From: Escherichia phage JES2013
Strand: one strand, 5' to 3'
Length of the DNA: 64,000 bases
Sequence record: KC690136
Shown here: positions 1 to 64,000 of the stretch, one piece after another
How positions within the stretch are numbered: the stretch's first letter is position 1
How the letters are laid out: each line of letters starts with the position of its first letter
Made by a program: the position numbers and the translations under genes
Notes under the pieces: generated by a model
What the model saw: the letters and a program-made list of their open reading frames with translations, nothing else
What the model was told of the DNA's origin: nothing
The model's database searches: none

Positions 1-1983
1 TTATTTGATGTTATTCTTTGTATCGATCAGTTCACGGTATTCAATCATAGCAGGAGTGTCCCAATATTTCAAGCCCACATGCTTCAAAAGTGGATATTTC
101 TTTTCCAATCTTGCAATATAGGCCTTCCCGCACTTAACCCGGTTGGCGATTAAGATTTTGGCACGATGATTTAGCTCACTGTGCTTCCACGCGGTGTTAC
201 CTTCCCACTTGTGGAAATGTGGCCGATAATTTCCAAAATCCTGCATGGGGATAATTTTCCCTAATTGTCTATACAGGCTGTCATATGAAGTTTCATTTGC
301 TGCGCGAGTCAGTAAGAATTTCCAGGCGTCCTCTTTCAACAAATGTTCCACATTTTTCTCTGTAACATACTGGCAATCAGGATTAGTCCAAAGCAGACGG
401 GATTCTGATACCAGGTACAGGTCTTCCCCTTCAGGAATCTGGAGTGCCGCACGCACACGGTCATAATTTTGCTGGTAGATGTTACTCAGCTGTCCCAGCC
501 AACAACTTCCACGTTGGATATCACCCTCATAAGGAATGCAGTGCTTAATCTTCTTGAACTCTGCCTTAGTAATACGTTCACGGCGGAAGTAACCATCCTT
601 CTCAAGCTTTTTAACCCAATAACCTGGCTCGTAATGAGTTTTTGTTTCACCTTTCTTCGCAGGTCGGCGAGGGAGCTCTGATAACAATTTGACCGTATCT
701 GCAAAGAACGGGTGGTGTGCCGCTTCTTTAAACTCTTCCACCAGATCCGTGTTACGGCAATAGAAAACGTTGCGTCCGGTGATCTCGCTTAAGTAGTTAC
801 ATTTATTTCGGTTATATTTGCCGTCTCCGTCGTTAAATACAAGGTATACACCTCGTAAGAACTCCGACTTTCCGTAACGAGCATAGCCTATGCGGCCTTT
901 ATTTAAGCCGCCAGCGAAAATTTCACAATCGCCTAAGTCGCCAAGCCCTGTTTCTTCCCAACGGTTCCACATAAAGTTTTTGCCGAAGATGTGTCCGAAC
1001 ACCCCACTATTCTTCATCATTTCACGTGCTTCTGCTGAGGTTTTTGCCGTCTCCAGTTCTGCAACAACTTCTGCCCCGCGAAGACGTATACCTTCTTTAA
1101 CAAAGGCCTCCAGGCGATCCTGGAATCCACCGTCGTCATGGCCCTCTATGGTCCATTCACGCCCAGGGTTAATATTGCAATCCCCGATAGGAATTTCCAC
1201 GCAGATTGCAGGGTAATCGGTCAATGTCTCCAGGAACTTAGAGCGGTAAGGTTGGTGACCCATCACAACACGGCTCTCATCAGAACTGGTATAACCTTTC
1301 AGGATGGTCATTTTCCAGCCATCCTTCTCGTAATGATACTGTGCCTCAACCTTGTCACCTTCTAACATCTTACTGGTCATGGGATCGGTGACGGTGAACG
1401 GAAACTTCGCATAGCGTAAGCACGATGCAATAGCAGTGCGATATTTCAGGACATGCTCTTTCTTAACATGAAACTGAACTTTTACCCCGTTGTGCTCTTC
1501 AGTCTTCCGCTCGCGGATCTTGGTAACGTTTGGGATACCCTGATCCAAGAACAACAGATATGTGCTTTCAACACCGTTGTGCACACTGATCACATCGAAA
1601 GTGTCCACCATGCTGAACGGGGCCTTTGAACCTACACCTTTATTACCTACCAGAGCGTTGCTGTTGCGCTTGGTTGACTCCCCGAGGTTCATGAAAGTGT
1701 TGCGGACCATCTCTTCCGACATGCCCAATCCAACGTCCTGCACAAAGAAGTATGGTTCAAGGTCTGTAGGAGAGTGAATGATGATCGGTACATCACCCCG
1801 TCCAGACTCAACATGGGAGTCCACAGCATTGAAGATTGGTTCACGGCAGCTTGCCAGCACCTTATCTTCGTAAATCCCTTTAATGATTAGCCCAAAAGTC
1901 TCTTTGTTCAGAGAAATTGAGCCCCTGGTGACCTCCATATTTCCGGTTAGTACTGCTTTAGTTTCATTACTGTTTACAATCAT
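1..1983 (-). CDS. rIIA: rIIA-like protein with N-terminal GHKL/HATPase-type fold
   Basis: 660-aa ORF. Motifs VQDVGLGMS and GNKGVGSKAPFSMVDTFDVISVH resemble the T4 rIIA N-terminal ATPase-like domain. Stop codon sits at positions 1-3, so the gene is complete. Confidence 0.7.
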   Translation of the reverse strand: MIVNSNETKAVLTGNMEVTRGSISLNKETFGLIIKGIYEDKVLASCREPIFNAVDSHVESGRGDVPIIIHSPTDLEPYFFVQDVGLGMSEEMVRNTFMNLGESTKRNSNALVGNKGVGSKAPFSMVDTFDVISVHNGVESTYLLFLDQGIPNVTKIRERKTEEHNGVKVQFHVKKEHVLKYRTAIASCLRYAKFPFTVTDPMTSKMLEGDKVEAQYHYEKDGWKMTILKGYTSSDESRVVMGHQPYRSKFLETLTDYPAICVEIPIGDCNINPGREWTIEGHDDGGFQDRLEAFVKEGIRLRGAEVVAELETAKTSAEAREMMKNSGVFGHIFGKNFMWNRWEETGLGDLGDCEIFAGGLNKGRIGYARYGKSEFLRGVYLVFNDGDGKYNRNKCNYLSEITGRNVFYCRNTDLVEEFKEAAHHPFFADTVKLLSELPRRPAKKGETKTHYEPGYWVKKLEKDGYFRRERITKAEFKKIKHCIPYEGDIQRGSCWLGQLSNIYQQNYDRVRAALQIPEGEDLYLVSESRLLWTNPDCQYVTEKNVEHLLKEDAWKFLLTRAANETSYDSLYRQLGKIIPMQDFGNYRPHFHKWEGNTAWKHSELNHRAKILIANRVKCGKAYIARLEKKYPLLKHVGLKYWDTPAMIEYRELIDTKNNIK

Positions 1984-2480
1984 TTATTGCGCTCCTTGTA
2001 GTAGATATGACTCCCGAATTGAGCTGTCCTCTGCATCTTTTTTGCCCATTTCGGTCGTACTTTGGTTGTATGGTAGTGTGTTGCTCCACCTGTTATGTCC
2101 ATAGCCATGTATGCAACATGGTTGTTATTATAGACCTTTAGAAGCATCTTTGCAAGACTTTTAGCGTGATCCCATGAATCTTTTTCTGTCACCTTAAAAG
2201 TTTTGCCGTGGTTTGTCCACGAAAACTGGTTAGGTTGGTAGACAATCTTTCTTATAGTGTCTGGGTATTTGGGGTGAGATTTCCTGTTTAGTGTGGCAAA
2301 CCCTGATGCCAGCATACCCATCGTGCCATCCCCTCTAGCCTCCCTGTAGATATTGCATGCCAGAATGTTTTCCTTAGTATCTGAGGGCTTGCAAGTATGA
2401 TATACTTTTTGTTTTGGTGCTGCAACAACAGGCAGCGATAAAAATGCGCTCAAAATAATAGCAAAGATCTTAATTTTCAC
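1980..2480 (-). CDS. secreted cell-wall hydrolase, SleB/Hydrolase_2-like (candidate endolysin)
   Basis: 166 aa, GTG start after GGAG. N-terminal signal-like segment MKIKIFAIILSAFLSLPVVAAP. Motif NIYREARGDG...NRK...YPDTIRKIVYQPNQFSW matches the SleB-type hydrolase signature. Confidence 0.65.
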   Translation of the reverse strand: MKIKIFAIILSAFLSLPVVAAPKQKVYHTCKPSDTKENILACNIYREARGDGTMGMLASGFATLNRKSHPKYPDTIRKIVYQPNQFSWTNHGKTFKVTEKDSWDHAKSLAKMLLKVYNNNHVAYMAMDITGGATHYHTTKVRPKWAKKMQRTAQFGSHIYYKERNK

Positions 2481-2490
2481 AATAACTCCA

Positions 2491-2517
2491 AATAGAAAAT
2501 CCCCGCCGAAGCGGGGG
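2491..2517 (-). terminator. rho-independent terminator, hairpin CCCCGC-CGAA-GCGGGG plus U-tract
   Basis: Perfect GC stem with CGAA loop, followed on the minus strand by ATTTTCTATTT. Lies between the convergent-free gap of ORFs 2530..2910 and 1980..2480. Confidence 0.6.
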
Positions 2518-2529
2518 AGGTCTTAGAAA

Positions 2530-2910
2530 TTAATCGTAGTGTGCCAAAATCTCTCCATCGTTGCAAGTTCCCTCTACAAAGTTATGAAGATTCATGCACT
2601 CATCTTGATAGAAGAATTTACCGCTTTTCAGCCGTAAGCCAAACAACTCCGCATCTCCACGATGGCAAGCCTCTACAAGTTCATAGATTTCATACGGCAA
2701 CTCTCCGTCGTCATGGAAGAACCCAGCCTTATCGTTGACATAGATGAAGAAATAATCACTGCTGTCGCAAGCGTCCAATATTTTAAACCAGATTTCATCT
2801 ACATCTTTTTCTCGGATATCGATCACGCAAGTGGAGCTGCATTCGTACTCCTTCTCCGGCTCCTCGGTCAATACCACCAGGTAGTTTCCCCGCTTACCTA
2901 CTTTAGCCAT
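2530..2910 (-). CDS. hypothetical protein
   Basis: 126-aa ORF co-oriented in the leftward early operon; no recognisable motif. Confidence 0.45.
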   Translation of the reverse strand: MAKVGKRGNYLVVLTEEPEKEYECSSTCVIDIREKDVDEIWFKILDACDSSDYFFIYVNDKAGFFHDDGELPYEIYELVEACHRGDAELFGLRLKSGKFFYQDECMNLHNFVEGTCNDGEILAHYD

Positions 2911-2919
2911 ACAACCTCC

Positions 2920-4104
2920 TTAAGCTTTAGCCAAAATGGCGCTAAACTCTTCACCAAACTCTTTTACAATCTTCATCAGGTTTGGGTATGCTTTGATCAG
3001 CTGAGCAACGATCTTGTCACGACCTTTACCGATAAGCAAGGCATTTCCTAAGGCATTAGGTTTCATCATCGCCATAAAGACTGAAAATACAAAATCTCGG
3101 TTCTCGTCCTTGAAGTTTTCCCAAAGGAAATCGAGAAAGTTTGCCACACAGCTAACAAGATCTTCGTCGGAGATACTTGCATTTTCCATCATATTACGAA
3201 TAGCGATGCAACCTTCAGATCCAAGAATCCACAAGATGTCTGGCTGTTTAGGACCTACGTATTCTTTGCAACCTCCTGCCATAATCCGACCGATTTCCGG
3301 TAAGTTGCGTTTCTTGGTGTGGTAAGTCCAGATCTCTACCGCTGCAGTGTGACCAATAGCACCTTGCAGAAGAACACGGGCCATAGCGTCAGAAATAATA
3401 CCGCTGTCAAAATCGTGCAAGATATCAGATGCAGCAACCCAAGATCGCGGTGTGGCAAAAGATGGACAATTAATCTCAGCCATGGCCTCATAATTATCGA
3501 TAGCTGATGGAACTCTTTTCAGATATCCAATTACAGAGGAGTGCACCCCATTAAGGAATGCGTAGTCCTCAATAAACACCTCTGCATTGCTTGTAACCTC
3601 TACAATGATAAAACGGTTAGCCAGAGGGGCTTCGAGCGCCGAAAGAACCGCACCATCTGTAGAACGGTTACCAGCAGCCACAAAAACAGAACCCTTAGGG
3701 AATGCATAGGTACCGCACTTGTGGTCAAGCATAATTTGCATTGCAACCTTTTGCAGGTAGTTATCTGCATGAGTGAGCTCATCCAGAAAGATAATTCCGC
3801 TCCAGTCAGGATCCGCAGGCCAAAATTCTGGAATTGCAAACACTGTACGTGTAGTTCCATCCGCTTCTACAGGGATAGGTAGCCCAGATAAGTCGGCAGG
3901 ATCTTTATCTGACAGTCGCACGTCAACAAGGTTGTCATCTCGCTCACCGAACATATTATCAGCGATCTGCTTCATCACCTGGCTTTTACCCACACCCATT
4001 GGTCCCAAAATTAGGACAGATCGGCTATGACGTTGGGCAAACTGAATAATAGCTGGCAACTCACGGACAGTGATTTGACCACTTTCGAATACGTTTCTTG
4101 ACAT
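2920..4104 (-). CDS. MoxR-like AAA+ ATPase (AAA_5 type)
   Basis: 394 aa. Walker A LILGPMGVGKSQ, Walker B IIFLDELTHA, sensor region VFVAAGN. Single-AAA domain of MoxR/CbbQ/CobS type. Confidence 0.7.
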   Translation of the reverse strand: MSRNVFESGQITVRELPAIIQFAQRHSRSVLILGPMGVGKSQVMKQIADNMFGERDDNLVDVRLSDKDPADLSGLPIPVEADGTTRTVFAIPEFWPADPDWSGIIFLDELTHADNYLQKVAMQIMLDHKCGTYAFPKGSVFVAAGNRSTDGAVLSALEAPLANRFIIVEVTSNAEVFIEDYAFLNGVHSSVIGYLKRVPSAIDNYEAMAEINCPSFATPRSWVAASDILHDFDSGIISDAMARVLLQGAIGHTAAVEIWTYHTKKRNLPEIGRIMAGGCKEYVGPKQPDILWILGSEGCIAIRNMMENASISDEDLVSCVANFLDFLWENFKDENRDFVFSVFMAMMKPNALGNALLIGKGRDKIVAQLIKAYPNLMKIVKEFGEEFSAILAKA

Positions 4105-4373
4105 TAGTAAAAGTCCTCTACTTGTGTGTAAGTGTTTTCAAAGTTTTCCAAAACAGATATCACATCGGATCTGTCAATATCATACGTGACTCTCCAGTTG
4201 TACGCAACCCTTTCTGCTGTTGCCTCTTCTGGCGCTAGTCGTCTGCTGGCATAAAAGAGTGTTGGAGTACACTTTCTTGCTTGCCCTCTAACTTTCCCAT
4301 AATAATATCTGTGAATATCTTTGTCAAAATTTAACTCTTTTTCTGCACGAAGTTCATATTGCTGGTATAACAT
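4104..4373 (-). CDS. hypothetical protein
   Basis: 89-aa ORF, start overlaps the stop of the upstream gene (translational coupling). Confidence 0.4.
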   Translation of the reverse strand: MLYQQYELRAEKELNFDKDIHRYYYGKVRGQARKCTPTLFYASRRLAPEEATAERVAYNWRVTYDIDRSDVISVLENFENTYTQVEDFY

Positions 4374-4417
4374 CTCTACTACTCCTTAAGCAGCATCCTT
4401 GCCGCCATTCCTGCCCA

Positions 4418-4798
4418 CTAAAATGCAGTCCGAATCCAGACAAGGTTCTTATCTGCCCAATCATAGAGGCAAGTCATTGCACTATTGAATTGCTCACACG
4501 GAGGATAATCTTCTTCCATCTGGCGCATAGCAGAGCCTTGTGGGTAAAGCTCCCGTGCTGCAAACCACGCATCGTAGTCATCCACGGTATCGAAGTAGTA
4601 TACAACATCCTCCAACTCAGGATCGAACTTTGAACTATCAGGATCCAGTTGTTCAGGGAACTTGGAGCGTAACTTGCCAGCCACAATACTTGCCAACTCG
4701 CTAACATGCTTATTGTCCCACTCCACTAGCTTCCCGTCTTCAGTGATGCGTCCTAACCACTGATCATGAAGGTCAACTGTTGTCTTCCACTGAGCCAT
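4418..4798 (-). CDS. hypothetical small acidic protein
   Basis: 126 aa, rich in D/E; early operon position. Confidence 0.45.
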   Translation of the reverse strand: MAQWKTTVDLHDQWLGRITEDGKLVEWDNKHVSELASIVAGKLRSKFPEQLDPDSSKFDPELEDVVYYFDTVDDYDAWFAARELYPQGSAMRQMEEDYPPCEQFNSAMTCLYDWADKNLVWIRTAF

Positions 4799-4800
4799 TA

Positions 4801-5058
4801 TCAGTCCACCTCTTCTTCTCGTTGTAGTTCAAGATACCCGTAGGTCTGGACATCTTGAAGGGTGTGGAACTCCCCCTCTGCCGCTAAGGCACGAACAACT
4901 TGGCACAAAACCTTATGAGGAACTTCATCCAAACCTAGATTCAGTGCAGGAAACACCTTATCTAAGTCAACAAAATAAACGAACTGTAGCTCACCAGCTT
5001 CAAAAGGTGTATCTTCAATAAACATCTTCTCGGCATTAGTCAAGATCTGCACTTTCAT
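4801..5058 (-). CDS. hypothetical small acidic protein
   Basis: 85 aa, acidic C-terminus REEEVD. Confidence 0.4.
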   Translation of the reverse strand: MKVQILTNAEKMFIEDTPFEAGELQFVYFVDLDKVFPALNLGLDEVPHKVLCQVVRALAAEGEFHTLQDVQTYGYLELQREEEVD

Positions 5059-5435
5059 TATTCTACCTCCTCTTCTTTTTCTTCGGCATTAGTTTCATGG
5101 CTACCCCACTCGGGAGTTTCCACCTCGATAGTAAACTCACGCACTACACGGTAATTGCCCATGAAGCGCTCTACTTCGTCAAGGCTTATGGAGAGGCCAT
5201 TGGCAACCAGGTCTGCAGCACCCTCTTCTACCAGGTAGTCCAGATTGGCTTCCAGAGCCTCAGGTTCAAACCCTGTCAATGCAATCAGATAACCTTCCCC
5301 TTCATCAGGGAGGACAATACAGCCCAATTGATTTTCTTTAAAAAGGCAGTGACCATCATTATTGATTGGGTGTTCATTGCAGTAAATAGCTGCACGATAA
5401 GTAACTTTAGACATCGGTAAGGTCTCCTTAGGCAA
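5058..5435 (-). CDS. hypothetical small acidic protein
   Basis: 125 aa, acidic tail NAEEKEEEVE; overlaps neighbours by 1-8 nt. Confidence 0.45.
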   Translation of the reverse strand: MPKETLPMSKVTYRAAIYCNEHPINNDGHCLFKENQLGCIVLPDEGEGYLIALTGFEPEALEANLDYLVEEGAADLVANGLSISLDEVERFMGNYRVVREFTIEVETPEWGSHETNAEEKEEEVE

Positions 5436-5706
5436 TTGTCATTTTACATTCTTGAAATTTTAACACAAGACGGTGATTGTGTCTAGTGTCTAAAAAGATT
5501 TTTTCAACCATCAGGTACACGGTATAACCGTCCATCTTGTTGACAACAAAATCTCCAGGGTAAGGGAGAGTGTCCCCTGGGCTGGGAAAACATAACCCGC
5601 TCAGAAAGGCATCGTCAGTGGTGGACTTAATAGATTTCCACACACTGTCTGCCTGAACATGCTCACCGACGTAATATACATTACCACATGCCTTCATCAT
5701 AGTCAA
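5428..5706 (-). CDS. hypothetical protein
   Basis: 92-aa ORF in the same operon. Confidence 0.4.
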   Translation of the reverse strand: MTMMKACGNVYYVGEHVQADSVWKSIKSTTDDAFLSGLCFPSPGDTLPYPGDFVVNKMDGYTVYLMVEKIFLDTRHNHRLVLKFQECKMTIA

Positions 5707-6602
5707 ATCCCCGCATAAATTAAACTTGTATCAGTATACTTCTTTAACGGGTAAATATCCTGTCCGTAAATGTAGTCATTAAACACCTCATCTACCCAAA
5801 GACTGCATTTATACCCCATCATTTCTAAAACGCCCATCTCTTCATCAGTGAATTTATCACCACTCTTGCAGGATGTCAATACCTCATTTTGTACTCTTGC
5901 CAGTTCAAAAATGTTGTTAGCAATGTCACTATTAACGATCAGGTATTCACCCAAAGGGTGTGCGGCATTAAAGATGCACAGTGGGAGGTTGACGTAATAG
6001 TCCCCAGGTGTATAGAAATTGTTGAGGTCCTTCACCAGAACATTCTTATCAGTCACTTCATTTATAACATCGTGCATATCGCACATCTTTATATGCTTGA
6101 GGATTCCATCTCCCATCACAAAATAAAAACTTGCTGAGATACTCTCGGCATAGATCTTACTGGACCCGTTGTAGTTGTATTTTACGCGAATACTCACGGG
6201 AGTTTTTCCTGTCGCGTTAGCCATCATCCAAAGGAACGGAAGTTCAAACTTCTCTTCTGAGGAAACAAAAGGTGAAGTTGCCAGAGATCGGAAACCTCCA
6301 GAAAAGTTGAAAGTCACAGAACCGCTCCGGCGGTATGATACCGCGTATTCTACTTTTATATCGACATACCCGTTGGAATAGGTGTGTCCTTCATTATCTA
6401 AATATGTCCACTTATCAGACCCAGATACCAATCTACGCTCAATAACCTTCATCACTATAGGAATTAGTGGGTTGGTACAAACCGCTTTTGAAGTAGCTTT
6501 AGCATCTAAAGCCTCGTAAATTGCAGAAAGGATGTCTCCAGCTGAGAGATTGGTTGTTATATCCTGTTGCCACCGAGTACTAAAACTGTTAAGATTTGCC
6601 AT
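5703..6602 (-). CDS. hypothetical protein, first gene of leftward early operon
   Basis: 299 aa. AGGAG lies 9 nt upstream of the ATG, and a strong promoter lies immediately upstream. Confidence 0.55.
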   Translation of the reverse strand: MANLNSFSTRWQQDITTNLSAGDILSAIYEALDAKATSKAVCTNPLIPIVMKVIERRLVSGSDKWTYLDNEGHTYSNGYVDIKVEYAVSYRRSGSVTFNFSGGFRSLATSPFVSSEEKFELPFLWMMANATGKTPVSIRVKYNYNGSSKIYAESISASFYFVMGDGILKHIKMCDMHDVINEVTDKNVLVKDLNNFYTPGDYYVNLPLCIFNAAHPLGEYLIVNSDIANNIFELARVQNEVLTSCKSGDKFTDEEMGVLEMMGYKCSLWVDEVFNDYIYGQDIYPLKKYTDTSLIYAGI

Positions 6603-6642
6603 GAGTGAGTGCTCCTATGTTGGTTTTCTTTTGAATGGGTGC

Positions 6643-6671
6643 ACTATATCGGAGATTTAGAGTAAAGTCAA
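6643..6671 (-). promoter_or_regulatory. sigma70-like early promoter (TTGACT - 17 nt - TATAGT)
   Basis: Read on the minus strand: TTGACTttactctaaatctccgaTATAGT, followed by AGGAG and the ATG at 6602. Confidence 0.6.
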
Positions 6672-6684
6672 CACGTTTTTGATG

Positions 6685-6713
6685 TTGACATCTGTTGAGA
6701 CAATTGATACGAT
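6685..6713 (+). promoter_or_regulatory. sigma70-like early promoter (TTGACA - 17 nt - TACGAT), divergent partner
   Basis: TTGACAtctgttgagacaattgaTACGAT. It lies inside the first 35 nt of tracked ORF 6679.., so the real start is probably downstream. Confidence 0.5.
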
Positions 6714-6744
6714 TTCTTCACTTACAGAGCACGAGAGACAACTC

Positions 6745-7722
6745 ATGAATCTTGAAAAATATTATACACCAGAAGAGTTAGAGCGCTTGCTCAAAAAATA
6801 TAGACGCAAACAGAATAACGCACGGAAACGAGATATAGAGTTCGACCTGTCGTGGGAAGAATACCTCCTATTTGGTAAAAAACTTTTAGGGGAGGGGGTA
6901 TGCGACTACACCCTTATACCTTTCGACATGCACACAGATGAGAACGGACTGGGAAATCCTTTCTACCCATCTTTGGAGCGTATAGATGATGAAGGTCCTT
7001 ACGCAATTGACAATTGTTGTGTGGTAGGGTTGAGGTGCAATGCTCTGAAAGACTGTCTGGTAGATAAAAAGACTGCAATCCTGATTAAAGACAAAACTGA
7101 TCGAAAAATTGTCCAGCAGATGATGCTCCACCTGAGCGAAGAGCGTATGGAGAAATTGAAAGGTGATTATACTTTTGAAGATTTCATCTTGCAATACGGG
7201 ACAGAAGAAGATAAACTAGCACTATTTGACGAAGAGGAAGAAGATATGTCACCGATGCAGGATTTTAAAAATTTCATGGCTGATCGTGCAGCCAACAAAC
7301 ACATTTCAGACATCGTAAACGAGACTGTGACAGAAGAAATTGAAGAACAGACCTCTGAAGAAGAAAAAGAGCCTCAGGAGGTTGAAGAGGAGATTGCAGA
7401 AGAGGTTCCTGCACTGCCTGATGATGTTGAGATTGCTAAGGCTTACACTTTCTATTGTCAAACGTTCTACGATGCAGGTATGAAAGTTGATCTGTCGTTC
7501 AGCCAATTTAAGAGTTCGTATATTCGCAAATGCTGTGCTTTAACTGGTGAACGTCTCGGAGCTGGACTTAAACCACTGTTGGTGACCGACTGGAATAAAG
7601 GTTTCACTAAAGGAAACTTTATGGTAGTATCTCCAATTATGGAGAAAGCTATGACAGATCTTATGAAGACCACCCGCATGACAATGACCGAGTTGGCAGG
7701 TATTTTCAAACACGTTAAATAA
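6745..7722 (+). CDS. hypothetical protein with two degenerate HNH/EndoVII-like segments and an acidic linker
   Basis: Tracked ORF is 6679..7722; start trimmed to Met-23 (MNLEK) because the promoter overlaps the tracked start. Segment LERIDDEGPYAIDNCCVVGLRCNALK resembles an HNH motif with the histidines replaced. Confidence 0.45.
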   Translation: MNLEKYYTPEELERLLKKYRRKQNNARKRDIEFDLSWEEYLLFGKKLLGEGVCDYTLIPFDMHTDENGLGNPFYPSLERIDDEGPYAIDNCCVVGLRCNALKDCLVDKKTAILIKDKTDRKIVQQMMLHLSEERMEKLKGDYTFEDFILQYGTEEDKLALFDEEEEDMSPMQDFKNFMADRAANKHISDIVNETVTEEIEEQTSEEEKEPQEVEEEIAEEVPALPDDVEIAKAYTFYCQTFYDAGMKVDLSFSQFKSSYIRKCCALTGERLGAGLKPLLVTDWNKGFTKGNFMVVSPIMEKAMTDLMKTTRMTMTELAGIFKHVK

Positions 7723-7727
7723 TGACA

Positions 7728-7755
7728 GGGGCCAATGGCCCCTTCTGGAGTTTTA
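7728..7755 (+). terminator. hairpin GGGGCC-AAT-GGCCCC plus U-rich tail (terminator or attenuator)
   Basis: Perfect 6-bp GC stem right after the stop at 7722; the tracked ATG at 7735 sits in the loop. Confidence 0.4.
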
Positions 7756-9216
7756 ATGGATAGCAGAAGTTCAGAAATCATTGCCTCACAGAAAGATGAT
7801 GCCCTGAGAATGTTGCAGGCTGCACGTATGTATCTCCTTGAAAAGCTGCCGTTTTATGGCACACTACTGTCAGGGTTGCAGTTCGTAGAAAACCACACAT
7901 GGTGCTCCACCATGGCAACCGACCATAAACGCATCTATTACAGTCCTGAGTTCATTATGGGATTGGCTGATGAACGCAAGGCTATTCTTAAGGCTTCTCT
8001 AACTGACGAGCAGTTTGAGATGGCTGAAGTTTTCTATTCCCCAAAATCTGTGAAAGAGGTGGCCTTCCTTCTGTCACATGAGGTGGGACATATTATCTGT
8101 GATCACCTGGTCCGTGGTAAAAGCTTTGAGCCGGAACTGTTCAATATTGCTTGTGATCACGTTATCAACACAGGTCTTGTGGTTGACTTTAGCAAGCCCC
8201 CTTGTGTTTTCTTCCCGAAGGGGAAAAGCACTACGTTCGTGAAAGGTAAGCCTTTTGGATTCTTAGCCAGCTGCTACTGCGACATGAAGTTTCATGGATG
8301 GATTGCTGAGAACGTCTATGCAGTTCTTGATAAGCAAAGAGATCAGAATAACGGTAAAAGTAAGAGCGGTAAAGGTGAGAACTCTCAAGGAGATAAGCGA
8401 CAAACCGATGATCACATGAGTGGTAACGGTGGCACCAGTGATGATCTTGGAAAGGCTATGGGGTATGATCAGCCACAACCTGTAATCAGTCAATCTGATA
8501 AAGATCAGGCCATGCAGGACTCTGGCGATATGCTGGAGGCAGCAATGCAAGCTTCCGGAGGCCGTTGCCCTGAGGCGGTTCGTGAGTTTGTCAAGAATAG
8601 AGGTAAGCCTGTAATCAATTATATAGACATCATCAAGCAACGCATGTTGTCTAAACGAAAGGCTGAACTGACCTACAGAAAACCTGGTCGCCGATCTGGG
8701 TCTTTGACCAGCACAATGCGAAAAGTTGGGGCTATAAACAAGAACCAGCACGTTATTGTTCCTGGTCGTAATCCGGAAAACACCATAGATATTGTGGTAG
8801 CTTTAGACGTTTCTGGCTCGATCTCTCAAAGAACTTTAAAGAAAATGTTCAATGAAATCACCGGATTGTGCAATCTGTATAAAGAGTTTAAGGTTACAAT
8901 GTTCTGTTGGTCAACCGAGATTGGAGAGGTCAAAGTATACACTCGCGGCAACATAGACGAGATGATCAACTATGAGGTCCACTCAACATGGGGCACAACA
9001 GCTGCTTGCGTGTTCGAGTATCTGGATGCCAACATACCAAATGCAAAAGATGTCATCGTCCTGACCGACCTATACTTTGAGCATAACTTTGAACAAAAGG
9101 CTGTTGACAACAAGTGGAAAAAGTACGATACTTTATGGGTTCTCACCGAAGGGTATAATAAAAATTATATCCCGAGCTTTGGGAAAACTGTGGAATTAAT
9201 CGAGTACGCCAAGTAA
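7756..9216 (+). CDS. two-domain protein: N-terminal putative zinc metallopeptidase (HExxH) plus C-terminal vWA domain
   Basis: Tracked ORF is 7735..9216; start trimmed to the in-frame ATG at 7756, which has GGAG upstream. Motifs LSHEVGHIICDH and ACDHVIN, then vWA MIDAS-like VVALDVSGSIS. Confidence 0.7.
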   Translation: MDSRSSEIIASQKDDALRMLQAARMYLLEKLPFYGTLLSGLQFVENHTWCSTMATDHKRIYYSPEFIMGLADERKAILKASLTDEQFEMAEVFYSPKSVKEVAFLLSHEVGHIICDHLVRGKSFEPELFNIACDHVINTGLVVDFSKPPCVFFPKGKSTTFVKGKPFGFLASCYCDMKFHGWIAENVYAVLDKQRDQNNGKSKSGKGENSQGDKRQTDDHMSGNGGTSDDLGKAMGYDQPQPVISQSDKDQAMQDSGDMLEAAMQASGGRCPEAVREFVKNRGKPVINYIDIIKQRMLSKRKAELTYRKPGRRSGSLTSTMRKVGAINKNQHVIVPGRNPENTIDIVVALDVSGSISQRTLKKMFNEITGLCNLYKEFKVTMFCWSTEIGEVKVYTRGNIDEMINYEVHSTWGTTAACVFEYLDANIPNAKDVIVLTDLYFEHNFEQKAVDNKWKKYDTLWVLTEGYNKNYIPSFGKTVELIEYAK

Positions 9217-9222
9217 GAGAGG

Positions 9223-9489
9223 ATGTTATTTATGGCAACAGAGGTAGTAATCAAAGCTGAACGCCCAGTTAAAAAAGCTATCAACACGTTCCCTGTAGGA
9301 ACAATTGTGAGCATGATCACAGAGTCAGGCCGTATATCTACACTGCTGATTGTGAAATCTGCATGTTCTTCTTGTGTGTGGGCTTACGATCTGGACGAGA
9401 AAGAACTAAAAGATTTTGTTGGGGAGCTGAAAGCAACCGAGCTCGATGCTCGTATCGAAGTATTTGGTGAAACTATGGAGGAGGAGTAA
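9223..9489 (+). CDS. small protein, member of tandem paralog trio
   Basis: 88 aa. Shares a G-hydrophobic...C...V(W/F)xxD pattern with the next two ORFs. Confidence 0.45.
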   Translation: MLFMATEVVIKAERPVKKAINTFPVGTIVSMITESGRISTLLIVKSACSSCVWAYDLDEKELKDFVGELKATELDARIEVFGETMEEE

Positions 9490-9752
9490 TGACCACGAAA
9501 ATCACTATTGCAGAACCGAAAGCTAACACGCAACCTATCGAAAAATTTAAATGTGGTGAGGTGGTAACATTTACACCAGACAATGAAGATGCTAAGATTT
9601 TCGCCATGGTCACAGCTGAGTGGATGTGCGACAATACCACACAGGTTCTGCGTTTTGACACCTATCTTACCGATGAAATCAGGAACGACAAGATCGTGAC
9701 TGGTGTTGATACTGAGATTGTTTTCTACAAGAGCTTTTTAGAGGGTTTCTAA
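9489..9752 (+). CDS. small protein, member of tandem paralog trio
   Basis: 87 aa. KCGEVVTF...MCDNTTQVLRFD pattern. Confidence 0.45.
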   Translation: MTTKITIAEPKANTQPIEKFKCGEVVTFTPDNEDAKIFAMVTAEWMCDNTTQVLRFDTYLTDEIRNDKIVTGVDTEIVFYKSFLEGF

Positions 9753-9753
9753 T

Positions 9754-9987
9754 ATGGCGAAAATTCGTAAATTATCCAACAATCAGGTTGTGAAAGACTT
9801 TGAATCTGGAGAGATTCTATATGTTCGTGATGCAGATGACGAAGGTGAAGATCTTGTTATGTTGGTGGGGCACGCTGAGGACGGATGCATCCAAGCTGTT
9901 TTTCTTGAAACAGCTATGGTGCACTGGATAGAGCTGGACTTGAAAGCACGAAAACCTAAAGCAGAAATCCTGATTTACGAAGATTAA
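9754..9987 (+). CDS. small protein, member of tandem paralog trio
   Basis: 77 aa. ESGEILYV...GCIQAVFLETAMVHWIELD pattern. Confidence 0.45.
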   Translation: MAKIRKLSNNQVVKDFESGEILYVRDADDEGEDLVMLVGHAEDGCIQAVFLETAMVHWIELDLKARKPKAEILIYED

Positions 9988-10003
9988 CAAAAAGGAGATA
10001 GCC

Positions 10004-10453
10004 GTGTTGAGCAAGCGTGAATGCGACAGCATTAGCCTGAATTCTTATAAGAAACAATGGTTTGGGGTAGAAGTTTGCCGACTGCGGCTAGGCTCCTACC
10101 TGAACTTCGTTTATTATGAGAGCGATAGTCGTATCGTTTCTTATGAAGTGTTCTACACTAAGAACACCTTCGAACTGCGCCGTAAAGTGGAGGGTGGGAG
10201 AACTACCCCCCAGAATAATTGGGAAACTATCCTACCTACAGATGTTATAGGAAGTCCCCTGAATGTATCTGAAGATGAAAATCTTATGGTTCATGCTATG
10301 ATGGGACTTGACAGCTTAGAGCTGGCGATCTATGATATGTCCATCGAAGCAGTTAAGCTGGACTACATCGAAAACACTTTAGAGGAAGGTATCAAGAGGT
10401 TTCTCAGTGAGAAATTAAAAGACCACTTTCATAAGGAGCTATACCTGTTATGA
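10004..10453 (+). CDS. hypothetical protein
   Basis: 149-aa ORF in the rightward early operon. Confidence 0.45.
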   Translation: MLSKRECDSISLNSYKKQWFGVEVCRLRLGSYLNFVYYESDSRIVSYEVFYTKNTFELRRKVEGGRTTPQNNWETILPTDVIGSPLNVSEDENLMVHAMMGLDSLELAIYDMSIEAVKLDYIENTLEEGIKRFLSEKLKDHFHKELYLL

Positions 10454-10695
10454 AGACCCGTAAAGAACGTAACAAAATTTTACCTGGAGCTCTAGAACAC
10501 CTGATGAAGTGCAGATCTATCTGGCACTCTGCCAAGGAAGGGCAGAAGGTGGTTGTGGTTAGTGACAATACCAACCCGTTTGGAGATTATACCACCATGA
10601 TGGCCCCATATGTCCGTGATGGAGTTGTGGAAGTGGTCCCTTACAACGGTCTGCATGAACGGCACTTTGAAAGCACTTTGCTAGTGGAGCTATAG
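10450..10695 (+). CDS. hypothetical protein
   Basis: 81 aa; 4-nt overlap with the upstream gene. Confidence 0.4.
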   Translation: MKTRKERNKILPGALEHLMKCRSIWHSAKEGQKVVVVSDNTNPFGDYTTMMAPYVRDGVVEVVPYNGLHERHFESTLLVEL

Positions 10696-10697
10696 TC

Positions 10698-11264
10698 ATG
10701 GCGGTCAATGTGGCTTACAACACAGGAAAGCTTGACAGAGACATTGGGTGTCTTGTCCTTTCAGATACAGAAGAGTATTGGGGTTATGGGTTGCTGTCAG
10801 ACCCACACCCGAGCAACCTTGTATCAACAGTGCTATACCGCTACGACCCTGTGCCAACGGTACACGACAAAGACATTCACGACCTTCGGATCAAGTGTCT
10901 GGAAGATCTGCTGAACAATGGTTGCAACGATCTGCGGGTAGCCAAAGAGAAGCTTACAAACATTCACAAAGAGGAAGTGATGAGCACTCTCAGTAAGAGA
11001 TCAGTGCACAAAAAGATGATGCTGAACTTTGCAATGGGTATCTACATGGACGGGTATAAGGGCGGGGACCCGATTCTCAAGCTTCGCTGCCCAACACTAT
11101 GGGAAAGAGTGGTTGACAGTAAGGACGGTACTGCCCTGCTCGAACTCCACACTGCAGGTTGGATTTGGCGGTACGTAGACGGATACCCTCTGTGGGCATG
11201 TGGACCTGGGGAATTTGTTGACAGACCTAGCGCGGTGGTGGACTTACTATTGCAGTTTGAATAA
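10698..11264 (+). CDS. hypothetical protein
   Basis: 188-aa ORF. Confidence 0.45.
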   Translation: MAVNVAYNTGKLDRDIGCLVLSDTEEYWGYGLLSDPHPSNLVSTVLYRYDPVPTVHDKDIHDLRIKCLEDLLNNGCNDLRVAKEKLTNIHKEEVMSTLSKRSVHKKMMLNFAMGIYMDGYKGGDPILKLRCPTLWERVVDSKDGTALLELHTAGWIWRYVDGYPLWACGPGEFVDRPSAVVDLLLQFE

Positions 11265-11321
11265 AAAGGTGGGTTATAAGGTATTCATACACCTACCAAC
11301 AATACAACAGGAGAGACTGAG

Positions 11322-11597
11322 ATGACGAAAGAAGAGGCCGACGTATTAGATTTTGCACTAGAGGCTACGCAGGAGGCTTTGGTGTTAGCTTGGAAAATGA
11401 ACCAGCGTGCTGCAGAATGCAACCGCCGCATCAATGAGATTCTAGGCATGTCTATGTATGATTTCACTATGCATGCCGGGGAGATTCCTGAATTAACTGC
11501 AGAGATGAATGATCTTGACAATAAAATTAATATCATTCTGAAGACGGCAGAAACAACTCACCAAACCGCCCGTAAATTTATCAACGAGAAGGTGTGA
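11322..11597 (+). CDS. hypothetical protein
   Basis: 91 aa, predicted helical. Confidence 0.4.
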   Translation: MTKEEADVLDFALEATQEALVLAWKMNQRAAECNRRINEILGMSMYDFTMHAGEIPELTAEMNDLDNKINIILKTAETTHQTARKFINEKV

Positions 11598-12064
11598 ATA
11601 TGGACTACAGCTACTGCGGGGAAGAAGTTCCTTTTAACTACAGCAATCTTACCACAAGCAATCCGTATGAGACTCGCCACGGCACGCACATCATTGCCAT
11701 TGACTTTGATGGAACGTTTAATGCGAGCCCTTTCATCTTCTCCCGCCTGATCAGGGATCTGAAGAAGGAGGGGTGGACAGTCTACCTTGTGACTTTCCGA
11801 TTCATCACTCAAGACAACGTAGACATTGAGTATTGGCGCAAGGAGTTGGACGTAGGTGTGTTCTACACAGGCGGTGTGCAGAAGGCAGCCTACTTGGCGC
11901 AGTTTGATATCTACCCAGATATCTGGATTGATGATTCTCCGGCATGTATTCCGGCTAAGAATCAGTTAGAGTTTGCAATGAAGGAGATCGAGTATAAGTC
12001 TGCGGCTAAGCGGAACGGATGGCCCTTTATTATTGAAGATTACCCAGATCCTGAACCGGAGTAA
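11594..12064 (+). CDS. HAD-superfamily phosphatase-like protein (possible nucleotidase)
   Basis: 156 aa. Motif I IAIDFDGTF (DxDGT) and a later WIDDSP acidic motif. Confidence 0.55.
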   Translation: MNMDYSYCGEEVPFNYSNLTTSNPYETRHGTHIIAIDFDGTFNASPFIFSRLIRDLKKEGWTVYLVTFRFITQDNVDIEYWRKELDVGVFYTGGVQKAAYLAQFDIYPDIWIDDSPACIPAKNQLEFAMKEIEYKSAAKRNGWPFIIEDYPDPEPE

Positions 12065-12069
12065 GAGCC

Positions 12070-12240
12070 ATGAGGCGAAGATATCATTACCTGATGTGGA
12101 AGTTATATCAAAATGCTGCCAAAGCCTATCATATCATGTTTGGCAATGACGATCACCACATCATGTTACATCTCACCGCTATTGAGCATCACAATGAGTG
12201 GATTCATGCAATCGTGGCAGGTGATAAAGACTTTAAGTAA
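12070..12240 (+). CDS. small His-rich hypothetical protein (not in the ORF track, 56 aa)
   Basis: ATG at 12070 lies 8 nt after GGAG. Translation MRRRYHYLMWKLYQNAAKAYHIMFGNDDHHIMLHLTAIEHHNEWIHAIVAGDKDFK, stop at 12238-12240. Confidence 0.35.
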   Translation: MRRRYHYLMWKLYQNAAKAYHIMFGNDDHHIMLHLTAIEHHNEWIHAIVAGDKDFK

Positions 12241-12292
12241 AATATACCTCAAAAACGTATAGTGCGGCTTTCTCTAGACGGAGACTGATTAA

Positions 12293-12673
12293 ATGTGCAA
12301 GTGTAAATCTTATAATTGGAAAGTTAAAGGTGCCAAGCGCCCAAATGTTGTCGTTGATGTGCCTAAAAATCTTCGTGACGGCAAAAAACGTGTGTGCCTT
12401 GATAAGTGTATGGCTAAGCCTATCATGAGTTTGTGGGCAGCAGGTTTGAAAACGCTAAACTGCTGCTGTGGTCATAACAAAGATGTTCCAAGCATCATTA
12501 TCCCAGAAGATGCAGATCCTAAAGCTTATGCCAAAATACTGACCCGCTATCCCAGCACCTTCCTGATCGGAAAATGGTGTCACGATGAACTTCAATGGTG
12601 GATAGCCTATGGTAGTATAGGCACTACTTTTGGCTTCCCAGCTTTGTCAGAGCGCTATGTCAAAGTGTCATAA
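12293..12673 (+). CDS. Cys-rich hypothetical protein (possible zinc-binding)
   Basis: 126 aa with CKCK, VCLDKC and NCCCGHNK clusters. Confidence 0.45.
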   Translation: MCKCKSYNWKVKGAKRPNVVVDVPKNLRDGKKRVCLDKCMAKPIMSLWAAGLKTLNCCCGHNKDVPSIIIPEDADPKAYAKILTRYPSTFLIGKWCHDELQWWIAYGSIGTTFGFPALSERYVKVS

Positions 12674-12777
12674 TAGAATTTAAGGCCTCAAACGAGGCCT
12701 GTGCCTTCATAAATTGCCCCACCCTGTGCGATTACCTTCCTGAATAAAATACCCTCTCAGATCTCTTAAAATTAAGC

Positions 12778-12804
12778 TTGACACCAACAATAGATTTGTA
12801 TAGG
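12778..12804 (+). promoter_or_regulatory. candidate sigma70-like promoter (TTGACA - 15 nt - TATAGG)
   Basis: TTGACAccaacaatagatttgTATAGG upstream of ORF 12837; the spacer is short. Confidence 0.35.
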
Positions 12805-12836
12805 ATTATCTCACCAACCAAACAGAGGAGACTGCC

Positions 12837-13244
12837 ATGGAGAATCTTGCAAGTGTGAATGTCGAAATTGTTAAACTAAAGTTCTTGGGCTTTCGAGACC
12901 CTTATTCTTTAACAGCTATACTAATGGATACCCACTTCACACCAGGTAAAGAGTACACAGCCTTCCGTTATATTTGTGGAGATCACGAATCAGCTTATAG
13001 TGTGAATACAAACCTCGGCGAGGGATATTTCATCAGAGATATCACAGATCACTTATGGGGAATGTGGGAGTTGGTGGAAGAAGAGAATAAATCCCTTCCT
13101 AAAGAGATTTGGGTGCACACCTTCCACACAGGTAAGTTTGGAGGTACGGAACATAAGTCTATCCACTATGATGAAGAAAGTGCCATCAAACAACAAGCTG
13201 TGCTTGGTGGATCTGTAGAAAAATTTGTTAAATGCGAGGACTGA
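12837..13244 (+). CDS. hypothetical protein
   Basis: 135 aa; GAGGAG precedes the ATG. Confidence 0.5.
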   Translation: MENLASVNVEIVKLKFLGFRDPYSLTAILMDTHFTPGKEYTAFRYICGDHESAYSVNTNLGEGYFIRDITDHLWGMWELVEEENKSLPKEIWVHTFHTGKFGGTEHKSIHYDEESAIKQQAVLGGSVEKFVKCED

Positions 13245-13247
13245 GAA

Positions 13248-13448
13248 ATGGCTGATTTTTGTAAAGATTGCTCTGAAGAGTTGTTTGGCTTTGACTGCAA
13301 AGATTTGGAAGGTCTGATCACTGAGGATCAGTGGAAGGAAGGCTATGCAGCACCTGTTATTTGTGAAGGTTGTGGCTATACCTATGTTGACCATAAAGGT
13401 AAGCGCGTCAAGCCGTCTGAAGATGGTGCATGTTGGGAGTATTACTAA
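13248..13448 (+). CDS. small zinc-ribbon-like protein
   Basis: 66 aa with CKDC and CEGCGY pairs. Confidence 0.4.
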   Translation: MADFCKDCSEELFGFDCKDLEGLITEDQWKEGYAAPVICEGCGYTYVDHKGKRVKPSEDGACWEYY

Positions 13449-13452
13449 CTAT

Positions 13453-13486
13453 AAAAAGAAAGGGGCCGTTTGGCCCCTTTTTATTT
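13453..13486. terminator. bidirectional rho-independent terminator between convergent early and late modules
   Basis: GGGGCC-GTTT-GGCCCC hairpin flanked by AAAAAGAAA upstream and TTTTTATTT downstream. Confidence 0.65.
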
Positions 13487-13497
13487 ACCCCCTCTTG

Positions 13498-16400
13498 TTA
13501 ACGAGAAAAGGTTGCGTAGGCTTCTAGACGATACTGCTGGTCACCAGGGAACATAACACCTATAGAGGCTGTCCCTAGAATCCTGCCTTCCTTTCCAGAC
13601 TCCATTCTGAACCCTACCCATCCTGAACTCCTTGCAGCCTCGATGTTGTCGCTATACCCGAAAGTGGCAAGATCGTCAACACCAGCCCCAAACAGCAACT
13701 GAAGCTGACTTCTCGGAAGCCCTATAATTTCAGGAATATACGCACCAAAGTACACCATCTGCCCTACCTTAGGACCGCTGCCGTACTCCATCGGTTTGCT
13801 TGTAGAGAAAGTCTTCATACCAGAAGTACCTGCCGGATTAGGGTATGCCCCGTTTGTTGCTGTACCTATCCACATTCTCCACTGTGGTGCCATCTGTTTG
13901 ACAGTAAAAGATGTTGAAGACGTTTTGCGCCCTGCATCATCAGTAACTACAAACTTTATGGTGACATTCCCAGTAGCTTTAAATGTTACCAGTCCTGTGG
14001 TGGCATCCACTGTTGCAATGTTGGTATTACTACTTTCCCAAGTCTTTCTAATCCCGGCTACGTTGGAAGGGGTAATAGAAGGTTCCTGCATCTGCAGTTT
14101 ACCACCAACAATCCCTATGCCGTTGCCCGGATTATACAGCACACCAACCTCGTCTATAATGTTCCCTGCTTTGAGACTATACTTCCTTGAGAAGTTGTAA
14201 GTTCCGTTATAAGTGTGTGTCCCTGAGAAGGTGACATCTGCTTTTCCGTAAGAGATGCAAACCAAAGCATACTTCCTGTCAGGCAACGTTGCTCCCGTCT
14301 CTGGGTGAGTTTTACCAACCTGGAACACGCTGGGGTCAGTAGAATCGTGGCTATCGCTGACAGAGCTTGGACCACCCATCAATTGAGGTAAGCAATTCCT
14401 TACCCACGTCCAGTTATTATCGCTAGAGAAGTCAACAGCCAGATCAAATACAACCCACTCATTTGGCTTCCATACTGGTGTTGCAATAGATTTACCTACG
14501 CCACCTCCTTGGAGTGTTGCCGACTGTTCAGTGATCAGGGCCGCATAGGCCAGAGTTCCTAAACTCAAAGTCTGGCTTGCTGTCCTCACTACCTTAGAAT
14601 CAGCATCTGTGAAGTTGTTGATGATCTGGAATGTGCCATAAGTGTTTTTACAGGTAATTCTGGCGTTCAGCGTGTCAATCTTCCTCACATCTGCCATGGC
14701 AGTGTTAGACACAGAGAAGTCAGAAGCTTTAGCTGAGTTTGCCGCAACAGCAGGATCAACGTTAAGAGTTGCGTTGAACTGACAGGCAGGGGTAACCAGC
14801 AGCTTGTTATCACCTATTTGCTTCCATGAAATACTTTGGACAGGTAGATTCCATTTAATACCTGAGAAAACTTTAGCAACCCTTGGCCCCAAAGCTCCAG
14901 TCCTGTTGTCTTTACAGCACATAGACATGGTGATCGTTGACGGAGTTGCCTGACCAAATAATTGCTGTGCTTTTGCAGAGGACATAGTGTAGAAATTGTC
15001 CTTAACAAACTCATCAGCGGCTAAAGATCCATCAGCCCTCCACCACTGAACCTGATACCCTGTTTTGTCCCAACCACCGACCTGCTTCAAGTCCTCCCAG
15101 GAGATTTCTAGATCCCCAGTGGTGGGGTTGATTGCAGCAGTTCCCGGTGTTCCGGGTGACCACAATGGAATATCGAACCACGCTGGTTTAACCGACTGCA
15201 CTGCGCTGGGGCCTATTGCGGCAGCAAGTTGCTGGCCCATCAATACGCGAGCATCTTTCACCAGACCCCACTCGATCATAGACCCAGAGTAACCTTCTTT
15301 CTTGTAGGCTGAGGATCCGTTCAAATGGATGAGTCGGCTTGTGCCAAAGTTATGTGCTCCACCACCGTTGTCGTCTGCAAAATTGGTTATGATTCTATCC
15401 CTGATATTTTTCCATGCCCTGCCCCCAATCTCGTAGTCATGGTCATAACATCTTTGCAGTGTTGTCCAGCAAATGATCGCCATCCTTCTACCATCGCTGA
15501 AGCCAAAGGCCTGATCGTTAAGCTCTCTCCACAAGTAGCAGTTGGTGGTCCACATGGCCCTATGAATGTTAAACCAGTTTATAGATTTGGCTGAGTTGTT
15601 CCACTGAGTCCCAGGTAATTCAGGCCATACTGCATTAACCAGCATGTCTTCTGTTCCTGCATCAACCAAGAACCCTCTCACCTTCTTACCCATGCCTACC
15701 CTATCTTTTGCAATCCAACTGCCAAACAATCTCAGTTTTGGACCGTAGACAACATCTTCCGGATGCTCAAAAGAAATATATTTTAGGTATATTGTAGGGT
15801 CACCATAGGTGCCATCACAAACAGCTTTGTGCATGTTCTCGCCAAGGTCTAGACGAAGTCCTGTTACAACTTTAGACGTGTCGGTGAATTTGTCTGTTAA
15901 ATCAAACTCATACCACCACCAACCTGCACCCAACAATACTTTCTTACAACGCTGTGCATCTGTATCAGATATTCTCTTATCACCTGCAAAAGGTGAGTCA
16001 GCAAACTGATAGTGCAGAGCAATCTCAAAAGGATGTGTGGATGTCCCGTTTTCTGCAAGAACTTGTTTACCTATTAAGTCGCACTTAATGATCATCACAA
16101 CACGTTTGTACCCGTTTGTTACCGGAATTTGCATAGACATGGATGTCCCGTCCATGTTTGATCTCAGTGCAGTCATGATGATATAAGGGTCAACGGCATT
16201 GCCCAGAGTCTCAGGACCGGGGATTATCTTATACTTCTTGACCTGCCCCATGATGTAGTCACTGGCGTAAGTTGCCTCATTCAAGCAAGATCCTCCACCA
16301 GGTAACTCACCAGGTCCCCAGAAAAATGCGCCGTAACAGTTGTAGAACCACTTGTTAGGATCGTATTTATTCTTGAAGGTCTGAACCTCGTTGGCCTGTT

Positions 16401-19026
16401 TTGTCAAGAAAACCTGCGTGTCTGTGAAGATTGCAGGGTTTACTTTCGCCTGTCTTGGAGGGTAACCTGTAGTTTGGTTAAACCACAAATTACAAGAGTA
16501 ATCCCTCATATAGTCATAATCAGAGTATTTGTTTACATCTTCGTTCCAACACATGTTTAGGTTGGTACCGCCCATGCATACAATATATTCTGCGACATAC
16601 TTATCACTTCTGGTAGGAATACCTATGAACCATCTGTTAACAGGCTCATCCCAAGCTGTGCGCTCATCTTTAACGCAGATAGCAATCCAGTCATGTGTTC
16701 CTGTTTTCTTGCACACATCTCGCTTCATACCATAGTAGAACTCTTTAGTATTCGGCTCAGGTGCATTTATCAGGTAACTCCATGCCTGATTTGCATAAGT
16801 TCCATTGGTGCGTGGATCATGATCAAAGGCATACATGATGATCCTTTCCCCACCAAGATGTTCGCCAAGAGTAACTTTGACATTCACATCGCCGTAACCA
16901 TTGCGAACAACATCCATATTATCAATAGAGATACCTCTGGGCGTGTAGGCAATTTTCAGCGAGTTATCTTCACTAGTGCCGCCAAGTGTAATCCCTATGT
17001 TGTTTGTTGTCCCGTCGACATATCTTACTGTAGCTTCCCAGCGTATTCCGAAATATCCTGCATCATGGCTGACAATTTTCAGTGTACGAGCTCCCGGGTG
17101 AGGTTTTCCAGGATCAGGCCAAGGGTCTGGGTGTTCGTGAACAGTCAACGACGTTCCGTTCTGCTCATTAACCTGCAACATTTTACCACCCTTGCCATTA
17201 GGATTGAACTCCCACAAGGCTTGTGTTTTCACAATATTGTCATACGTGGCGCGTCTTTGATCGTAGATCTCTTGGGTCACATCATAAGTGACTGATCCAG
17301 CATCCATTCTGTGGAGTCTGACCATATACGATGTATCCCCTTCTACTGCAGGCTGGGTCCCATTCAGCCCAAAGTATACAGTATCGTTAACATGGAACTG
17401 CTTGTTTCTACCAACGGTATGCCACTTGCCGTTGGACGGATACGCAGGAACTATAGTGTTCCAGTTCAAAGTCCTTGTCGTATAGGTTCTTCCAGTGCCA
17501 TGCTTGTCATGGTAGGTGATCTTGATAGAATACAAACCACGTCTGTTGATGTTACGGTTATACTGGGTGACCACAACTTCGTTAGCACCACCATGGTTCC
17601 AGTTAGTGGAGAACTGATAGTTTGCATCTGTAACAACAGTGCCTGCAGCATTTACCAACTCAATCTTGTCAATAATGAACGTAGCACCCTCCGGCTGAGG
17701 TTTCAATTTCATCTTGACAGTATCTCCGATGTAAATGTTGCTAACATTGCTCACACCATTGACATCAAAGATGTCTTCGATACCCCAGCTATCTACCGGG
17801 ACATTTTTATACCAATTCTCCGGAATCTCTGTGAACCCTTGGCTGTTAAGTCTGCCGCCAAAGAGGTTATTAGATCCTGAAAAACTACCACGTGGTATTC
17901 CTGACCACCAAAGCTTTCCATTTACCACACAGAATGTGCCTAAGAAACCTTCCCTGTGGATCCCTTGAAAATAAACGCTTTCTGTCCAGCTTACTGGCTC
18001 TGTCTGTTCAACAAACTTAGCTGTTGCCAGCGCTCTGTAATGAATAAAATTGGCCCTAGGACTATTATTAGCAGATTGAGCACCAATATCGTTACACAGG
18101 TTTCTGGAGAAACCACGGTACTGTTTTGTACCATTATTGAAGAAAATTCCACTAGTCCCGTACCCGCGAGCCATAATTACTTCATGGGTATAGGTGATGT
18201 TAAGGCTTCTCCACGTGTCGTCACCCCAAACATCCTGACCATAAAACACATTAACAAGCTGTTGGTCATCAGGTTTGTGCATCCTTTCTGTGGCTATAAT
18301 TGCACCATTAGGTCCACACATGAACCCTTTCCATGTCTCGCCCACCGGGATGCCTTTAAACTGGTCAAGAGTCACATGCTCGGCTGGATAAACTAGTGTG
18401 TTTTTGCTGTTATTTCTTAAGAAATCGTAACCTGCAATCCAGAATCCGTTAGGACCACCAAAAATAACCGAGTTGTCATGAACTTCACAATTAATTCTTG
18501 GATTTTTCCAAGGACCTGTCTCTGGACTTTCAGATGTTTCACCGATCTTAACTGGAGTAGCGTGTTGACTTTTGTCAACATGAAGAGAGCCGTAAGTATT
18601 ATTGCCAGAGCCGTACAGGTGAAGCATACCATCAGCCTCTGGTGCAGCAATTACCCACACTGTATTGTTTACGCCACCCATTACTTCAACAAGTCTCTCA
18701 GGATGGGTGTCCAAATGCAACCCTGTTACGATCTGTTCCGGCAAAGGTGTCCACTCTCTGACACAAACATCGTTTCCACCTGCTGCCTCCGATCCGATAA
18801 GACCAGCTGTGCAACCAATATAGAAAAATTTATTATCGAATGTGCGGATTACAAATGCACGGTCAGCTCTCCAAACATGGTCTACGTTCCAAGCTGCCTC
18901 ATTAGGATAGTTTATTGTATCAAGATCTCCAGTCCGACACTCTCCGAACCTATTATAGCCAGTAATATTAAGCTGACCATCATCAAAAAGTATATACATA
19001 GGATACTGTGTTGCTTGTACCATCAC
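13498..19026 (-). CDS. giant tail-fiber / host-range structural protein with C-terminal Ig-like (Big_2-type) domain
   Basis: 1842 aa. Segment IRKTWESSNTNIATVDATTGLVTFKATGNVTIKFVVTDDAG near the C-terminus looks like a bacterial Ig-like domain. Last gene of the late tail module. Confidence 0.5.
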   Translation of the reverse strand: MMVQATQYPMYILFDDGQLNITGYNRFGECRTGDLDTINYPNEAAWNVDHVWRADRAFVIRTFDNKFFYIGCTAGLIGSEAAGGNDVCVREWTPLPEQIVTGLHLDTHPERLVEVMGGVNNTVWVIAAPEADGMLHLYGSGNNTYGSLHVDKSQHATPVKIGETSESPETGPWKNPRINCEVHDNSVIFGGPNGFWIAGYDFLRNNSKNTLVYPAEHVTLDQFKGIPVGETWKGFMCGPNGAIIATERMHKPDDQQLVNVFYGQDVWGDDTWRSLNITYTHEVIMARGYGTSGIFFNNGTKQYRGFSRNLCNDIGAQSANNSPRANFIHYRALATAKFVEQTEPVSWTESVYFQGIHREGFLGTFCVVNGKLWWSGIPRGSFSGSNNLFGGRLNSQGFTEIPENWYKNVPVDSWGIEDIFDVNGVSNVSNIYIGDTVKMKLKPQPEGATFIIDKIELVNAAGTVVTDANYQFSTNWNHGGANEVVVTQYNRNINRRGLYSIKITYHDKHGTGRTYTTRTLNWNTIVPAYPSNGKWHTVGRNKQFHVNDTVYFGLNGTQPAVEGDTSYMVRLHRMDAGSVTYDVTQEIYDQRRATYDNIVKTQALWEFNPNGKGGKMLQVNEQNGTSLTVHEHPDPWPDPGKPHPGARTLKIVSHDAGYFGIRWEATVRYVDGTTNNIGITLGGTSEDNSLKIAYTPRGISIDNMDVVRNGYGDVNVKVTLGEHLGGERIIMYAFDHDPRTNGTYANQAWSYLINAPEPNTKEFYYGMKRDVCKKTGTHDWIAICVKDERTAWDEPVNRWFIGIPTRSDKYVAEYIVCMGGTNLNMCWNEDVNKYSDYDYMRDYSCNLWFNQTTGYPPRQAKVNPAIFTDTQVFLTKQANEVQTFKNKYDPNKWFYNCYGAFFWGPGELPGGGSCLNEATYASDYIMGQVKKYKIIPGPETLGNAVDPYIIMTALRSNMDGTSMSMQIPVTNGYKRVVMIIKCDLIGKQVLAENGTSTHPFEIALHYQFADSPFAGDKRISDTDAQRCKKVLLGAGWWWYEFDLTDKFTDTSKVVTGLRLDLGENMHKAVCDGTYGDPTIYLKYISFEHPEDVVYGPKLRLFGSWIAKDRVGMGKKVRGFLVDAGTEDMLVNAVWPELPGTQWNNSAKSINWFNIHRAMWTTNCYLWRELNDQAFGFSDGRRMAIICWTTLQRCYDHDYEIGGRAWKNIRDRIITNFADDNGGGAHNFGTSRLIHLNGSSAYKKEGYSGSMIEWGLVKDARVLMGQQLAAAIGPSAVQSVKPAWFDIPLWSPGTPGTAAINPTTGDLEISWEDLKQVGGWDKTGYQVQWWRADGSLAADEFVKDNFYTMSSAKAQQLFGQATPSTITMSMCCKDNRTGALGPRVAKVFSGIKWNLPVQSISWKQIGDNKLLVTPACQFNATLNVDPAVAANSAKASDFSVSNTAMADVRKIDTLNARITCKNTYGTFQIINNFTDADSKVVRTASQTLSLGTLAYAALITEQSATLQGGGVGKSIATPVWKPNEWVVFDLAVDFSSDNNWTWVRNCLPQLMGGPSSVSDSHDSTDPSVFQVGKTHPETGATLPDRKYALVCISYGKADVTFSGTHTYNGTYNFSRKYSLKAGNIIDEVGVLYNPGNGIGIVGGKLQMQEPSITPSNVAGIRKTWESSNTNIATVDATTGLVTFKATGNVTIKFVVTDDAGRKTSSTSFTVKQMAPQWRMWIGTATNGAYPNPAGTSGMKTFSTSKPMEYGSGPKVGQMVYFGAYIPEIIGLPRSQLQLLFGAGVDDLATFGYSDNIEAARSSGWVGFRMESGKEGRILGTASIGVMFPGDQQYRLEAYATFSR

Positions 19027-19130
19027 TGTTGTCTATTGGGTATGACAGAACAGCAAGTTCCTTAATTCCACCCCTCTTATCGAGGAAATGACGACCAAGT
19101 TTTAGCAAAGGGATTGGAAGCATTGTGTTC

Positions 19131-19164
19131 TCCAGATAAGAAAACCGCCCCGTCAGGAGCGGTT
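19131..19164 (-). terminator. candidate rho-independent terminator
   Basis: AACCGC...GCGGTT stem followed on the minus strand by TTTTCTTATCT. Confidence 0.4.
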
Positions 19165-19171
19165 AGATATA

Positions 19172-20917
19172 TTAACGTTGTGCAATTACTACGTCTACGA
19201 TATCACCAACACCACAATACGTTAATTGCAGCAAGGTAACACTGTTAGCCTTGTTGTTAATAACAGGTGTTGCCGACAGGATAGCATACTTATCGTGCAA
19301 AGTCACGTTGTGACCTACAGCATCCTGAATTACATAGATAACCGCAGTGAATGGATAAGGTTTATCTTCCGCTGATGTCCCAGGCCACTGTCCTATTGTA
19401 AAATCCCCTTTCGCGTGAACAACATACATACTGGCCTGCCCGTTAGGTGTCCATGTCCCACTGGACGCGTCAACCTCCTCTAAATCAAAATCTACCTTTC
19501 CTGCGTGGAAAGTAGGGGCAGTAATGGTTTTACCCGCCTCAATTTCTTGAGAGGTGGTTATCTTGCCACTGGAGTTAATGCCATTACAGACAAAGTTGAC
19601 ATTAGAGAAGTCAGGCAACCACCCAGTCACCGTGCCGGATATTTCAAGGTTGTGAACAGAGGTGGTGCCAGTCCCTGCTGCGTTTAAACTGACATCTCCA
19701 TTTACCTGCAAGTTGCGGGTAACGTTGCAGTTTTCAGAGTTTGCAGTTGTTGCAGTTAAAGTGGTTGTTGTCAGCTCGGTAATTACACCTTTGTTGGCTG
19801 TAAGCCCTTCTCCTTCAAAAGTTGCACGCTCATTGACTCTTAAGGTATTCAGAGCTATGTTTTGGATAGAGGCCGTACCTCGAATAACTACAGACCCGCC
19901 AACCTCCAAACCGCCATTTATCAATGCATCACCAGTGCTTTCAATATAGCTAGGGTAGATCATGGTGCCATCGACAGAGTATGTTATCCCTGTAACGGTA
20001 CCTGTCACCTCAAGGTTCTTAACCCTGGTGGTCCCATCGACCTGCAATGTCGGTTCGGTTGCTGCCTTCATGGCATTACCACGAATGTACACGTAGTCAA
20101 AAAAGTTATTACCCAGACCATCAAAATGCACATCGTTATTATTAGCCACTGGTTTCCCAGAAGTTATAGTGTCAGCTATAACCCTGTGGGTGGACACTTC
20201 ATGAGGTTGCAGCTCTGTACTTCTCCAGTCTGCATGCTTAGGATCGCTCCACGCAAAAGTAAGTGTAGAAGTATTTGCCGTGAGGATTAGATTCCTAAAG
20301 CGTGCAGTAGAATCTGCCCCATTAACAGGTCCATGTAAGGTAAGGGTGCCACCAACTATAGTGTTAGCGAGTTCTGTAAGACCTTTTACCACCAAAGACC
20401 CTACAGTTACTTTCATCCCCTCCATGGCTTTGAATATACTGTCCACATAGTCAACAACAAACTCTGTGTTTGCTATAGACTCGGACTTATCGTCCATTGG
20501 AGGTGTAGGTACTCTCGGGTCACCTTCGAACCTTGGACTGTTAAGTTTTGCGTAGTATTTTGCCATTACTGCAGAATCGGTATATAATCTCCAGTTCGGA
20601 GATTCTGAAGGATCTGCTGGCATCCTAACTGGGTTAGATTTTGATGCTGCTGGGGCGTACCACCACTGAGTGCCTGTATCTCCTTTAAACTCATACAACT
20701 GGTTAAAAACTGTTGTGGATGCACCATACGCCCAAGGGATCGGCGGCGTTTTAAAATAAAGGGTGTCAAGCATGGCTTTTCGTACCGTAGGGATAGTGGT
20801 CCCATCCTCTACGACAACTTCATCCACAGCGTTACCGTTGACAATCAAGTGCAAACGTTCAGAATCAACAATTACTTGATCTACCGCCTGCTCGAAGCTT
20901 GTCATGTCTTGCGCCAT
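19172..20917 (-). CDS. tail fiber protein
   Basis: 581 aa, repetitive Thr/Gly/Asn-rich beta-structure segments typical of fibers. Confidence 0.45.
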   Translation of the reverse strand: MAQDMTSFEQAVDQVIVDSERLHLIVNGNAVDEVVVEDGTTIPTVRKAMLDTLYFKTPPIPWAYGASTTVFNQLYEFKGDTGTQWWYAPAASKSNPVRMPADPSESPNWRLYTDSAVMAKYYAKLNSPRFEGDPRVPTPPMDDKSESIANTEFVVDYVDSIFKAMEGMKVTVGSLVVKGLTELANTIVGGTLTLHGPVNGADSTARFRNLILTANTSTLTFAWSDPKHADWRSTELQPHEVSTHRVIADTITSGKPVANNNDVHFDGLGNNFFDYVYIRGNAMKAATEPTLQVDGTTRVKNLEVTGTVTGITYSVDGTMIYPSYIESTGDALINGGLEVGGSVVIRGTASIQNIALNTLRVNERATFEGEGLTANKGVITELTTTTLTATTANSENCNVTRNLQVNGDVSLNAAGTGTTSVHNLEISGTVTGWLPDFSNVNFVCNGINSSGKITTSQEIEAGKTITAPTFHAGKVDFDLEEVDASSGTWTPNGQASMYVVHAKGDFTIGQWPGTSAEDKPYPFTAVIYVIQDAVGHNVTLHDKYAILSATPVINNKANSVTLLQLTYCGVGDIVDVVIAQR

Positions 20918-20926
20918 GATTTCTCC

Positions 20927-21193
20927 TTAAGCTTTTTGCTCTTCGTTTTTAACGTGGTCAGGGTGCTGGCAACCCCACCGGAGCGAGATGAATTTGCTAA
21001 TAAGCTGGGGGCAGGCTACTGAAGGTGCATATATCCACGCATACCATTCAGGAAGCGTATCATTGTACCCCATATGAATAAACACCCCAGTCATCACTGC
21101 CATGCCTATGTTTGACCATAGCTTAGATTGGGACACTTTTGTAGGGTCATCAGATGCCGCAACCAACCCCCATAAAAACTGAGTTAATTTCAT
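20927..21193 (-). CDS. small membrane protein
   Basis: 88 aa with a hydrophobic segment WSNIGMAVMTGVFIHMGY. Confidence 0.35.
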   Translation of the reverse strand: MKLTQFLWGLVAASDDPTKVSQSKLWSNIGMAVMTGVFIHMGYNDTLPEWYAWIYAPSVACPQLISKFISLRWGCQHPDHVKNEEQKA

Positions 21194-21202
21194 TTACCCT
21201 CT

Positions 21203-22246
21203 TTAAGCATAAGATATCGTGATCCATTGACCGTTTACAAGTTTTTGAATAGCACCAGTCCAATAGTCTCCCTGATACGGGTGTTTATAGGCGTAATTGC
21301 CGGAGCACATTACATGCCCAGGGTATACTCTTGATTCTCTGTAGGTGGTTCTGAAACGGTTTGCTATCCTTACATCTTCAACACCCCTACTAGGCATAGG
21401 AATAGTAAGGTTACCACTACTGTCTGCGCTACTACCATTTACCCTGCGGACCACGTTTCTTCCACCAACTGTTGCATATTGACCCCTGGCGGTTTTATCG
21501 TTACAATCTACTCTTCCACCTATTTGAGCGCTGCCGCAGGATTGTTGTCCATTAACAGTGGCTCTAGGTATCGTTACCGCATTAGCATTTGCAGAGGAGC
21601 TTTTTGCATCATTGCATTCAAGATTTCCTTGGATAGCCAGTCTTGCACGGTTGGCAGTTATAGCATTGAGCTTCATAGCCGAAAACACAGGCTGCCCACC
21701 GGAAGGTTGAAATCTCCAACGGAAACCGTCTATTTGGTGAGAGGGATCATCAAGGTCTGTGCCGTCAGCACCACCGATGTTGTCCATAATCCAGAAATCC
21801 ATCATCGTCTTGTCTGGGGTTATGGTGGTATATATTGCCGCATTGTCTGTTGACGCAGATGCAAACTCGATTCTTTGAAGACCTAAAGTTTGAGTCTGAG
21901 TCATTATGTCTCCAGACTTGTCAACATACAGATCGTCCATTTCTTCAGGCGAGTATACATTGAGAACTTGACGTGCAGCAGCTTTGTCTGGAACGTCTGC
22001 TAGATTATTAGTGACCCTTAAGAATCTATTATCCCATCCTGGGACAACATCTTCTGTTAGATGCTTTAACCACGCAGAAAGCATGTGAAGTTCAAAGTTA
22101 ACAACTTCACATGCCACTCTTTGTGTCATATCCCAACCTTTCAATCTCTCTTCTTTTTTTGGTTGAGACTTATTCAACTCTCCCGTATTTTCAAGCACAA
22201 CATCCTGATTGGCCCAAATATCAAGAGGGATAACTGGTTTAGTCAT
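21203..22246 (-). CDS. tail fiber protein, paralog A
   Basis: 347 aa. Paralogous to 23261..24301: shared N-terminus PxxPLxIWA..D.VL.NT and C-terminus QKLVNGQWITxxYA. Confidence 0.55.
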   Translation of the reverse strand: MTKPVIPLDIWANQDVVLENTGELNKSQPKKEERLKGWDMTQRVACEVVNFELHMLSAWLKHLTEDVVPGWDNRFLRVTNNLADVPDKAAARQVLNVYSPEEMDDLYVDKSGDIMTQTQTLGLQRIEFASASTDNAAIYTTITPDKTMMDFWIMDNIGGADGTDLDDPSHQIDGFRWRFQPSGGQPVFSAMKLNAITANRARLAIQGNLECNDAKSSSANANAVTIPRATVNGQQSCGSAQIGGRVDCNDKTARGQYATVGGRNVVRRVNGSSADSSGNLTIPMPSRGVEDVRIANRFRTTYRESRVYPGHVMCSGNYAYKHPYQGDYWTGAIQKLVNGQWITISYA

Positions 22247-22335
22247 CGCGTTCTCCTGAGAAAATTCCTTAGGACTATTTTAACACTTTAGAGAACAAAA
22301 TGCAAGAACGGAGTCCTTTCCGTTCTGACCTTTGT

Positions 22336-22650
22336 TTACCTTTTACTATGCTCTACGAGCATGTGCAAAATCTTTTGTACATCAGCTCGGATACCGGAGA
22401 CATCTGTCCTGACATCCTGCTTAAGGTCGTTAATATCGGCCTCTAGCTTGCTTAACCGGGTCTCGATAACGGAATCAAGTTTATCTTTTGTAACCATACT
22501 GTTTTTCACTAAGATGAGGTCTTTCTCCAGTTCATCCAACCTCTTGGAAATGCCTTTCCATTTGGTGTGCCACTGGTTGAAAGCCCATACACAGATCGGG
22601 ACAACGGTACCCATGCAGATACCGTACAATGCCGCCAAATCCAACTCCAC
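22336..22650 (-). CDS. small membrane coiled-coil protein
   Basis: 104 aa. N-terminal hydrophobic helix LYGICMGTVVPICVWAF followed by heptad-like charged repeats. Confidence 0.35.
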   Translation of the reverse strand: MELDLAALYGICMGTVVPICVWAFNQWHTKWKGISKRLDELEKDLILVKNSMVTKDKLDSVIETRLSKLEADINDLKQDVRTDVSGIRADVQKILHMLVEHSKR

Positions 22651-22661
22651 AACACCTCCTC

Positions 22662-23246
22662 TTAGAGGGTAGGTCGCTCCGGGAAGAAAATGTCAGGGGC
22701 TTTAGATGTATCTATTTCAAGAAGTTTTACCCTGTACATTTTCAAATCTCTGATGTTACGTTTCTGGTCATCAGTAAGATCATATTCAAGGTCAATCATG
22801 TCTTGATAGGCACCAATTCTAGCAGTAGCCCAAGCAAGTTCTGTCTCTATGACACCCTCTGCCTGTTGAACAAAGAATTCATTATCTGTGACAAATTCAT
22901 CACCAACTAAACGCAAAGCGTCGTGGTGAAGCATAATGTTTTCTGGTACCTCTTCTTTTTTGGCGATAACCACACGAAGACCTGGAGCAGGCCATAAGGC
23001 ATCAGGTTCTTCTGTAGATGTCTTAAGAATTCCCTTCTCGTCAACAAGTAGGAAGATACAACCCGGATTTTCTTGTCGCAATGTTCGTGACTGCACATAC
23101 CAATCGCCATCATCATTACGTAAAAAATACCCAGTGTATGCTGTGTAATCCTCAACCTCTTGAGGGGTCAGCTCCTTGGTTTCCTTGTTGGTGCGGTATT
23201 CGCCAGATCCCGGTTGGTAAAGTTTAAACTCTTGAAGTATTTTCAT
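22662..23246 (-). CDS. tail fiber assembly chaperone (Tfa-like)
   Basis: 194 aa, directly downstream of fiber paralog B; C-terminal DIFFPERP is Tfa-like. Confidence 0.45.
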   Translation of the reverse strand: MKILQEFKLYQPGSGEYRTNKETKELTPQEVEDYTAYTGYFLRNDDGDWYVQSRTLRQENPGCIFLLVDEKGILKTSTEEPDALWPAPGLRVVIAKKEEVPENIMLHHDALRLVGDEFVTDNEFFVQQAEGVIETELAWATARIGAYQDMIDLEYDLTDDQKRNIRDLKMYRVKLLEIDTSKAPDIFFPERPTL

Positions 23247-23260
23247 GCTAGTCCTCCGAT

Positions 23261-24301
23261 CTATGCATAATTAACAGTGATCCATTGACCATTTACAAGT
23301 TTTTGTAAAGGTCCTGCCCAGTAGGTTGAACCACGCATCTCTTTTTTGTCACCGAAATGCCAGCCTGTGACAACGTAGCCGTTGCGGATTGGAGATTCAG
23401 AAACTCCGTCCACAAGTCTTGCACCGATTCTGATGTCTTGCACACCTGTCTGCGGGATAGTGATCGTTACATCACCGTTACCGTTAGCCGTCACTCCGTT
23501 CACAGAGCGAACCACATTTCTGTTACCGACAACACAGTGCTGGCTTCTTACAACCATACTGTCACAACTTGCACCACCATTAACATACACTGACCCAGCC
23601 GTCAACTGACTAGCCACATTACAGTTGGTGAATGTTGCTGTATTGCTGATAGTAAGGTTATTGCACCTCATGTTATCGACAACTTCAACATTGCCTACCA
23701 CTTTCAACAGCGCACGATTAGCCGTGATCGCGTTAAGGTACATCAAAGTGAACTCTGGATTAATATCCGGCTGAGTTGGCTGGAATCTCCAACGAAACGC
23801 ATCTACCGTAGATGTACCACCATCATCAAACGACCCGGTATTATCACTTAACCCAAAGTCGAGAGTTGTCTTATCTGGGCCAATAGTTGTCTCTATCCAA
23901 GCCTTATCTGTCTCGGCAGCTTTAAAGTTGATACGTTGCAAACCCAATGGGCCTGTCATTGTATCACCTGTAACTTTTACATACCTGGCGTCTGCCTCTT
24001 CCTTAGTAATAATCCCAAGGTTTCTACGGGCAACAGGGATGTTCAAAAGATCACTCAAGTTATTATCACGTACCAGATAACGGCCTTCTTGAGCGGGGAT
24101 CTGCTCGTCAGCAATGTATTTTGCCCAAGTTCCGAGCATATTGAAAATATAGTTAAGTTCTTCACATGAGGGCTTTTGACCAAGATCCCAACCTTTTCTC
24201 CACAAATCATCAATCGGGCGTAGCCTGTTCTGTCTGTGGGTGTTAGGCAGAACCTGATCCTCCTCTGCCCAAATCTCTAATGGAAAACTAGGTTTTGACA
24301 T
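23261..24301 (-). CDS. tail fiber protein, paralog B
   Basis: 346 aa. Motifs ARRNLGI and GDTMTGPL; paralog of 21203..22246. Confidence 0.55.
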   Translation of the reverse strand: MSKPSFPLEIWAEEDQVLPNTHRQNRLRPIDDLWRKGWDLGQKPSCEELNYIFNMLGTWAKYIADEQIPAQEGRYLVRDNNLSDLLNIPVARRNLGIITKEEADARYVKVTGDTMTGPLGLQRINFKAAETDKAWIETTIGPDKTTLDFGLSDNTGSFDDGGTSTVDAFRWRFQPTQPDINPEFTLMYLNAITANRALLKVVGNVEVVDNMRCNNLTISNTATFTNCNVASQLTAGSVYVNGGASCDSMVVRSQHCVVGNRNVVRSVNGVTANGNGDVTITIPQTGVQDIRIGARLVDGVSESPIRNGYVVTGWHFGDKKEMRGSTYWAGPLQKLVNGQWITVNYA

Positions 24302-24313
24302 TTTATCTCCTGA

Positions 24314-26386
24314 TTATGAGAAGTCTGGCGGGACAACATCTTCTACATACCCTTTCAGAGCAACCTGCCCCATATGAAGCACGGTAGAATCTCTAGCGGT
24401 AACAGTGATGCTGTCAGACATTACTTGCGGGTATGCCCACACATACTGTTTTACCTCAGGGTATCTATACTCTATAGTTGCCATGTTTCCGCAAATACAT
24501 CTCCATAAAAATTCTTGGTAATTCCTAGTTGGGTCGTAGCCATATACCGGAGCAAGCTCTTTACTAGGAACGAACCCTGCAAGGTATTGTATTTCAGACG
24601 GTTGCCAACCTAACTTAACGATAGGTATGTTTACAGACTCTTTTGCCTTTTCAATACCTCCCTGCATCACCCAATCGTAGCACTCGGTGCAGAAGAAATC
24701 AAGAGCACCTGCTTCTTTTTTATATTGGTCAGCAAGGTTCAGCTTTTGCGTAAGCTCGGTTTCCATAATGGTTGGGAAAAACAGTAGAGCTGTCATCTGA
24801 GCTGATGCAGCGTGTGCCTTTATTGCCTTTGAAATAGCCGCAATACGAGCGCCAAGCTTACCACGACAAAATGCTACATACTTGTCGTAAACACCGCCAG
24901 TTTTAGGATCGTCAATAGTCCCAATATCTAATGCATACTCACCTGTCTCATCATAAAACGCCTGTTTTGTAGGGTAATCATAAATACAAGGTCTACGAGT
25001 ATCGGTATTGAACCACCACCACGGTTCACCAACCTGCATAATCACTGGCAGGTTGTTTCTCATAGCGGCTGATGCAAAATTCTTAAATACTGCCGTAAGG
25101 AAATTCATACCCTCTTCAATGGTTGGAGACAGGAGGTAGCTACAAGGTGTATACCCTGTTTTAGCGTAGTTATCGTTCCAGTCTCTTTGGGTCCATTCCA
25201 ACGGACAGGCATCGCTGTAAAGCTCAAAACTTACAGACTGCATAACGTCGAAGTTGTGTCGTTTGGCATTGTACATAAAATCATCATGCCATTTATAAGC
25301 TGCAGCGTTTAGCGCCCCTGTTCTGTTTATAGACCATTGGGTTCCTGACCATGTGTAGTCATAATAATGACTCATACCAACATAGTGGTTTATGGTTCCG
25401 GTATAGCCCAGACGCTTGATATTGTTCAACACCCTTAAAGGAGATACGTTCCACATATCGTCATATGCGGTGCAGATCCCGACGTCGTGCTCTTTAACCT
25501 GAATATTGTTAAGTTGCATCATTTTCCAGCCCGTGTCTGGCTGAAGCAGATCTAGGCGCAACTCACACTCTACATTTTCCGTTCTCGGGTCTGTGCTATT
25601 ACTTACCCAGTCTTTAGGCATAAGCGGTATTAAAATCCTTCTCACCTGCCGAGGATCAACACCCATCATGTTGTTGTTCTGATCCATCCCGACGCAGTCC
25701 TCGAAATCAATATGAATCTCTGCAACATTCTTATCCTCTGAGATGCTGACAGCATATTGAGCTAAAGGAACATAGATGATTGTGCCATCAACAAGGTCTA
25801 CAGTCATAATCATCTTTTCAGGAGTGGAGAAGTTGCTGGCATTGGTTATTGACATTCTGAACCAAAGCTTGGTGTTTCTCATCTCATAGTGATCATCAAA
25901 CCCAATACCGAAATGGTCATACTTGTCAACTGTTTCCCAAATGCACCCAGCCATACCTCCATATGTTCTTGACACTAAACGGTTAATACAACAGTTGTCA
26001 TCTGCAACAATACAGGTACTTTCAGTCTGCTGAGTGGTTGTAACCCAATATCTTGGGTGAAACATTCTCTCCTCAACAGTATCCCAGGATATCCTGTCAA
26101 GATTCTCATCTGAAACTATTGTACATTTCGCCCTTTGTGTCCCAATCATCACCCCTTGAGATTTTGATGAAAACTCCATAAAGAAGCTTCTTGGTAACCT
26201 GTTGGGTAATTTGTCAACAATTTCCACGGGGATCTCAATACTGGTTGCCCCAATTGGGATAGTTACATCGCCCTCAACATGATTATAATCCCTACCAGGA
26301 ACGGCAGTATCCTGAACTGTTCGGTAGTGAAACTGTGCAGCCATTGTAGAGTAATCACGGTAAGGTTTAAAAACAGCTGTTGCCAT
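24314..26386 (-). CDS. tail/baseplate-associated structural protein
   Basis: 690 aa, Trp/Tyr-rich. N-terminal segment GRDYNHVEGDVTIPIGATSIEIPVEIVD is Calx-beta-like. Confidence 0.35.
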   Translation of the reverse strand: MATAVFKPYRDYSTMAAQFHYRTVQDTAVPGRDYNHVEGDVTIPIGATSIEIPVEIVDKLPNRLPRSFFMEFSSKSQGVMIGTQRAKCTIVSDENLDRISWDTVEERMFHPRYWVTTTQQTESTCIVADDNCCINRLVSRTYGGMAGCIWETVDKYDHFGIGFDDHYEMRNTKLWFRMSITNASNFSTPEKMIMTVDLVDGTIIYVPLAQYAVSISEDKNVAEIHIDFEDCVGMDQNNNMMGVDPRQVRRILIPLMPKDWVSNSTDPRTENVECELRLDLLQPDTGWKMMQLNNIQVKEHDVGICTAYDDMWNVSPLRVLNNIKRLGYTGTINHYVGMSHYYDYTWSGTQWSINRTGALNAAAYKWHDDFMYNAKRHNFDVMQSVSFELYSDACPLEWTQRDWNDNYAKTGYTPCSYLLSPTIEEGMNFLTAVFKNFASAAMRNNLPVIMQVGEPWWWFNTDTRRPCIYDYPTKQAFYDETGEYALDIGTIDDPKTGGVYDKYVAFCRGKLGARIAAISKAIKAHAASAQMTALLFFPTIMETELTQKLNLADQYKKEAGALDFFCTECYDWVMQGGIEKAKESVNIPIVKLGWQPSEIQYLAGFVPSKELAPVYGYDPTRNYQEFLWRCICGNMATIEYRYPEVKQYVWAYPQVMSDSITVTARDSTVLHMGQVALKGYVEDVVPPDFS

Positions 26387-27072
26387 TAACCCTCCTGTCT
26401 AGTTGCGTTTACTGTAATACTTTCACAATAAATGGTTGTGGTGTCCCAATCAGGTCTTACGTCAGGAACATATAGCAAAGTAGCCAGCCCACCAACTCCG
26501 AATTGGTTTTCTTCCCACACTGATCCGAAGCCAAGAGCTGTAGAGTCCCCTTCAAAACCAAAAGCTTGCCCTTGCGATTCTGTAAGACGCAAATGACAAG
26601 GCAATGGTAGCATATCTAAGATCTGATCGATAGACTGCAATATGTCAAAGCAAGTTTTTCTAATATTTATGTCAAACCTGAAGTTGTCTCCTTTCCACGT
26701 ATCGAAATTGTCTCTTCCGAACAATTGTCGCAAGGTGGAGATGACATCTTCGCGAGTCCCGCCCCTTGATGCTGCGGCCTGCTGAATAATTAGTGTGGCA
26801 CGAAAATCAGCATCTGAAAGTCCATTCCTAAGAATACCAAGTTGATTACCAACTTCGTCAAGGTATCTTCCGCTGGCATTGTTAAGCAATCTTCCTTCAG
26901 CCAAACCTACCAGCATCTTATCAACATCCTCCAACCTTTTAAGGTATACGGTTAAGAATGTGACTAAATTAACCTTCTCAGCCAGAAAATCTCCAGGCAG
27001 GTAGTCAAGACCTCCCTGAACAAAATCTGGCAGAGTGTGGATGTGGTTAACATCCGACTTAATCTCTGCCAT
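26386..27072 (-). CDS. putative baseplate protein
   Basis: 228 aa; position next to a large baseplate-like gene. Confidence 0.3.
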   Translation of the reverse strand: MAEIKSDVNHIHTLPDFVQGGLDYLPGDFLAEKVNLVTFLTVYLKRLEDVDKMLVGLAEGRLLNNASGRYLDEVGNQLGILRNGLSDADFRATLIIQQAAASRGGTREDVISTLRQLFGRDNFDTWKGDNFRFDINIRKTCFDILQSIDQILDMLPLPCHLRLTESQGQAFGFEGDSTALGFGSVWEENQFGVGGLATLLYVPDVRPDWDTTTIYCESITVNATRQEG

Positions 27073-27083
27073 ATCTCGCCGCC

Positions 27084-28574
27084 TTAAATAGTTTGTTGGA
27101 AAGTTATATTACTTTCGTCGAGGTCAAACACCTCGGTCATGTTCGCAACAATATCGTTTGTAGTGTAAGCTTCATCAGAAGCTCCTACGGATTTAACTTG
27201 AATTACCAGTCTATTAAATCTGCCTATTGACACAGCAGCGGATGCAGCACCGACCAATTGGATATTGTATAACGTATCTGCAACATCCAGTCCGTTAACA
27301 ACCTGCAAAAGAGCCTCTACAATGGCATCTTTTTCGGTTGTGGAAAGCGCAGCACCGGAGTAGGTAATTCTTACATCCAAGCGGTAGGTATTTGCCCTGG
27401 AGTAATAAATTCTTTCAGTTTGACCGTCAGATGTAGTGACATCGTAGAAAATATTACCATAAGTCCTGTTCGTACAGGCTATAGTTTGGTAAAGTGCTTG
27501 GCAAATGTCCTCCGTTGCACCACCAAACACAACCACTTGGAACTTGTAAGGAGGTATACCTTTAGCATCAGTTTTATCGGTATTGTTAGAGAACACTCTC
27601 ACTTTCTCAACACCTTTCACCTCGCTTACAGCGCTAAGGATTGCAGGACGGGTAGCCTTAGATGTTAACTGTTTTGTGCTGGAAGCTCTTAAGCGATACT
27701 CTGAGTCTTTCTCAACATCCCTGCCCTCATTGAATCTTTCTCTGTTGGTAAGCTTGATAAATCCACTGGGAGTAGGTGACATTGTTGTCACGGTTTCTGC
27801 CTCTCTTGACAGCTCACCAGCCTCGTTAGCGATAACATCCAGGGTGATAGTTCTTTCCCCTACAATCGGAGATACTCTGAAATCTACCCTACTATTAAGT
27901 CCAACTTGATCAAGATTCGAATTGTACCCTATCCACAACGTTCCTGTCAACATATCGATCTGAATCAAATCGTCGTTCAACAGGGTTGTATTATCGACAA
28001 TGAATTGCTTAATCTCTCCGTAAAAGCTTGGCAGATCAGAAGAGTCCAGAGCCTTATCTGTTAAAACCAAACTTTTTGTTTTGATACTTCCATCTGTCTG
28101 GTTGGTAATTTGAAAGTTGTATTTACCAATCCTCAGGTCTGGAGCATTTATTCTGTGGGCAATAAGATTCCCTGCCACTTGCACATCATTGCTAAGAACA
28201 AAGTTGCCACTATCCAGCGTATAAGTTTTGGAATCATAAATCATATTGTACGGCACAGTTGTGTTGATCGTCAACTGGCAGGTACCTGATGATTTAGAAC
28301 GGCCTCTTCGGTAAATACCCTGTCTTCCAAGAAGCTCATCTAGGTAAATACCTTCTGCCCCATACAGCGTCTGTGATGCGTATACAGATGCTGCCATAAG
28401 AATAAGTTGATACTCTCGCTCGTTGAAGATAGTGGTCAGCTTATCTGCAACGGAGTTACTCTGTACGTTGAAGTTTTCGCCAAAAGCACGGATCAGGCTT
28501 TGCTTAGTTTCAACGATTAGGTCATTTAGGGTTGGTATAACGAAACCAGCCTCTGTCAATCCATACTTAGCCAC
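27084..28574 (-). CDS. putative baseplate wedge protein (gp6/J-like by position and size)
   Basis: 496-aa ORF following a terminator; call by gene order only. Confidence 0.3.
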   Translation of the reverse strand: MAKYGLTEAGFVIPTLNDLIVETKQSLIRAFGENFNVQSNSVADKLTTIFNEREYQLILMAASVYASQTLYGAEGIYLDELLGRQGIYRRGRSKSSGTCQLTINTTVPYNMIYDSKTYTLDSGNFVLSNDVQVAGNLIAHRINAPDLRIGKYNFQITNQTDGSIKTKSLVLTDKALDSSDLPSFYGEIKQFIVDNTTLLNDDLIQIDMLTGTLWIGYNSNLDQVGLNSRVDFRVSPIVGERTITLDVIANEAGELSREAETVTTMSPTPSGFIKLTNRERFNEGRDVEKDSEYRLRASSTKQLTSKATRPAILSAVSEVKGVEKVRVFSNNTDKTDAKGIPPYKFQVVVFGGATEDICQALYQTIACTNRTYGNIFYDVTTSDGQTERIYYSRANTYRLDVRITYSGAALSTTEKDAIVEALLQVVNGLDVADTLYNIQLVGAASAAVSIGRFNRLVIQVKSVGASDEAYTTNDIVANMTEVFDLDESNITFQQTI

Positions 28575-28642
28575 GTCACTCCTCCGGTATGAAAATCTCT
28601 ACAAGGTATTTTACCAAATTTTGTAACAATAGTCAATCTGAG

Positions 28643-28670
28643 CATAAAAATAAACCCCGCCGAAGCGGGG
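28643..28670 (-). terminator. rho-independent terminator, CCCCGC-CGAA-GCGGGG plus U-tract
   Basis: Same hairpin sequence as at 2501-2516, followed on the minus strand by TTTATTTTTATG. Confidence 0.6.
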
Positions 28671-28679
28671 CTTTAAAGG

Positions 28680-31600
28680 TTAGTCGTGAGACTCGTTCCA
28701 AGGTCCCTGGAAGCTTGAGTTAGAACGACTAACGATCACAGTAGGACAGGAGATTGTGACACCTGTCACGCTCGACGTTGACCACGGTGTGTAAATCTCG
28801 ATAACAATGTCTATAGTTTGTTCACCCAGACCTGTTATCCCTACCGCACACATGCCGTTGTTGTCGTTAAAATACTTCTTGCCAGCAAGGATCTGATGAC
28901 CAGCTATCCATACATTCAGTTGGGAGCTGGCAAGAGTACCATTCAGTTTAAAGAAGAATGTTACGTTCTTACCCTGACCTGAAACGTTATCTACGTATCT
29001 CCACCTCCAACGGCAAACCCTTTGCTGGGAGTTATATACTGGAGCACAATCTCCGTAAGTCCTGTGTGCAACAATCGCACCTTCGAACTGGTTAGCACGG
29101 ATAACAGAAGCTTCTACACGACCACGGAAGGTACCTCCGGTTGCATCTATGGTGCCTCTAAAGCTACCATTATTGGCATAAACATCACCACGGAAGGTAC
29201 CACTGGTGGCGTTAACTGCCCCTGTGAAGTTACCAGAACTGGCGTTGATGTTACCTTTCACCCACACATCCATAAATTGGGCGTGCCCGTTCTTGTTAAT
29301 ATACCAACCGTAGTTATGGTACCCGTTGCTATCGTAGTTGTTTGACGAAATTTCTTGTGCGATCTTGGCAGAGGAGATCGTGCCATTCTCTATAAAAGCG
29401 TCTTTCAAGAACGCTTGGTTATTCTTGATTGCGAAAGCAAGGGTTGCTGTGCCGTTACCAGGATTGTACACCGCAAAGTTGTTTGCACTAACCATAAAGT
29501 ATGATTGAACTTGTCCTCCAGACCCCTCCATGCCCAGCTGGATACCTGCCACATATTTATTACCATGGCTGTCAACCTGAATCTTAGCCCCCCACTGAGC
29601 ATCTATTTTACCCTCAAGTGTTGTTACAGCTTTAGAGGTATTAGATACTGTAGCCCTAAGCTCATCAATATTACCCATTTCGTCAACAATTTCTTGTTTT
29701 GCAGAGGTAAGTTCTTGACGGATCGCTGTGGCTGTATTATTAACAAGATCAACTGTTGTACTATTAGTTTCTTGAATAGATGCTTGCAGATTGGCAACCT
29801 CTTTCTGCACATCATCTTCCAGCTTGGTGATCTTCCCTGTAGCTGCCACCAGATCCTGCTTAATAGCTTCCGTTGTCTTATTTAGCAGGTCGGTTGTTGC
29901 CTTGTTGGTTTCTTGAATAGAGGAGTTAAGTTTGCTCTCAGTGTTCTTCAACTCTTCCCGCAGAGTACCTTGAGTTGCAGTTATTTGCTCACTCAATGCT
30001 TGAGTTTTACGATTAACAAGATCAACGGTTGATCTATTTGTTGTCTCGATTAGTGACCCAAGCCTACCAGACTCTGCTGCAAGTTTATCGTCAAAGGATT
30101 GCTGAGCTGCTACCAGCTTACTGTTAAGGGCAGAAATTTCTCCATTAACCCCTGTAAATTTTTCTGTCGTCTCTCTGACAACACCCTCTATTGTATCTCC
30201 AAGCTCTTCAAAAATGCTAGTAACACGGTCATTGACTGCACCAACATTTTTATCCATTTCCTTGACTGCATTATCGAGATTGGCGGTAAGCTCTTTATAA
30301 GTCTCTGTCTTTTTGAACTCAGCATCAATCTGCGGCATAAGATCTTCTATGGATGTGTAACAGTGGGCTGCACACTCCACAAAAGCAGATGAACCAAAAG
30401 CCTTTGTTGTCCTGATATACCAATAATAAATCTTATCGTTCTGCAGACCTTCAGATGTCCAAGTTGAACCAACACCCATACGAGTGGCTTTTGAAGTAAC
30501 GGTTGCATCACTGGTATCTGGCAATCTTGTCATCCCAGATGTCCAAAAGTCATATTGGGTGCTTACACTGGCCAAGTCTCTGCTGTGCGGGATCAGGGTA
30601 ATAGCAAAGTATCCCTGTTTAACTTCTACAGAAACCGGAGCCTCAGGTGCCTGAATGTTAAACTCACAGTATGCTTCTGGAGATACACCACCTTTATAAG
30701 ATGTTGCAACAACAGTGGCTGTGTAGGAACCTTTAGTCAGACCTTCAACACGGACAAACTGCTCAACTGTCTGCGCTGTCCAGACAATCTCTCCGTTTTT
30801 CCTGACCTGCACAATGTTTTGAGCATAAGTCCCAACGTTGTCCCAAGCCAAAACACCGTGAGTTACTTCTCCAGCTTGGAGAACGGAATATCTGAAGTTT
30901 TGCGGTTGAGCTACTCCAGATGGAGATATCGGAATATCTACATCGCCAGAATCCGGAAGTTGCCCTGTGGCATCATTCCACTCTTTAGCATCTTGACGAA
31001 GTTTTACCTTGACACCACCCTTTTTGGTAAACTCCCATTCAAGAACTCTCATTTCTTGGCCCACTATACCAATACTTGGGAGGTCCATTGTAACGTAACG
31101 ACCAGGTTTAAATTTGAAACCTCGCATATTGCAGGTGACTTCAATAATCCTGCCAGCTCTGGCACGTCTTAGGAAGATTGCAGAAACACGTTGAGCTTGA
31201 TAAGGACTGGTAACAAAGCGATAGTCTATATCGATTATCTTTCTTTCTCCATCCTTCTCTATCCACTCTGGGACAAACACTGATGGAAAATCTGTTTCAG
31301 AATACCCTTTGGTCGGACTAGTGAATCTGCCAGTTATTGTGTTGGATCTTTTGTCAAATGAGGCTTCCGGATAGATCTTGACCTCACCACAGACACAATC
31401 CTCACTCAGCGTCATTGTTGCCGGGCCATAGTATGCACCAACCAGCAAACCATACTTACCAGCTACATAGCTGAGATCTGCGCCACAAGCTTTCAGCATT
31501 TCTGCCATAATGCTTGCCGGAGCCTCGTCCATGTCAAACTCGCCATTAATGGTGTATCGGCGCTCACTGGTTCCGTCTGCGTTTTTTACCGCCTCGTCGC

Positions 31601-32279
31601 ATATGTTAGCAGCCTCCTTGAAGGACTCCCAGTTGATGGTTTCGTCAGGACATTTAAGGTACGTTCTTAAATAGTCTAGAATCACCAAGGCCGCGTTATT
31701 GGTATACACCTCTTTACTGATACGAGGATCATAGCATTTTTTACCAACCTTGACAAGTGTAACGTTTGGCAACCCAAAAGGAAACTTGTTAGGGTCAAAC
31801 CTGAAGCTGGCACGTAGCCAACTGATCCCTCTACCTATCATGTCGGGTGACCATGATGGGCAGTGTGTACCCATGAAAGGATCAGATGTTTTTCTGTCGT
31901 TATGTAGCTCCCACGATACCAGATCTCCATACGAGGAAATAGGATTACCGTCGATAAGTATATCTTCTACACCTTCCAGAGGGTGATTGGCAAGAACAAT
32001 AGCACAATGGAGGGTTCTGTCTCTGTCCTGCTCCAAAAACGCAAGCAATCCAGACGTACGTGTCTTACCATACACTACAGAGCAAGGTGCAGCAGAAGAT
32101 CTGAGAAGCTTTTGTCTATCTTGCTGACTTCTGTAAGATTTGTTGCCCTCAAAAATCTTATCCAGAGTTCTGGTGGTAACAGTGTTCAGGCTGTCAGCCA
32201 GAGCTGCCTTGGATGCGTTCCAGTCATAACTTGAAGATCTTGCAGAAGCAACGATGTTATCAATCATTGCAATTGGCAT
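28680..32279 (-). CDS. large tail fiber / host-specificity protein with FN3-like segment and coiled-coil stalk
   Basis: 1199 aa. Repeated TTDLLNKTTEAIKQ / TTVDLVNNTATAIRQ heptad blocks; FN3-like beta region; N-terminal third resembles the central part of J-type tip proteins. Confidence 0.45.
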   Translation of the reverse strand: MPIAMIDNIVASARSSSYDWNASKAALADSLNTVTTRTLDKIFEGNKSYRSQQDRQKLLRSSAAPCSVVYGKTRTSGLLAFLEQDRDRTLHCAIVLANHPLEGVEDILIDGNPISSYGDLVSWELHNDRKTSDPFMGTHCPSWSPDMIGRGISWLRASFRFDPNKFPFGLPNVTLVKVGKKCYDPRISKEVYTNNAALVILDYLRTYLKCPDETINWESFKEAANICDEAVKNADGTSERRYTINGEFDMDEAPASIMAEMLKACGADLSYVAGKYGLLVGAYYGPATMTLSEDCVCGEVKIYPEASFDKRSNTITGRFTSPTKGYSETDFPSVFVPEWIEKDGERKIIDIDYRFVTSPYQAQRVSAIFLRRARAGRIIEVTCNMRGFKFKPGRYVTMDLPSIGIVGQEMRVLEWEFTKKGGVKVKLRQDAKEWNDATGQLPDSGDVDIPISPSGVAQPQNFRYSVLQAGEVTHGVLAWDNVGTYAQNIVQVRKNGEIVWTAQTVEQFVRVEGLTKGSYTATVVATSYKGGVSPEAYCEFNIQAPEAPVSVEVKQGYFAITLIPHSRDLASVSTQYDFWTSGMTRLPDTSDATVTSKATRMGVGSTWTSEGLQNDKIYYWYIRTTKAFGSSAFVECAAHCYTSIEDLMPQIDAEFKKTETYKELTANLDNAVKEMDKNVGAVNDRVTSIFEELGDTIEGVVRETTEKFTGVNGEISALNSKLVAAQQSFDDKLAAESGRLGSLIETTNRSTVDLVNRKTQALSEQITATQGTLREELKNTESKLNSSIQETNKATTDLLNKTTEAIKQDLVAATGKITKLEDDVQKEVANLQASIQETNSTTVDLVNNTATAIRQELTSAKQEIVDEMGNIDELRATVSNTSKAVTTLEGKIDAQWGAKIQVDSHGNKYVAGIQLGMEGSGGQVQSYFMVSANNFAVYNPGNGTATLAFAIKNNQAFLKDAFIENGTISSAKIAQEISSNNYDSNGYHNYGWYINKNGHAQFMDVWVKGNINASSGNFTGAVNATSGTFRGDVYANNGSFRGTIDATGGTFRGRVEASVIRANQFEGAIVAHRTYGDCAPVYNSQQRVCRWRWRYVDNVSGQGKNVTFFFKLNGTLASSQLNVWIAGHQILAGKKYFNDNNGMCAVGITGLGEQTIDIVIEIYTPWSTSSVTGVTISCPTVIVSRSNSSFQGPWNESHD

Positions 32280-32716
32280 TAATACCTCCAGACATCAACA
32301 ACGATAGAATCTTTCATGTCGAACATAAAGACCCCTTTATCACCTTTCGCCCAAATCTGGTTGTTCCAGAACACACCAGCGGTGAGCCCGTTCAGACCTT
32401 CGAAAATGACAATATCTCCACGCTGAACCTGTTTAGGAGTATCCAGCCGAGTCATAAAGAGATCAAAAATAGTAGGCAGGTGTGTAGTTTTGAAACGAAG
32501 CATGCACCATCTTTTGCTTTCCAACTCTGTTTTATACGTTCCTTCGAAGTTGGAAAGAAAATCTGTTCCGTATTGGGCATCAACACACTTAGCCGCAAAG
32601 GTGCAACAATCGTGGAATCCCCATTCAAAAGGTATGGTGGCCTCTTCGTCAAACACTTTCCACAATCTTTCTTGCCAATCCACTAAACGAGGGTGTGTGC
32701 TCATTAAACCTCCCAA
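32279..32716 (-). CDS. small tail-tip assembly protein, NlpC/P60-like Cys motif (tentative)
   Basis: 145 aa with FHDCCTFAAKC; sits immediately upstream of the large fiber gene. Confidence 0.3.
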   Translation of the reverse strand: MGGLMSTHPRLVDWQERLWKVFDEEATIPFEWGFHDCCTFAAKCVDAQYGTDFLSNFEGTYKTELESKRWCMLRFKTTHLPTIFDLFMTRLDTPKQVQRGDIVIFEGLNGLTAGVFWNNQIWAKGDKGVFMFDMKDSIVVDVWRY

Positions 32717-33270
32717 ATGATCGGGCGGCTCGCCACCTGATCCACATATTTAAAAAATCTGTCATTATCGTTTCTTGAGCTGTGGCTTTCCTCCGTGTAC
32801 CGATAAGGAAAACCTCTTAACCAACTATTGAAGATGGAAGAGATGGATATGGACAAAGCACTATTCTCCCCTGTCTGAATAGCCATATCTGTTATAAGGC
32901 CGTCAAACAAGCCATTAGTTGTGACAGGCAGACCATTCTCCATAGCGGTAATGTACAACGTGGCACGACAACCGGAATACTCCGTCTTCAGAAGATCACC
33001 CACATACTTAGGATCAAACCCGTTCAATGTCGCTACCACAGATCCGAAGTTGGTGGCATCTTTCTCAGACACAGCAGTTAACGTTGCTGATCCACCTATC
33101 CCTATAAAATGTTGCCCCTCAATTACTACAACACCAGTGCCTGAGCACACCCTGACAGTTCCTGTCGGTAGCTCCAGCTTTGCAGCAATTAAGATCTCAA
33201 CACCATCAAGCTCCAGCTTTTCAAGAAATAAATTATCTAATGGCGCTCTGATCATCTTAGAAATCCTCAA
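32704..33270 (-). CDS. minor tail protein (hypothetical)
   Basis: 188-aa ORF overlapping neighbours by 13-14 nt. Confidence 0.35.
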   Translation of the reverse strand: MRISKMIRAPLDNLFLEKLELDGVEILIAAKLELPTGTVRVCSGTGVVVIEGQHFIGIGGSATLTAVSEKDATNFGSVVATLNGFDPKYVGDLLKTEYSGCRATLYITAMENGLPVTTNGLFDGLITDMAIQTGENSALSISISSIFNSWLRGFPYRYTEESHSSRNDNDRFFKYVDQVASRPIIWEV

Positions 33271-33847
33271 AGAAGTTGATAACTATATTATCACCTTTTT
33301 GCATAGCATCGACTTTTTGCTTAATTTTATAAATATCTCTGATATGAAACCTACCCTTCGGGGATTGAGTTATTATCTTCATAGTGTCCCCTGCGGCAAT
33401 AGGTTTTCTAAGTCTTGGAGATATGCTTATAACAGCAGACCCAACACCATCGCTACGCACTGGAGCTGTTACCACTTTCAATTCATCATTGACAGATATT
33501 TTATCCCCAGCTCTGGCTATGTCTCTGTTTGGCTCCCACCCTACCGTCTTCAAAAAATCGTCGTTACCAGTAGGCCCAAGGGCGATTGGCTCATTAGCTG
33601 TTACCGAGTGACCGTAAGTTTTAATAAGAAAGATGTTTCCATCTTTATACACCTGATCAACAAAGCTCTTAAGCTCTAGCAACTGTGACTCGCTGATATT
33701 GGAGACCGTCAAAGTGCCTTTCCAGTTAGGTGTGGCATAGGTTACTTTTTGCGTTTTACCTGTAAACGGACTTTTAAACGTAACAATATCTGCCAGCAGC
33801 TCCAATCTAATATCTGGAAGGTATCTAGGCCTTTCCCATAAAAACAT
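33257..33847 (-). CDS. minor tail protein (hypothetical)
   Basis: 196-aa ORF. Confidence 0.35.
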   Translation of the reverse strand: MFLWERPRYLPDIRLELLADIVTFKSPFTGKTQKVTYATPNWKGTLTVSNISESQLLELKSFVDQVYKDGNIFLIKTYGHSVTANEPIALGPTGNDDFLKTVGWEPNRDIARAGDKISVNDELKVVTAPVRSDGVGSAVISISPRLRKPIAAGDTMKIITQSPKGRFHIRDIYKIKQKVDAMQKGDNIVINFFEDF

Positions 33848-33910
33848 TGTGCCTCCAGGTTAAACAATCATGATAGTTATTTTACCAGATTTTAAGTTAA
33901 TACGCAATAC

Positions 33911-33939
33911 AAACAAAAAGCCCCCGCCGAAGCGAGGGC
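33911..33939 (-). terminator. rho-independent terminator
   Basis: GCCCCCGC-CGAA-GCGAGGGC hairpin followed on the minus strand by TTTTTGTTTG; lies just after the stop at 33947. Confidence 0.55.
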
Positions 33940-33946
33940 AAAACAG

Positions 33947-36900
33947 TTACTTCAGTTTCTCTTGCAACCCAGTAACAACCTCTGTCAATTTTTTAACCTG
34001 CTCCTCAAGGTCGGTTATTTTATCGTCCTGTTCCCTGCAAACCTGGACAAGCAAGCCTGTTACAGCTGCGTAATCCACGCTGTAGAATCTTTCCTCTGTT
34101 ATCAAAGGAGTTCCATCTTGATCAGGGTTTGGGATTTCCTTTCTTTGCACGAAAGAGCTAACTGCTTCCGGCAGCGCTTCAAGCACTTCTTGTGCTATAA
34201 CACCTGCATAAGGCATACCGTTCTCTTTAAGAGTGTAAGTATAACCCTTCATCTTCCGGATAGCTTCTAACGCATCAGGAATAACAGCTATGTTATCTTT
34301 CAGATCTCTGTCAGAACTCTGATTGACAGATGTGCAATTCACAGCGCCGTTTACAGAAAGATATCTTGATTTATCTGGCAAGGTACCGCAATGCCATACC
34401 CAATTTGATTGAGACTCGTCAAGAACCTTAAACTCTAACACGTTTGGACGATCTCCTGTGCTGCCGTTACCCCAATAATACATATGGGCGGCATTAGCAG
34501 GCATGTTGCCACCGTTATTAGTAACATGACTTCCAGAAATATATACCTTTAACTCTGGGGTTGGTATTTCCCCTTCCGGGGTTGTTCCTCCATACCTGAA
34601 GCTAACACCATTACCACCTGTTTGGGTCCACGGGCCCCAAGTGAAGACCTGTTTCACCATATTCCCATAACGTGTAAATCTATCGCCATGGTAGGTAATA
34701 TATTCTTGAACACACCCATCACCGTTATTGGCGTTATTTTGCAACACAATAAGTGTTCCGGCCTCATTTACGGGATAATGACGATCATATGTTGCATCAT
34801 TATTTGCAGGCTGATGGTAAATACCTTCCCACAATCCGTGATAGGTGTTAAGGTCTGAAGAACCAAGACCTTGACCCCTGTGTTGCATAGCCTTATTCCA
34901 GGGATGGTGATTACCACCTTCTATAGACCTGGTGTATAAGTTACTTTGTCTGCCAGCAATCTGGAAAGCGTAGTTTCCCGAGAATCCTACAGATAACCCG
35001 CCTACAACCATGGTATCTTGTGGGCCGTTAACATTACCAGCTATTATTTTTGACGGGTTGTTAGGCCCAAACTGGTTGTTCCAGTCTGCACCCGTGTGGC
35101 ATACAAAACCGCCCGGAGCTGAGAAAGTGCCATCTTTGTTGAAGTTGTAGAATCTATGAGCTGTGCCTACAACATCACGAACAATAACTTGAGCAGCTTC
35201 TGGAGTAGATCTGAACTCTGCCTGTCCTTGCAGTCTTGCACCATTACCACATTTAGAGGTAAAGGTGTTGTTGATCAGATCCTCTGTTCCTTCCGACGCA
35301 GCCTGGAACCCTGCATTAGAGAACAGTGCTTTTCGAGTGGTCTGACTACCAGGGCAAAGGTAGTCAATACCGTCTGCCCATAGCTCGACTTTAGGCATAT
35401 TCATTTTGCTCATCACAGCATAGCGTTCAGCAGTGCCTATATAGTGCCACTGTGTGCCGCCACCAGTGTAGAACCCTGAAGTACCTTTGAAGTCAACAAT
35501 AGGTCTGGTATTGGTGTTGTTATCTCCAAGAACAGCGAGATTCAAATCTGCTGACTGGAGAGGTGCAACGAACTTAACACCGTCCTGATTGTTTGTTACA
35601 GAGCCGACCTGGTAATCTTGCTCTCTGGTAAACACTTCGACAACATTTCTACTTGCGTATATGCTGACAGGGAAAGCACGAGCCTCTACATAGAAAGCAA
35701 CATACTCTTGTTTACCCCTTGTTGGAGCAACCATCCCAAGAAGTGCTTTTTCATTCTGGTAGAAATTTACTACCCCGTAGAAAGAGTCTCCTCTGTCTGT
35801 CCAACCACCAGTCCTATAGTGACACTGTAAGGTAGCACAGTTCATAGGGTCATTTCCAGATGACGATCTGGTAACTATGGTAATATCAGTACCAGTTGCT
35901 GGAGCATAGTACGGATCTGTTCTAACGATGATCGGGTAGTATTTCCCATCTTCCATCCCTGCGGTTCTTGGCAGTGTTAAGAAGTCTTTCACACCTGCTG
36001 CTATAGGAACTTTGAACAGATTCTGAGCATCTGCTAAAGTTGTAGCCCCAGTACCACCTGCGGCTTGAGGTAAAGGTTCCCACTTGGCCTTCCGGTTGTT
36101 ATAAACACCCCATTCCAGAGTGCCGTTACCGGATTCGTCCATCCCACCATCCCAGACAACCATCTTGGCGGCTTTCTTGGACCCCCAGAAGCCTCTTTCT
36201 GCCCCTGAACTACGGATCCATTCTCCAAGACCCCAGTTTGTCAGCTGACCAGTAAGATCCCCAACCTGCATGTATTTAGGGCAGTCTAACACGCCATCTT
36301 CGCGGAAACCTAAATATCTATGAGTTTCAGATCCTTTTGCACCTTTGTGCAGGTGGATTGTCAACCAAGCCTTATTGTCGTTTCTTACCTCAGAGTAGAT
36401 CCTATATCCATGCTCAAGGACACCGTCAGCGCTGTATTTGTCCCCGTTAACAATACCTGATGCTGACTTAACATCAGCAGAACTTTGAGACAGGTAAAGG
36501 TGCCCAAAGGTAGGGGAGTTTCTAGACCCGAGACCGATGTGCGCTCTAAAGGTATCATCGTTACGAGGTCTGACCATCGGCTGCCATGCAGTCCACTGAT
36601 TTGTGTTGGCCTGATAGGTTCTTAAATACCAAACATCTACGTTAGAGAATGGATAGTATTCCTGACGACAACCTGTACCGCCGTTAGCATTGTTCTGCCA
36701 AACAATCAGGTGACCAGCACCAGAACCTGCAGGGTAACCATTTGCCTCAGTTGCATAAGCAGTCATCGGCTGGTAGTATACACCATCCTGATTACCAGTC
36801 AAGTTATTGATATTGAAATTTGGCTCAAGGGCTGCACGTTGCTTATAGAAAGCACCGATATTGATACGGACTCCAGCGGCATCTCTAGCCCCTGTGCCGC

Positions 36901-37765
36901 CTTGCTCTATAGCAAGAGGTTGCCACGAGGCTGTTTGTTGGTTCCACATACCCCAACGGCCTGTTGCGTCAAGCTGCAAGTACCCTGCCGTGTTTAAATC
37001 ATCTCCAGCACGGATAACTGTTCTTGTTGGGTTGTTTGCCTCCAGGCGTTTAAATTCATCACGAAGTGCTATTCTTTTCGTTGTTGCTACACCGTTGGTT
37101 ACTGCAATGGTGTACATGGCTCCGGTGGTAGCGCCACGGAAAATACCATCAACAGTTGTAGTATCACGACGAGATACCACACCGTTCAGAAATTTTTCAC
37201 CAGCTGCTGCAGAAGGGTAGTTGGTAGTTCTTCCCTCTTCAATAACTGCAGGGCCAACAAAGTTATCAAGGTGAATAACATCGCCTACAGTGTGCACTGT
37301 ACCAAAATCTACACGCTGTGCAAGTGCTTTGGCATCGTTAGCTGTCTGAACAGTAACATCCATTACATCCTGGACAGACTGCCCTTCGGCTGTCATGATC
37401 ATAGATGCGCCAATGGTAGATTCCAGCTCCTCCCTTAAGGACGGGTCTGTATATACCGTCCATGCAGCGTCAGTAATCCCACCATCGGAGTACGGTGAAG
37501 ACAATGCAGGAACAGTGTGCGGAAATTCGCCTTTCCAACGCAGGTAGAGGTCTTCCTCTTCGAAGTAGGCAAAATCCATTGGGCCGTTTAACTTACCACC
37601 TTCCTTAAAGGAGATTACATGAGAAACAGTCCCATCAACATGGACAACATCGCCAATTTTTACACGACGGGTCAGGTCTGGTTGTTGAACAACCAGGTAA
37701 TCATCCTCTGTCACTGCGGTAGTGGCAGGAAGAGATTCAATTCTGACAACTTTAATATCAGCCAT
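33947..37765 (-). CDS. tailspike / tail fiber with N-terminal anchor domain and C-terminal intramolecular chaperone (peptidase S74-like)
   Basis: 1272 aa. C-terminus SDRDLKDNIAVIPDALEAIRKMKGYTYTLKENGMPYAGVIAQEVLEALPEAV is S74-chaperone-like. N-terminus is homologous to that of 40400..41068. Confidence 0.6.
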   Translation of the reverse strand: MADIKVVRIESLPATTAVTEDDYLVVQQPDLTRRVKIGDVVHVDGTVSHVISFKEGGKLNGPMDFAYFEEEDLYLRWKGEFPHTVPALSSPYSDGGITDAAWTVYTDPSLREELESTIGASMIMTAEGQSVQDVMDVTVQTANDAKALAQRVDFGTVHTVGDVIHLDNFVGPAVIEEGRTTNYPSAAAGEKFLNGVVSRRDTTTVDGIFRGATTGAMYTIAVTNGVATTKRIALRDEFKRLEANNPTRTVIRAGDDLNTAGYLQLDATGRWGMWNQQTASWQPLAIEQGGTGARDAAGVRINIGAFYKQRAALEPNFNINNLTGNQDGVYYQPMTAYATEANGYPAGSGAGHLIVWQNNANGGTGCRQEYYPFSNVDVWYLRTYQANTNQWTAWQPMVRPRNDDTFRAHIGLGSRNSPTFGHLYLSQSSADVKSASGIVNGDKYSADGVLEHGYRIYSEVRNDNKAWLTIHLHKGAKGSETHRYLGFREDGVLDCPKYMQVGDLTGQLTNWGLGEWIRSSGAERGFWGSKKAAKMVVWDGGMDESGNGTLEWGVYNNRKAKWEPLPQAAGGTGATTLADAQNLFKVPIAAGVKDFLTLPRTAGMEDGKYYPIIVRTDPYYAPATGTDITIVTRSSSGNDPMNCATLQCHYRTGGWTDRGDSFYGVVNFYQNEKALLGMVAPTRGKQEYVAFYVEARAFPVSIYASRNVVEVFTREQDYQVGSVTNNQDGVKFVAPLQSADLNLAVLGDNNTNTRPIVDFKGTSGFYTGGGTQWHYIGTAERYAVMSKMNMPKVELWADGIDYLCPGSQTTRKALFSNAGFQAASEGTEDLINNTFTSKCGNGARLQGQAEFRSTPEAAQVIVRDVVGTAHRFYNFNKDGTFSAPGGFVCHTGADWNNQFGPNNPSKIIAGNVNGPQDTMVVGGLSVGFSGNYAFQIAGRQSNLYTRSIEGGNHHPWNKAMQHRGQGLGSSDLNTYHGLWEGIYHQPANNDATYDRHYPVNEAGTLIVLQNNANNGDGCVQEYITYHGDRFTRYGNMVKQVFTWGPWTQTGGNGVSFRYGGTTPEGEIPTPELKVYISGSHVTNNGGNMPANAAHMYYWGNGSTGDRPNVLEFKVLDESQSNWVWHCGTLPDKSRYLSVNGAVNCTSVNQSSDRDLKDNIAVIPDALEAIRKMKGYTYTLKENGMPYAGVIAQEVLEALPEAVSSFVQRKEIPNPDQDGTPLITEERFYSVDYAAVTGLLVQVCREQDDKITDLEEQVKKLTEVVTGLQEKLK

Positions 37766-37800
37766 TCTTTCTCCTGAAAGGGGGCAAACAGCCCCCTATG

Positions 37801-40398
37801 TTAAAGGTACAATCCACGGTATTGAGCATAGAGGCCCAGACCGCGAAGGATTTCGCCAGAGTGATAGCCCACCGGATCAGAAACTGCCCAGCAGCCGTTT
37901 AAAACATTATCACCATTGATGAAGTGGTGCTTTTGCAGTAGCTTCATACAGGCTTCTACAACAATATCTATTTGAGGTATTGTCTCTGAATACCCGCACA
38001 GACCTAGCCAGCAGCAACCTGCAAGCCATTCACCTACCACCCACATCCTGTCCCCTCTGTCTTGATAAGAATATCCCCCAGAGGTGTTAAAGTCTGTAGG
38101 CAGATTTCCTGAATGAGATGACTGGAATCTGTTGAGGAACCATGCCCATTTCTGGCAGAACAGGAATAATCTTTCATCAACAGGTTCTTTATGTTTCTTG
38201 AGCTCATAGATTGTGCGGCACGCAGCAACAAAAGATCTTGACTGGAGCTTGGAGTTATCTACCATCTCCCACCAACCAGTCAACCCTTCATTACCTCTTT
38301 GCCATACATAACGTGAGGCAACTGGACCCTCTGTCTTAAATGTATTATTATACCAGACTTGAGCGTCATACAGAAAGCCTATTGTATTTGACAATCTATG
38401 GCGATCTATGTTTTCTGCACCCATGCAGTAGACTGCCGGGTATTGCATGCCTGGGTAGGGCCAATTTGGCCTTTCCTCTAAGAGATAGTTTTCCTTATCT
38501 ATCACCTTTCCGGCAGGGAACACACCTGGTGTGTGCCTGTATGCACCTTGCTTGTAGTTTCTGACATAGCAATCGCCAACCTTAGCGGTTGATTCTGTCT
38601 TGCTTGCCATCCATACGCTAAACCAGATTAGATAAGCATCCCTATCTGCAATATAGAATTGCGGCAGCGTGTTGACGCAATATAGATCAAACAAGCCATT
38701 ACCTATCTGCCTGTCGCTTAGGCTGAAATCTACAGAGGTGAGCCCCTTAGGATTAGCAAAGAAAGGTTTAATCTCTTCTTCAGTGTGATGAGGTTGTGTC
38801 GGATCTAGTTTGAAATCTCCTAGAGTAAGAGTTTCTGTTATCCACTGTCCATTAGTGGCATATAGATCAGCATACCATAACCACCTGTCTTTGTCAAGAA
38901 ATTTGACCCTTACCATCTCATCATCTGATCGATAAGTTACTGAGTTTAAAGAAATCTCTCTTCCAAAATTGAAAGTTACTTTACCTCTTGCTATATTACA
39001 ACGGGTGAAGTTGTCAGAGTGGTTGTAAATGTCGGTATCATACTGCATACTAACACTAGCGCCACCACTTACGACAATGTTTTCCTCTTTAGGTAAGAGA
39101 TATGGATTACCGTCTTTACCAACCACCTCTACGAAATCAGTAACCTTGGCAACTATTTCTGTTACCTCTGCCCCTCCAAAAGGAACACCTATCCTGTACT
39201 GTTTTTTGTTATTGTTGCCATCATTAAGGATGAAATGTGGCTGGAACAGAACCCCTTCTCCTCCGAAATTCATAACAATTTCAGCATCTCTGCCTATTTT
39301 GTATGTAGTCCCTTTTTGAATTATTTCGCAAGGCTGGCGTGCGTTCATTCTAAAATTGATATATCCGTCACTGTCCCTGCTCATGACAGGAACTGTTCCT
39401 GCAACAAGACAAGTACCATCTGTAAACGGTGCCTTAATCAACGTGGTCTTCCTAAACAGTTTGTCGTAGGCGTTTATATCACTGAAATTAAGCAACTTGT
39501 TGTAAGACTGTTCAAACGCGGTGTAATACTTTTCCTCACCTGTCAAGGTGTAGAGTTGATAACAAGCGTCACACCACATTTCTTCCCCGTCCAACTCTGG
39601 GGCCTGATTATCTGCAACCACGTTTATGGGATTTACAATTACAGGGGATCCTGCAGGTATCACCGATCCACCCTGCTCTTGAGGTAATCTTACACAATAG
39701 GTCACTTTGTGGTTGCCTGTAACACCCTTATCTTGTAATTGGATTGTGCCAAACTCTACAGACGTATGACCACTATCAGCTATACTACCGTTAGCCCAAT
39801 AGCGATTACCATCCCATGCTATATACCACTCAACCCACCAACTTAATCCGGATGTTGTCCAATCTGGGTTAGCATCTGTGCCACCGTAAACATCAGAGTC
39901 TACAGTGTTTCTTCCTAACACGCCGTTATACGCTTGGAATGCCTTGTCCAGGTATTCCCCCCATGTCGGAGATCCAGCTGGGATTTTTCCTCTACCATTG
40001 GTAAAAGACACCACCACATCTTTAAACCCACCATGTGATGGAACCCCATCTGTGGATAGAGGGTAGTGGGACAATCTTTGCATTTTACTTTCTACTGCAT
40101 ATGCACCCAGAAGATGACTATTGTAAGCTTCCCAAGCATCTTTTGCCCTATCCAGATAGAAATCGCTTTTCGATGCTCTGTATGCTTCAATGTATCCCAG
40201 AATCAACACAGCTTGGGACTCATGCATTGCCCAATCATTATTTATCTTATTACCTGCCCACCCTGCAGCTATAAGACCATCAGGGTTTACTAGCTTATTT
40301 TGTGTAGGGGTGTTGGTAATACCTGTGTTGTTATCGAGGCACTTCCTGTGCCCCTCAATCATCTGAAATACGTTATCAATGTTATGTTGAATACGCAT
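37801..40398 (-). CDS. large Trp/Tyr-rich tailspike-associated protein (putative glycan-degrading enzyme)
   Basis: 865 aa; AGGAG precedes the ATG, which lies 1 nt after the stop of the anchor-domain gene. Confidence 0.35.
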   Translation of the reverse strand: MRIQHNIDNVFQMIEGHRKCLDNNTGITNTPTQNKLVNPDGLIAAGWAGNKINNDWAMHESQAVLILGYIEAYRASKSDFYLDRAKDAWEAYNSHLLGAYAVESKMQRLSHYPLSTDGVPSHGGFKDVVVSFTNGRGKIPAGSPTWGEYLDKAFQAYNGVLGRNTVDSDVYGGTDANPDWTTSGLSWWVEWYIAWDGNRYWANGSIADSGHTSVEFGTIQLQDKGVTGNHKVTYCVRLPQEQGGSVIPAGSPVIVNPINVVADNQAPELDGEEMWCDACYQLYTLTGEEKYYTAFEQSYNKLLNFSDINAYDKLFRKTTLIKAPFTDGTCLVAGTVPVMSRDSDGYINFRMNARQPCEIIQKGTTYKIGRDAEIVMNFGGEGVLFQPHFILNDGNNNKKQYRIGVPFGGAEVTEIVAKVTDFVEVVGKDGNPYLLPKEENIVVSGGASVSMQYDTDIYNHSDNFTRCNIARGKVTFNFGREISLNSVTYRSDDEMVRVKFLDKDRWLWYADLYATNGQWITETLTLGDFKLDPTQPHHTEEEIKPFFANPKGLTSVDFSLSDRQIGNGLFDLYCVNTLPQFYIADRDAYLIWFSVWMASKTESTAKVGDCYVRNYKQGAYRHTPGVFPAGKVIDKENYLLEERPNWPYPGMQYPAVYCMGAENIDRHRLSNTIGFLYDAQVWYNNTFKTEGPVASRYVWQRGNEGLTGWWEMVDNSKLQSRSFVAACRTIYELKKHKEPVDERLFLFCQKWAWFLNRFQSSHSGNLPTDFNTSGGYSYQDRGDRMWVVGEWLAGCCWLGLCGYSETIPQIDIVVEACMKLLQKHHFINGDNVLNGCWAVSDPVGYHSGEILRGLGLYAQYRGLYL

Positions 40399-40399
40399 C

Positions 40400-41068
40400 T
40401 TAGATAGCTCCTGCGATAATCAGTGCCCCGTACCAAGTTAACCCGTTGTCGTAGGTTTCCAACTTGAAAATGTCTGTTGCACCAGCTGTAAATGTTAGGA
40501 TAGGATCTCTTCCGTAGGACCATTTAACATTACCAGGCCAATAGACTTTGTTGCCGCCAGAGGTCTGAGTAATGCATACGGTTATAGTTCTCGCCACCCC
40601 TTCAAGACCTTCTGTTTGATTTTCAAAAGAGATTGTGGTATTTGAAGTTAGTCGAACTTTAAAGGTATCCGCAACTTCAAGATCCATATCAAGCTGACCA
40701 CCGATAGATCCGTAATCAACTATTCTGCCAGAAGAAGTTGCAGCAAGCTCACCAAAAACAGACCAGGCATTTGCAGACACACCCCCAGCACCCTCTACCG
40801 TGGAGTCTGGGAGGATTATTTTAGGATAATCCCCGTTCCACGTGTAGTAGCGCTTAGTTTCTGGATCATAAGCAAAGTCCTTCTTGCTCTTAAGATAACC
40901 ACCCTCTGTGAAATAGACTATCTTAGTAATGCTAAGATCGTTGACAACATCGTCAATCTTAGCCTTTCTTGTCCCATCAGTCTGGTTGACAACCAAGAAG
41001 TCATCACTCAGGACTGTTTCTGCATCTTCAAGATCTGGAATTGGTATTGTAGGATAAGCTACAGCCAT
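40400..41068 (-). CDS. tailspike anchor/adaptor protein
   Basis: 222 aa. N-terminal ~90 aa (DDFLVVNQTDGTRKAKIDDVV...EGGYL...DFAY) align with the N-terminus of 33947..37765. Confidence 0.5.
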   Translation of the reverse strand: MAVAYPTIPIPDLEDAETVLSDDFLVVNQTDGTRKAKIDDVVNDLSITKIVYFTEGGYLKSKKDFAYDPETKRYYTWNGDYPKIILPDSTVEGAGGVSANAWSVFGELAATSSGRIVDYGSIGGQLDMDLEVADTFKVRLTSNTTISFENQTEGLEGVARTITVCITQTSGGNKVYWPGNVKWSYGRDPILTFTAGATDIFKLETYDNGLTWYGALIIAGAI

Positions 41069-41077
41069 GATTTCTCC

Positions 41078-41794
41078 TTAGTTAACATCAATAGCACGAC
41101 CAGACTGGTTGGCAATAGCCTCGTCATTAGAGGTAGCAATAACACCAGAGTATTCGCGCTCATCTGGAGCAAGCGTCCAGGTATTGCGGTTAATGGTTTG
41201 TTCTGCCTCAGTCATCAGCAGATCTTTATCCTGAGTCAACAGAGAGCCTACAGGGATCGGGTTTTCCATCTCAGGACCAGCATACTGGTTCCACCATGTG
41301 GCATCTCCGGTTCTAGGCAACCTGAAGTTGATCAGATAGTACAGTTTATTAGCCCACTTAATCCAACCCTCATCATCACAGAGAGAGGTTGTCCCAGAAT
41401 CAGGCTGTGGGTAGGTGAACTGATCAAGACCTACGAAAGCCAGCCTTACAATCTCGTTCTCTTTGGTAACAACCTCAAAGAACGCTTGGTATGTTCTCGA
41501 TCTTCGATCCATGGTAGACTGGAAGTTTATGATGTTTAGCACATCCGGCTCTTGTCTTGCCACTTCCATAATCTTGTTATCAAGAACAGTCTTCATGACC
41601 TTCTTACTGAGAAAGTCCATATAAGGGAAGCCAAACAACTCGTCAAAGTACCAGCTCCCCTTCCACGTATTAAACCTCATCCACAAGCGCTGGCGCAGAC
41701 TTACCTGGTTTGAATCTATCAACTCAAGACCTTTGTCTATCGCCAAATCACCTGTCTGTGGGTCCATCAATATATCACTGTAAAGCGTAGCCAT
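41078..41794 (-). CDS. baseplate protein (hypothetical)
   Basis: 238-aa ORF adjacent to the spike gene. Confidence 0.35.
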   Translation of the reverse strand: MATLYSDILMDPQTGDLAIDKGLELIDSNQVSLRQRLWMRFNTWKGSWYFDELFGFPYMDFLSKKVMKTVLDNKIMEVARQEPDVLNIINFQSTMDRRSRTYQAFFEVVTKENEIVRLAFVGLDQFTYPQPDSGTTSLCDDEGWIKWANKLYYLINFRLPRTGDATWWNQYAGPEMENPIPVGSLLTQDKDLLMTEAEQTINRNTWTLAPDEREYSGVIATSNDEAIANQSGRAIDVN

Positions 41795-41806
41795 GAAAGC
41801 CCTCTA

Positions 41807-42484
41807 TTAGTGCGGTCCACTTGTCTCGCCATCAGGGCAAGAGTGGGTATGACCTTTATATTCTGCATAGAATGAATCCAAATCCACACCAGCAGCAGTT
41901 ATAATTCTACCAGATGGGTCTATTGTGGCACCATTCATTCTGATATTCCCATCCACAGCAGCTCGCAAATTGGCAGCCCCGTTAGTGAAAGAAAACTCCC
42001 CGCTGCTGTCGCACCGTAATGTCCCACCAGGTGTTTGAAGCTCAAAATCGCCAGAAGGTGTCAGTTTAAAATAAACCCTATCATTCCATAACTCTACGTT
42101 ATCAGGATCGATCTGTAAAGCGTTTGAGTCTGAATGGACAGAGGTGATTGCCCACCCTGGAAACAGGCCGTGAGTTTGTTGATCGTCGTTATTGTTTTCA
42201 TTTCTCTCTGAAAACTGTAATCCTACAACATCTCCAGCCTTAATAGGAAGTGTTAACCTTGCCTTTCCGCTGTTTGCAGACATCACCTGAATTGGAACGT
42301 CATAGATAAGAGGGTATCTCTCCACATCTCCGTCATCAAACGTAGTTTCAGCTATTGGCTGCACGGCTGCAGAAGGTATACTGTAGTCAACACTGACAAC
42401 TCTGGCCCTGATACTGGTGTGGTAGTCCCTCATTATTTTTTCTATAAAGGATCTTACAGCAGCATCTTTCCTATTTATTGCCAT
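41807..42484 (-). CDS. baseplate central spike protein (gpV / gp45 / gp138-like)
   Basis: 225 aa. C-terminal apex motif KGHTHSCPDGETSGPH (HxH tip) preceded by a beta-helix-like region. Confidence 0.5.
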   Translation of the reverse strand: MAINRKDAAVRSFIEKIMRDYHTSIRARVVSVDYSIPSAAVQPIAETTFDDGDVERYPLIYDVPIQVMSANSGKARLTLPIKAGDVVGLQFSERNENNNDDQQTHGLFPGWAITSVHSDSNALQIDPDNVELWNDRVYFKLTPSGDFELQTPGGTLRCDSSGEFSFTNGAANLRAAVDGNIRMNGATIDPSGRIITAAGVDLDSFYAEYKGHTHSCPDGETSGPH

Positions 42485-43488
42485 TATACCTCCTCAGTTT
42501 TGTCAACAACTCCACCCACTGTTTCCCCAAGGCCAAGCTCTGTAGTGTAATCACCTCCTTCTATGGTGCCCTTATGATGCACCGTGATCACCTTATAGAA
42601 TCCTGTATATTGCTTGCTTTTAAGATAAATAGTGGACTCTGGGAGGATAGCTCCGTTAAGGCATGTGGTTACAGTAAGGCCAACATCCTCTCTCGGGTTT
42701 TTCTTTTTCTTTTTAGATGTCGAACCACCTTTGGCAGCAGCTTTAGCTTTTCGTTTTTTAGCAGGTTCTGGGTTTTTAGGGGTAGGAGATCCGTGCATCC
42801 CAGACTCTGCACTTATTTCAAACACAGAGTCTTTGAACCTTTTTCCAACCTTGGTCCAATACAAAGCCCCATCCTGAACGCTAAATGTGGAGTTGGTCAG
42901 CCTTGCAAACCTGCGGAGGTTCTCTGCAGTGTTTCCAGAGAAAGCCATAGAGTATTGCAAAGTCTGGTTTCCAAAACCAACAACCCTACCTTTTGGCAAG
43001 TTCATATCCTTCAGTAGGTCATTAAGCACAGAGTTCAGAGGTGTGCCTTTCTGATAAGATCTTGTGCTTTGGCACTTAATGATGTTCTCAGTGCCATCCC
43101 CAAAGATGAACTTAGTTTTTCTGGTCGGACCTTCCCACCTGTCTTCAACAAACTCCACAGTTCCGGAGAATATCAACTGGTTCTCATTATCATAGCCAGC
43201 TTCAAACATAACTGCAAGGGCATCAGCCTGATGCATATCCAGATAGTTAACTGTATCGTCAGACAGGTTGTAAACTGTCACATAACCTTTGTTTGGCTCT
43301 TTGGTATTGTCCTTTTGTATGTCAAACTCTATATTGGCAGCACCAGTGTCCGAGCTAACTTCATAAACTCCGGAATCACTCTCCCCTTTCTTTTCAACAG
43401 ATTTTGGGATATTGGTTTTTGATTTACCGCCATGTTCTACAGGACGACCAAACAATAATCGCCATGTTCTACGTCTGTACTCTGCCAT
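42484..43488 (-). CDS. putative baseplate hub protein
   Basis: 334 aa with a Lys-rich linker AKKRKAKAAAKGGSTSKKKKK; call by position. Confidence 0.35.
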   Translation of the reverse strand: MAEYRRRTWRLLFGRPVEHGGKSKTNIPKSVEKKGESDSGVYEVSSDTGAANIEFDIQKDNTKEPNKGYVTVYNLSDDTVNYLDMHQADALAVMFEAGYDNENQLIFSGTVEFVEDRWEGPTRKTKFIFGDGTENIIKCQSTRSYQKGTPLNSVLNDLLKDMNLPKGRVVGFGNQTLQYSMAFSGNTAENLRRFARLTNSTFSVQDGALYWTKVGKRFKDSVFEISAESGMHGSPTPKNPEPAKKRKAKAAAKGGSTSKKKKKNPREDVGLTVTTCLNGAILPESTIYLKSKQYTGFYKVITVHHKGTIEGGDYTTELGLGETVGGVVDKTEEV

Positions 43489-43868
43489 TATTCTAACCCT
43501 TGCTGTTCCTTGTAAAGATCAACCGGGGTGCCGTATACAAGTTGTAGCTCAGATCTCGCCCCAAGGTTATATCTTCCCACCCTGCCCCAATATTGATCGT
43601 CTTTAAACGACAGCGCCATCAGTCTACCTTTCGGTAAATCATCTCTGTAATGCAGTCCGTCTAAAATATCTTGACAAGCTGTTACTTTTCTGGTTACTAA
43701 AGGGCTGTCACCCACTGGACCAAGAGATAACCACCAGGACTCATCCCTCTCATTCCATTGCATACGCATTTCATACGTTTCATTGTCTAAAACAACACGC
43801 ATGGTTTGATCAGGAAAGCCGTCAATGTCCCACACAAAGGTGATTATGCACCAATCTTTAAGCTCCAT
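43488..43868 (-). CDS. tail-associated hypothetical protein
   Basis: 126-aa ORF. Confidence 0.35.
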   Translation of the reverse strand: MELKDWCIITFVWDIDGFPDQTMRVVLDNETYEMRMQWNERDESWWLSLGPVGDSPLVTRKVTACQDILDGLHYRDDLPKGRLMALSFKDDQYWGRVGRYNLGARSELQLVYGTPVDLYKEQQGLE

Positions 43869-43880
43869 TATACGCTCCCC

Positions 43881-44792
43881 TTATTTCCCGTTAACTTTGT
43901 TGTAGTTTCCCTGCTCAGAGGGGACTATGGTAGAAGGTCTTCCATATTCCTGATAATACCAATCCGCAGCCGATTGGGTAACACCGTTTTCATCTGTCCA
44001 CATCATAGATTTGTATGGCTGCCACTCCTCTGCAGCGTTTGTGGATGCAGTGTCTGCGAATGCTCCTGTGTCCCTCTTGTTACCTACGTTACTACCATTC
44101 TTACAGTCGTTGACAGCACCTTTTTGCTGGGTTTTGCCTACTTTCTTAGGATTGCTGTATACAGTTGCATTAACAACCTTATTCAAGTAGAATGTGCGGA
44201 ACTCTGTAAGTTCTACATCAAACACCATTGCAGCGCCTTCACCAACAGACTTGTTGGCAGAAAGACTGGTTATGATGTAGTTCTCAAGAAGTCTCTCCTC
44301 GGTAACCAAAGAAACCAACTGTCGTTTATTGATAATCTCAGTCAAAGCCTCCAATGCAGCGCCTGGTCGCATAGATGCTGCAGGGTTTTTAGAGTCAGTA
44401 TTCCTATCGATGTAGTTTTGCTCATAGATTATGTGTGGGGACGTATTTACCCTACCAGTAAAAGAAAATACACCATCTTTAATTACAGCGTGGTCTGACA
44501 GGGTAGATTTATCTTCCACCGCAAACCCAGTCTTATCAACAGAATGTTTGAAAGAGTAATTCTCAACCTGATCGAAGATAATGGCAAGATCGTTAGTAAA
44601 GTTTTTACCCTTCATCTCCGTATTGCGACCGCCATAGTTAAGACCGCTGACAAACATAGTGTACTTTACATCGCTTTCAGTTTGCTGCTCTGCCTTTTCA
44701 GCCTTTGGAGATTTAACCTCTTGAGGCTTGTACAGGTCTTTTTCATCAACTATATTGCTTGGCATAACCTCTCCAGGACACTCCGATACCAT
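43881..44792 (-). CDS. tail protein downstream of tape measure (hypothetical)
   Basis: 303 aa. Start may be the second Met at 44765, which has GGAGAGG upstream. Confidence 0.4.
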   Translation of the reverse strand: MVSECPGEVMPSNIVDEKDLYKPQEVKSPKAEKAEQQTESDVKYTMFVSGLNYGGRNTEMKGKNFTNDLAIIFDQVENYSFKHSVDKTGFAVEDKSTLSDHAVIKDGVFSFTGRVNTSPHIIYEQNYIDRNTDSKNPAASMRPGAALEALTEIINKRQLVSLVTEERLLENYIITSLSANKSVGEGAAMVFDVELTEFRTFYLNKVVNATVYSNPKKVGKTQQKGAVNDCKNGSNVGNKRDTGAFADTASTNAAEEWQPYKSMMWTDENGVTQSAADWYYQEYGRPSTIVPSEQGNYNKVNGK

Positions 44793-44831
44793 CTAGATAT
44801 TGTATCATAAAATAGCCGTTTTTACAACACT

Positions 44832-44858
44832 GATAAAATAAAGGGGGCCAGAGCCCCC
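44832..44858 (-). terminator. rho-independent terminator after tape measure gene
   Basis: GGGGGC-CAGA-GCCCCC hairpin followed on the minus strand by TTTATTTTAT. Confidence 0.55.
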
Positions 44859-44870
44859 CTGCACAGTTTA

Positions 44871-47207
44871 TTACCAAAGGTCGGTAGACATGAAGTTGAT
44901 ATCTTTATTGTTCTCCCACTCAAGTTTTGCATCAAATATTTTGTTAAACTCACCCTCATCTATTGAAATCGTGATTTTACCATCACTGATCTCTAAAGGC
45001 AGCATTTCCATAGTTCTTAATTGAGAAGCAAAACCAGGGCCACCTGGCAACGGGAGAGTCCCGCCCGGTAAGGTGTCCAAAGGATTGACAAACCCGTTAC
45101 CTCCCGATATGATATCTTTGCGAATCATATCGCTGATAGTATCCAGCTGCTGATTTCTTTCACTCAGTGGGTTGAAACGGTCATTAAATAATTCCCCGGC
45201 GCTTAATATTGTACCAATAATACCCAGCTTACCGAGCAGACCAACTTTGCCACCAGGTGTCTTGAGGCCACCTCCTCCTTTTCCTGCCGGAGCACCACCA
45301 CCAGATCCTTTTGTAGTAGCGGCACCTGCTGCTCCAGCCGCACCCCTCAGAGAGCTAAGGAATTTAAAGGTTTTTACAAGCATGGATGCCATGACAAAAC
45401 CTTTTGTTAGGGCGTTCACTACCAGCATGATGGCAGCAGCAAACCCTGCCCATTTAGCATAGCTAAAGGTGTCATGAAGCTCTTCAGAATATTCCTTCGT
45501 CTTGGCTGTTATGAATCCCCATTTAATTCCCCATTCAAGGAAAAACATGCGGATCTTAACTATAGTGTTGTTTAGTTCACCAACTACCCAGTTAAGACCT
45601 CTCACAAACCCGCTAACAAAATCACCAGAGGCATCCCACACAAATTGTAGAGTCTCACCAGTGCGGATCAGTGTATAATAGAACTCTGTTAGTTCGTCAG
45701 ACCAACGGGTGAACAGTTTCTGACGAGTCAGTTCGATGAAGGTTTTCAGTCTGTTTTCTGCCAGCACGTTAGACTTCTGCATTCTTTCATAACCAGCTGC
45801 AGATGCCTCGTTCATGTACTTAGCCACATACTTCATGATCTTGGCTGTTTTAACCTCACCTTTCTTCATCATGTCCATAAACTGATCCATGGAGAGTTCA
45901 GAAAGACCAAAAGCCTCTTTGGTAGCCTTGATAAAAGGTTCGTATGCACCAGGTAATGCTTCAGCAAGTTGTTGCTTCAGTTCTTCGGACATTACTTGCC
46001 CTTTACCGAGCATCTGTTGGATTGCCATAATACCGCGCTGGTATTTTACCTCATCAGCACCATAAGCAGCAGCATACTGGGAGTATGCAGAAAACAGCTC
46101 ATGCACTTCCTGATTTGTCATCTGGTTTTTGGCGTTTACCGACATCTGGGCGTAACCTTGAAGACCAGATTTGAGATCAAAACCAAGACGCATAGCCTCT
46201 TGCTGGACAAACGCAACCTCACTGTTGGCTTTGTTTGGATCTCCAGTAACAGCAGTAAGAGCAGCACTTGCCCCCTCCATCATGTGACCGGATCTGTTAA
46301 CCGCAGCAAATCCAGAAAAAGCTGTATACGCAGCTGTTGCATTAATAACAGATCTACGTAAGTCTCTCATGGCATCGCCTAGTGTAAGCGTTTGGCTGGT
46401 GGCACTTTTAAATCCAGACTGCAGCGCTGACAGGTGGGCGTTAAAGGTTGACTTTTTCATCTCCCCGCGAGCAAACCTAGACTCTAACTCTGAGTATCCT
46501 GGCAAGCTTCCACGGAATCCGGCCCCATACTTGGCAGAAAGTCTTATCGCGGAGTTGTAGAGGTGGGTTCTCCTTGCCTCACGATCCGACATAAGCCTGT
46601 TATCCATACCAGCTTTACTGTCTCTTCTTAGCTGTCTATGATAACGATTCATAGCGGCTGTCTGAGCTTTCACAAGGTTAGGGTCGGAAGCCACACCACC
46701 CATATTAGGGTTACCGGGGATATATTTGAAAGATTTGGCATTAGCCAAAACTCTTGCCTTAGGTGCCTTATAACCACCGTAAGATACTGGTGCAGATTTG
46801 GCAGCCTTTTTGGCCTCTTTAGCTTGCTGCTGGTAGAACTTACGCATCCTAGCCATTTCTGGATTTTTAGCGGTAAGATTACCTACAGCTTGTTTACGTC
46901 TCGCATTCTCCCTACGTTCTATTGCAGCCCTTACTGCAGCCTCTTTCTTGGCCTGTGCTACGCTCTCTCTGTGCAGTTTAGCATTTGCCTGAGACTGCTG
47001 TCTGGCAACCCTCTGCATTGTCTGCTGGGTTTTAACAGCTACCGCCTGCCATCTACTCATGGGGTTGGCTGAGTTAAAATCCTCGCCCAGTTTCCTGAAC
47101 TCCCTCCCAATACTGCGAATTTTCTCTACAGCTTTTTTGTAGGAGGAGTTCTCTATCTCAAAGCCAATCTTGTTGACTGTTGTGGCAACTATTTTGTTTG
47201 TAGCCAT
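44871..47207 (-). CDS. tail tape measure protein
   Basis: 778 aa. Long helical Ala/Gln/Lys-rich protein with Gly-rich segment GAAGAAGAATTKGSGGGAPAGKGGGG; canonical position after the chaperones. Confidence 0.65.
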   Translation of the reverse strand: MATNKIVATTVNKIGFEIENSSYKKAVEKIRSIGREFRKLGEDFNSANPMSRWQAVAVKTQQTMQRVARQQSQANAKLHRESVAQAKKEAAVRAAIERRENARRKQAVGNLTAKNPEMARMRKFYQQQAKEAKKAAKSAPVSYGGYKAPKARVLANAKSFKYIPGNPNMGGVASDPNLVKAQTAAMNRYHRQLRRDSKAGMDNRLMSDREARRTHLYNSAIRLSAKYGAGFRGSLPGYSELESRFARGEMKKSTFNAHLSALQSGFKSATSQTLTLGDAMRDLRRSVINATAAYTAFSGFAAVNRSGHMMEGASAALTAVTGDPNKANSEVAFVQQEAMRLGFDLKSGLQGYAQMSVNAKNQMTNQEVHELFSAYSQYAAAYGADEVKYQRGIMAIQQMLGKGQVMSEELKQQLAEALPGAYEPFIKATKEAFGLSELSMDQFMDMMKKGEVKTAKIMKYVAKYMNEASAAGYERMQKSNVLAENRLKTFIELTRQKLFTRWSDELTEFYYTLIRTGETLQFVWDASGDFVSGFVRGLNWVVGELNNTIVKIRMFFLEWGIKWGFITAKTKEYSEELHDTFSYAKWAGFAAAIMLVVNALTKGFVMASMLVKTFKFLSSLRGAAGAAGAATTKGSGGGAPAGKGGGGLKTPGGKVGLLGKLGIIGTILSAGELFNDRFNPLSERNQQLDTISDMIRKDIISGGNGFVNPLDTLPGGTLPLPGGPGFASQLRTMEMLPLEISDGKITISIDEGEFNKIFDAKLEWENNKDINFMSTDLW

Positions 47208-47218
47208 GGTTTCCTCAT

Positions 47219-47257
47219 AATAAAAAAGGGCCAGATCCCAGAAAAGGAATCCGGCCC
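47219..47257 (-). terminator. candidate terminator, imperfect hairpin plus T-run
   Basis: GGGCCGGATTCC...GGATCTGGCCC followed on the minus strand by TTTTTTATTATG. Confidence 0.4.
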
Positions 47258-47262
47258 TTAGA

Positions 47263-47511
47263 TTATCCTCTCCTGCGCTTAGCTTTCGCAGCAGCTGCGG
47301 CAGCCTTCTGCTCCCGCTCCATTTCCCTGTTTTGGACGGTATCTAGGAATTCTTCGATATCAAGATACTCACAGAGCTTCAGGAAATACGCCATATCTGC
47401 AAGATTTAGCGATTCAAAATTTTCCCCTTTGAAATTCTTGAGCACCCTGCACCAAAGAAAGTCGAACCAGTTGAGTGAACTATTCTTAGCTGCCCACTCA
47501 CTGGCCCTCAC
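47263..47511 (-). CDS. tail assembly chaperone, downstream -1 frame segment
   Basis: 82-aa ORF with GTG start in the track. The same frame stays open upstream across the 3' end of 47523..47996. Confidence 0.45.
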   Translation of the reverse strand: MRASEWAAKNSSLNWFDFLWCRVLKNFKGENFESLNLADMAYFLKLCEYLDIEEFLDTVQNREMEREQKAAAAAAKAKRRRG

Positions 47512-47522
47512 AACAACCTTGC

Positions 47523-47996
47523 TTATTCCTGCTCTTCCGGAGTCTGATCCAGGTTGTTCACCTGCTGAATCATACCCATCTGCTGTAACATCTCCAGAAG
47601 GCTTCCTAAACCGTCTTGTGTGAAAAAACAGCCGTAGTTAACCTCCAGAACCTTACCTGCCAGCTTAATCATCTCCAGCAGATGCCCTGCAAACACAACA
47701 TCAGGGTTAAGCTTATCCACACCATCTACGGTAATATCTTCGAACAAGATTTTAAATAACTCTTCAATAGAGCTATCATCGAGTTCTTGGAACAGGTAAG
47801 CCAGAGCAGTAGGAAGGACCTCTGCCATATTCTGACCACCAGAGATAATAGATCCACCGATAGCACCTAGCGGGACAGCCACAATCTTACCGATTTTAGG
47901 CATGTTTTTCATTGCTTTCATCGGTCCCCAGTGGGTGATCACAAAGTTGTGCCCTGCTAAATCAATCTCTGTTGTAGGTCTAAAGTTTATAGCCAT
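47523..47996 (-). CDS. tail assembly chaperone
   Basis: 157 aa between tube and tape measure genes; contains the slippery heptamer. Confidence 0.55.
   Translation of the reverse strand: MAINFRPTTEIDLAGHNFVITHWGPMKAMKNMPKIGKIVAVPLGAIGGSIISGGQNMAEVLPTALAYLFQELDDSSIEELFKILFEDITVDGVDKLNPDVVFAGHLLEMIKLAGKVLEVNYGCFFTQDGLGSLLEMLQQMGMIQQVNNLDQTPEEQE
47622..47628 (-). other. candidate -1 programmed ribosomal frameshift slippery heptamer T-TTT-TTC
   Basis: In the chaperone frame the codons are tgT TTT TTC; the -1 frame is then open with no stop through the downstream ORF. Confidence 0.5.
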
Positions 47997-48109
47997 TTTA
48001 TAGCATCCTTATTAGTCATGTTGTGCACCATATTTGTGTATTTTACCATGATTACGGTGCATTGTCAATTTAACCTTTCAAGCAGTTCAAGAACGTGTGT
48101 CAAAACCAT

Positions 48110-48140
48110 AAAAGCAAAAAGCCCCACCCGAAGGTGAGGC
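48110..48140 (-). terminator. rho-independent terminator after tail tube gene
   Basis: GCCTCACC-TTCG-GGTGGGGC hairpin followed on the minus strand by TTTTTGCTTTTATGG. Confidence 0.5.
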
Positions 48141-48158
48141 TTATGCTAAAGTGTGCCC

Positions 48159-48632
48159 TTAGATAATACCTGCAAGACCTGCGAGGCCAGTAAGAGCACC
48201 AGTGATGTTATCACGGTTGAGCCATGCATCCAGAATACCGATATCCCAGTCCAGTTGACCTACTTCGGTTCCGTAAGTCAGGTCAGGCTGTTTCTGGATC
48301 CAACCGATTGTAGAAATACCAGGGCCCTGGCTACCTTCCAGCAGAACCGGGAAGAATACCAGGCCAGTAATCGATGCCTGTTTCTGCCAGTCAGAAAGGT
48401 AAGCGTTCCATACAGAAGTGTTCTGCAAAGATACAGTCATAACACCAGATTGGTTACGAGACAGGGCCGCAGACATTTCGCCATCCACACCAACGTGAGG
48501 GTAGATGTTGTCTTCGTTTCTTGAAACAACGATCTTGGTGTCAGCAGCGAAGCCAGTGACACGCTGCTGCATCAGGTACAGTTTGACCTTTTTAGGGTCA
48601 TAAGCATAAGGAGTTAAAATTTGAGTTTCCAT
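48159..48632 (-). CDS. tail tube protein
   Basis: 157 aa, directly downstream of the sheath-sized gene and upstream of chaperones and tape measure. Confidence 0.5.
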   Translation of the reverse strand: METQILTPYAYDPKKVKLYLMQQRVTGFAADTKIVVSRNEDNIYPHVGVDGEMSAALSRNQSGVMTVSLQNTSVWNAYLSDWQKQASITGLVFFPVLLEGSQGPGISTIGWIQKQPDLTYGTEVGQLDWDIGILDAWLNRDNITGALTGLAGLAGII

Positions 48633-48642
48633 CTAGTCTTCC

Positions 48643-50019
48643 TTATTCAGTCATTGCAACAGCATTGGTAGATTTAGAACCAACTTTGTCCAGAAGGACG
48701 TTGATCCGGATACGAACGAAGTGCAGGGCGTTGTTATACACCAGTTCTACTTTCACACCTTCCAGAACACGAGCAGCCAACTGATTGGTTGGAATCTCTG
48801 CACGTTTAGGAACTGTGATGATCGGGTCGTAGAACACATTGTTGTCTTCGTCAAAACCTGTCAGGATCGCGCCATTCTTAATGCCAGTATTGATCGGGTT
48901 GTTCATCAGAACAGACTTGATAACCGGAAGATCATCATCAGACATCTTCATGCTTAAACCCATATTAGAGCGACGATGCATGTACCCAAACATGGATTCT
49001 TCAGATCTGAACTTGATCCAGTGTGCAAAACGAATAGCGTCTGCATACTGACCTGAAGCACACTTGCCTTCCCAGAAAGCGCCAACACCGTTAATCATTC
49101 TGTAGAAGTTAACGTGGTTTTCCCAAATAGCCATACGCTGAGTTAAAGTCAGAGATGGTGCAATCACACCTGACATCTGTTTTAAGTGCAAGCTGTCGCC
49201 GTAAGACGGATCGTTGGATGCCATAGCACCTATGATACCACCCTCCGGGAAGTCCTTATCTGCACGAGGATCGTACATGCCGACACTGTCATATTGTGCA
49301 GCTTTCAGTTTGGTGGCGATGTTATTATCTTTACCAGTCACATCTTCTGCAGTAGAGTAGACATGCAGCTTGTAGTTAGCCTGAGCCCACTTAGCACATG
49401 CTTCAATGTCGGTGTGGTCTTCATGGCACAGGAAGTACCAATTGTCACGCTCAGCATTGATCTTATCAACTACTGTAGAAGGTTTTTCAGCATTGGCGAT
49501 ATTTTTGATTGTATAGTTACCAGTATGGTAACCAACAGTACAGTCACCAGTGATGGTGAGAACACCTTCAGAAGCCTCTACAGTGATATCGTTCAAGCTA
49601 TCATCTGCTTCAATTTTAGTCTTCATTGACTCTGCAATCTGAGTTGCACCTGTTCCACCAGAGATAGGTACTATCAAAGAAGTATTGTAGCTACCTTTTG
49701 CAATAGTCATTACGACATCGGTATCGGCTGCGGCAGCAATACCTTTAAAATCTACAGTGGTCTTTTCTTTGGCCTGTCTGCCGATCATAACGTATTGTGG
49801 AGGGAATACACCACCAAAAGCTTTTGCTGCAAACTCATACGCTGCAGAGCCTTGTGCGAAACCATCTTCCACCATCTGATCCAGCTCTGCATATACGCGA
49901 GCTCGCTCAGTAAAGTTGTTGTGGATAGCGATGAACAGGGGAGTTTCGAAACCTACAGTGTCAATAGGCTGGGTTCCGAGGTTAACTGTAACATCTACCA
50001 CTTTATCTAAATATGGCAT
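48643..50019 (-). CDS. tail sheath protein
   Basis: 458 aa; call from gene order (sheath, tube, chaperones, tape measure) and size. Confidence 0.5.
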   Translation of the reverse strand: MPYLDKVVDVTVNLGTQPIDTVGFETPLFIAIHNNFTERARVYAELDQMVEDGFAQGSAAYEFAAKAFGGVFPPQYVMIGRQAKEKTTVDFKGIAAAADTDVVMTIAKGSYNTSLIVPISGGTGATQIAESMKTKIEADDSLNDITVEASEGVLTITGDCTVGYHTGNYTIKNIANAEKPSTVVDKINAERDNWYFLCHEDHTDIEACAKWAQANYKLHVYSTAEDVTGKDNNIATKLKAAQYDSVGMYDPRADKDFPEGGIIGAMASNDPSYGDSLHLKQMSGVIAPSLTLTQRMAIWENHVNFYRMINGVGAFWEGKCASGQYADAIRFAHWIKFRSEESMFGYMHRRSNMGLSMKMSDDDLPVIKSVLMNNPINTGIKNGAILTGFDEDNNVFYDPIITVPKRAEIPTNQLAARVLEGVKVELVYNNALHFVRIRINVLLDKVGSKSTNAVAMTE

Positions 50020-50091
50020 TTGTTTCCTCTTAATATCTGTGCACGGATATCAAACACGCAGTGTAATCATTACACTACACAATTATAACGA

Positions 50092-50643
50092 TTACTGACC
50101 ACTGTCTGTAACCGCTTTACCAGAATTGGGTGAAGGGAAGTGTGTGGTTATTTCAGCCTTAATTCCCTGAAGATCCTCAAAAGCCCCAATGTCTGTTTCA
50201 ACAAACCTTACGTTAAATGTCAGCATCACAGTGGCTCTATTTTCATACGTCTGCTTATTCAACGGCACTCTTTGAGGTGAGATTGTTGAATTGTTAGAGT
50301 AGGCAAAGCACGATCCCAGAGGGAAATACTTGTCATAAAACATTGGAAGGTTTATTGCTTGCAATACTCTGCTAAGTGCAGCATATGCCCTGCCACGATA
50401 AGCTGTTAACAGATAAGTAACAGTGTAACTGTGGGTGACGTAAGCATTACCCTCCGCATCTTGAAACTCATTATCTTCCCAAGTGGTGGGATTGATCGCC
50501 AAGGTTTGTAAAAGTACAAACTCACCTTCCGGCTTCGGTATGGTAGAGCTTTCTGCCAGAACTACAGTTCTTCCTGTGGCAACCTTGACGAGCTTAGCAA
50601 TGGTTGTTTCAAGATCAGAAAAAACTTTTTCGAAAGCTTCCAT
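50092..50643 (-). CDS. neck / tail terminator-region protein (hypothetical)
   Basis: 183-aa ORF between head and sheath genes. Confidence 0.35.
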   Translation of the reverse strand: MEAFEKVFSDLETTIAKLVKVATGRTVVLAESSTIPKPEGEFVLLQTLAINPTTWEDNEFQDAEGNAYVTHSYTVTYLLTAYRGRAYAALSRVLQAINLPMFYDKYFPLGSCFAYSNNSTISPQRVPLNKQTYENRATVMLTFNVRFVETDIGAFEDLQGIKAEITTHFPSPNSGKAVTDSGQ

Positions 50644-51068
50644 CAGTTTTCTCCTTCAGGCTCTTCTACCACAAAAAATCTATATCTCCCACCACCAGAG
50701 GTAACATATGCATCGCATTTTAAAACAGTAAACCATTTCAAGTCACCACGGATGTCAGGCAGCTGAATTTGGTCAGCCATTGCATATGTTCCTTCGTCCG
50801 GACTATACAACTTGGTTGAGGAGTAAACTGTAAAAGCCTCGTACTGTCTGTCACCTTCAGGGTTTATTTGAGAGGAGTAATCTTTAGCTGCCCTTCCTGT
50901 CAACGGCTGCACAACACAATCTAAGACATCAAACTCTTCATACTCAAGTTCTAACCCCTCGTTGGCAAAAGGGCCACCAACTGTTTTGTTATACACTCTG
51001 TGGCGACCTTTGAATGTTTTACGAGGTATTAGTCTGTTCTTTCCTATCAGCTTATAACCTGCTGCCAC
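50643..51068 (-). CDS. neck / head-tail joining protein (hypothetical)
   Basis: 141-aa ORF. Confidence 0.35.
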   Translation of the reverse strand: MAAGYKLIGKNRLIPRKTFKGRHRVYNKTVGGPFANEGLELEYEEFDVLDCVVQPLTGRAAKDYSSQINPEGDRQYEAFTVYSSTKLYSPDEGTYAMADQIQLPDIRGDLKWFTVLKCDAYVTSGGGRYRFFVVEEPEGEN

Positions 51069-51084
51069 TCAACCCCCTTATTTT

Positions 51085-51555
51085 TTACTGTCCGATTTTA
51101 AAGGTTGCAGATTCAAGCAGCACATCGTAATGCCGCATAGCCTCGTTGAAGCCTTTCTCTTGTGCCCACTGCTCGCTAACAGTAGGATTACTAAACTGCC
51201 CAGCCTCAATAACAAACTGGATAGCTTTGGCCCCTGTGTCCCCCATCTGCTTAAGAATAGCCTCTGCACTTGATCCCCTAGCCATAGCTCTCAACAATTT
51301 TTCTGTCAAGGTCTGTAGTTGAGTGCTGTGAAATGCAAAAGCTGTCTCCATGAAATTGCGAACAGGCAGCCCGTTCCAACCGAAGTTGTGAATGGCTGCC
51401 AATGTTGCCATATTTAAGCCTGACGGGTGAGGTTCGTCATAAAAGCCGTAGGTTATTGTTTTACTTTCAAGTCTCACAAGTTCTTTGTAGAAGCGATCTA
51501 AACGCTTTAGGTTGAAACTTGTTTGACATTTAACCTTTAGCATTATATTCCTCAC
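51085..51555 (-). CDS. head completion / neck protein (hypothetical)
   Basis: 156-aa ORF. Confidence 0.35.
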   Translation of the reverse strand: MRNIMLKVKCQTSFNLKRLDRFYKELVRLESKTITYGFYDEPHPSGLNMATLAAIHNFGWNGLPVRNFMETAFAFHSTQLQTLTEKLLRAMARGSSAEAILKQMGDTGAKAIQFVIEAGQFSNPTVSEQWAQEKGFNEAMRHYDVLLESATFKIGQ

Positions 51556-51596
51556 TAATGTATTTTACCACAAAGATACATCAAAAGCAACAATTT

Positions 51597-52274
51597 TTAA
51601 AAACTGCGTTTGCGTCTTGGGTGGCGAGGAGGTTGATTATTTAGACCACTGATAGGTGTAATCCCCTGAACATCGAACGGTCCGTTACTGTTTTCATTAA
51701 ATTTAACCCGAATTCCTTCGTCTACACGAACACCACCAATGATAATCATTCTGCTATAAGCATCTAGCTCAGAGTCTACATAATCTGGGTGTGCCAGCAG
51801 CCAATCAAGAAAATCTTTCCACTGAGCGTAGGAAGATCCACCACGAATCTCTATGGTCTCATCACCTATTTTTTCCAGACGAGAAGTTATACTTGCATTA
51901 CCACTGGAAACTTCCTGCATCATCAGCCACCGCACAAGCTGCACAAGCACATTGTACTTAAGCAGGGGTAGCTTATCAGGGTCTGCCGGATAATTTAGTT
52001 TCAGCTTCTCCATGTCAAGGAATGTTTTAATTACCCCATCAGGGAGTGTTTCCTCATCAACATTTCCAAGCAATAACCTCATAATATCAATAAGAGGTTG
52101 GTCTGGATCAGGTTCTGGGGGCACAGGATCTTCTTTTGGTGGTTCTTCTGGGGTATCGACTACACCATCATGGTTAGGCGGTGACGGGATAATCTCTTCA
52201 TCTTCATACCATGCCATTTGAAAATACCTCGTAAAAATAAAGCCCCATTCCTGATTTGGAAGGGGCCTTAACAA
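51597..52274 (-). CDS. head-tail connector region protein (hypothetical)
   Basis: 225 aa with a Pro/Glu-rich N-terminal region. Confidence 0.35.
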   Translation of the reverse strand: MLRPLPNQEWGFIFTRYFQMAWYEDEEIIPSPPNHDGVVDTPEEPPKEDPVPPEPDPDQPLIDIMRLLLGNVDEETLPDGVIKTFLDMEKLKLNYPADPDKLPLLKYNVLVQLVRWLMMQEVSSGNASITSRLEKIGDETIEIRGGSSYAQWKDFLDWLLAHPDYVDSELDAYSRMIIIGGVRVDEGIRVKFNENSNGPFDVQGITPISGLNNQPPRHPRRKRSF

Positions 52275-52276
52275 AA

Positions 52277-53131
52277 TTATGCCAGTGCAGCCTCAAAATC
52301 TTTCATCATATTTTGGAAAGTTTTTGCCTTACTTAAGGTAACACCGTGCTCTTTAGCGAAGGTTTGGAGTGCATCTTTCGAACCACTTTTGTCATCTTCG
52401 TTGTTAAGAGCTGAGGCTTGCTGTAGTATGGCATCAATATCATTACCGGAAGATCTTGATTCTTGTGCCTGTTCAGGATCCTGCTTAGTTCCTTCCGTAC
52501 CATCCGGTGCGGTAGGGCCTGGTGATTCCTCACTGCCACCACCAGGTTCAGTAGGACCTACAGGTGGCTCCGGCTCTGGTTCAGGTTCTGGGGCTACTGT
52601 AGAAGTCAGCCCAAGATTTACAACCTGAGAACGTTTCTTAGGCCACTCAATGGTGAAAGTCTGGGTATCTTCTGCATAAGCAACATCGCATTGCTCATCG
52701 TTTATGGTCACTTTTTTGGGCATCCCTTCAGGGTCCCACAGATGACCTTCTGCTACGGAAACCTTGAAAGCAGCATCTACCTCTTTAAACACCGAAGGAG
52801 TGAGTGTAATATTGACATCACCGCTTTGAAGTGTTAAAGTGCTTTCATCAAGATTTTCTGTGAAGAACAGAAGAATAACACCCATACGGATGGTTGAAAT
52901 GCCTGTATCAATTGGCAGGCCTGTGTGTTTTGCAATCTTCTCGAAGAAGTCTACAATCGTTCTGCATGGATAGTGAACACTTCCAATAACGAACTCTGTT
53001 GGTGGAAGCAGGGCTGATAAACCAACATTGATTTCTGGATTGTATTGTGCTAAAAATTGATAAAAACTTAACTGATTGTTGAAAACTCTTAATAGAGGAT
53101 CATACTCGACTGGATATACGGCTCTCTTCAC
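52277..53131 (-). CDS. structural protein with PEPEPEPEP linker
   Basis: 284 aa; APEPEPEPEPPVGPTEPGGGSEESPGPTAPDG low-complexity linker between two domains. Confidence 0.4.
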   Translation of the reverse strand: MKRAVYPVEYDPLLRVFNNQLSFYQFLAQYNPEINVGLSALLPPTEFVIGSVHYPCRTIVDFFEKIAKHTGLPIDTGISTIRMGVILLFFTENLDESTLTLQSGDVNITLTPSVFKEVDAAFKVSVAEGHLWDPEGMPKKVTINDEQCDVAYAEDTQTFTIEWPKKRSQVVNLGLTSTVAPEPEPEPEPPVGPTEPGGGSEESPGPTAPDGTEGTKQDPEQAQESRSSGNDIDAILQQASALNNEDDKSGSKDALQTFAKEHGVTLSKAKTFQNMMKDFEAALA

Positions 53132-53150
53132 GGGACACTCCTGTTAAACC

Positions 53151-53187
53151 CTAATAAATAAAAAAGGGGAGGGGAGAACCCCCTCCC
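53151..53187 (-). terminator. strong rho-independent terminator after major capsid gene
   Basis: GGGGAGGGGG-TTCT-CCCCTCCCC hairpin followed on the minus strand by TTTTTATTTATT. Confidence 0.65.
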
Positions 53188-53212
53188 CATATGGGATGAA
53201 TCACATTAGTGA

Positions 53213-54235
53213 TTATTCACTTTTCAGAGTTACTTTAACAACCAGCTCTGGGCGGGTGTTAACTGCCAGCATGGAAGTTTCAGATTCGATTTTCTGTTCT
53301 CTCAGGTAGGCAGAGTGTTTATACCACATATACAGCTCTTGAGCTGGGGTATTTGCATCTTCCAGAGTGTCAGCCGGAGCAAAGTGCAGCTGGAACATCT
53401 GATCGATACCCATAGGCATCAGACGAGCCTCACCGTCCGGAATGTTGCCAGAGATGTCTTCGATGAAGGTCATACCCTTGTGTTCAAACACACGGTAAAT
53501 GCTCTGTTCACCACCTGCACCCAGACGACGACGCAGCGGTTCCTGAGAAGAGCTGTAGTAGGTGTAAGCCAGCTCTACCAGCGGGTGATGAACCAGTGCT
53601 GAGAAGAATTTCGGAGAGCACAGCGCGATGATGTTATAAGCACCAGCGTTGTCACCAGCCTGCAGAGCAATGTGCAGACGTGCATCTTCGATTACTTCCA
53701 TCGGGTCCTGTGCTGCATTTTTAGGATCGATTTCGATAGATTTCTGGGAAACGCCCCACAGTTTGTAATAGTCATACTGACAGGTGGTGTCGCCAGGGGC
53801 ATATGATTTACCCAGAACTGCAGCAAACAGCGCTTTTTCACGCAGAGTTTCGTGGGTCAGACGGATACGACGAACCACACGGGTAACTACGTCCTGAACA
53901 GTTTTCGGTGCATCAGGGGTGAAGTAGCGACGGAAGTTCTGAACATCCGCAGCGGTGATGCCTTTATCCAGCGGGAAGAACGGGATGTTCAGGTTTTTGA
54001 TCTGAGCACGTTCGCTACCAACGTAGTTACGTTCACCACCACGGCGACGTGCAGCAATATCACCAACCACTTCATCTACACGTTCAATCTGTGCGATTGT
54101 TGAGGTGCCTAGATGAGTTTCAAACAGATCCATACCAGTGATCAGTCGGAATTGGCGCGGAACCAGTTCAAGAGTAGCACCTAAATCAACAATACCAAAA
54201 TCATCTTTACGGGTGTTAGCCATTATTTTCTCCAA
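53213..54235 (-). CDS. major capsid protein
   Basis: 340 aa, downstream of scaffold and decoration-like genes and followed by the strongest terminator in the window. Size and order resemble E-type capsid proteins. Confidence 0.55.
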   Translation of the reverse strand: MEKIMANTRKDDFGIVDLGATLELVPRQFRLITGMDLFETHLGTSTIAQIERVDEVVGDIAARRRGGERNYVGSERAQIKNLNIPFFPLDKGITAADVQNFRRYFTPDAPKTVQDVVTRVVRRIRLTHETLREKALFAAVLGKSYAPGDTTCQYDYYKLWGVSQKSIEIDPKNAAQDPMEVIEDARLHIALQAGDNAGAYNIIALCSPKFFSALVHHPLVELAYTYYSSSQEPLRRRLGAGGEQSIYRVFEHKGMTFIEDISGNIPDGEARLMPMGIDQMFQLHFAPADTLEDANTPAQELYMWYKHSAYLREQKIESETSMLAVNTRPELVVKVTLKSE

Positions 54236-54269
54236 ATAACTTTAAAATTTATTTCCCAAAGATCTAGGA

Positions 54270-54644
54270 TTATTCCTGAACTTTGTTGCCTTTGGCTTCA
54301 AGCGCTGCCAGAACTGCTTCAGCTGCCGCTGTGCCGCCAGCAACTTTCAAATGAGCTTTAGCGAAGGTTACACCGCGAACAGCAACAACCAGCTTGTACT
54401 TCTCGCCAACTTTCAGCGGTTCTGCAAGATTTACACGACCAGCAGAGTCGGGCAGAAGCGCACGGTCAACCAGCACACCAAAGGTGTCTGAACCATCTTG
54501 ATTAGCCAGAGTACCGGTTTTGGTAACTACTGCGCCAGCAACGTGATCAGCAGTGAGAGTGATTTCAATTTCTTTAAAGTTGAAACCTGCATCGCTAGAA
54601 TCAACTTTGCCGAGCACGATATCAGAATATTGAGTGGTGATCAT
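54270..54644 (-). CDS. capsid decoration / accessory protein (tentative)
   Basis: 124 aa, Ala/Gly-rich, between scaffold and capsid genes. Confidence 0.35.
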   Translation of the reverse strand: MITTQYSDIVLGKVDSSDAGFNFKEIEITLTADHVAGAVVTKTGTLANQDGSDTFGVLVDRALLPDSAGRVNLAEPLKVGEKYKLVVAVRGVTFAKAHLKVAGGTAAAEAVLAALEAKGNKVQE

Positions 54645-54665
54645 TATTTTCCCCTATTAAACAAA

Positions 54666-55646
54666 TTATTTATTGGATTCTTTACGTGCGCGAGCCAGAG
54701 CTTTAGCGACGTTTTCAGCAATAATGTCTTCAGCAGATTTAGCAATGTCGTCCACCACGACATCACCATCTTTACCTTGCTCTGTGGTTGCGAACTCTTC
54801 TTTAGCTTTTTCAACTTTAGCTTCCAGTTCAGCAATACGAGCTTGAGCTTTTTCCAGCAATTCAACAACAGGGGCGTTAGCTTTATCCAGCATGAATTCG
54901 ACCAGAGGTGCGTGGTCTTCTTCAGTGGTGAAGCTTAACGCCTGAGCTTTTTCCAGCATTTTAGCTTTTTCAACTTCTACCTGAGCCTTGATGATTTCTT
55001 CAGCTTTTTCATTGGTAGCTTTCAGTTCTTCGAACTGTTTCAGCAGGTCCAGGTACTCTTGAGACTTGGTTACGTCTTCCACCGGATTCTCCTCGGTATT
55101 TGCGGATTTATCAACATTGTCCACAGCGTCTGTAACAACTTCTTCTGTGGTTTCCTGTGCCGCTTTAATAAGTTTCCCTTCTTCATCGAAGAGATCAGCG
55201 GTCATCTGCTCAAAAACTTGTTGGGTTTTCAACAGAGTGTATTGGTCAACAATACTTAAATCTTTACCTTCTTTAGCAGCTTTGTGAATGGTTACGTTAT
55301 CACAACGTTCTTCTAACCACTGCACACAAGCCTCTGCATCAGCCTGTGCCCACTCCCAATCTGGGTGTTCTTTTGCCCAAGCTTCTTCCTCAATCTCGAA
55401 CCCAAGCAGGTGAGCCAGTGCCTTAGCATCGTCATACCACATATCGAAAAAACGACGCAGGTATTCTTCAAAGCTAAGTTCAACAGTAACTTGGCGAAGA
55501 GCCTTAACGATATCCTCTGTTAACTGCTCGGGCTTAAGATCGCTCTTCATTAAAAGAGATACAGGCCTATTGTTAGCGCTATAGCCTTGCGCCTTGTGGC
55601 ACAGGGCAATCCCTTTCTCTTTAATAGTGATTGTTTTTTCAGACAT
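54666..55646 (-). CDS. scaffolding protein
   Basis: 326 aa, highly acidic and helical with EELEAKVEKAKEE-type repeats; located between portal region and capsid. Confidence 0.5.
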   Translation of the reverse strand: MSEKTITIKEKGIALCHKAQGYSANNRPVSLLMKSDLKPEQLTEDIVKALRQVTVELSFEEYLRRFFDMWYDDAKALAHLLGFEIEEEAWAKEHPDWEWAQADAEACVQWLEERCDNVTIHKAAKEGKDLSIVDQYTLLKTQQVFEQMTADLFDEEGKLIKAAQETTEEVVTDAVDNVDKSANTEENPVEDVTKSQEYLDLLKQFEELKATNEKAEEIIKAQVEVEKAKMLEKAQALSFTTEEDHAPLVEFMLDKANAPVVELLEKAQARIAELEAKVEKAKEEFATTEQGKDGDVVVDDIAKSAEDIIAENVAKALARARKESNK

Positions 55647-56077
55647 TACTCATTGCCCTCTTCTACAACACTGATCCCGAAGTTTACGTTGGTGATCTCG
55701 CCAGTTTCTTCATCAACATTGCCAGTTGCCTGAATGCTTAGTCCACCAACAATGCCAGCCTTCTTAGCTTCCCATAATTCAGGATTGTTGTATTTAACTT
55801 TAGCAACCCAAGAGCCAGCCTTGATGACCTGCTCAGTACCAATTACCACAACATCAAACTCTTCTTGAATCCACGTCTTTTCAATAGTGAATGCATCTGT
55901 GGAGGTCAAGTGGAAAAGGTTTTCAGAAACTAGGCCTGCGGCGTATGCTGCGTCCCAATTATCTTTAGCCTTTTTGATGGTGTCTTTACTCATCCACTCA
56001 CCGTGAGCGTCTTTAGTGTCCGGTTCGTAGATGATTTCGTAGGAAATCATTTCTTCCTGTGGCATCTTATTCCCCAT
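55646..56077 (-). CDS. head-module protein (possible prohead protease)
   Basis: Tracked ORF is 55646..56221; trimmed to an internal Met because the longer form overlaps the portal 3' end by 89 nt. Function unverified. Confidence 0.3.
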   Translation of the reverse strand: MGNKMPQEEMISYEIIYEPDTKDAHGEWMSKDTIKKAKDNWDAAYAAGLVSENLFHLTSTDAFTIEKTWIQEEFDVVVIGTEQVIKAGSWVAKVKYNNPELWEAKKAGIVGGLSIQATGNVDEETGEITNVNFGISVVEEGNE

Positions 56078-56132
56078 GTGGATTATTTTATCACGCCAAA
56101 GGAGGTTTTGCAACCCCCTGTGTTGATAATTT

Positions 56133-57689
56133 TTAATTTTCCATGTTGGATATGGAATTATCTCTGGTTGATGACATCTTAGAAGTGCCGTTGCCAGTGG
56201 ATCCTGCAGCCATACCATCACCAGCCCTGCTGATATCCTGGCCCAAGAGCTTCATCAGCTCTTCTTGATCCATGTCTTCGTCAAATCTTTCATCAAACCC
56301 GCCTACTTCAAGAATCTTATTAATTACTGCAGGAGTTTTTGGCAAGTAACCTACAGCACCGATCCTCTGGACAAACTTGGAGAAGCTCTCCATGTCCACT
56401 TCTTCAATCAGACCAGGTTTCAGTTTAGGCATATCATCATCTTCAAGGATGATACCATTCAATGCCAGAAGCTGTGGAATAAGATCCTTATTGAAGGCTT
56501 CAGTGATAATATCTATATCACGCTGAACAAAATGACCATGGATAGACTGTTTTGACTCAGACAGAGAGAAGGATCCAACGTTATCGTTACCGAGGTTAAT
56601 AAAGCCAGCACCGAAACGGTCAAGAATCGCCTTCTTACGGGCATCGATCAAATCTTTAGTGGAATATTGCTTACCCATACCGTCAACCCCCTTCAGGGTC
56701 ATGGAGTAAAGCTCTTTACCAGACTTATCTCTATCAGACGGAAGTATAAAGAAACTTTGCTCACCACTATGGGCGTTTGCTGCGTCAAGCATAAGGTCTG
56801 CAACCATTCTCCCTTCCATTGAATTCGGGTCAATACTGGCCTTGTTCAAAATATTGGAAGGAATTTTCAGCTCAAGCACCCCACCAAGGTCTTTGGAACA
56901 GCCAACAACCTCAAGGTTTTCAATCAGAACTTTCTCACGGAAAGATCTGTAGCAACCTATCATCGGTGACACACCTGCAGGGTTAGATTCTGTTCCTGAC
57001 AGGGTCATGAGCATAAGCTTTTTAGCAGGGATGAAAATTTCAGGCTCATTAAAGCCTTTTGAAGGCATTGCAGCAAGAGGTCCAGCCCAGCGTGCATTCT
57101 GAGTGTTTAGAAATGCATTAGGTGACTGATAAATACCTGTCAGTGTTCTACTATTCTTGTCAAAGACAAACGGCTCTGATCTGGACAAACTGGCCTGAGG
57201 TCGGAATGCAATTTTATCAATAAGAAGCATCCCGGCATATTTACCTTCTTTCTCTCTGCGGTATACTTTCTCAAACAGTGAAAAACCATACTCGTTAAAG
57301 GTAGCTGCGCTTCTTGCAATATCCCGAAGGGTTTGTTGGTTTGCCAAATTACGCAAAGAATACTCTATAAGCTCGGCAGCTTTCTTAGAGTCTTCACTTT
57401 TAACATTATAAAGGATCTTAAAATCATTGAATGCTTTCGTGATGAAAACATATTTTGTATCTAAGGCAGTAGCAACTGTGGAATCACATTTCATAGTCTC
57501 CACTGTGGCAATCAGCTGAGGCCAACGCAATTCCTCAACCATCATAGATTGCGATTCTGCCATAATTTGGGAAAGTGCGCCAGAACCGATCTCACTCATA
57601 CGAACATTATGAGTTGGTGCGCCTGCGTTCCCAGATTTATTCACAGTTTTGGCTGTGGCGTTGTGTTTCCTGCGGTTCTTTTTGGACAC
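56133..57689 (-). CDS. portal protein
   Basis: 518 aa, GTG start 8-9 nt after GAGGGG; immediately downstream of the terminase, conserved order. Confidence 0.55.
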   Translation of the reverse strand: MSKKNRRKHNATAKTVNKSGNAGAPTHNVRMSEIGSGALSQIMAESQSMMVEELRWPQLIATVETMKCDSTVATALDTKYVFITKAFNDFKILYNVKSEDSKKAAELIEYSLRNLANQQTLRDIARSAATFNEYGFSLFEKVYRREKEGKYAGMLLIDKIAFRPQASLSRSEPFVFDKNSRTLTGIYQSPNAFLNTQNARWAGPLAAMPSKGFNEPEIFIPAKKLMLMTLSGTESNPAGVSPMIGCYRSFREKVLIENLEVVGCSKDLGGVLELKIPSNILNKASIDPNSMEGRMVADLMLDAANAHSGEQSFFILPSDRDKSGKELYSMTLKGVDGMGKQYSTKDLIDARKKAILDRFGAGFINLGNDNVGSFSLSESKQSIHGHFVQRDIDIITEAFNKDLIPQLLALNGIILEDDDMPKLKPGLIEEVDMESFSKFVQRIGAVGYLPKTPAVINKILEVGGFDERFDEDMDQEELMKLLGQDISRAGDGMAAGSTGNGTSKMSSTRDNSISNMEN

Positions 57690-57710
57690 AAGCTTTACCC
57701 CTCAAAACAG

Positions 57711-57742
57711 TATAACAAAATAGCCCTCGTGTTAGAGGGCTA
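57711..57742 (-). terminator. hairpin plus U-tract between terminase and portal (attenuator-like)
   Basis: AGCCCTC-TAACAC-GAGGGCT hairpin followed on the minus strand by ATTTTGTTATACTGTTTTG. Confidence 0.35.
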
Positions 57743-57791
57743 GTATCTCCGATTACTCTATTCTACCACATCTAATTAAGATTGGCAACAC

Positions 57792-58916
57792 TTAGATAAA
57801 ACGCTTGAACATAGAAGGTGATGAGATTGATGGAATCACACAAGGAAGTGCTACCTCCTCTTTCTCCAGGAAATTAATCGCAGAAGCTACACAGTCGGCC
57901 CAGTCGTCTTTCCTGTTAAATGTTGATCTTTCCCCGTTGAATTTTTCAAGTTCAGTCAGAAATGCTTCCAGAGTATCAGGATGGAAACTGGATTTTACAA
58001 TCCTAACCATTCCTTGTTGGGCAAGATTGGCAAAAGGTGAGAACCTTGTCAGTTTAGATTTGTTGGAAGGCATTGGGTCTTCTTCAACCCTAAACCCTTC
58101 GGCGAGCAAGGATCTGGAGGATGTTAAGAACTCACTCTTACCTGCCTGACCGGGGTCCACAGAGAATACGATTATACAATCATCACCATCAAACTGCGCC
58201 TGTTTCCTGATGATCACATCTCGTTCACCAGCCTTTTTACAGAACTTGCCTTCCAGACCTGTGGAATACCTCCCGTCATCCACGTTCTCAGGACAATAAT
58301 CACCGGACAGGTAATAAAAGCCGTCGCTATCTTTACTTACCTTAACACTGGCGGTAAAGTCAGGAAATTTATTACCGGAAGTTCTCTCGGTTCCTGCCTT
58401 ATCCCATGCCCTGCAAGATACTGATCCAAGGGGTACTCTATCGGCATCACGAAGGAAAGATCTTTGAAAATAGTTTGCACCCTCAGGCTTTGCAAACCAG
58501 TTGCCATGAAGAAGCTGGGCTTTTTCAAGCTCGGGCAGACCTTCAAGAAAAGCAAGGTATTCTGGGTTGTCTCTCAAGCAGACAGGATTATCGAAGATTG
58601 TTGCGCCTATAAACGAGAATGACAACGGTCTTGGCTTGATCTCTACACCAAGTCCGTTAACCGTGGTGTATTTCTCTATCAACTCTTCCTTAGAGTCTCC
58701 CCAAATAAATTCACCGTCGCGTCGGATAAAATATCTTTTCTTACCGCATTTCTCCGGATCTGGATACCCTTCATCGTCCAACCACCATCTAACCAGTTTG
58801 GCAAGCATGTGTTCTGAATCTGGGTTACAGCTGATAACCATTCTTGATGGATACTTTGACTGAGATCGCAGACGAGACATCAGGTAGTCTATCTGTTCCC
58901 ATTCGAATTGTGTCGT
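57792..58916 (-). CDS. terL: terminase large subunit, exon 2 (nuclease domain and ATPase motif III)
   Basis: Tracked ORF 57792..58880 starts at an internal Met. The frame is open upstream to a TAA at 58917-58919 (TTQFEWEQIDYL), and the motif VISCNPD follows. The exact 3' splice site is not determined. Confidence 0.55.
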   Translation of the reverse strand, partial: TTQFEWEQIDYLMSRLRSQSKYPSRMVISCNPDSEHMLAKLVRWWLDDEGYPDPEKCGKKRYFIRRDGEFIWGDSKEELIEKYTTVNGLGVEIKPRPLSFSFIGATIFDNPVCLRDNPEYLAFLEGLPELEKAQLLHGNWFAKPEGANYFQRSFLRDADRVPLGSVSCRAWDKAGTERTSGNKFPDFTASVKVSKDSDGFYYLSGDYCPENVDDGRYSTGLEGKFCKKAGERDVIIRKQAQFDGDDCIIVFSVDPGQAGKSEFLTSSRSLLAEGFRVEEDPMPSNKSKLTRFSPFANLAQQGMVRIVKSSFHPDTLEAFLTELEKFNGERSTFNRKDDWADCVASAINFLEKEEVALPCVIPSISSPSMFKRFI

Positions 58917-59793
58917 TTATGTTCAGGCAAGGTCGCTAGTCTTGCCCCGCCATTTTCAGGCAGCTGCATGTCTCCATGCAGACCAGACTATATCTTATGA
59001 ATGTGTAAATACTCTGCCGCTCTAAGAATAGTTTCCTCATCTTCTTGGAAGAAACCTAAAGCTCTGTTGCATTTATCACAAAGCAACCCTCTTACAGCAC
59101 CAGTTTTATGGTCATGATCAACACAAAAGAAATCTCTGTACCCTTGCGTCCTATACTCATCGAGAGATATTCTACAAATGGCACACTTATGATCTTGATC
59201 TGAGAGTAGACGATAGTATTCATCTTTTGTTATGTGAAATTTCTTCTCAATCTGATAAAACTTTTCACACATCTTACACCTGTTCGTAACCAGATATACT
59301 TTACCATAGTCACGTTTTGTGTAAAAACTATCAGCGAGCATACTTTCATGACAAGATTTGCATTCAAAAAGTTCACCTTTCTTCAGCAAGTCTTGAATAA
59401 ATAATGCTGCGTCATCTCTCTTAACCATATTTTTGTTTTTACGAGATCCACCCTTCCTGTAGTACATATAGCATTCCTTGCATGTACCTGAGTATCCATC
59501 CTTGCTCTTAGATGATAAAAAGAAATCATCAATAGGTAGAACTCTTTGGCAATCCATACATTTTTTAGTATTACACATTCACCCTCCCGTTTCGAATCGC
59601 TTGATTCTACGTCTTTCGACTAGTCGTTGAACGTTCATCCTCTCGGATGCTTCGCTGCGGATTATCTAAACTAACACACTGTTACCATACCTTCGATCTC
59701 TCTTCGAAGCCTCTATCATGTTACCATGACAGGTTGGTGGTGTCAATAATAAAGATTTCCCCGCAATTAGGGAGGTTTTACGAGAGCTACAAA
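58885..59793 (-). mobile_element. group I intron with embedded homing endonuclease ORF, inserted in terL
   Basis: Minus-strand core elements: P-like AATTGCGGGGAAA (59756-59768), Q-like AATCCGCAGC (59654-59663), R-like GTTCAACGACTAGTC (59618-59632), S-like AAGACTAGCGACC (58931-58943). Boundaries are approximate. Confidence 0.7.
58988..59578 (-). CDS. homing endonuclease, endonuclease VII (HNH) family, intron-encoded
   Basis: 196 aa. Motif CVDHDHKTGAVRGLLCDKCNRALG matches the T4 endonuclease VII signature; several CxxC pairs. Lies between the R and S intron elements. Confidence 0.7.
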   Translation of the reverse strand: MCNTKKCMDCQRVLPIDDFFLSSKSKDGYSGTCKECYMYYRKGGSRKNKNMVKRDDAALFIQDLLKKGELFECKSCHESMLADSFYTKRDYGKVYLVTNRCKMCEKFYQIEKKFHITKDEYYRLLSDQDHKCAICRISLDEYRTQGYRDFFCVDHDHKTGAVRGLLCDKCNRALGFFQEDEETILRAAEYLHIHKI

Positions 59794-60222
59794 TTAACCC
59801 TCATCGAAGCAAACCATGGTGTACTCAAGCCCTTGATGGTTAAGCTTATCTTGTACATACTCCATGTGGCAGTATTTTACAACAGCTCCCTTTTTGCTTC
59901 TATCCCACTTGCCAGTGTTCGGATCAAACCGTGGAAAAATGAACTTATGATCCTTCTCTCTGAACTTTGGCTTAATGTTTTCAGGCAGATCGCTATAAAT
60001 AGCTACTGCTTTAGGCCATAGTCCACCCTCACCTTCCAACTGTGGGGTTGTTCTTCGGAACATAACCACAGAGCTGTGGGGGTCATCAATAATTTTAAGT
60101 GGCATCAACTGCAAGAGAAACGACTTGCCAGACCCTGCGGCACCGCCGATTACCAAAATATCTGCATCGTTTTCGAGGATCATCTTCTGCTTTTCAGAAC
60201 ACGGTCCGTAAATCTTAGACAT
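59794..60222 (-). CDS. terL: terminase large subunit, exon 1 (ATPase N-terminal part)
   Basis: 142 aa. Walker A ILVIGGAAGSGKS, Walker B MVCFDEG, then an in-frame stop inside the intron. Confidence 0.65.
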   Translation of the reverse strand: MSKIYGPCSEKQKMILENDADILVIGGAAGSGKSFLLQLMPLKIIDDPHSSVVMFRRTTPQLEGEGGLWPKAVAIYSDLPENIKPKFREKDHKFIFPRFDPNTGKWDRSKKGAVVKYCHMEYVQDKLNHQGLEYTMVCFDEG

Positions 60223-60509
60223 TAACCTCTCTCCTTTGGAAACAGTGTTCTAATATAGTCTTGCAAAATGATCAATTTAGCTCTATCATTGCTACAAGAC
60301 AAATTATTATCCCTCATAATGCCAGAATTTACTGCATCTGGAGCACCTTTCTTCAAAGGCATAGCTTTAGCAGGTGGTTTCATGGCACCTTCCGGGGGTT
60401 TAACAATCAACCTTCCTACATCTGGAGGGTCAATCTTGTATTCTCTCTCAACGCTGGTTGCACACCCACATAATAAAAAGCACACAATAAACAGTGCAGC
60501 AACTCTCAT
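60222..60509 (-). CDS. o-spanin (outer-membrane lipoprotein, Rz1-like)
   Basis: 95 aa. Signal plus lipobox-like FLLCGCATS, Pro-rich periplasmic region, C-terminal LFPKERG; overlaps the i-spanin gene by 4 nt. Confidence 0.5.
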   Translation of the reverse strand: MRVAALFIVCFLLCGCATSVEREYKIDPPDVGRLIVKPPEGAMKPPAKAMPLKKGAPDAVNSGIMRDNNLSCSNDRAKLIILQDYIRTLFPKERG

Positions 60510-60904
60510 CGATCCTCCTGATTGATACTCTCATTATAAATATCTATAAGCTGATCAGGGAGTGTTGACTTCTTACCTTCAGGTGATTGGAGGTAGATAA
60601 TCTGCTTTTCTCTACCTGCCCTCTCAGCTATATTTAATTTATCCTGCAGATCAGAAAGAGATTTTTCAAGGTTTTTAACCTCCTCTGCGTGGCCCATTTT
60701 AATCTTGTCGGCCTGCTTTTGTTGCTGATCAAGGATCCGTTCCCACTTTAACTCTGTTGCTGACACACCCTCCTGGTAGGCATCATTAAGCTTGGAGTTA
60801 AACCAATACACGGCCCCAAGATAAGCTGTACCTATCGCAGCTGCAAAAACTAAACCTTTTATGATCCCTTTATACCTACTCAGCCATGTTAAAACTGAAA
60901 TCAT
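60506..60904 (-). CDS. i-spanin (inner-membrane, Rz-like)
   Basis: 132 aa. N-terminal TM helix LVFAAAIGTAYLGAVYWF followed by a charged coiled-coil domain. Confidence 0.5.
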   Translation of the reverse strand: MISVLTWLSRYKGIIKGLVFAAAIGTAYLGAVYWFNSKLNDAYQEGVSATELKWERILDQQQKQADKIKMGHAEEVKNLEKSLSDLQDKLNIAERAGREKQIIYLQSPEGKKSTLPDQLIDIYNESINQEDR

Positions 60905-60920
60905 TTTAAGGCTCCAGAAA

Positions 60921-60957
60921 CGAAAAAACCCCGCAGCTATGCAGCTAACGGGGCGGG
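60921..60957 (-). terminator. candidate terminator
   Basis: CCCGCCCCG...CGGGG stem-loop followed on the minus strand by TTTTTTCG. Confidence 0.35.
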
Positions 60958-61009
60958 TTAAAATTGAGTAACCTAAATAGATCGAAACTAACTAAAAGGA
61001 GACTAATAC

Positions 61010-61279
61010 TTATCGAGGCACTCGGTGGATGATTCTAACAGTAACTGCATTTTCATTCATCAAGTATGCATCTACATCTCTGTAAATATAAAACTTCTGC
61101 TCACTATCAACAACACAAGCTACTGCCCCTTCAGAGTTGTCTTCAAAAAAGACCACCACTGCATCGCAGCTGAGTTCATGATATGACTCTCGAAGATTTA
61201 CAGCCAGAGGATTGAAATCGTCACGAAAATCTACGGTATGGGTTGGATTTACACGCTCTACAATTTTAAGTGTATACAT
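61010..61279 (-). CDS. hypothetical protein
   Basis: Tracked ORF is 61010..61369; trimmed to Met-31 (MYTLKIV) because the longer N-terminus overlaps tRNA-Pro. Confidence 0.4.
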   Translation of the reverse strand: MYTLKIVERVNPTHTVDFRDDFNPLAVNLRESYHELSCDAVVVFFEDNSEGAVACVVDSEQKFYIYRDVDAYLMNENAVTVRIIHRVPR

Positions 61280-61325
61280 TTTAAAGGTTCCTTTTGTTTG
61301 TATATGTTTAAAGTATAACTGAAAG

Positions 61326-61402
61326 TGGTCTCCACGGAGTGATTCGAACACTCGACCTCCTGATCCCAAATCAGGCGCTCTACCAAGCTGAGCTACGCGG
61401 AG
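61326..61402 (-). tRNA. tRNA-Pro (anticodon TGG)
   Basis: 77 nt with encoded CCA. Acceptor CTCCGCG/CGTGGAG, anticodon loop TTTGGGA, T-arm GAGTG-TTCGAAT-CACTC. Confidence 0.8.
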
Positions 61403-61413
61403 TATTCATTATT

Positions 61414-61488
61414 TGGTGGCCCTGGGTGGAATTGAACCACCGTCTGGCGATTATGAGTCGCTTGCTTGAACCTTCCAGCTACAGGGCC
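61414..61488 (-). tRNA. tRNA-Met (anticodon CAT; elongator type, could also be an Ile-lysidine tRNA)
   Basis: 75 nt with CCA. Acceptor GGCCCTG/CAGGGCC, anticodon loop CTCATAA, T-arm GGTGG-TTCAATT-CCACC. Confidence 0.75.
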
Positions 61489-61489
61489 A

Positions 61490-61565
61490 TGGTGCTGATG
61501 GCAGGACTTGAACCTGCAACCTATTGATTACAAATCAATTGCACTACCAATTGTGCTACATCAGC
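61490..61565 (-). tRNA. tRNA-Thr (anticodon TGT)
   Basis: 76 nt with CCA. Acceptor GCTGATG/CATCAGC, D-stem GCAC/GTGC, anticodon loop TTTGTAA, T-arm GCAGG-TTCAAGT-CCTGC. Confidence 0.8.
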
Positions 61566-61570
61566 AAAAA

Positions 61571-61660
61571 GGTGCTAGGTGATGGAGTCGAACCACCCGA
61601 ATCGCAATGATAACAGATTTACAGTCTGCCCCGCTACCCCTACGGAATTAACTCACCTAA
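61571..61660 (-). tRNA. tRNA-Tyr-like (anticodon GTA), long variable arm
   Basis: Anticodon arm GCAGA-CTGTAAA-TCTGT is near-identical to E. coli tRNA-Tyr; T-arm GGTGG-TTCGACT-CCATC. Acceptor stem has mismatches and ends are uncertain. Confidence 0.55.
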
Positions 61661-61787
61661 ATACTAATATTTAAATTCTTTTTAAAATAGCTAGTGTTCT
61701 CACCACTAACTATGAGGTATCGGTAAAGTGGTTACCGCCACTTGCCGAAGATTTACTCTGCTAAAGTAAGCTACATTAAAAAGAACT

Positions 61788-61862
61788 TGGCACCCCGTAC
61801 TGGACTCGAACCAGTGTCAACGGCTTAGAAGGCCGCTGCTTTATCCACTAAGCTAACAGGGC
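61788..61862 (-). tRNA. tRNA-Arg (anticodon TCT)
   Basis: 75 nt with CCA. Acceptor GCCCTGT/ACGGGGT (two G-U pairs), anticodon loop CTTCTAA, T-arm ACTGG-TTCGAGT-CCAGT. Confidence 0.75.
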
Positions 61863-61920
61863 ACTGGGTGGCTTTCTTTTACACCTTAGCCGCCAGAAAA
61901 GGTGGGAGACCATGTTTACA

Positions 61921-61949
61921 ATATTACACTGTTAAGCAAAGTTTGTCAA
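61921..61949 (-). promoter_or_regulatory. sigma70-like promoter for the tRNA cluster (TTGACA - 17 nt - TAATAT)
   Basis: Read on the minus strand: TTGACAaactttgcttaacagtgTAATAT, about 60 nt upstream of the tRNA-Arg 5' end. Confidence 0.55.
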
Positions 61950-61958
61950 GAAAATATT

Positions 61959-62297
61959 TTAGCTATTGCTAACAGGCTGTATTTCTGTGGTAAACGGCAT
62001 AAAAGGTGCTGGTTTTTCAGCCTCTTCTACTACCACCTCTTCCTCTTCACCAAACATCTCATCATATTCTTCCTGCATTCGGTCTGCCTTATCAAGAACA
62101 TACTCTGCAATGCTTTGACGAATATTTTGTTTGGTTTTCGGGTCCAACATCAGCTCTCTTAAAACTTTGTGAGCTTCTGGAACCATCGCTATAAAAGATT
62201 CCTTCATATCAAGGATGTTCTTCTCTAGCTGAATGGCGTTGGACTCCTCTTTCAGAGGTCTGCCTCTACGGCGACGCTTTTTAGTTGTATCCGCCAT
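61959..62297 (-). CDS. hypothetical basic/acidic protein
   Basis: Tracked ORF is 61959..62417; trimmed to the ATG preceded by GGAGGAAAC. Begins MADTTKKRRRRGRP and has an acidic C-terminus. Confidence 0.45.
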   Translation of the reverse strand: MADTTKKRRRRGRPLKEESNAIQLEKNILDMKESFIAMVPEAHKVLRELMLDPKTKQNIRQSIAEYVLDKADRMQEEYDEMFGEEEEVVVEEAEKPAPFMPFTTEIQPVSNS

Positions 62298-62645
62298 GTT
62301 TCCTCCATTATCACGTGATAGGTGGATTTTATCACAGCAAATACTGATTGTCAAGTTCGCCGCAGGGTGGTGTTCCCTGCGACTTGTCCAGCGTCCTGGA
62401 CCAGCAAGACCCAACAAGTGGGTTTTCCAGCTATACCCATTACCGCGCTCAGGCTCGACCTTATTACAGGTTGGCTGGGGTCACATCGTCATGTGCTGGC
62501 TGCCCCTACCATTTTAAGTGTGGTGCACTATCAAGCCCTCTAAGGGGAACTCAGTCTTCTCCGAACCCTGTTTCAAAGCATCCGGAGATAAAGCCATCAA
62601 ATTCATCTTTAAATTGGATATTCATCATGATACACGAAAACAACC

Positions 62646-62888
62646 TCATTGTAAAGCGCAAATAAATAAAACATACTTAATTTGTTTGTTATCAGGCTCA
62701 GGGTAGAAGTAGAAGATCTTGCTATCACCGATCTGAACACCACCATCCCAACAGCATAGCCCATAACCTGTATTCATACAAGCTAAGTCGTTGGCAAAAT
62801 CTATTGCATCATCCAGTGCACGAAATTCACCTTCATCTTCTAAATAATCCTCATTCATGGAACGAAAAACGAGCTTAACCTTAAACAT
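62646..62888 (-). CDS. hypothetical protein
   Basis: 80-aa acidic ORF. Confidence 0.4.
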   Translation of the reverse strand: MFKVKLVFRSMNEDYLEDEGEFRALDDAIDFANDLACMNTGYGLCCWDGGVQIGDSKIFYFYPEPDNKQIKYVLFICALQ

Positions 62889-62964
62889 AGCATTACCTGT
62901 AGACCTCGTAAGTTAAAATTGTAGCACATCATATTGCAGATCTTATCAGGTAACACTGTTTTTG

Positions 62965-63174
62965 TCAACAGATTCCGGCCTTATCTCGCCTGTCTGCGTA
63001 TTCTTTAATCGCAACCTCATCTGCATTAGTGACCAGGTCTTCAAAGTAACTCTCAAGCTCCTCGTCAATGTCAGGAGACCAGCTCTTTTTCCTGTCAGTG
63101 TGAATTGCAGACTTGTTGAACTTATTACAGTTCTTTGCTACCGGGTTATTCATTAAGCGCTCCTCAGCGTTCAT
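62965..63174 (-). CDS. hypothetical protein
   Basis: 69-aa ORF overlapping the upstream gene by 11 nt. Confidence 0.35.
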   Translation of the reverse strand: MNAEERLMNNPVAKNCNKFNKSAIHTDRKKSWSPDIDEELESYFEDLVTNADEVAIKEYADRRDKAGIC

Positions 63175-63742
63175 AGTAAATTTTATTTAACATTACCTCA
63201 TCCTTTGCAGAAAGAATACCGAGATATGCATCACCGAATCTACCTGCAACAACCTCTGCATGATACATTACTTCGTTAATATCGTCAAGAGTGATAACTG
63301 GATGACCGTATCTCTCTGAGTATTGTCTCAGAGTGCGATGTAGAGAGTCATCATCATAGGCAGACTTTTTAATATCACAAACACGACGAATAGCCTTGAT
63401 GTCGAAAAACCCTGTACGATACCAACCAAGAAAAAGGTTTCGTGCAGTGTCAACATCTACATCAATACCATCAAGAACCTTATCTACAAGATAGCTATCA
63501 TCCTTTGGACTCGCTTCCTTAGTGCGGATATAGTTGCCATCTTTTCCAGGTGACAGCTCCTTCTCATCACCAGCCTTCATGTCATCATTTGGCGGGGTTA
63601 GCCACTTATCCGGATGCTTACGATCACGAGCGTTAGAATGATTACGCTGGAAACCTGGCTGCCACTTGAAAGTTTTCTCCATCTGTTCTTCATTCTGATA
63701 ACGTTTTGCAATCTTTTCACGGTCATCTTTGCGTGAACTCAT
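63164..63742 (-). CDS. hypothetical protein
   Basis: 192 aa; GAGGAGG precedes the ATG. Confidence 0.5.
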   Translation of the reverse strand: MSSRKDDREKIAKRYQNEEQMEKTFKWQPGFQRNHSNARDRKHPDKWLTPPNDDMKAGDEKELSPGKDGNYIRTKEASPKDDSYLVDKVLDGIDVDVDTARNLFLGWYRTGFFDIKAIRRVCDIKKSAYDDDSLHRTLRQYSERYGHPVITLDDINEVMYHAEVVAGRFGDAYLGILSAKDEVMLNKIYYER

Positions 63743-64000
63743 AGCTGCCTCCTCTTCAAGTTATAGAAAAACTCACTGTATCGCTTTGTAACGAGCTTTT
63801 CTATCAAACTGGTGCGATTGCATTACTTGGTATGGTTTATATAGCTGTGGAGCGATTTAGGGTCCTTCTTGTCCGTTTCCACACATAAACTTTATCCAAA
63901 CTCGCGCGGGAGGCTCTCAACCGACTCCTTACGGCGCTGGCAAGCTTTCGTCGGTGGCCCACATTAGTGCTCGGCCTTTGGCCTGCGCTATCGCTTCGCT

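Follow-up and report, generated by a model that had tools for sequence, protein, structure and literature searches.

The locus and its genes

The window, 64,000 nucleotides of Escherichia phage JES2013 (KC690136), belongs to an rV5-like coliphage (Vequintavirus), and the region considered here shares 97.9% identity with Escherichia phage V5 (rV5). A preliminary description made from the DNA alone had placed ORFs of 222, 865, and 1272 amino acids in this region; its coordinates are right, the three are all encoded on the minus strand, and their counterparts in rV5 are gp43, gp42, and gp41, respectively, the names used below. The genes themselves are already known, and all three products have been detected by mass spectrometry in rV5 virions (PMC3606486).

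40400..41068, minus strand: gp43 homologue, 222 aa, proposed adaptor for gp42, composed of three modules
37801..40398, minus strand: gp42 homologue, 865 aa, virion protein without an N-terminal anchor
33947..37765, minus strand: gp41 homologue, 1272 aa, read as a long fibre with anchor, Tail_spike_N, and chaperone

Elsewhere in the window, a fibre-chaperone gene pair is also found at 22662-24301.

gp43 and gp41 share an N-terminal region

The preliminary description had seen a likeness between the N termini of gp43 and gp41 and had proposed pairwise alignment as a check. The similarity is significant: BLASTP aligns residues 8-105 of gp43 with residues 7-105 of gp41 at 38% identity and 56% positives with one gap (E = 2e-18), and in phmmer searches with the N-terminal 115 amino acids of either protein, each matches the other (E 6e-18 and 3.5e-19), with no third match among the 130 window ORFs of at least 80 amino acids. 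Both proteins score above the 25-bit gathering cut-off of Tail_spike_N (PF18668), gp43 with 41.0 bits and gp41 with 40.6 bits, and this module of gp43 has sequence matches in the PDB to Sf11 gp13, CBA120 TSP3/TSP4, and G7C gp63.1. The best PHROG match for gp43 is 7760 (E 8e-120).

40934..41068, minus strand: gp43 anchor peptide, residues 1-45, common with gp41, presumed to dock on the baseplate
40745..40933, minus strand: gp43 Tail_spike_N (PF18668), residues ~46-108 (41 bits; cut-off 25)
40403..40744, minus strand: gp43 C-terminal beta-sandwich "knob," residues 109-222, the constant domain preceding gp42-family genes
37451-37765, minus strand: gp41 anchor and Tail_spike_N, residues 1-105, from similarity to gp43 and Pfam
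27084..28574, minus strand: baseplate wedge protein, homologous to rV5 gp36 and phi92 gp145 (32% identity to gp145, E 2e-67)

Anchor segments like that of gp43 open both a small adaptor and a neighbouring fibre or spike in Seunavirus, where proteins of 224 and 712 aa are paired by their N termini (47% identity over 103 aa), in Phapecoctavirus (157 and 921 aa), and in phi92, where the N termini of gp140 and the EndoN92 protein gp143 match with an E value of 1e-4. Tail_spike_N is missing from the phi92 and Phapecoctavirus adaptors, though their first ~45 residues are kept, and the Sf11 tailspike docks via residues preceding its Tail_spike_N domain. For these two reasons, the anchor proper is likely to be the first ~45 residues of gp43 rather than the whole shared region of ~105 residues. 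As for what receives it, cryo-electron microscopy of phi92 shows fibres I and III attached to the C-terminal domain of gp145 (PMC13450770), and by analogy the wedge protein at 27084-28574 is a probable docking platform for anchored appendages, which may include gp43 and gp41. We infer baseplate attachment of the two proteins.

gp43 and gp42 are separate, tightly coupled genes

The gp43 gene stops 1 nt before the ATG of gp42, and gp42 has a separate AGGAG, both as first described from the DNA; the junction reads ...GCAGGAGCTATC TAA G ATG...

40396..40412, minus strand: coupled junction, with AGGAG at 40412-40408, TAA at 40402-40400, one spacer base, and ATG at 40398-40396

Stop and start codons just one base apart would also fit a single gene broken by a sequencing frameshift, a reading that the preliminary description had itself named as fatal to its interpretation. 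The comparative data lead us to reject it, and we put its likelihood at next to nil. The identical split recurs in 114 near-identical genomes, the upstream protein always ends with a complete knob, gp42 homologues begin at the same conserved residues, and gp42 carries an AGGAG of its own. Moreover, the type of junction varies among distant relatives (TAATG, ATGA, or gaps of 9-43 nt), and 52 of the 63 callable junctions at related loci fall at -4, -1, 0, or +1 nt. The 222- and 865-aa genes are truly separate.

gp42 has a glycosidase-type fold

gp42 had been called rich in Trp and Tyr, and 27 Trp and 48 Tyr do make up 8.7% of its residues. The search for a glycosidase fold that had been suggested for this protein matched a glycosidase-type (alpha/alpha)6 fold: the model, of medium quality (pLDDT 69.6, pTM 0.51, from an alignment of 7 sequences), is a six-hairpin barrel, that is, a twelve-helix alpha/alpha toroid broken up by beta-rich inserts. 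The three helical segments listed below together supply the twelve helices.

40108-40224, minus strand: gp42 barrel helices, residues 59-97 (model secondary structure)
39436-39594, minus strand: further gp42 barrel helices, residues 269-321 (model secondary structure)
38479..39411, minus strand: gp42 beta-sandwich inserts, residues ~330-640 in the model, the most variable part of the family
37819..38436, minus strand: seven C-terminal gp42 barrel helices, residues ~655-860 (model secondary structure)

The helical segments are the better-conserved parts of the family, and within the inserts residues ~459-580 form a mobile module that is present too at the C terminus of another fibre (PHROG 23426 match). 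Family members are 865-1169 aa long, and nearly all begin at the same residue, at the conserved core and without an anchor. Four carry N-terminal extensions of ~280 aa, which show no significant similarity to gp43, and a search for a fused knob-gp42 protein found none.

The fold resembles six-hairpin (alpha/alpha)6 proteins such as GH48, GH105/GH88, GH8, GH76, and cellobiose 2-epimerases at ~10% identity; it differs from the six-hairpin hydrolases in that beta-rich inserts, ~450 residues in all, divide the barrel into three segments. Searches of Pfam and NCBIfam matched gp42 to none of the curated glycoside hydrolase families, a single-sequence search of the PDB returned no match at E up to 1, and profile matches to such families were no better than E 0.002-0.1. 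A match to the capsid spike Pa223 gp52 rests on a low-confidence model, and that protein differs in being a capsid decoration, with no known partner protein.

Three acidic residues, E60, D270, and D678, are nearly invariant in the family. In the model, E60 and D270 sit at the N termini of helices 59-76 and 269-286, and D678 lies inside helix 663-687. In a weak alignment to GH76, D270 falls on the leading Asp of the catalytic Asp-Asp pair, and the second position is Ala or Gly. As the second Asp of the pair is not conserved, the barrel could be a binding module instead of a catalyst. gp42 is a putative enzyme, which perhaps cleaves a glycan.

gp41 reads as a fibre

Domain searches of gp41 found the anchor, Tail_spike_N, and Peptidase_S74 only, with no enzymatic head. 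The Peptidase_S74 match itself spans residues 1151-1202, PHROG matches on the C terminus cover residues 1078-1269, and the cut-off for the Pfam family is 22 bits.

33950..34315, minus strand: gp41 Peptidase_S74 intramolecular chaperone, residues 1151-1272 (Pfam PF13884, 52.1 bits)

The motif S1151-D-R-D-L-K1156 is present, and we take it, from endoNF, to be the Ser-Lys catalytic dyad motif; going by the behaviour of the family, the chaperone would presumably be cut off after trimerisation. Since its domains are limited to anchor, Tail_spike_N, and C-terminal chaperone, gp41 is better read as a fibre than as a tailspike. The idea of a common anchor that brings different enzymatic heads to the baseplate is consequently retained in part: the shared N terminus stands, as does the role of adaptor for gp42, and the enzymatic head on gp41 does not.

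The knob accompanies gp42 across phages

At all 66 IMG/VR loci with upstream DNA (17 clusters at 70% gp42 identity), the same-strand ORF immediately upstream of the gp42 homologue ends in a knob (E 1e-21 to 1e-50), and no other knob-bearing ORF lies within 6 kb on either side. The same order, knob then gp42, occurs in nine further contexts: phi92, nepoznato, LNA4, a Burkholderia prophage, a metagenomic myovirus, Rosemountvirus AV127, Moazamivirus SE131, Vibrio phage D495, and the T7-like Aeromonas podovirus Atoyac1. Among 50,697 phage records, the knob is present in 524 and gp42 in 523, with a near-identical breakdown by organism. Identities of knob and gp42 also correlate, with an r of 0.72 for which shared phylogeny alone could account.

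What varies is the N-terminal module of the knob carrier, which may be the shared baseplate anchor, Phage_T7_tail (E 3e-12), the collar-fibre domain Phage_tail_fib, or a major-tail-protein (tail-tube) domain. In Atoyac1, the carrier is a 270-aa protein made of the T7 N-domain and the knob, and the cassette occupies the gp17 fibre slot between gp16 and holin. Because a knob always immediately precedes the gp42 homologue, irrespective of the N-terminal module, gp43 is most likely the adaptor for gp42, an assignment well supported by comparative genomics, from which binding between the two proteins would follow. The two sides of an adaptor complex are also recognizable, with N-terminal virion-attachment modules on the knob carriers, judged from their sequence domains, and a cargo, gp42, that is in the virion and has no such module.

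A proposed arrangement and its alternatives

We consider it probable that gp43 is a three-module adaptor that fixes gp42 to the baseplate and that gp41 is a fibre on a paralogous anchor. In such an arrangement, gp43 would be a short, probably trimeric adaptor whose anchor peptide (residues 1-45) inserts at the edge of the baseplate; homology with phi92 makes the wedge protein at 27084-28574, or its vicinity, the likely site. Tail_spike_N (46-108) would form the neck of gp43, and the knob (109-222) would receive gp42, a protein that lacks a virion-attachment module. Translated in step with gp43 from the coupled junction, gp42 would then be carried on the virion, where its barrel and variable inserts may serve to bind a conserved surface glycan and perhaps to cleave it. 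gp41 would mature into a long fibre by cutting off its S74 chaperone and would use its copy of the anchor, so that the two appendages occupy equivalent or adjacent baseplate sites.

It is also conceivable that gp43 is an independent receptor-binding short fibre and that gp42 attaches elsewhere by itself, their genes being coupled by function, through the same glycan, and not by contact. We regard this as unlikely: the gp42 family begins at its conserved core with no recognizable attachment module, the Atoyac1 cassette replaces the sole tail-fibre gene, so that no way onto the tail is visible there except through the 270-aa protein, and genes that stay strictly adjacent in at least 17 lineages, with stop and start codons overlapping, typically encode subunits of one complex. 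The polarity might instead be reversed, with gp42 as a baseplate-bound arm or scaffold on which gp43 and gp41 dock via their shared anchors. Such an arm would fit the flanking of the anchor-less gp42 gene by two anchor-bearing proteins in Vequintavirus, Seunavirus, Phapecoctavirus, and phi92, as well as the proximal arm of phi92 fibre I, to which no protein is assigned (PMC13450770); this would make gp42 the proximal arm of that L-shaped fibre. Across lineages, however, it is the knob and not the anchor that co-occurs with gp42, and carriers with a T7 tail-fibre, tail-tube, or collar-fibre N-domain in place of the anchor still precede it, which makes the reversed arrangement improbable. Those three modules bind the tail itself. 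Least credible of the functional readings is a role for gp42 as a non-structural chaperone in knob assembly, missing from the mature particle; its place after a fibre gene and the tight coupling do recall fibre-chaperone pairs, but known fibre chaperones do not resemble a protein of 865-1169 aa with a glycosidase-type barrel, and gp42 was detected in purified rV5 virions (PMC3606486).

Relation to known systems

Returning to gp43 as an adaptor, several comparisons are instructive. In CBA120 (TSP1-4) and G7C (gp66-gp63.1), large tailspikes contain the docking platforms as internal domains (XD of TSP2/TSP4, or gp66) and beta-helix enzymes make up the cargo, whereas here the carrier of an (alpha/alpha)6 protein would be a free-standing 222-aa protein that ends in a small knob. 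The fibre-tip partners of T2/S16 (gp37-gp38) and Mu (gpS-gpU), small adhesins or chaperones encoded downstream of the fibre gene, share with gp42 the gene order, the tight coupling, and the idea that the second gene's product is seated on the C-terminal tip of the fibre encoded before it, but gp42 is large and has a glycosidase fold. A matching layout is that of K1E, K1-5, and SP6-type podoviruses, in which a small adaptor with a T7 gp17-like N-domain fixes an enzyme to the tail; Atoyac1 repeats it with Phage_T7_tail plus knob and then the gp42 homologue, and the adaptors differ from the knob cassette in docking domain and cargo fold. In K1E and K1-5, an arm-like scaffold holds the endosialidase, according to the phi92 study (PMC13450770).

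No account of the knob-gp42 pair was found in the literature searched, within which the two-gene cassette as such appears undescribed. A broader reading, to which we give slightly less than even chances, is that the knob adaptor and the six-hairpin protein form a portable cassette with a conserved, undescribed interface used by all three tail types; it would sit in the fibre slot of T7-like podoviruses, on a tail-tube paralogue in siphoviruses, and at the collar or baseplate of myoviruses. If the interface is real and portable, it would be a ready-made connector for engineering, and swapping the N-terminal module of the adaptor should move the same glycan-binding or -cleaving protein between very different tails. 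The high conservation of gp42 within the genus indicates a conserved surface glycan as its target, and identifying that glycan would extend the known receptors of these phages.

These considerations bear on a recognized gap, as the BASEL collection paper finds it still unclear which genes build which fibres, and the 2026 cryo-EM study of phi92 calls fibre II "a significant challenge" (PMC13450770). A small knob protein that carries a glycosidase-fold protein, on a docking site common with the neighbouring fibre, is a testable assignment that would fill part of it. The direct homologues are phi92 (Justusliebigvirus) gp140-gp141-gp143, which belong to the adsorption apparatus described as a "nanosized Swiss army knife": residues 109-222 of gp43 and the gp140 knob share 42% identity, gp141 aligns along its full length with gp42 at 35% identity, and in both phages the genes follow the sheath initiator in the same order. 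phi92 differs in that gp140 lacks Tail_spike_N and in that its second anchored protein is an endosialidase, where JES2013 has the long fibre gp41. In the 2026 study, fibre II was left without an assignment; gp140 alone gave no fit, and gp141 was not considered (PMC13450770). If the cassette is portable, fibre II, which emerges at the base of fibre I, would be a gp140 trimer carrying gp141, and gp140-gp141 would adjoin EndoN92, both using the same anchor peptide.

Organization of the gp43-gp42-gp41 region

The genes considered here, named after their rV5 counterparts, are known and annotated, and their identity was assigned by position and annotation:

40400-41068, minus strand, rV5 gp43, 222 aa
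37801-40398, minus strand, rV5 gp42, 865 aa
33947-37765, minus strand, rV5 gp41, 1272 aa

The minus strand is the gene strand throughout this region (33947-41068), which shares 97.9% identity with Escherichia phage V5 (rV5) and is covered over at least 80% of its length in 114 phage records. Ahead of it are the genes for the tape measure, tube initiator, plug, hub, central spike, and sheath-initiator, and after it come a lambda-like tail-tip module and wedge genes. In phage AlexBoehm, gp42 is annotated as a "lateral tail fiber protein with glycosidase domains," and a review gives its phi92 relative, gp141, as a glycosidase. According to both the BASEL paper and the phi92 cryo-EM paper, which genes encode which fibres in this phage group has yet to be settled.

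Comparison with relatives sets apart three modules within gp43:

residues 1-45, resembling the N-termini of gp41, a 157-aa protein of the Phapecoctavirus nepoznato, phi92 gp140, and EndoN92 (phi92 gp143)
residues 46-108, Tail_spike_N (PF18668)
residues 109-222, a C-terminal beta-sandwich, named here the knob

The N-terminal likeness of the 222-aa and 1272-aa proteins put forward in the preliminary description is confirmed, as residues 8-105 of gp43 align with residues 7-105 of gp41 at 38% identity (E 2e-18). A search of all ORFs of 80 aa or more in the window, 130 in total, pairs these two proteins with each other alone, and both exceed the Tail_spike_N gathering score of 25 (41.0 bits for gp43 and 40.6 for gp41). 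The Phapecoctavirus and phi92 adaptors are without the Tail_spike_N module, and in the structure of the siphophage Sf11 the tailspike docks via residues 4-59, ahead of its Tail_spike_N-like segment. Following the order seen in Sf11, we take the first ~45 residues of gp43, rather than Tail_spike_N, as the likely anchor.

In addition to the anchor, gp41 has a chaperone of the Peptidase_S74 family in which the motif S1151...K1156 occurs; no enzyme domain was seen in it, and we read it as a fibre. The earlier idea of a common anchor bearing different enzymatic heads is consequently retained for the anchor, common to gp43 and gp41, and not for the head of gp41. Self-BLAST of gp41 gave no significant internal repeat; by eye, it contains two "W.PL....GGTGA" segments (residues ~281-293 and ~562-574) and two "LIV.QNNAN.G.GC.QEY" segments. 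None of the three proteins has an NCBIfam match.

Anchor-like N-terminal motifs were also seen by eye in consecutive 357-, 502-, and 244-aa proteins of a metagenomic myovirus (L007, 4588-8001), the first of which gives a weak BLAST match to nepoznato gp027 (E 0.008). If these motifs are real, several appendages may have one type of docking site in common there.

The gp43 and gp42 genes meet at TAA-G-ATG, with AGGAG seven bases 5' of the stop, bearing out the reported spacing of 1 nt between the 222-aa and 865-aa reading frames. The reading of these two frames as one gene split by a sequencing frameshift is refuted: nearly all gp42 homologues in the protein databases have common conserved start residues and are without an anchor, the genes are also separate in Seunavirus LNA4, nepoznato, phi92, and many more distant phages, and junctions among relatives vary (+1, 0, -1, -4, and up to 43 nt). 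Four gp42 family members (P0030, P0036, P0041, and P0068) have N-terminal extensions of ~280 aa with a superficially knob-like motif; as candidates for a fused knob-gp42 protein they were rejected, with an hhalign probability of 1.2% against gp43 homologues.

A knob-bearing carrier precedes gp42 homologues

With a 6-sequence alignment, 71 IMG/VR loci encoding gp42 homologues were retrieved, and all their ORFs were searched with an HMM of the knob. The ORF directly upstream of the gp42 homologue, on the same strand, ends with a knob in 66 of the 66 loci having upstream DNA, and no second knob-bearing ORF was found within 6 kb on either side of the gp42 homologue in these loci; the five knob-less loci are cut at a contig edge or give a weak partial match. 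By gp42 identity, the IMG/VR loci form 25 clusters at 90%, 17 at 70%, and 7 at 50%. The same order, a knob and then gp42, is found in six further contexts, namely, a Burkholderia prophage, a metagenomic myovirus, Rosemountvirus AV127, Moazamivirus SE131, Vibrio phage D495, and Atoyac1. A tblastn search of 50,697 phage records, compared as totals and by organism, returned the knob in 524 and gp42 in 523, with closely matching breakdowns (Escherichia, 238 and 241; Salmonella, 101 and 101; Vibrio, 60 and 62; Erwinia, 33 and 33). Knob identity correlates with gp42 identity in a mirror-tree comparison (r = 0.72), with positive partial correlations for gp42 residues 1-40 and 326-640, a result that we treat as exploratory because the pairs are not independent. 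Our literature search, the scope of which excludes the 2012 phi92 paper, returned no paper describing this knob-gp42 cassette, which can be likened to the well-known branched and adaptor-mediated receptor-binding complexes.

The carriers, as we call the knob-bearing proteins, range from 157 to 563 aa and vary in their N-terminal parts, which comprise the anchor with or without Tail_spike_N, Phage_T7_tail, Phage_tail_fib, SPRY-containing regions, regions that by eye are apparently coiled-coil (Ala/Glu-rich), and a major-tail-protein domain, the last found across a large set of siphovirus-type contigs. The T7-like Aeromonas podovirus Atoyac1 carries the cassette at the position of the T7 fibre gene, with the gene for internal virion protein D on one side and the holin gene on the other.

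In the siphovirus-type IMG/VR loci L016-L063 (e.g., L023, 4313-8823), the first ~141 residues of the 560- to 563-aa carrier are the major-tail-protein domain, and an ordinary second major tail protein gene comes after the gp42 homologue, which suggests that a glycosidase-fold protein is displayed on a tail-tube paralogue. In the myoviruses SE131 (Salmonella) and AV127, where the carrier N-termini are apparently coiled-coil (Ala/Glu-rich) by eye, the cassette is located just after the head/connector genes, outside the baseplate cluster, and in these phages the complex may be borne by the neck or the head.

Fold of gp42

The 865-aa protein is indeed rich in Trp and Tyr (together 8.7%). As a single sequence, it gave no match in Pfam, NCBIfam, or PDB. 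An AlphaFold2 model built from seven sequences, of medium quality (mean pLDDT 69.6, pTM 0.51), has twelve helices in three blocks (59-97, 269-321, and 655-860) with beta-rich inserts between them. An exhaustive homologue search gave 92 clusters. A profile of 41 homologues matched only six-hairpin proteins in PDB, weakly (E 0.002-0.1), and within the family conservation is higher in the barrel blocks than in the inserts. In that weak alignment, the nearly invariant D270 coincides with the leading Asp of the catalytic pair of GH76, and gp42 family members have Ala or Gly at the other position of the pair. Together, the twelve-helix model and the profile matches support a glycosidase-type fold for gp42, and membership in a glycosidase family is not supported. 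Foldseek of gp42 against viral models gave for the most part family members, along with low TM-scores, and contributed no further information; our literature search found no paper linking the six-hairpin fold with a bacteriophage tail fiber.

The beta-sandwich insert of gp42 at ~459-580 (window ~38659-39024) corresponds to the C-terminal part of the separate, apparently anchor-bearing 502-aa L007 fibre (5749-7257), which matches the nepoznato homologue at E 6e-28. The insert also matches PHROG 23426. This insert behaves as a mobile module and is possibly carbohydrate binding.

Proposed arrangement and alternatives

In the simplest interpretation, which we consider likely, the variable N-terminal module would attach a small carrier to whichever tail the phage has, the constant knob would hold the gp42-family protein, and the coupled junction would help to yield gp43 and gp42 in matching amounts. 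In JES2013, the attachment module would be the anchor peptide, also present on gp41, and this common anchor would place two different appendages at equivalent or adjacent sites. The wedge protein encoded at 27084-28574 has 32% identity to gp145 of phi92, the protein that holds fibres I and III in that phage, where fibre II arises at the base of fibre I; by homology, the attachment sites of gp43 and gp41 probably lie on this wedge protein or close to it.

A coupling of knob and gp42 that is functional rather than physical is a less probable alternative; it fits poorly with the cassette of Atoyac1 and with gp42 having no attachment module. The reverse arrangement, in which gp42 is the scaffold on which anchors dock, is disfavoured, as the constant companion of gp42 is the knob and not the anchor. 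The view of gp42 as only a chaperone, left behind in the cell, conflicts with proteomics of rV5 virions, in which gp42 was detected together with gp41 and gp43 (PMC3606486).

Neighbouring genes and related records

A myovirus baseplate cluster here contains the lambda-like tail-tip module (28680-33847, minus strand), whose products are a 196-aa Dit-like protein (PHROG 1302), a 188-aa tail protein (PHROG 2048), a 145-aa DUF6950 protein, and a J-like protein with Phage_Tail_Tip and Ig_J domains (28680-32279, minus strand). PHROG 1302 and PHROG 2048 also come after the tape measure in siphovirus-type L023, which itself has a knob-gp42 cassette. The J-like protein has 1199 aa here versus 1279 aa in rV5 and AlexBoehm, consistent with the allelic variation of this gene in the BASEL paper.

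Some 18-23 "Campylobacter phage" GenBank records (MG0656xx; stated host, Campylobacter jejuni) match 33947-41068, those listed with 97.2% DNA identity and 99-100% protein identity to the E. coli rV5-like region, and their host labels look doubtful.

A 690-aa homologue of rV5 gp34 and phi92 gp142 (24314-26386, minus strand) has a Calx-beta domain together with two domains of the non-contractile tail sheath protein family, the N-terminal one and the TIM barrel (E 1e-79); in the BASEL papers it is linked to a conserved glycan receptor, one shared with N4. Finally, at 21203-24301 on the minus strand, the genes for a 194-aa assembly chaperone and for a small ORF product are flanked by two short tail fibre genes that are paralogues of each other (347 and 346 aa), as annotated in rV5 and AlexBoehm.

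Follow-up and report, generated by a model that had tools for sequence, protein, structure and literature searches.

Intramolecular chaperones of the Peptidase S74 type have been characterised in the K1F endosialidase and in phage T5. In the T5 chaperone, a central trimeric coiled coil is surrounded by a loop, by an alpha/beta hairpin and by tentacles made of long hairpins (PMC4690869). Its Ser1264 is both the scissile and the catalytic residue and is activated by Lys1269, and the substitution S1264A stops auto-proteolysis; this mechanism was transposed from K1F, and the characterised members with an intact dyad (K1F and T5) all cleave (PMC4690869).

Such a domain has also been described in the Vequintavirus lineage. 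The C-terminal domain of rV5 gp41 (1272 aa) was found to match 3GW6 by HHpred and to contain a coiled coil according to PCOILS (Kropinski et al., 2013; PMC3606486), and PF13884 is listed for this protein in Table S3 of the same study. Piya et al. (2020) placed pfam13884 at residues 1151-1200 of rV5 gp41 and reported that LL12 gp41 is devoid of it (PMC7229145). Recently, the RBPseg study (2025) described the fibre RBP_11 of phage MaxBurger (class TC12) as ending in a peptidase S74 domain, for which the virion cryo-EM showed no density, "as expected" (PMC12143355). The S74 domain and its likely removal are already known for rV5 gp41 and for its orthologues in the BASEL collection, and the analysis reported here leaves the current understanding unchanged for that reason.

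The locus considered here lies in a window of 64,000 nucleotides, the whole stretch analysed, from Escherichia phage JES2013 (KC690136). Two features define the gene and its N-terminal end:

33947..37765, minus strand: entire gene of the lateral tail fibre, 3819 nt with the stop codon, encoding 1272 aa
37457..37630, minus strand: Tail_spike_N (TSP1/Gp66-type) N-terminal attachment domain, aa 46-103 (Pfam PF18668, E=2.8e-10)

The gene is orthologous to rV5 gp41 (YP_002003543; 97.4% nucleotide identity) and to MaxBurger bas54_0027 (96% amino acid identity). Since it is 97-98% identical at the nucleotide level to E. coli O157 typing phage 14 and rV5 gp41, the window belongs to an rV5-like myophage (Vequintavirus). 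About 120 Vequintavirus records are at least 80% identical to the gene, and 75 phage records cover at least 80% of it at 80% nucleotide identity or more. The gene sits between the orthologues of gp42 and gp40, a synteny kept with rV5 and MaxBurger, and is immediately followed downstream by a Dit-like protein and a J-type tail-tip module. No stand-alone tail-fibre-assembly or chaperone gene was found adjoining it.

The original prediction called this protein a tailspike, which is an imprecise label. The best PHROG families for the protein are annotated "tail fiber protein", and phrog_6578 matches it collinearly over aa 1-1272 (1732 bits, E=0). The BASEL annotation of its orthologues is "lateral tail fiber protein". 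Its closest full-length relatives are the lateral fibres of T5-like and T1-like phages, for which O-antigen has been described as the contact (PMC8594841); the long tail fibres of some T5-like phages (NBSal005, Kenya-K16) show about 34% identity over aa 168-1267. A Pfam scan of all 1272 aa returned two domains only, Tail_spike_N and Peptidase_S74, and neither Pfam nor a PDB sequence search revealed any sialidase, beta-propeller, beta-helix or other glycan-degrading enzyme domain in the protein. With no enzyme domain and with matches to tail-fibre families, it is therefore a lateral tail fibre carrying a tailspike-type anchor rather than an endosialidase-type tailspike. The tailspike-like part of this rV5 gp41-type fibre is its N-terminal anchor only, and the PDB matches 9occ, 9lna, 9d84, 4qnl and 5w6h are confined to that Tail_spike_N region. 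Self-BLAST of the whole fibre protein (E<=1e-3) found no internal repeat; one short duplication was seen by focused comparison.

The C-terminal end of the fibre carries the following features:

33950..34315, minus strand: C-terminal intramolecular chaperone domain, aa 1151-1272, which is the predicted released fragment (122 aa, 13.7 kDa)
34160..34315, minus strand: Peptidase_S74 core, aa 1151-1202, containing the motif quoted in the original prediction (Pfam profile positions 1-57 of 58)

An S74-like chaperone at the C-terminus of the 1272-aa protein had been proposed from the letters of the DNA, and it is borne out. The Peptidase_S74 profile search suggested at that time as a check is positive (PF13884, "Chaperone of endosialidase"; E=8.1e-14; score 52.1 bits, gathering cutoff 22 bits), and the 49-aa string on which the proposal was based is found without any difference at aa 1154-1202 (nt 34160-34306). 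Towards the C-terminus, the domain extends up to the final residue of the fibre protein. The interval then delimited, 33947-34400, does contain the domain (nt 33950-34315), but it also includes the stop codon and 28 residues of the predicted mature tip (aa 1123-1150); the plus strand of the same interval holds only short shadow ORFs with stops. When the C-terminal 167 aa were compared with PDB sequences by phmmer, the matches were the chaperone region of S16 gp37 (6F45, E=1e-5) and the ICA domain of MyRF (7DC3). The membership of aa 1151-1272 in the Peptidase S74 family is genuine. A custom S74 HMM found a single S74 domain in the window and a single one in the MaxBurger fibre locus, and a Pfam scan of eight further tail ORFs from the window detected no other. 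A faint second match of the custom HMM, at the C-terminus of the gp44 orthologue (about 41084-41209, i-E 0.09), was attributed to chance, as Pfam gave it no support even at E<=1.

The predicted catalytic residues, a serine and a lysine, are present and align with the residues validated in K1F and T5:

34313..34315, minus strand: codon of Ser1151, predicted nucleophile and first residue of the predicted fragment (aligns with K1F S911 and T5 S1264)
34298..34300, minus strand: codon of Lys1156, predicted to act as general base in the Ser-Lys dyad (counterparts in the alignment: K1F K916, T5 K1269)

They belong to the one SD..[LIVM]K motif of the fibre protein, S1151-D-R-D-L-K1156. The homologues retrieved by protein search, mostly short E. 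coli prophage fragments, served both for the study of conservation and for the alignment given to AlphaFold2 (AF2). K1156 is invariant in 32 sequences (alignment of 31 homologues, 42-92% identity), and all aligned homologues covering position 1151 have a serine there. Conservation among the S74 homologues starts abruptly a few residues before SDRDLK, and the upstream tip regions diverge. The P1 residue, a serine in the JES2013 fibre, varies among homologues. The region preceding the predicted cleavage site gave no reliable alignment to K1F or T5, and the Arg/Asp "folding sensor" that a neighbouring subunit provides in these two proteins was not located by alignment, because this segment resembles S16 gp37 instead. 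Two upstream arginines were considered in this region: R1134 is not conserved among homologues, and R1106, 45 residues upstream of the predicted scissile bond, is largely conserved (consensus "WGxSxR") and is a candidate for the sensor arginine.

In an AF2 monomer model of aa 1101-1272, built from the homologue alignment with a mean pLDDT of 72.6 (moderate confidence), S1151 is followed by a loop and then by an alpha/beta unit (aa 1165-1197), and the chain continues with a long beta-hairpin and a C-terminal helix. The last two elements correspond to these positions:

34076..34162, minus strand: predicted long beta-hairpin, aa 1202-1230, counterpart of the T5/K1F chaperone "tentacle" (AF2 strands at segment residues 102-110 and 122-130)
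33953..34072, minus strand: predicted C-terminal amphipathic helix of 40 residues, aa 1232-1271 (AF2 pLDDT 85-93, heptad pattern)

The order of the elements in the model matches that of the T5 chaperone. The ten best Foldseek matches in the PDB were chaperone structures only (3GW6, 7DC3, 3GUD); TM-scores of the model to these templates are low (0.3-0.5), which is to be expected when an intertwined trimer is modelled as a monomer. The modelled fold class matches that of known intramolecular chaperones. In the C-terminal helix, 8 of the 11 a/d heptad positions are hydrophobic, and three such helices would make up the coiled coil at the centre of the chaperone trimer. The coiled-coil tail that the original prediction placed after the domain can thus be recognised in aa 1232-1271, but as an integral part of the chaperone and not as an additional element. 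The fibre itself is probably trimeric, judging from homology and from cryo-EM of orthologues. A similarity arising by chance or from composition, such as that of a generic coiled coil without any S74 domain, is refuted by the Pfam match, the conservation among homologues and the fold match, and its probability is practically nil.

We therefore consider it very probable that aa 1151-1272 form a functional self-cleaving intramolecular chaperone of this rV5-gp41-type lateral tail fibre. Its function as a chaperone, its cleavage and the exact position of the bond are proposed from the experiments on K1F and T5 and from the cryo-EM of an orthologue 96% identical to the JES2013 fibre. By analogy with T5 Thr1263-Ser1264, the scissile bond would be S1150-S1151, and the full-length protein of 139 kDa is predicted to yield a mature subunit of 1150 residues (125.7 kDa) and the 13.7-kDa fragment. 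The segment exposed by such a cleavage and the peptides that surround the site are the following:

34316..34618, minus strand: distal tip of the predicted mature fibre, aa 1050-1150 (LL12-type alleles are homologous up to aa 1049 only)
Tryptic peptide spanning the predicted site S1150-S1151: YLSVNGAVNCTSVNQSSDR
Peptides of the predicted released fragment: DNIAVIPDALEAIR, EIPNPDQDGTPLITEER, FYSVDYAAVTGLLVQVCR and LTEVVTGLQEK
Non-tryptic C-terminal peptide of the predicted mature fibre: YLSVNGAVNCTSVNQS

In the proposed sequence of events, three chains would associate after translation through their chaperones, the C-terminal helices assembling into a trimeric coiled coil and the beta-hairpins embracing the adjoining tip domain. 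This association would nucleate the folding of the trimeric distal fibre and set its register. After correct folding of the tip, Lys1156 would activate Ser1151 for its attack on the S1150-S1151 bond, and the chaperone would be released. As a consequence of this release, the virion would carry the 1150-residue, 125.7-kDa subunit, with its newly exposed tip free for contact with the host surface. In T5, the cleaved form alone is able to compete in adsorption. That the released 13.7-kDa chaperone trimer has a second role in the infected cell is an unlikely possibility.

Two sets of virion data bear on this cleavage. RBP_11, the MaxBurger fibre for which the S74 domain left no density, is probably bas54_0027, since the sole S74 domain of the MaxBurger fibre locus is found in that protein. 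The missing density lends indirect support to the shorter mature protein of the original prediction, although in maps of 7-9.5 Å resolution a distal domain might also escape detection through flexibility. Mass spectrometry of rV5 virions identified eight gp41 peptides, all located at aa 434-1073 and hence upstream of residue 1151 (PMC3606486, Table S5); 6 of the 52 detectable tryptic peptides lie in the predicted fragment, and because the absence of all eight from it has a probability of about 0.38 by chance, this distribution is consistent with cleavage but uninformative. One could imagine that the S74-like domain is left uncleaved and remains part of the virion, where it permanently caps the C-terminus of the fibre as a trimerisation element, its flexibility explaining the missing density, and the failure of the alignment to identify the K1F/T5 Arg/Asp sensor in the fibre would fit such a cap. 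However, both residues of the Ser-Lys dyad are in place and conserved in the homologues, the characterised proteins with an intact dyad all cleave, and neither a virion peptide from the fragment in rV5 nor any density in the map of the orthologue has been recorded, so that we regard a permanent cap as improbable.

Around the predicted cleavage site, the sequence is similar to that of S16 gp37 (NGAVNCTSVNQSSDRDLK vs. GGAIYCRDLNVSSDRRIK), and the RBPseg authors suggested for the MaxBurger orthologue that a separate adhesin may be involved (PMC12143355): removal of the chaperone would then mainly expose a docking site for a gp38-like protein, in the manner of S16 gp37-gp38, and the fibre itself would not be the receptor binder. 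Such an adhesin is nevertheless hard to reconcile with the locus. No gp38-like sequence was found in the 64-kb window, which comprises the whole fibre locus and about half of the genome (Gelderlandvirus (Melville) gp38, best tblastn E 0.36; nothing by phmmer). The downstream neighbours of the fibre gene are the Dit-like protein and the tail-tip module, the cryo-EM map displays no adhesin density (PMC12143355), and the closest full-length relatives are those T5-like and T1-like lateral fibres that are described as contacting O-antigen themselves (PMC8594841). Docking of a gp38-like adhesin is for these reasons very unlikely, although such a protein could be encoded in the part of the genome outside the window.

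Two fibre alleles exist in Vequintavirus, and the identity of the JES2013 fibre to the LL12 type falls to 56% at aa 952-1049 and is lost after residue 1049. Owing to this break in homology, tip and chaperone together (aa 1050-1272) behave as a single exchangeable unit. The LL12 allele encodes 1479 aa, and its C-terminal head gives a weak signal for a ConA lectin. Downstream of this allele lies an additional ORF of 110 aa (gp40, phrog_1361, no assigned function) that is absent from the window. This ORF might be an unrecognised stand-alone fibre chaperone replacing the intramolecular one in function, a conjecture that we hold to be unlikely; if true, the locus would represent a natural swap experiment between fibre folding in cis and in trans. 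Neither this conjecture nor a second role of the released trimer would add a new property to the S74 domain as such. On the practical side, a mature length of 1150 aa (125.7 kDa) is advised for annotation and for mass predictions of the fibre. Constructs for a recombinant receptor-binding tip must keep aa 1151-1272 for correct trimer folding, and fibre swaps intended to alter host range should handle aa 1050-1272 as a single cassette.

Compared with the known systems, the JES2013 fibre is closest to rV5 gp41 and the other Vequintavirus orthologues, which occupy the same gene position, have the same length of 1272 aa and share 97% nucleotide and 96-98% amino acid identity with it. These orthologues differ from it by point substitutions only, mostly at aa 660-800, and the S74 domain is essentially unchanged; in MaxBurger bas54_0027, one residue of the chaperone region is different and the predicted fragment also starts at S1151.

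The resemblance to the chaperones of other phages is more distant. That of the K1F endosialidase endoNF (PDB 3GW6; Schulz et al., 2010) is about 18% identical to the fibre where the C-terminal regions align; a longer insert separates its alpha/beta unit from the hairpin, and it presents a threonine at P1 whereas JES2013 has a serine. The K1F cargo, a sialidase tailspike, has a stalk of the triple-beta-helix type; the cargo in JES2013 would be a fibre tip, which has no sialidase domain. With T5 pb1, identity reaches about 27% in the aligned C-terminal region; the Arg1250/Asp1239 sensor of T5 cannot be aligned to the JES2013 fibre, and pairwise BLASTP of the full fibre protein against pb1 gave no significant similarity. 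By these sequence comparisons, T5 pb1 is a distant family member only.

Among the PDB sequences, the chaperone region is matched best by gp37, the distal subunit of the long tail fibre of Salmonella phage S16, and both proteins share a C-terminal helix and the same "C-x-x-x-N-x-S-S-D-R-x-x-K" context around the cleavage site. In phage Melville, a relative of S16, the gp37 gene is followed by a gene for a gp38-like receptor-binding protein; no gp38-like gene was found in the JES2013 window. Outside phages, the intramolecular chaperone auto-processing (ICA) domain of MyRF belongs to a eukaryotic membrane-bound transcription factor and has no fibre as cargo; its cleavage frees the N-terminal part of the protein for entry into the nucleus.

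In Vequintavirus the fibre exists in two alleles: when the window was compared with phage LL12, homology between the 1272-aa fibre (33947-37765, minus strand) and the LL12 type was found to stop past aa 1049, ahead of the tip (aa 1050-1150) and the S74 chaperone (aa 1151-1272). The regions involved are the following.

33950-34618, minus strand: switchable C-terminus of the fibre (aa 1050-1272)
2501-7272 of the LL12 sequence (L006, MH491969): locus of the LL12-type fibre

The LL12-type fibre is 1479 aa long, presents a weak ConA-lectin signal in its head and lacks an S74 domain. LL12 also encodes an additional 110-aa ORF after the fibre gene (CPT_LL12_040; phrog_1361, of unknown function), whose start overlaps the fibre stop, whereas the window has only a gap of 99 nt at this place (33848-33946). 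CPT_LL12_040 may be a chaperone acting in trans, substituting for the S74 chaperone built into the fibre.

Just downstream of the fibre gene, a hairpin begins 8 nt past the stop codon and before the next gene.

33920-33939, minus strand: strong hairpin resembling a terminator, with a stem of 8 bp (7 of them G-C), a TTCG loop and a T-run

No terminator is listed at the equivalent position in the rV5 reference record, and the total of terminator-like sites across the region did not exceed the counts in shuffled sequences.

The fibre also harbors an internal duplication: aa 318-373 and aa 971-1025 align over 56 aa with 46% of the residues identical, and QNNANGGTGCRQEY and QNNANNGDGCVQEY fall within this alignment. 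Its second copy ends just short of the allele switch point.

36647-36814, minus strand: first copy of the duplication
34691-34855, minus strand: second copy of the duplication

A repeated "mobile pseudo-domain" was described for the class to which this fibre belongs (RBPseg paper, PMC12143355), of which this duplication may be a counterpart.

Proteins of 254 aa annotated as "tail fiber domain-containing" are encoded on many E. coli chromosomes (homologues P0021, P0025, P0026, P0029, P0034 and P0036) and consist of a short tip region joined to an S74 chaperone, the latter sharing about 50% identity with the chaperone of the window fibre, which indicates that the tip and S74 cassette circulates widely among prophage side fibres. 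In the phage collection, the fibre gene itself (33947-37765) was present at about 96% nucleotide identity in 18-25 GenBank records named "Campylobacter phage", such as MG065658, MG065661 and MG065682, with Campylobacter jejuni as the stated host. Such labels look doubtful for a gene of E. coli Vequintavirus, and co-isolated coliphages or mislabelling, for example, are possible sources.

A custom S74 HMM gave a faint match (i-E 0.09) at the C-terminus of the gp44 orthologue (about 41084-41209, minus strand), aligning ...YSGVIATSNDEA... with ...YAGVIAQEVLEA.... The match was rejected as most likely due to chance, since Pfam did not support S74 there even at E<=1.

Three neighbouring tail features lie on the same strand.

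24314-26386, minus strand: 690-aa protein with PF23845 (E=1e-79), PF23844 and Calx-beta
28680-33847, minus strand: siphovirus-style tail-tip module, gp40-gp37 orthologues
40400-41068, minus strand: gp43 orthologue of 222 aa with Tail_spike_N (PF18668, E=2e-10)

The module, embedded within the fibre locus of this myovirus, comprises a Dit-like protein (phrog_1302), a tail protein (phrog_2048), a DUF6950 protein and a 1199-aa lambda-J-like protein carrying Ig_J and Phage_Tail_Tip domains. The two PF domains of the 690-aa protein are the TIM-barrel and N-terminal domains of non-contractile tail sheath proteins, and the protein occupies the same position as bas54_0034 of MaxBurger, whose annotation reads "lateral tail fiber with glycosidase and deacetylase domains"; recognition of the enterobacterial common antigen was tied to such a deacetylase-domain fibre in the BASEL collection (PMC8594841). 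Finally, Tail_spike_N is common to the gp43 orthologue and the N-terminus of the fibre, suggesting that attachment is branched or shared, as in the multi-tailspike phages CBA120 and G7C.

What the first reader, a model, noticed from the sequence alone, without database searches (positions are those of the whole stretch)
47263..47996. Candidate -1 programmed frameshift in the tail assembly chaperone
The 157-aa chaperone ORF contains the slippery heptamer T-TTT-TTC (rc of 47622-47628). From that point the -1 frame is open with no stop for about 120 codons and runs directly into the downstream 82-aa ORF. This matches the conserved chaperone frameshift found between tube and tape measure genes, and would give a fusion of roughly 240 aa.
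Basis: seen in the sequence. Interest (0 to 1): 0.5.

Follow-up and report, generated by a model that had tools for sequence, protein, structure and literature searches.

The report
Tail chaperone -1 frameshift site, unannotated
This rV5-like E. coli phage almost certainly makes a short and a long tail-assembly chaperone from one gene by a programmed -1 ribosomal slip at T_TTT_TTC, an ordinary and well-known phage device that none of the database records I checked for this phage group annotates.

Summary
The window is an rV5-like Vequintavirus. On the minus strand the order is sheath, tube, a 157-aa chaperone (G, Pfam Phage_TAC_15), an 82-aa ORF, then the tape measure gene. T_TTT_TTC (47628-47622) is the only in-phase canonical heptamer in the overlap. 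The -1 frame opens 3 codons before it and stays open for 119 codons after the slip. This predicts a 244-aa, 27.1-kDa GT fusion.

- The heptamer sits at the same place and phase in 12 of 13 divergent GenBank relatives and in 51 of 51 metagenomic relatives.
- Its codons are frozen: TTT at F124 in 465 of 465 comparisons, against 0.47 on average.
- A -1-frame motif just after the slip is conserved.
- Only 9 of 31 lineages have a start codon for the downstream ORF.
- More distant relatives use other slip motifs (G_GGA_AAG, A_AAT_TTT, C_CCT_TTT) at the equivalent spot.

A conserved Shine-Dalgarno-like GGAGGT lies 12 nt upstream. No conserved 3' RNA structure was found.

No protein or reporter evidence exists, and none of the 23 records inspected annotates the frameshift. 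A 2025 paper predicts the same device in sister families. Verdict: a new member of a known kind, of modest interest.

The parts
47523..47996 (-). Gene G: 157-aa (17.2 kDa) tail assembly chaperone, the product of standard zero-frame decoding.
47622..47628 (-). Slippery heptamer T_TTT_TTC (U_UUU_UUC in the mRNA), spanning the last base of G codon 123 and codons 124-125. This is the proposed -1 shift site.
   Evidence: Only in-phase canonical heptamer in the overlap. Conserved in place and phase in 12/13 and 51/51 relatives. Codon identity is 1.00 at F124 and 0.94 at F125, against a gene average of 0.47. H_HH.U_UU.Y heptamers are among the most efficient in E. coli (PMC4066793).
47641..47646 (-). 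Shine-Dalgarno-like GGAGGT, 12 nt 5' of the heptamer. Candidate 5' stimulator (inferred).
   Evidence: GGAGGT or GAGGT lies at exactly 12 nt in 22 of 31 representative lineages, and GGAG at 14 nt in 3 more. The Glu codon here is GAG in 24 of 29, against 106 of 352 elsewhere in the same genes (Fisher 3e-8, not corrected for phylogeny). It falls inside the 6-17 nt interval reported as stimulatory (PMC4066793).
47638..47640 (-). Last stop codon (TAA) of the -1 frame upstream of the shift site. It confines any productive shift to the next few codons.
   Evidence: Frame translation.
47263..47622 (-). The -1-frame extension: 119 codons plus stop. It comprises a conserved post-slip motif (HTRRFR), a variable Gly/Ser-rich linker and a conserved helical T domain. 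Proposed GT CDS on the minus strand: complement(join(47263..47622,47622..47996)), with base 47622 read twice.
   Evidence: Frame open. tblastn alignments to relatives at 51-60% identity begin at residue 1 of this stretch. The -1-frame motif FFxx[RK][FY][RW] is conserved, and synonymous sites of the overlapping G codons are frozen (D128 0.90, G129 1.00, L130 0.96). The single-sequence model gives residues 1-35 disordered and the rest helical, at low confidence.
47263..47511 (-). The 82-aa ORF as listed mechanically from GTG. It is read here as the C-terminal part of GT rather than a separate gene.
   Evidence: phrog_10409, E=1.9e-51, function unknown. A start codon at this position is present in only 9 of 31 lineages.
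48040..48068 (-). Sigma-70-like promoter (TTGACA-17-TAAAAT with TG) upstream of G.
   Evidence: 11 of 12 matches. Annotated as promoter P51 in the rV5 RefSeq record.
47226..47259 (-). Terminator-like hairpin plus T tract just after the GT stop and before the tape measure gene.
   Evidence: 14-bp stem. Annotated as a rho-independent terminator in rV5.
48159..48632 (-). Tail tube gene (upstream neighbour).
   Evidence: Pfam PF11681 KPP10_Orf10, 7.2e-09. phrog_280.
44871..47207 (-). Tape measure protein gene (downstream neighbour).
   Evidence: Pfam TMP_3, 1.5e-18. phrog_5255, E=0.

Best explanation
[quoted passage not shown] Most ribosomes read gene G to its stop and make the 157-aa chaperone. 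A minority slip back one base when tRNA-Phe occupies UUU in the P site and UUC in the A site of U_UUU_UUC. They then read 119 more codons in the -1 frame and make a 244-aa GT protein. GT consists of the folded chaperone domain (residues 1-125), a flexible linker and a helical T domain. The slip falls exactly at the end of the folded domain, so G keeps a private 32-residue tail that GT lacks. A GGAGGT 12 nt upstream probably pairs with 16S rRNA in the elongating ribosome and raises the slip frequency. No 3' RNA structure seems to be involved. By analogy with lambda, G and the G part of GT would coat the tape measure protein, and the T domain would recruit the tube protein. The fixed G:GT ratio would be set by slip efficiency. 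Shown here: the sequence anatomy, family membership and evolutionary conservation. Inferred: the slip itself, its efficiency, the role of the SD-like element and the protein functions.
For: Anatomy. Family and gene context: G is Phage_TAC_15 / phrog_3840 and lies between the tube and tape measure genes.

Conservation of the site:
- T_TTT_TTC is in the same place and phase in 12 of 13 GenBank relatives spanning Vequintavirinae, Stephanstirmvirinae and Aeromonas phages at 28-55% identity. In every case the -1 frame is open for 119-141 codons and the +1 frame is closed.
- The same holds in 51 of 51 viral-metagenome loci.
- Among 31 lineages below 90% identity, codon identity given the same amino acid is 1.00 and 0.94 at the two Phe codons, against 0.47 overall.

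Translation of the -1 frame from the slip onward:
- The motif FFxx[RK][FY][RW] is conserved, and the overlapping G codons 128-130 have frozen synonymous sites.
- tblastn alignments start at the first post-slip residue.

No independent start: only 9 of 31 lineages have ATG, GTG or TTG near the edge of the T domain.

Slip-site turnover in other members of the same Pfam family:
- Canonical in-phase heptamers: G_GGA_AAG in Barbavirus, A_AAT_TTT in Vibrio PWH3a-P1, C_CCT_TTT in KLEP7.
- A-site tetramer only: U_UUU in KIL2 and Herod.
- These A-site tetramers (A_AA.G, U_UU.C, U_UU.U) are the three best in E. coli (PMC4066793).

Other points: the SD-like element shows codon bias, the slip sits at the domain boundary, and all five substitutions between the window and rV5 fall at third codon positions of the G or T frame.
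Against: There is no direct evidence for a GT protein, and the rV5 genome and proteome paper mentions neither a frameshift nor these genes. No conserved 3' stimulatory structure was found, so efficiency may be low. In this particular phage a GTG with a weak AAGG upstream lies 12 nt after the G stop, so some independent or coupled initiation of an 82-aa product cannot be excluded. The metagenomic loci were retrieved with a peptide pattern that includes FF, so they are unbiased for codon choice but not for the presence of Phe-Phe. The codon-bias statistics are not corrected for shared ancestry.
Confidence: 0.9

Rival explanations
1. There is no frameshift. The 82-aa ORF is a separate small gene translated from its GTG at 47511, perhaps by coupling to termination at the G stop 12 nt upstream. 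The open -1 frame upstream of it would be incidental.
For: A GTG start with a weak AAGG five bases upstream exists in the window. Many GenBank records annotate a separate small ORF here.
Against: Only 9 of 31 lineages have a canonical start near the N-terminal edge of the conserved domain. In several the first start lies 60-85 residues after the slip, deep inside the domain. Annotators pick different starts or call no gene at all. Conservation of the -1 frame extends upstream to the heptamer. The -1 frame is open from the heptamer in all 64 relatives analysed.
Confidence: 0.04
2. The long form is made by transcriptional slippage. RNA polymerase would add one U at the T6 run, giving a minority of mRNAs in which G and T are in one frame.
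For: The site is a homopolymeric run. A T run of 5-6 is present in most relatives, and in KIL2 and Herod it sits in a different phase from the one in rV5, which a polymerase mechanism would tolerate. T7 runs are avoided in E. coli genes, possibly because of transcriptional slippage (PMC4066793).
Against: Six T is short for productive slippage by bacterial RNA polymerase, which usually needs about 8-9 or more (my own knowledge, not tested here). Relatives in the same Pfam family have only T4 or T5, or a non-homopolymeric G_GGA_AAG or A_AAT_TTT in the correct phase. Those fit only ribosomal slippage. In every lineage examined the A-site codon with its preceding base is one of the three best ribosomal -1 tetramers. 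The conserved SD-like element upstream makes sense only for a translating ribosome.
Confidence: 0.04
3. The heptamer and the open frame are chance features that merely reflect conserved Phe-Phe residues, and the downstream conserved ORF is expressed in some unrelated way.
For: Phe-Phe is nearly invariant at the protein level. A single in-phase heptamer in 38 codons is not rare (about 0.15 expected).
Against: Protein conservation does not explain the fixed synonymous choice NNT TTT TTC: 465/465 and 0.94 against a 0.47 background. It also does not explain the replacement of the site by other slippery motifs where Phe-Phe is lost, or a -1 frame that is always open while the +1 frame is always closed.
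Confidence: 0.02

Closest known systems
Bacteriophage lambda gpG/gpGT and the conserved tail-assembly frameshift of long-tailed dsDNA phages (Levin et al. 1993; Xu, Hendrix & Duda 2004; summarised in PMC5009743)
   Same: Two overlapping ORFs lie between the major tail (tube) gene and the tape measure gene. The second ORF is in the -1 frame without a reliable start of its own. There is an in-phase X_XXY_YYZ heptamer. The long form is N-terminal chaperone plus a T domain. No 3' structure was found here.
   Different: The heptamer is U_UUU_UUC rather than G_GGA_AAG. The host virion is a contractile-tailed phage of about 137 kb. The slip lies 32 codons before the G stop, so G has a sizeable private C-terminal tail. 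There is no detectable sequence similarity to lambda G, which belongs to a different Pfam TAC family. An SD-like element is conserved upstream.
Predicted -1 frameshift at an invariant GTTTTT motif in the chaperone locus of Vandenendeviridae (Pseudomonas phage Adele, Pakpunavirus) and Andersonviridae (PMC12846349, Dec 2025)
   Same: Same Pfam family: KIL2 and Herod score 2.5e-19 and 3.9e-19 on PF21822. The site is in the same position at the end of the TAC domain, uses a poly-T slip site, and has the same uninterrupted -1 frame. The post-slip motif [RK]-F-R is also shared. This is almost certainly the homologous site.
   Different: That paper covers the sister families, not Vequintavirinae or Stephanstirmvirinae. 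In the two relatives of those clades I examined, KIL2 and Herod, the T run sits one base later in phase (G_GTT_TTT and T_GTT_TTT), so only the A-site tRNA can re-pair. The window has a full tandem heptamer.
E. coli dnaX and IS911/IS3-type -1 frameshift signals with a 5' Shine-Dalgarno-like stimulator (PMC4066793)
   Same: A GGAGG-type element lies within the 6-17 nt interval upstream of the motif and is conserved in at least 50% of lineages. This is the criterion that study used.
   Different: dnaX and IS3 elements also carry a 3' hairpin or pseudoknot, and none is conserved here. Whether the element functions here is untested.

Membership tests
G/GT-type tail assembly chaperone with programmed -1 frameshift (lambda paradigm) | Two overlapping ORFs located between the major tail/tube gene and the tape measure gene | tested here: met
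   The order on the minus strand is tube 48159-48632, G 47523-47996, T ORF 47263-47511, TMP 44871-47207.
G/GT-type tail assembly chaperone with programmed -1 frameshift (lambda paradigm) | Upstream ORF belongs to a tail assembly chaperone family | tested here: met
G/GT-type tail assembly chaperone with programmed -1 frameshift (lambda paradigm) | Downstream ORF is in the -1 frame, open back to the shift site, and lacks a conserved start codon | tested here: met
   The -1 frame is open over 47637-47266. It is open in all 64 relatives. A start codon is present in only 9 of 31 lineages.
G/GT-type tail assembly chaperone with programmed -1 frameshift (lambda paradigm) | In-phase slippery sequence in the overlap, conserved among relatives beyond what the protein sequence requires | tested here: met
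   T_TTT_TTC in 12/13 and 51/51 relatives. Codon identity 1.00 and 0.94 against 0.47 overall. Alternative canonical heptamers occur in the lineages that lack it.
G/GT-type tail assembly chaperone with programmed -1 frameshift (lambda paradigm) | Two proteins, G and GT, made in a fixed ratio from one mRNA | not testable with these tools
   This needs western blotting, mass spectrometry or a reporter assay. The rV5 proteome paper does not mention these genes.
G/GT-type tail assembly chaperone with programmed -1 frameshift (lambda paradigm) | Both forms are required for tail assembly and absent from virions; G binds the tape measure and T binds the tube protein | not testable with these tools
   Inferred from lambda only (PMC5009743).
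SD-stimulated bacterial -1 frameshift signals (dnaX / IS911 type) | SD-like sequence 6-17 nt upstream of the motif, conserved in at least half of the relatives | tested here: met
   GGAGGT at 47646-47641, 12 nt from the heptamer. 25 of 31 lineages carry GGAGGT, GAGGT or GGAG at 12-14 nt, and GAG is enriched at that codon. Function is untested.
SD-stimulated bacterial -1 frameshift signals (dnaX / IS911 type) | 3' hairpin or pseudoknot starting 4-10 nt after the motif | tested here: not met
   RNAalifold gave 0 pairs on 13 Vequintavirinae sequences. In the window the 62-nt and 122-nt folds have z = +0.58 and -0.91.
Transcriptional slippage sites | Long homopolymeric A or T run (about 8-9 or more for bacterial RNA polymerase; from my own knowledge), with phase irrelevant | tested here: not met
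   The run is T6 here. It is T4-T5 or absent (GGGAAAG) in relatives of the same family.

The most novel reading that the evidence does not exclude
The shift site would be an ancient feature at the end of the Phage_TAC_15 domain. It would be shared by at least Vequintavirinae, Stephanstirmvirinae, Vandenendeviridae, Saclayvirus, Barbavirus and some Vibrio and Aeromonas myoviruses. Position and -1 polarity would be fixed while the slippery motif turns over among the best bacterial A-site tetramers. In the enterobacterial lineages the site would be driven by a dnaX-like internal Shine-Dalgarno element alone, with no 3' structure. The 32-residue tail that only G carries would have its own function, so the shift would swap C-termini rather than merely extend the protein.
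Probability: 0.4. Interest if true: 0.4.

Novelty: new member of a known kind. Interest (0 to 1): 0.3.

Why it matters
Practically, it corrects annotation. None of the 23 GenBank and RefSeq records I inspected joins the two ORFs, and these include the rV5, V18, PBES 02 and muut reference genomes. The T region is called as an assortment of small 'hypothetical proteins' with different starts, or left as a roughly 300-nt gap. rV5-like phages are used for typing and biocontrol of E. coli O157, so a correct gene model is useful.

Biologically, it extends the conserved G/GT frameshift to a large clade of big contractile-tailed phages. It also offers a natural series of slip-site variants on one homologous scaffold (U_UUU_UUC, C_CCU_UUU, G_GGA_AAG, A_AAU_UUU and tetramer-only sites). 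That series could be used to study how frameshift efficiency is tuned, including by a 5' SD-like element without any 3' structure. It does not overturn anything known.

Tried and rejected
1. I looked for a 3' stimulatory hairpin or pseudoknot. The 122 nt and 62 nt after the heptamer fold no better than shuffles. RNAalifold on 13 Vequintavirinae sequences predicts no pairs. Only one distant metagenomic relative (L057) has a convincing hairpin.

2. I looked for an already fused, in-frame GT homologue or an annotated slippage product among 5.8 billion proteins. All 73 hits are 149-159 aa and cover about half of the fusion.

3. I looked for prior description in the literature. The rV5 paper has nothing. 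Searches for Vequintavirinae, Vequintavirus, rV5-like or phi92 together with frameshift found nothing specific. Only the Adele paper on sister families is relevant. The Vladimirov et al. 2022 paper on T4-like chaperones is not held.

4. A sequence search of solved structures with a G profile gave nothing significant. NCBIfam has no model for G or T, and Pfam has none for T.

5. The T-domain structure from a single sequence was too poor (pLDDT 53) to use for a fold search.

6. I checked whether the 1-nt length difference between the window and most rV5-like records lies in the T6 run. It does not. It is in the terminator T tract at 47227.

7. The +1 frame was rejected because it is closed in all relatives.

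Full report
**What the window is.** The region is 100% identical to E. coli O157 typing phage 4 and about 99% identical to phage rV5 and about 115 other Vequintavirus genomes. On the minus strand the genes run:
- sheath, 48643-50019
- tube, 48159-48632
- a 157-aa ORF, 47523-47996
- an 82-aa ORF, 47263-47511
- the 778-aa tape measure protein, 44871-47207

The 157-aa protein matches Pfam Phage_TAC_15 (PF21822, E=3.3e-23) and phrog_3840 'tail assembly chaperone' (E=6.5e-69). The 82-aa ORF matches only phrog_10409, of unknown function.

**Check of the observation.**
- In the zero frame the sequence reads AAC TAC GGC TGT TTT TTC ACA, so T_TTT_TTC (47628-47622) is in the X_XXY_YYZ phase.
- It is the only such heptamer in the overlap.
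- The -1 frame has 14 stops in the first 118 codons of G. The last is TAA at 47640-47638, three codons before the heptamer.
- After that there are no stops until 47265-47263.
- A -1 slip on the two Phe codons gives G residues 1-125 fused to 119 further residues, 244 aa and 27.1 kDa. G alone is 157 aa and 17.2 kDa.
- The +1 frame is closed.

In one genome this is only mildly improbable. The weight of the case rests on comparison with relatives.

**Comparative evidence.** A tblastn search with G found 489 phage records. I fetched 13 loci spanning 28-55% protein identity: Seunavirus, Henunavirus, Certrevirus, phage W70, phi92-like Stephanstirmvirinae, Aeromonas Plateaulakevirus and Rheinheimera Barbavirus.
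- Twelve of the 13 carry T_TTT_TTC at the homologous N-Y-G-x-F-F position, in phase.
- In all 13 the -1 frame is open for 119-141 codons across the G stop.
- In all 13 the +1 frame is closed around the G stop, with 6-52 open codons that extend only 3-19 codons beyond it.

A scan of viral metagenome contigs added 51 loci. All have the heptamer (one is TTTTTTT) and an open -1 frame. That scan used a peptide pattern containing FF. It is therefore biased toward Phe-Phe, but not toward any particular codons.

**Codon-level evidence.** Codon choice is the informative quantity. I compared 31 lineages that are less than 90% identical to each other, and asked how often two sequences with the same amino acid also use the same codon.

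| Position | Codon identity |
|---|---|
| Whole gene | 0.47 |
| Residue 123 (third base T) | 0.81 |
| F124 (TTT) | 1.00 (465/465) |
| F125 (TTC) | 0.94 |

A second island of frozen synonymous sites lies at G codons 128-130, with values of 0.90, 1.00 and 0.96. This island corresponds to a conserved -1-frame motif, FFxx[RK][FY][RW], which reads HTRRFR in the window. The -1 frame is therefore under protein-level selection immediately after the heptamer, well upstream of any possible start codon. In agreement, tblastn alignments of the post-slip peptide to relatives at 51-60% identity begin at its first residue.

**The rival of independent initiation.** The window has a GTG 12 nt after the G stop. 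Only 9 of 31 lineages have any ATG, GTG or TTG near the N-terminal edge of the conserved T domain. In others the first start lies 60-85 residues after the slip, inside the domain.

Annotators reflect this. The ORF is called with different starts and lengths (43-82 aa) or not at all, leaving a gap of about 300 nt in EF1-1, muut and Ro121c4YLVW. The rV5 RefSeq record annotates gp050 from a CTG exactly at the heptamer. None of the 23 records inspected carries a joined CDS. A search of 5.8 billion proteins with the 244-aa fusion returned only proteins of 149-159 aa covering half of it.

**Ribosomal versus transcriptional slippage.** A T6 run could in principle support polymerase slippage. Other members of the same Pfam family argue against it.

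| Phage | Slip motif | Type |
|---|---|---|
| Barbavirus | G_GGA_AAG | canonical heptamer, three codons downstream of the usual spot |
| Vibrio PWH3a-P1 | A_AAT_TTT | canonical heptamer |
| Pseudaeromonas KLEP7 | C_CCT_TTT | canonical heptamer |
| phi92-like phages | C_CCT_TTT_TTC | two overlapping heptamers |
| Pseudomonas KIL2 | G_GTT_TTT | A-site tetramer only |
| Acinetobacter Herod | T_GTT_TTT | A-site tetramer only |

In every lineage examined the A-site codon with its preceding base is A_AAG, U_UUC or U_UUU. These are the three most shift-prone tetramers measured in E. coli, and H_HH.U_UU.Y heptamers are among the most efficient (PMC4066793). TTTTTTC is also under-represented in the window, at 8 occurrences against 18.3 +/- 3.9 expected.

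**Stimulators.** No 3' structure is supported.
- The 122 nt after the site fold with z = -0.9 and the first 62 nt with z = +0.6.
- RNAalifold finds no consensus pairs among 13 Vequintavirinae sequences.

Upstream, GGAGGT (47646-47641) lies 12 nt before the heptamer.
- GGAGGT or GAGGT is at exactly this spacing in 22 of 31 lineages, and GGAG at 14 nt in 3 more.
- The Glu codon involved is GAG in 24 of 29, against 30% GAG elsewhere in the same genes (Fisher 3e-8, not corrected for phylogeny).
- This meets the published criterion for a conserved SD-like stimulator, namely 6-17 nt upstream and present in at least 50% of sequences.

I regard its function as likely but inferred.

**Protein anatomy.** In the AlphaFold model of G (22-sequence alignment, pLDDT 68, pTM 0.63) the confidently folded part ends at about residue 121-124, and residues 125-157 fall below pLDDT 50. 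The slip therefore sits at the domain boundary.

Unlike lambda, where the shift is near the very end of G (PMC5009743), here G retains a 32-residue private tail. That tail is conserved across Vequintavirinae.

**Expression context.** The cassette has its own strong sigma-70-like promoter (48068-48040). It is bracketed by terminator-like hairpins at 48142-48119 and 47259-47226, as annotated in rV5. The five substitutions between the window and rV5 in this stretch all fall at third codon positions of the G or T frame. The single indel is in the terminator T tract, not the T6 run.

**Comparison with what is known, and verdict.** The device is the conserved G/GT frameshift of long-tailed phages (Xu et al. 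2004; PMC5009743). A December 2025 paper predicts the same device computationally, at an invariant GTTTTT motif, in the sister families Vandenendeviridae and Andersonviridae (PMC12846349). I found no paper or database record describing it for Vequintavirinae or Stephanstirmvirinae.

All testable membership criteria are met. Production of the two proteins is untested. I conclude with about 0.9 confidence that this is a genuine programmed -1 ribosomal frameshift site. It is a new and so far unannotated member of a well-known kind, of modest interest. The most useful by-products are the slip-site turnover series and the candidate 5' SD-like stimulator.

Noticed in passing
window 47200-48050 versus GenBank MG0656xx records: About 18-23 records named 'Campylobacter phage' (host C. 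jejuni, unannotated) are about 99% identical to rV5-like coliphages across this region. They are probably mislabelled or are contaminant coliphages.
   Followed up: no
whole window, both strands: TTTTTTC occurs 8 times against 18.3 +/- 3.9 in dinucleotide-preserving shuffles, and all 100 shuffles had at least 8. The phage appears to avoid this slippery string elsewhere.
   Followed up: partly
window 47226-47259 (-) and 48119-48142 (-); promoter 48040-48068 (-): The chaperone cassette has its own near-consensus promoter and is bracketed by two terminator-like hairpins. One of them lies between the GT stop and the tape measure gene, so the tape measure gene would need read-through or another promoter.
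   Followed up: partly
L001 (rV5 RefSeq NC_011041) 1920-2288: gp050 is annotated as a 122-aa ORF that starts at a CTG exactly at the heptamer and overlaps gp051. The long open frame was evidently noticed but was not interpreted as a frameshift.
   Followed up: yes
L013 2132-2770 (Barba19A); L012 2319-3384 (Aeromonas 4L372XY): Endonuclease genes (HNH in Barba19A) are inserted directly after the T ORF, between the chaperone and tape measure genes, in two unrelated lineages. This may be a recurrent landing site for homing endonucleases.
   Followed up: no
L002 (phage V18 RefSeq) 2343-3850: The tape measure gene is annotated as two overlapping CDSs. This suggests a sequencing frameshift or a real disruption in that record.
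   Followed up: no
L057 1573-1634: One distant metagenomic relative has a strong hairpin starting 5 nt after the heptamer (-26 kcal/mol, z = -2.3). The window and seven other lineages tested do not. This may be a lineage-specific 3' stimulator.
   Followed up: partly
L070 1030-1650 (Pseudaeromonas phage KLEP7): The chaperone has an N-terminal extension of about 50 residues (206 aa in total). Its slip site is C_CCT_TTT with only five T.
   Followed up: partly
L073 4713-5000, L074 5136-5405: In Pseudomonas KIL2 and Acinetobacter Herod the T run lies one base later in phase (G_GTT_TTT and T_GTT_TTT), so only the A-site tRNA-Phe can re-pair after a -1 slip. In Herod the string TGTTTTTTC is identical to the window's but is read in a different zero frame.
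   Followed up: partly
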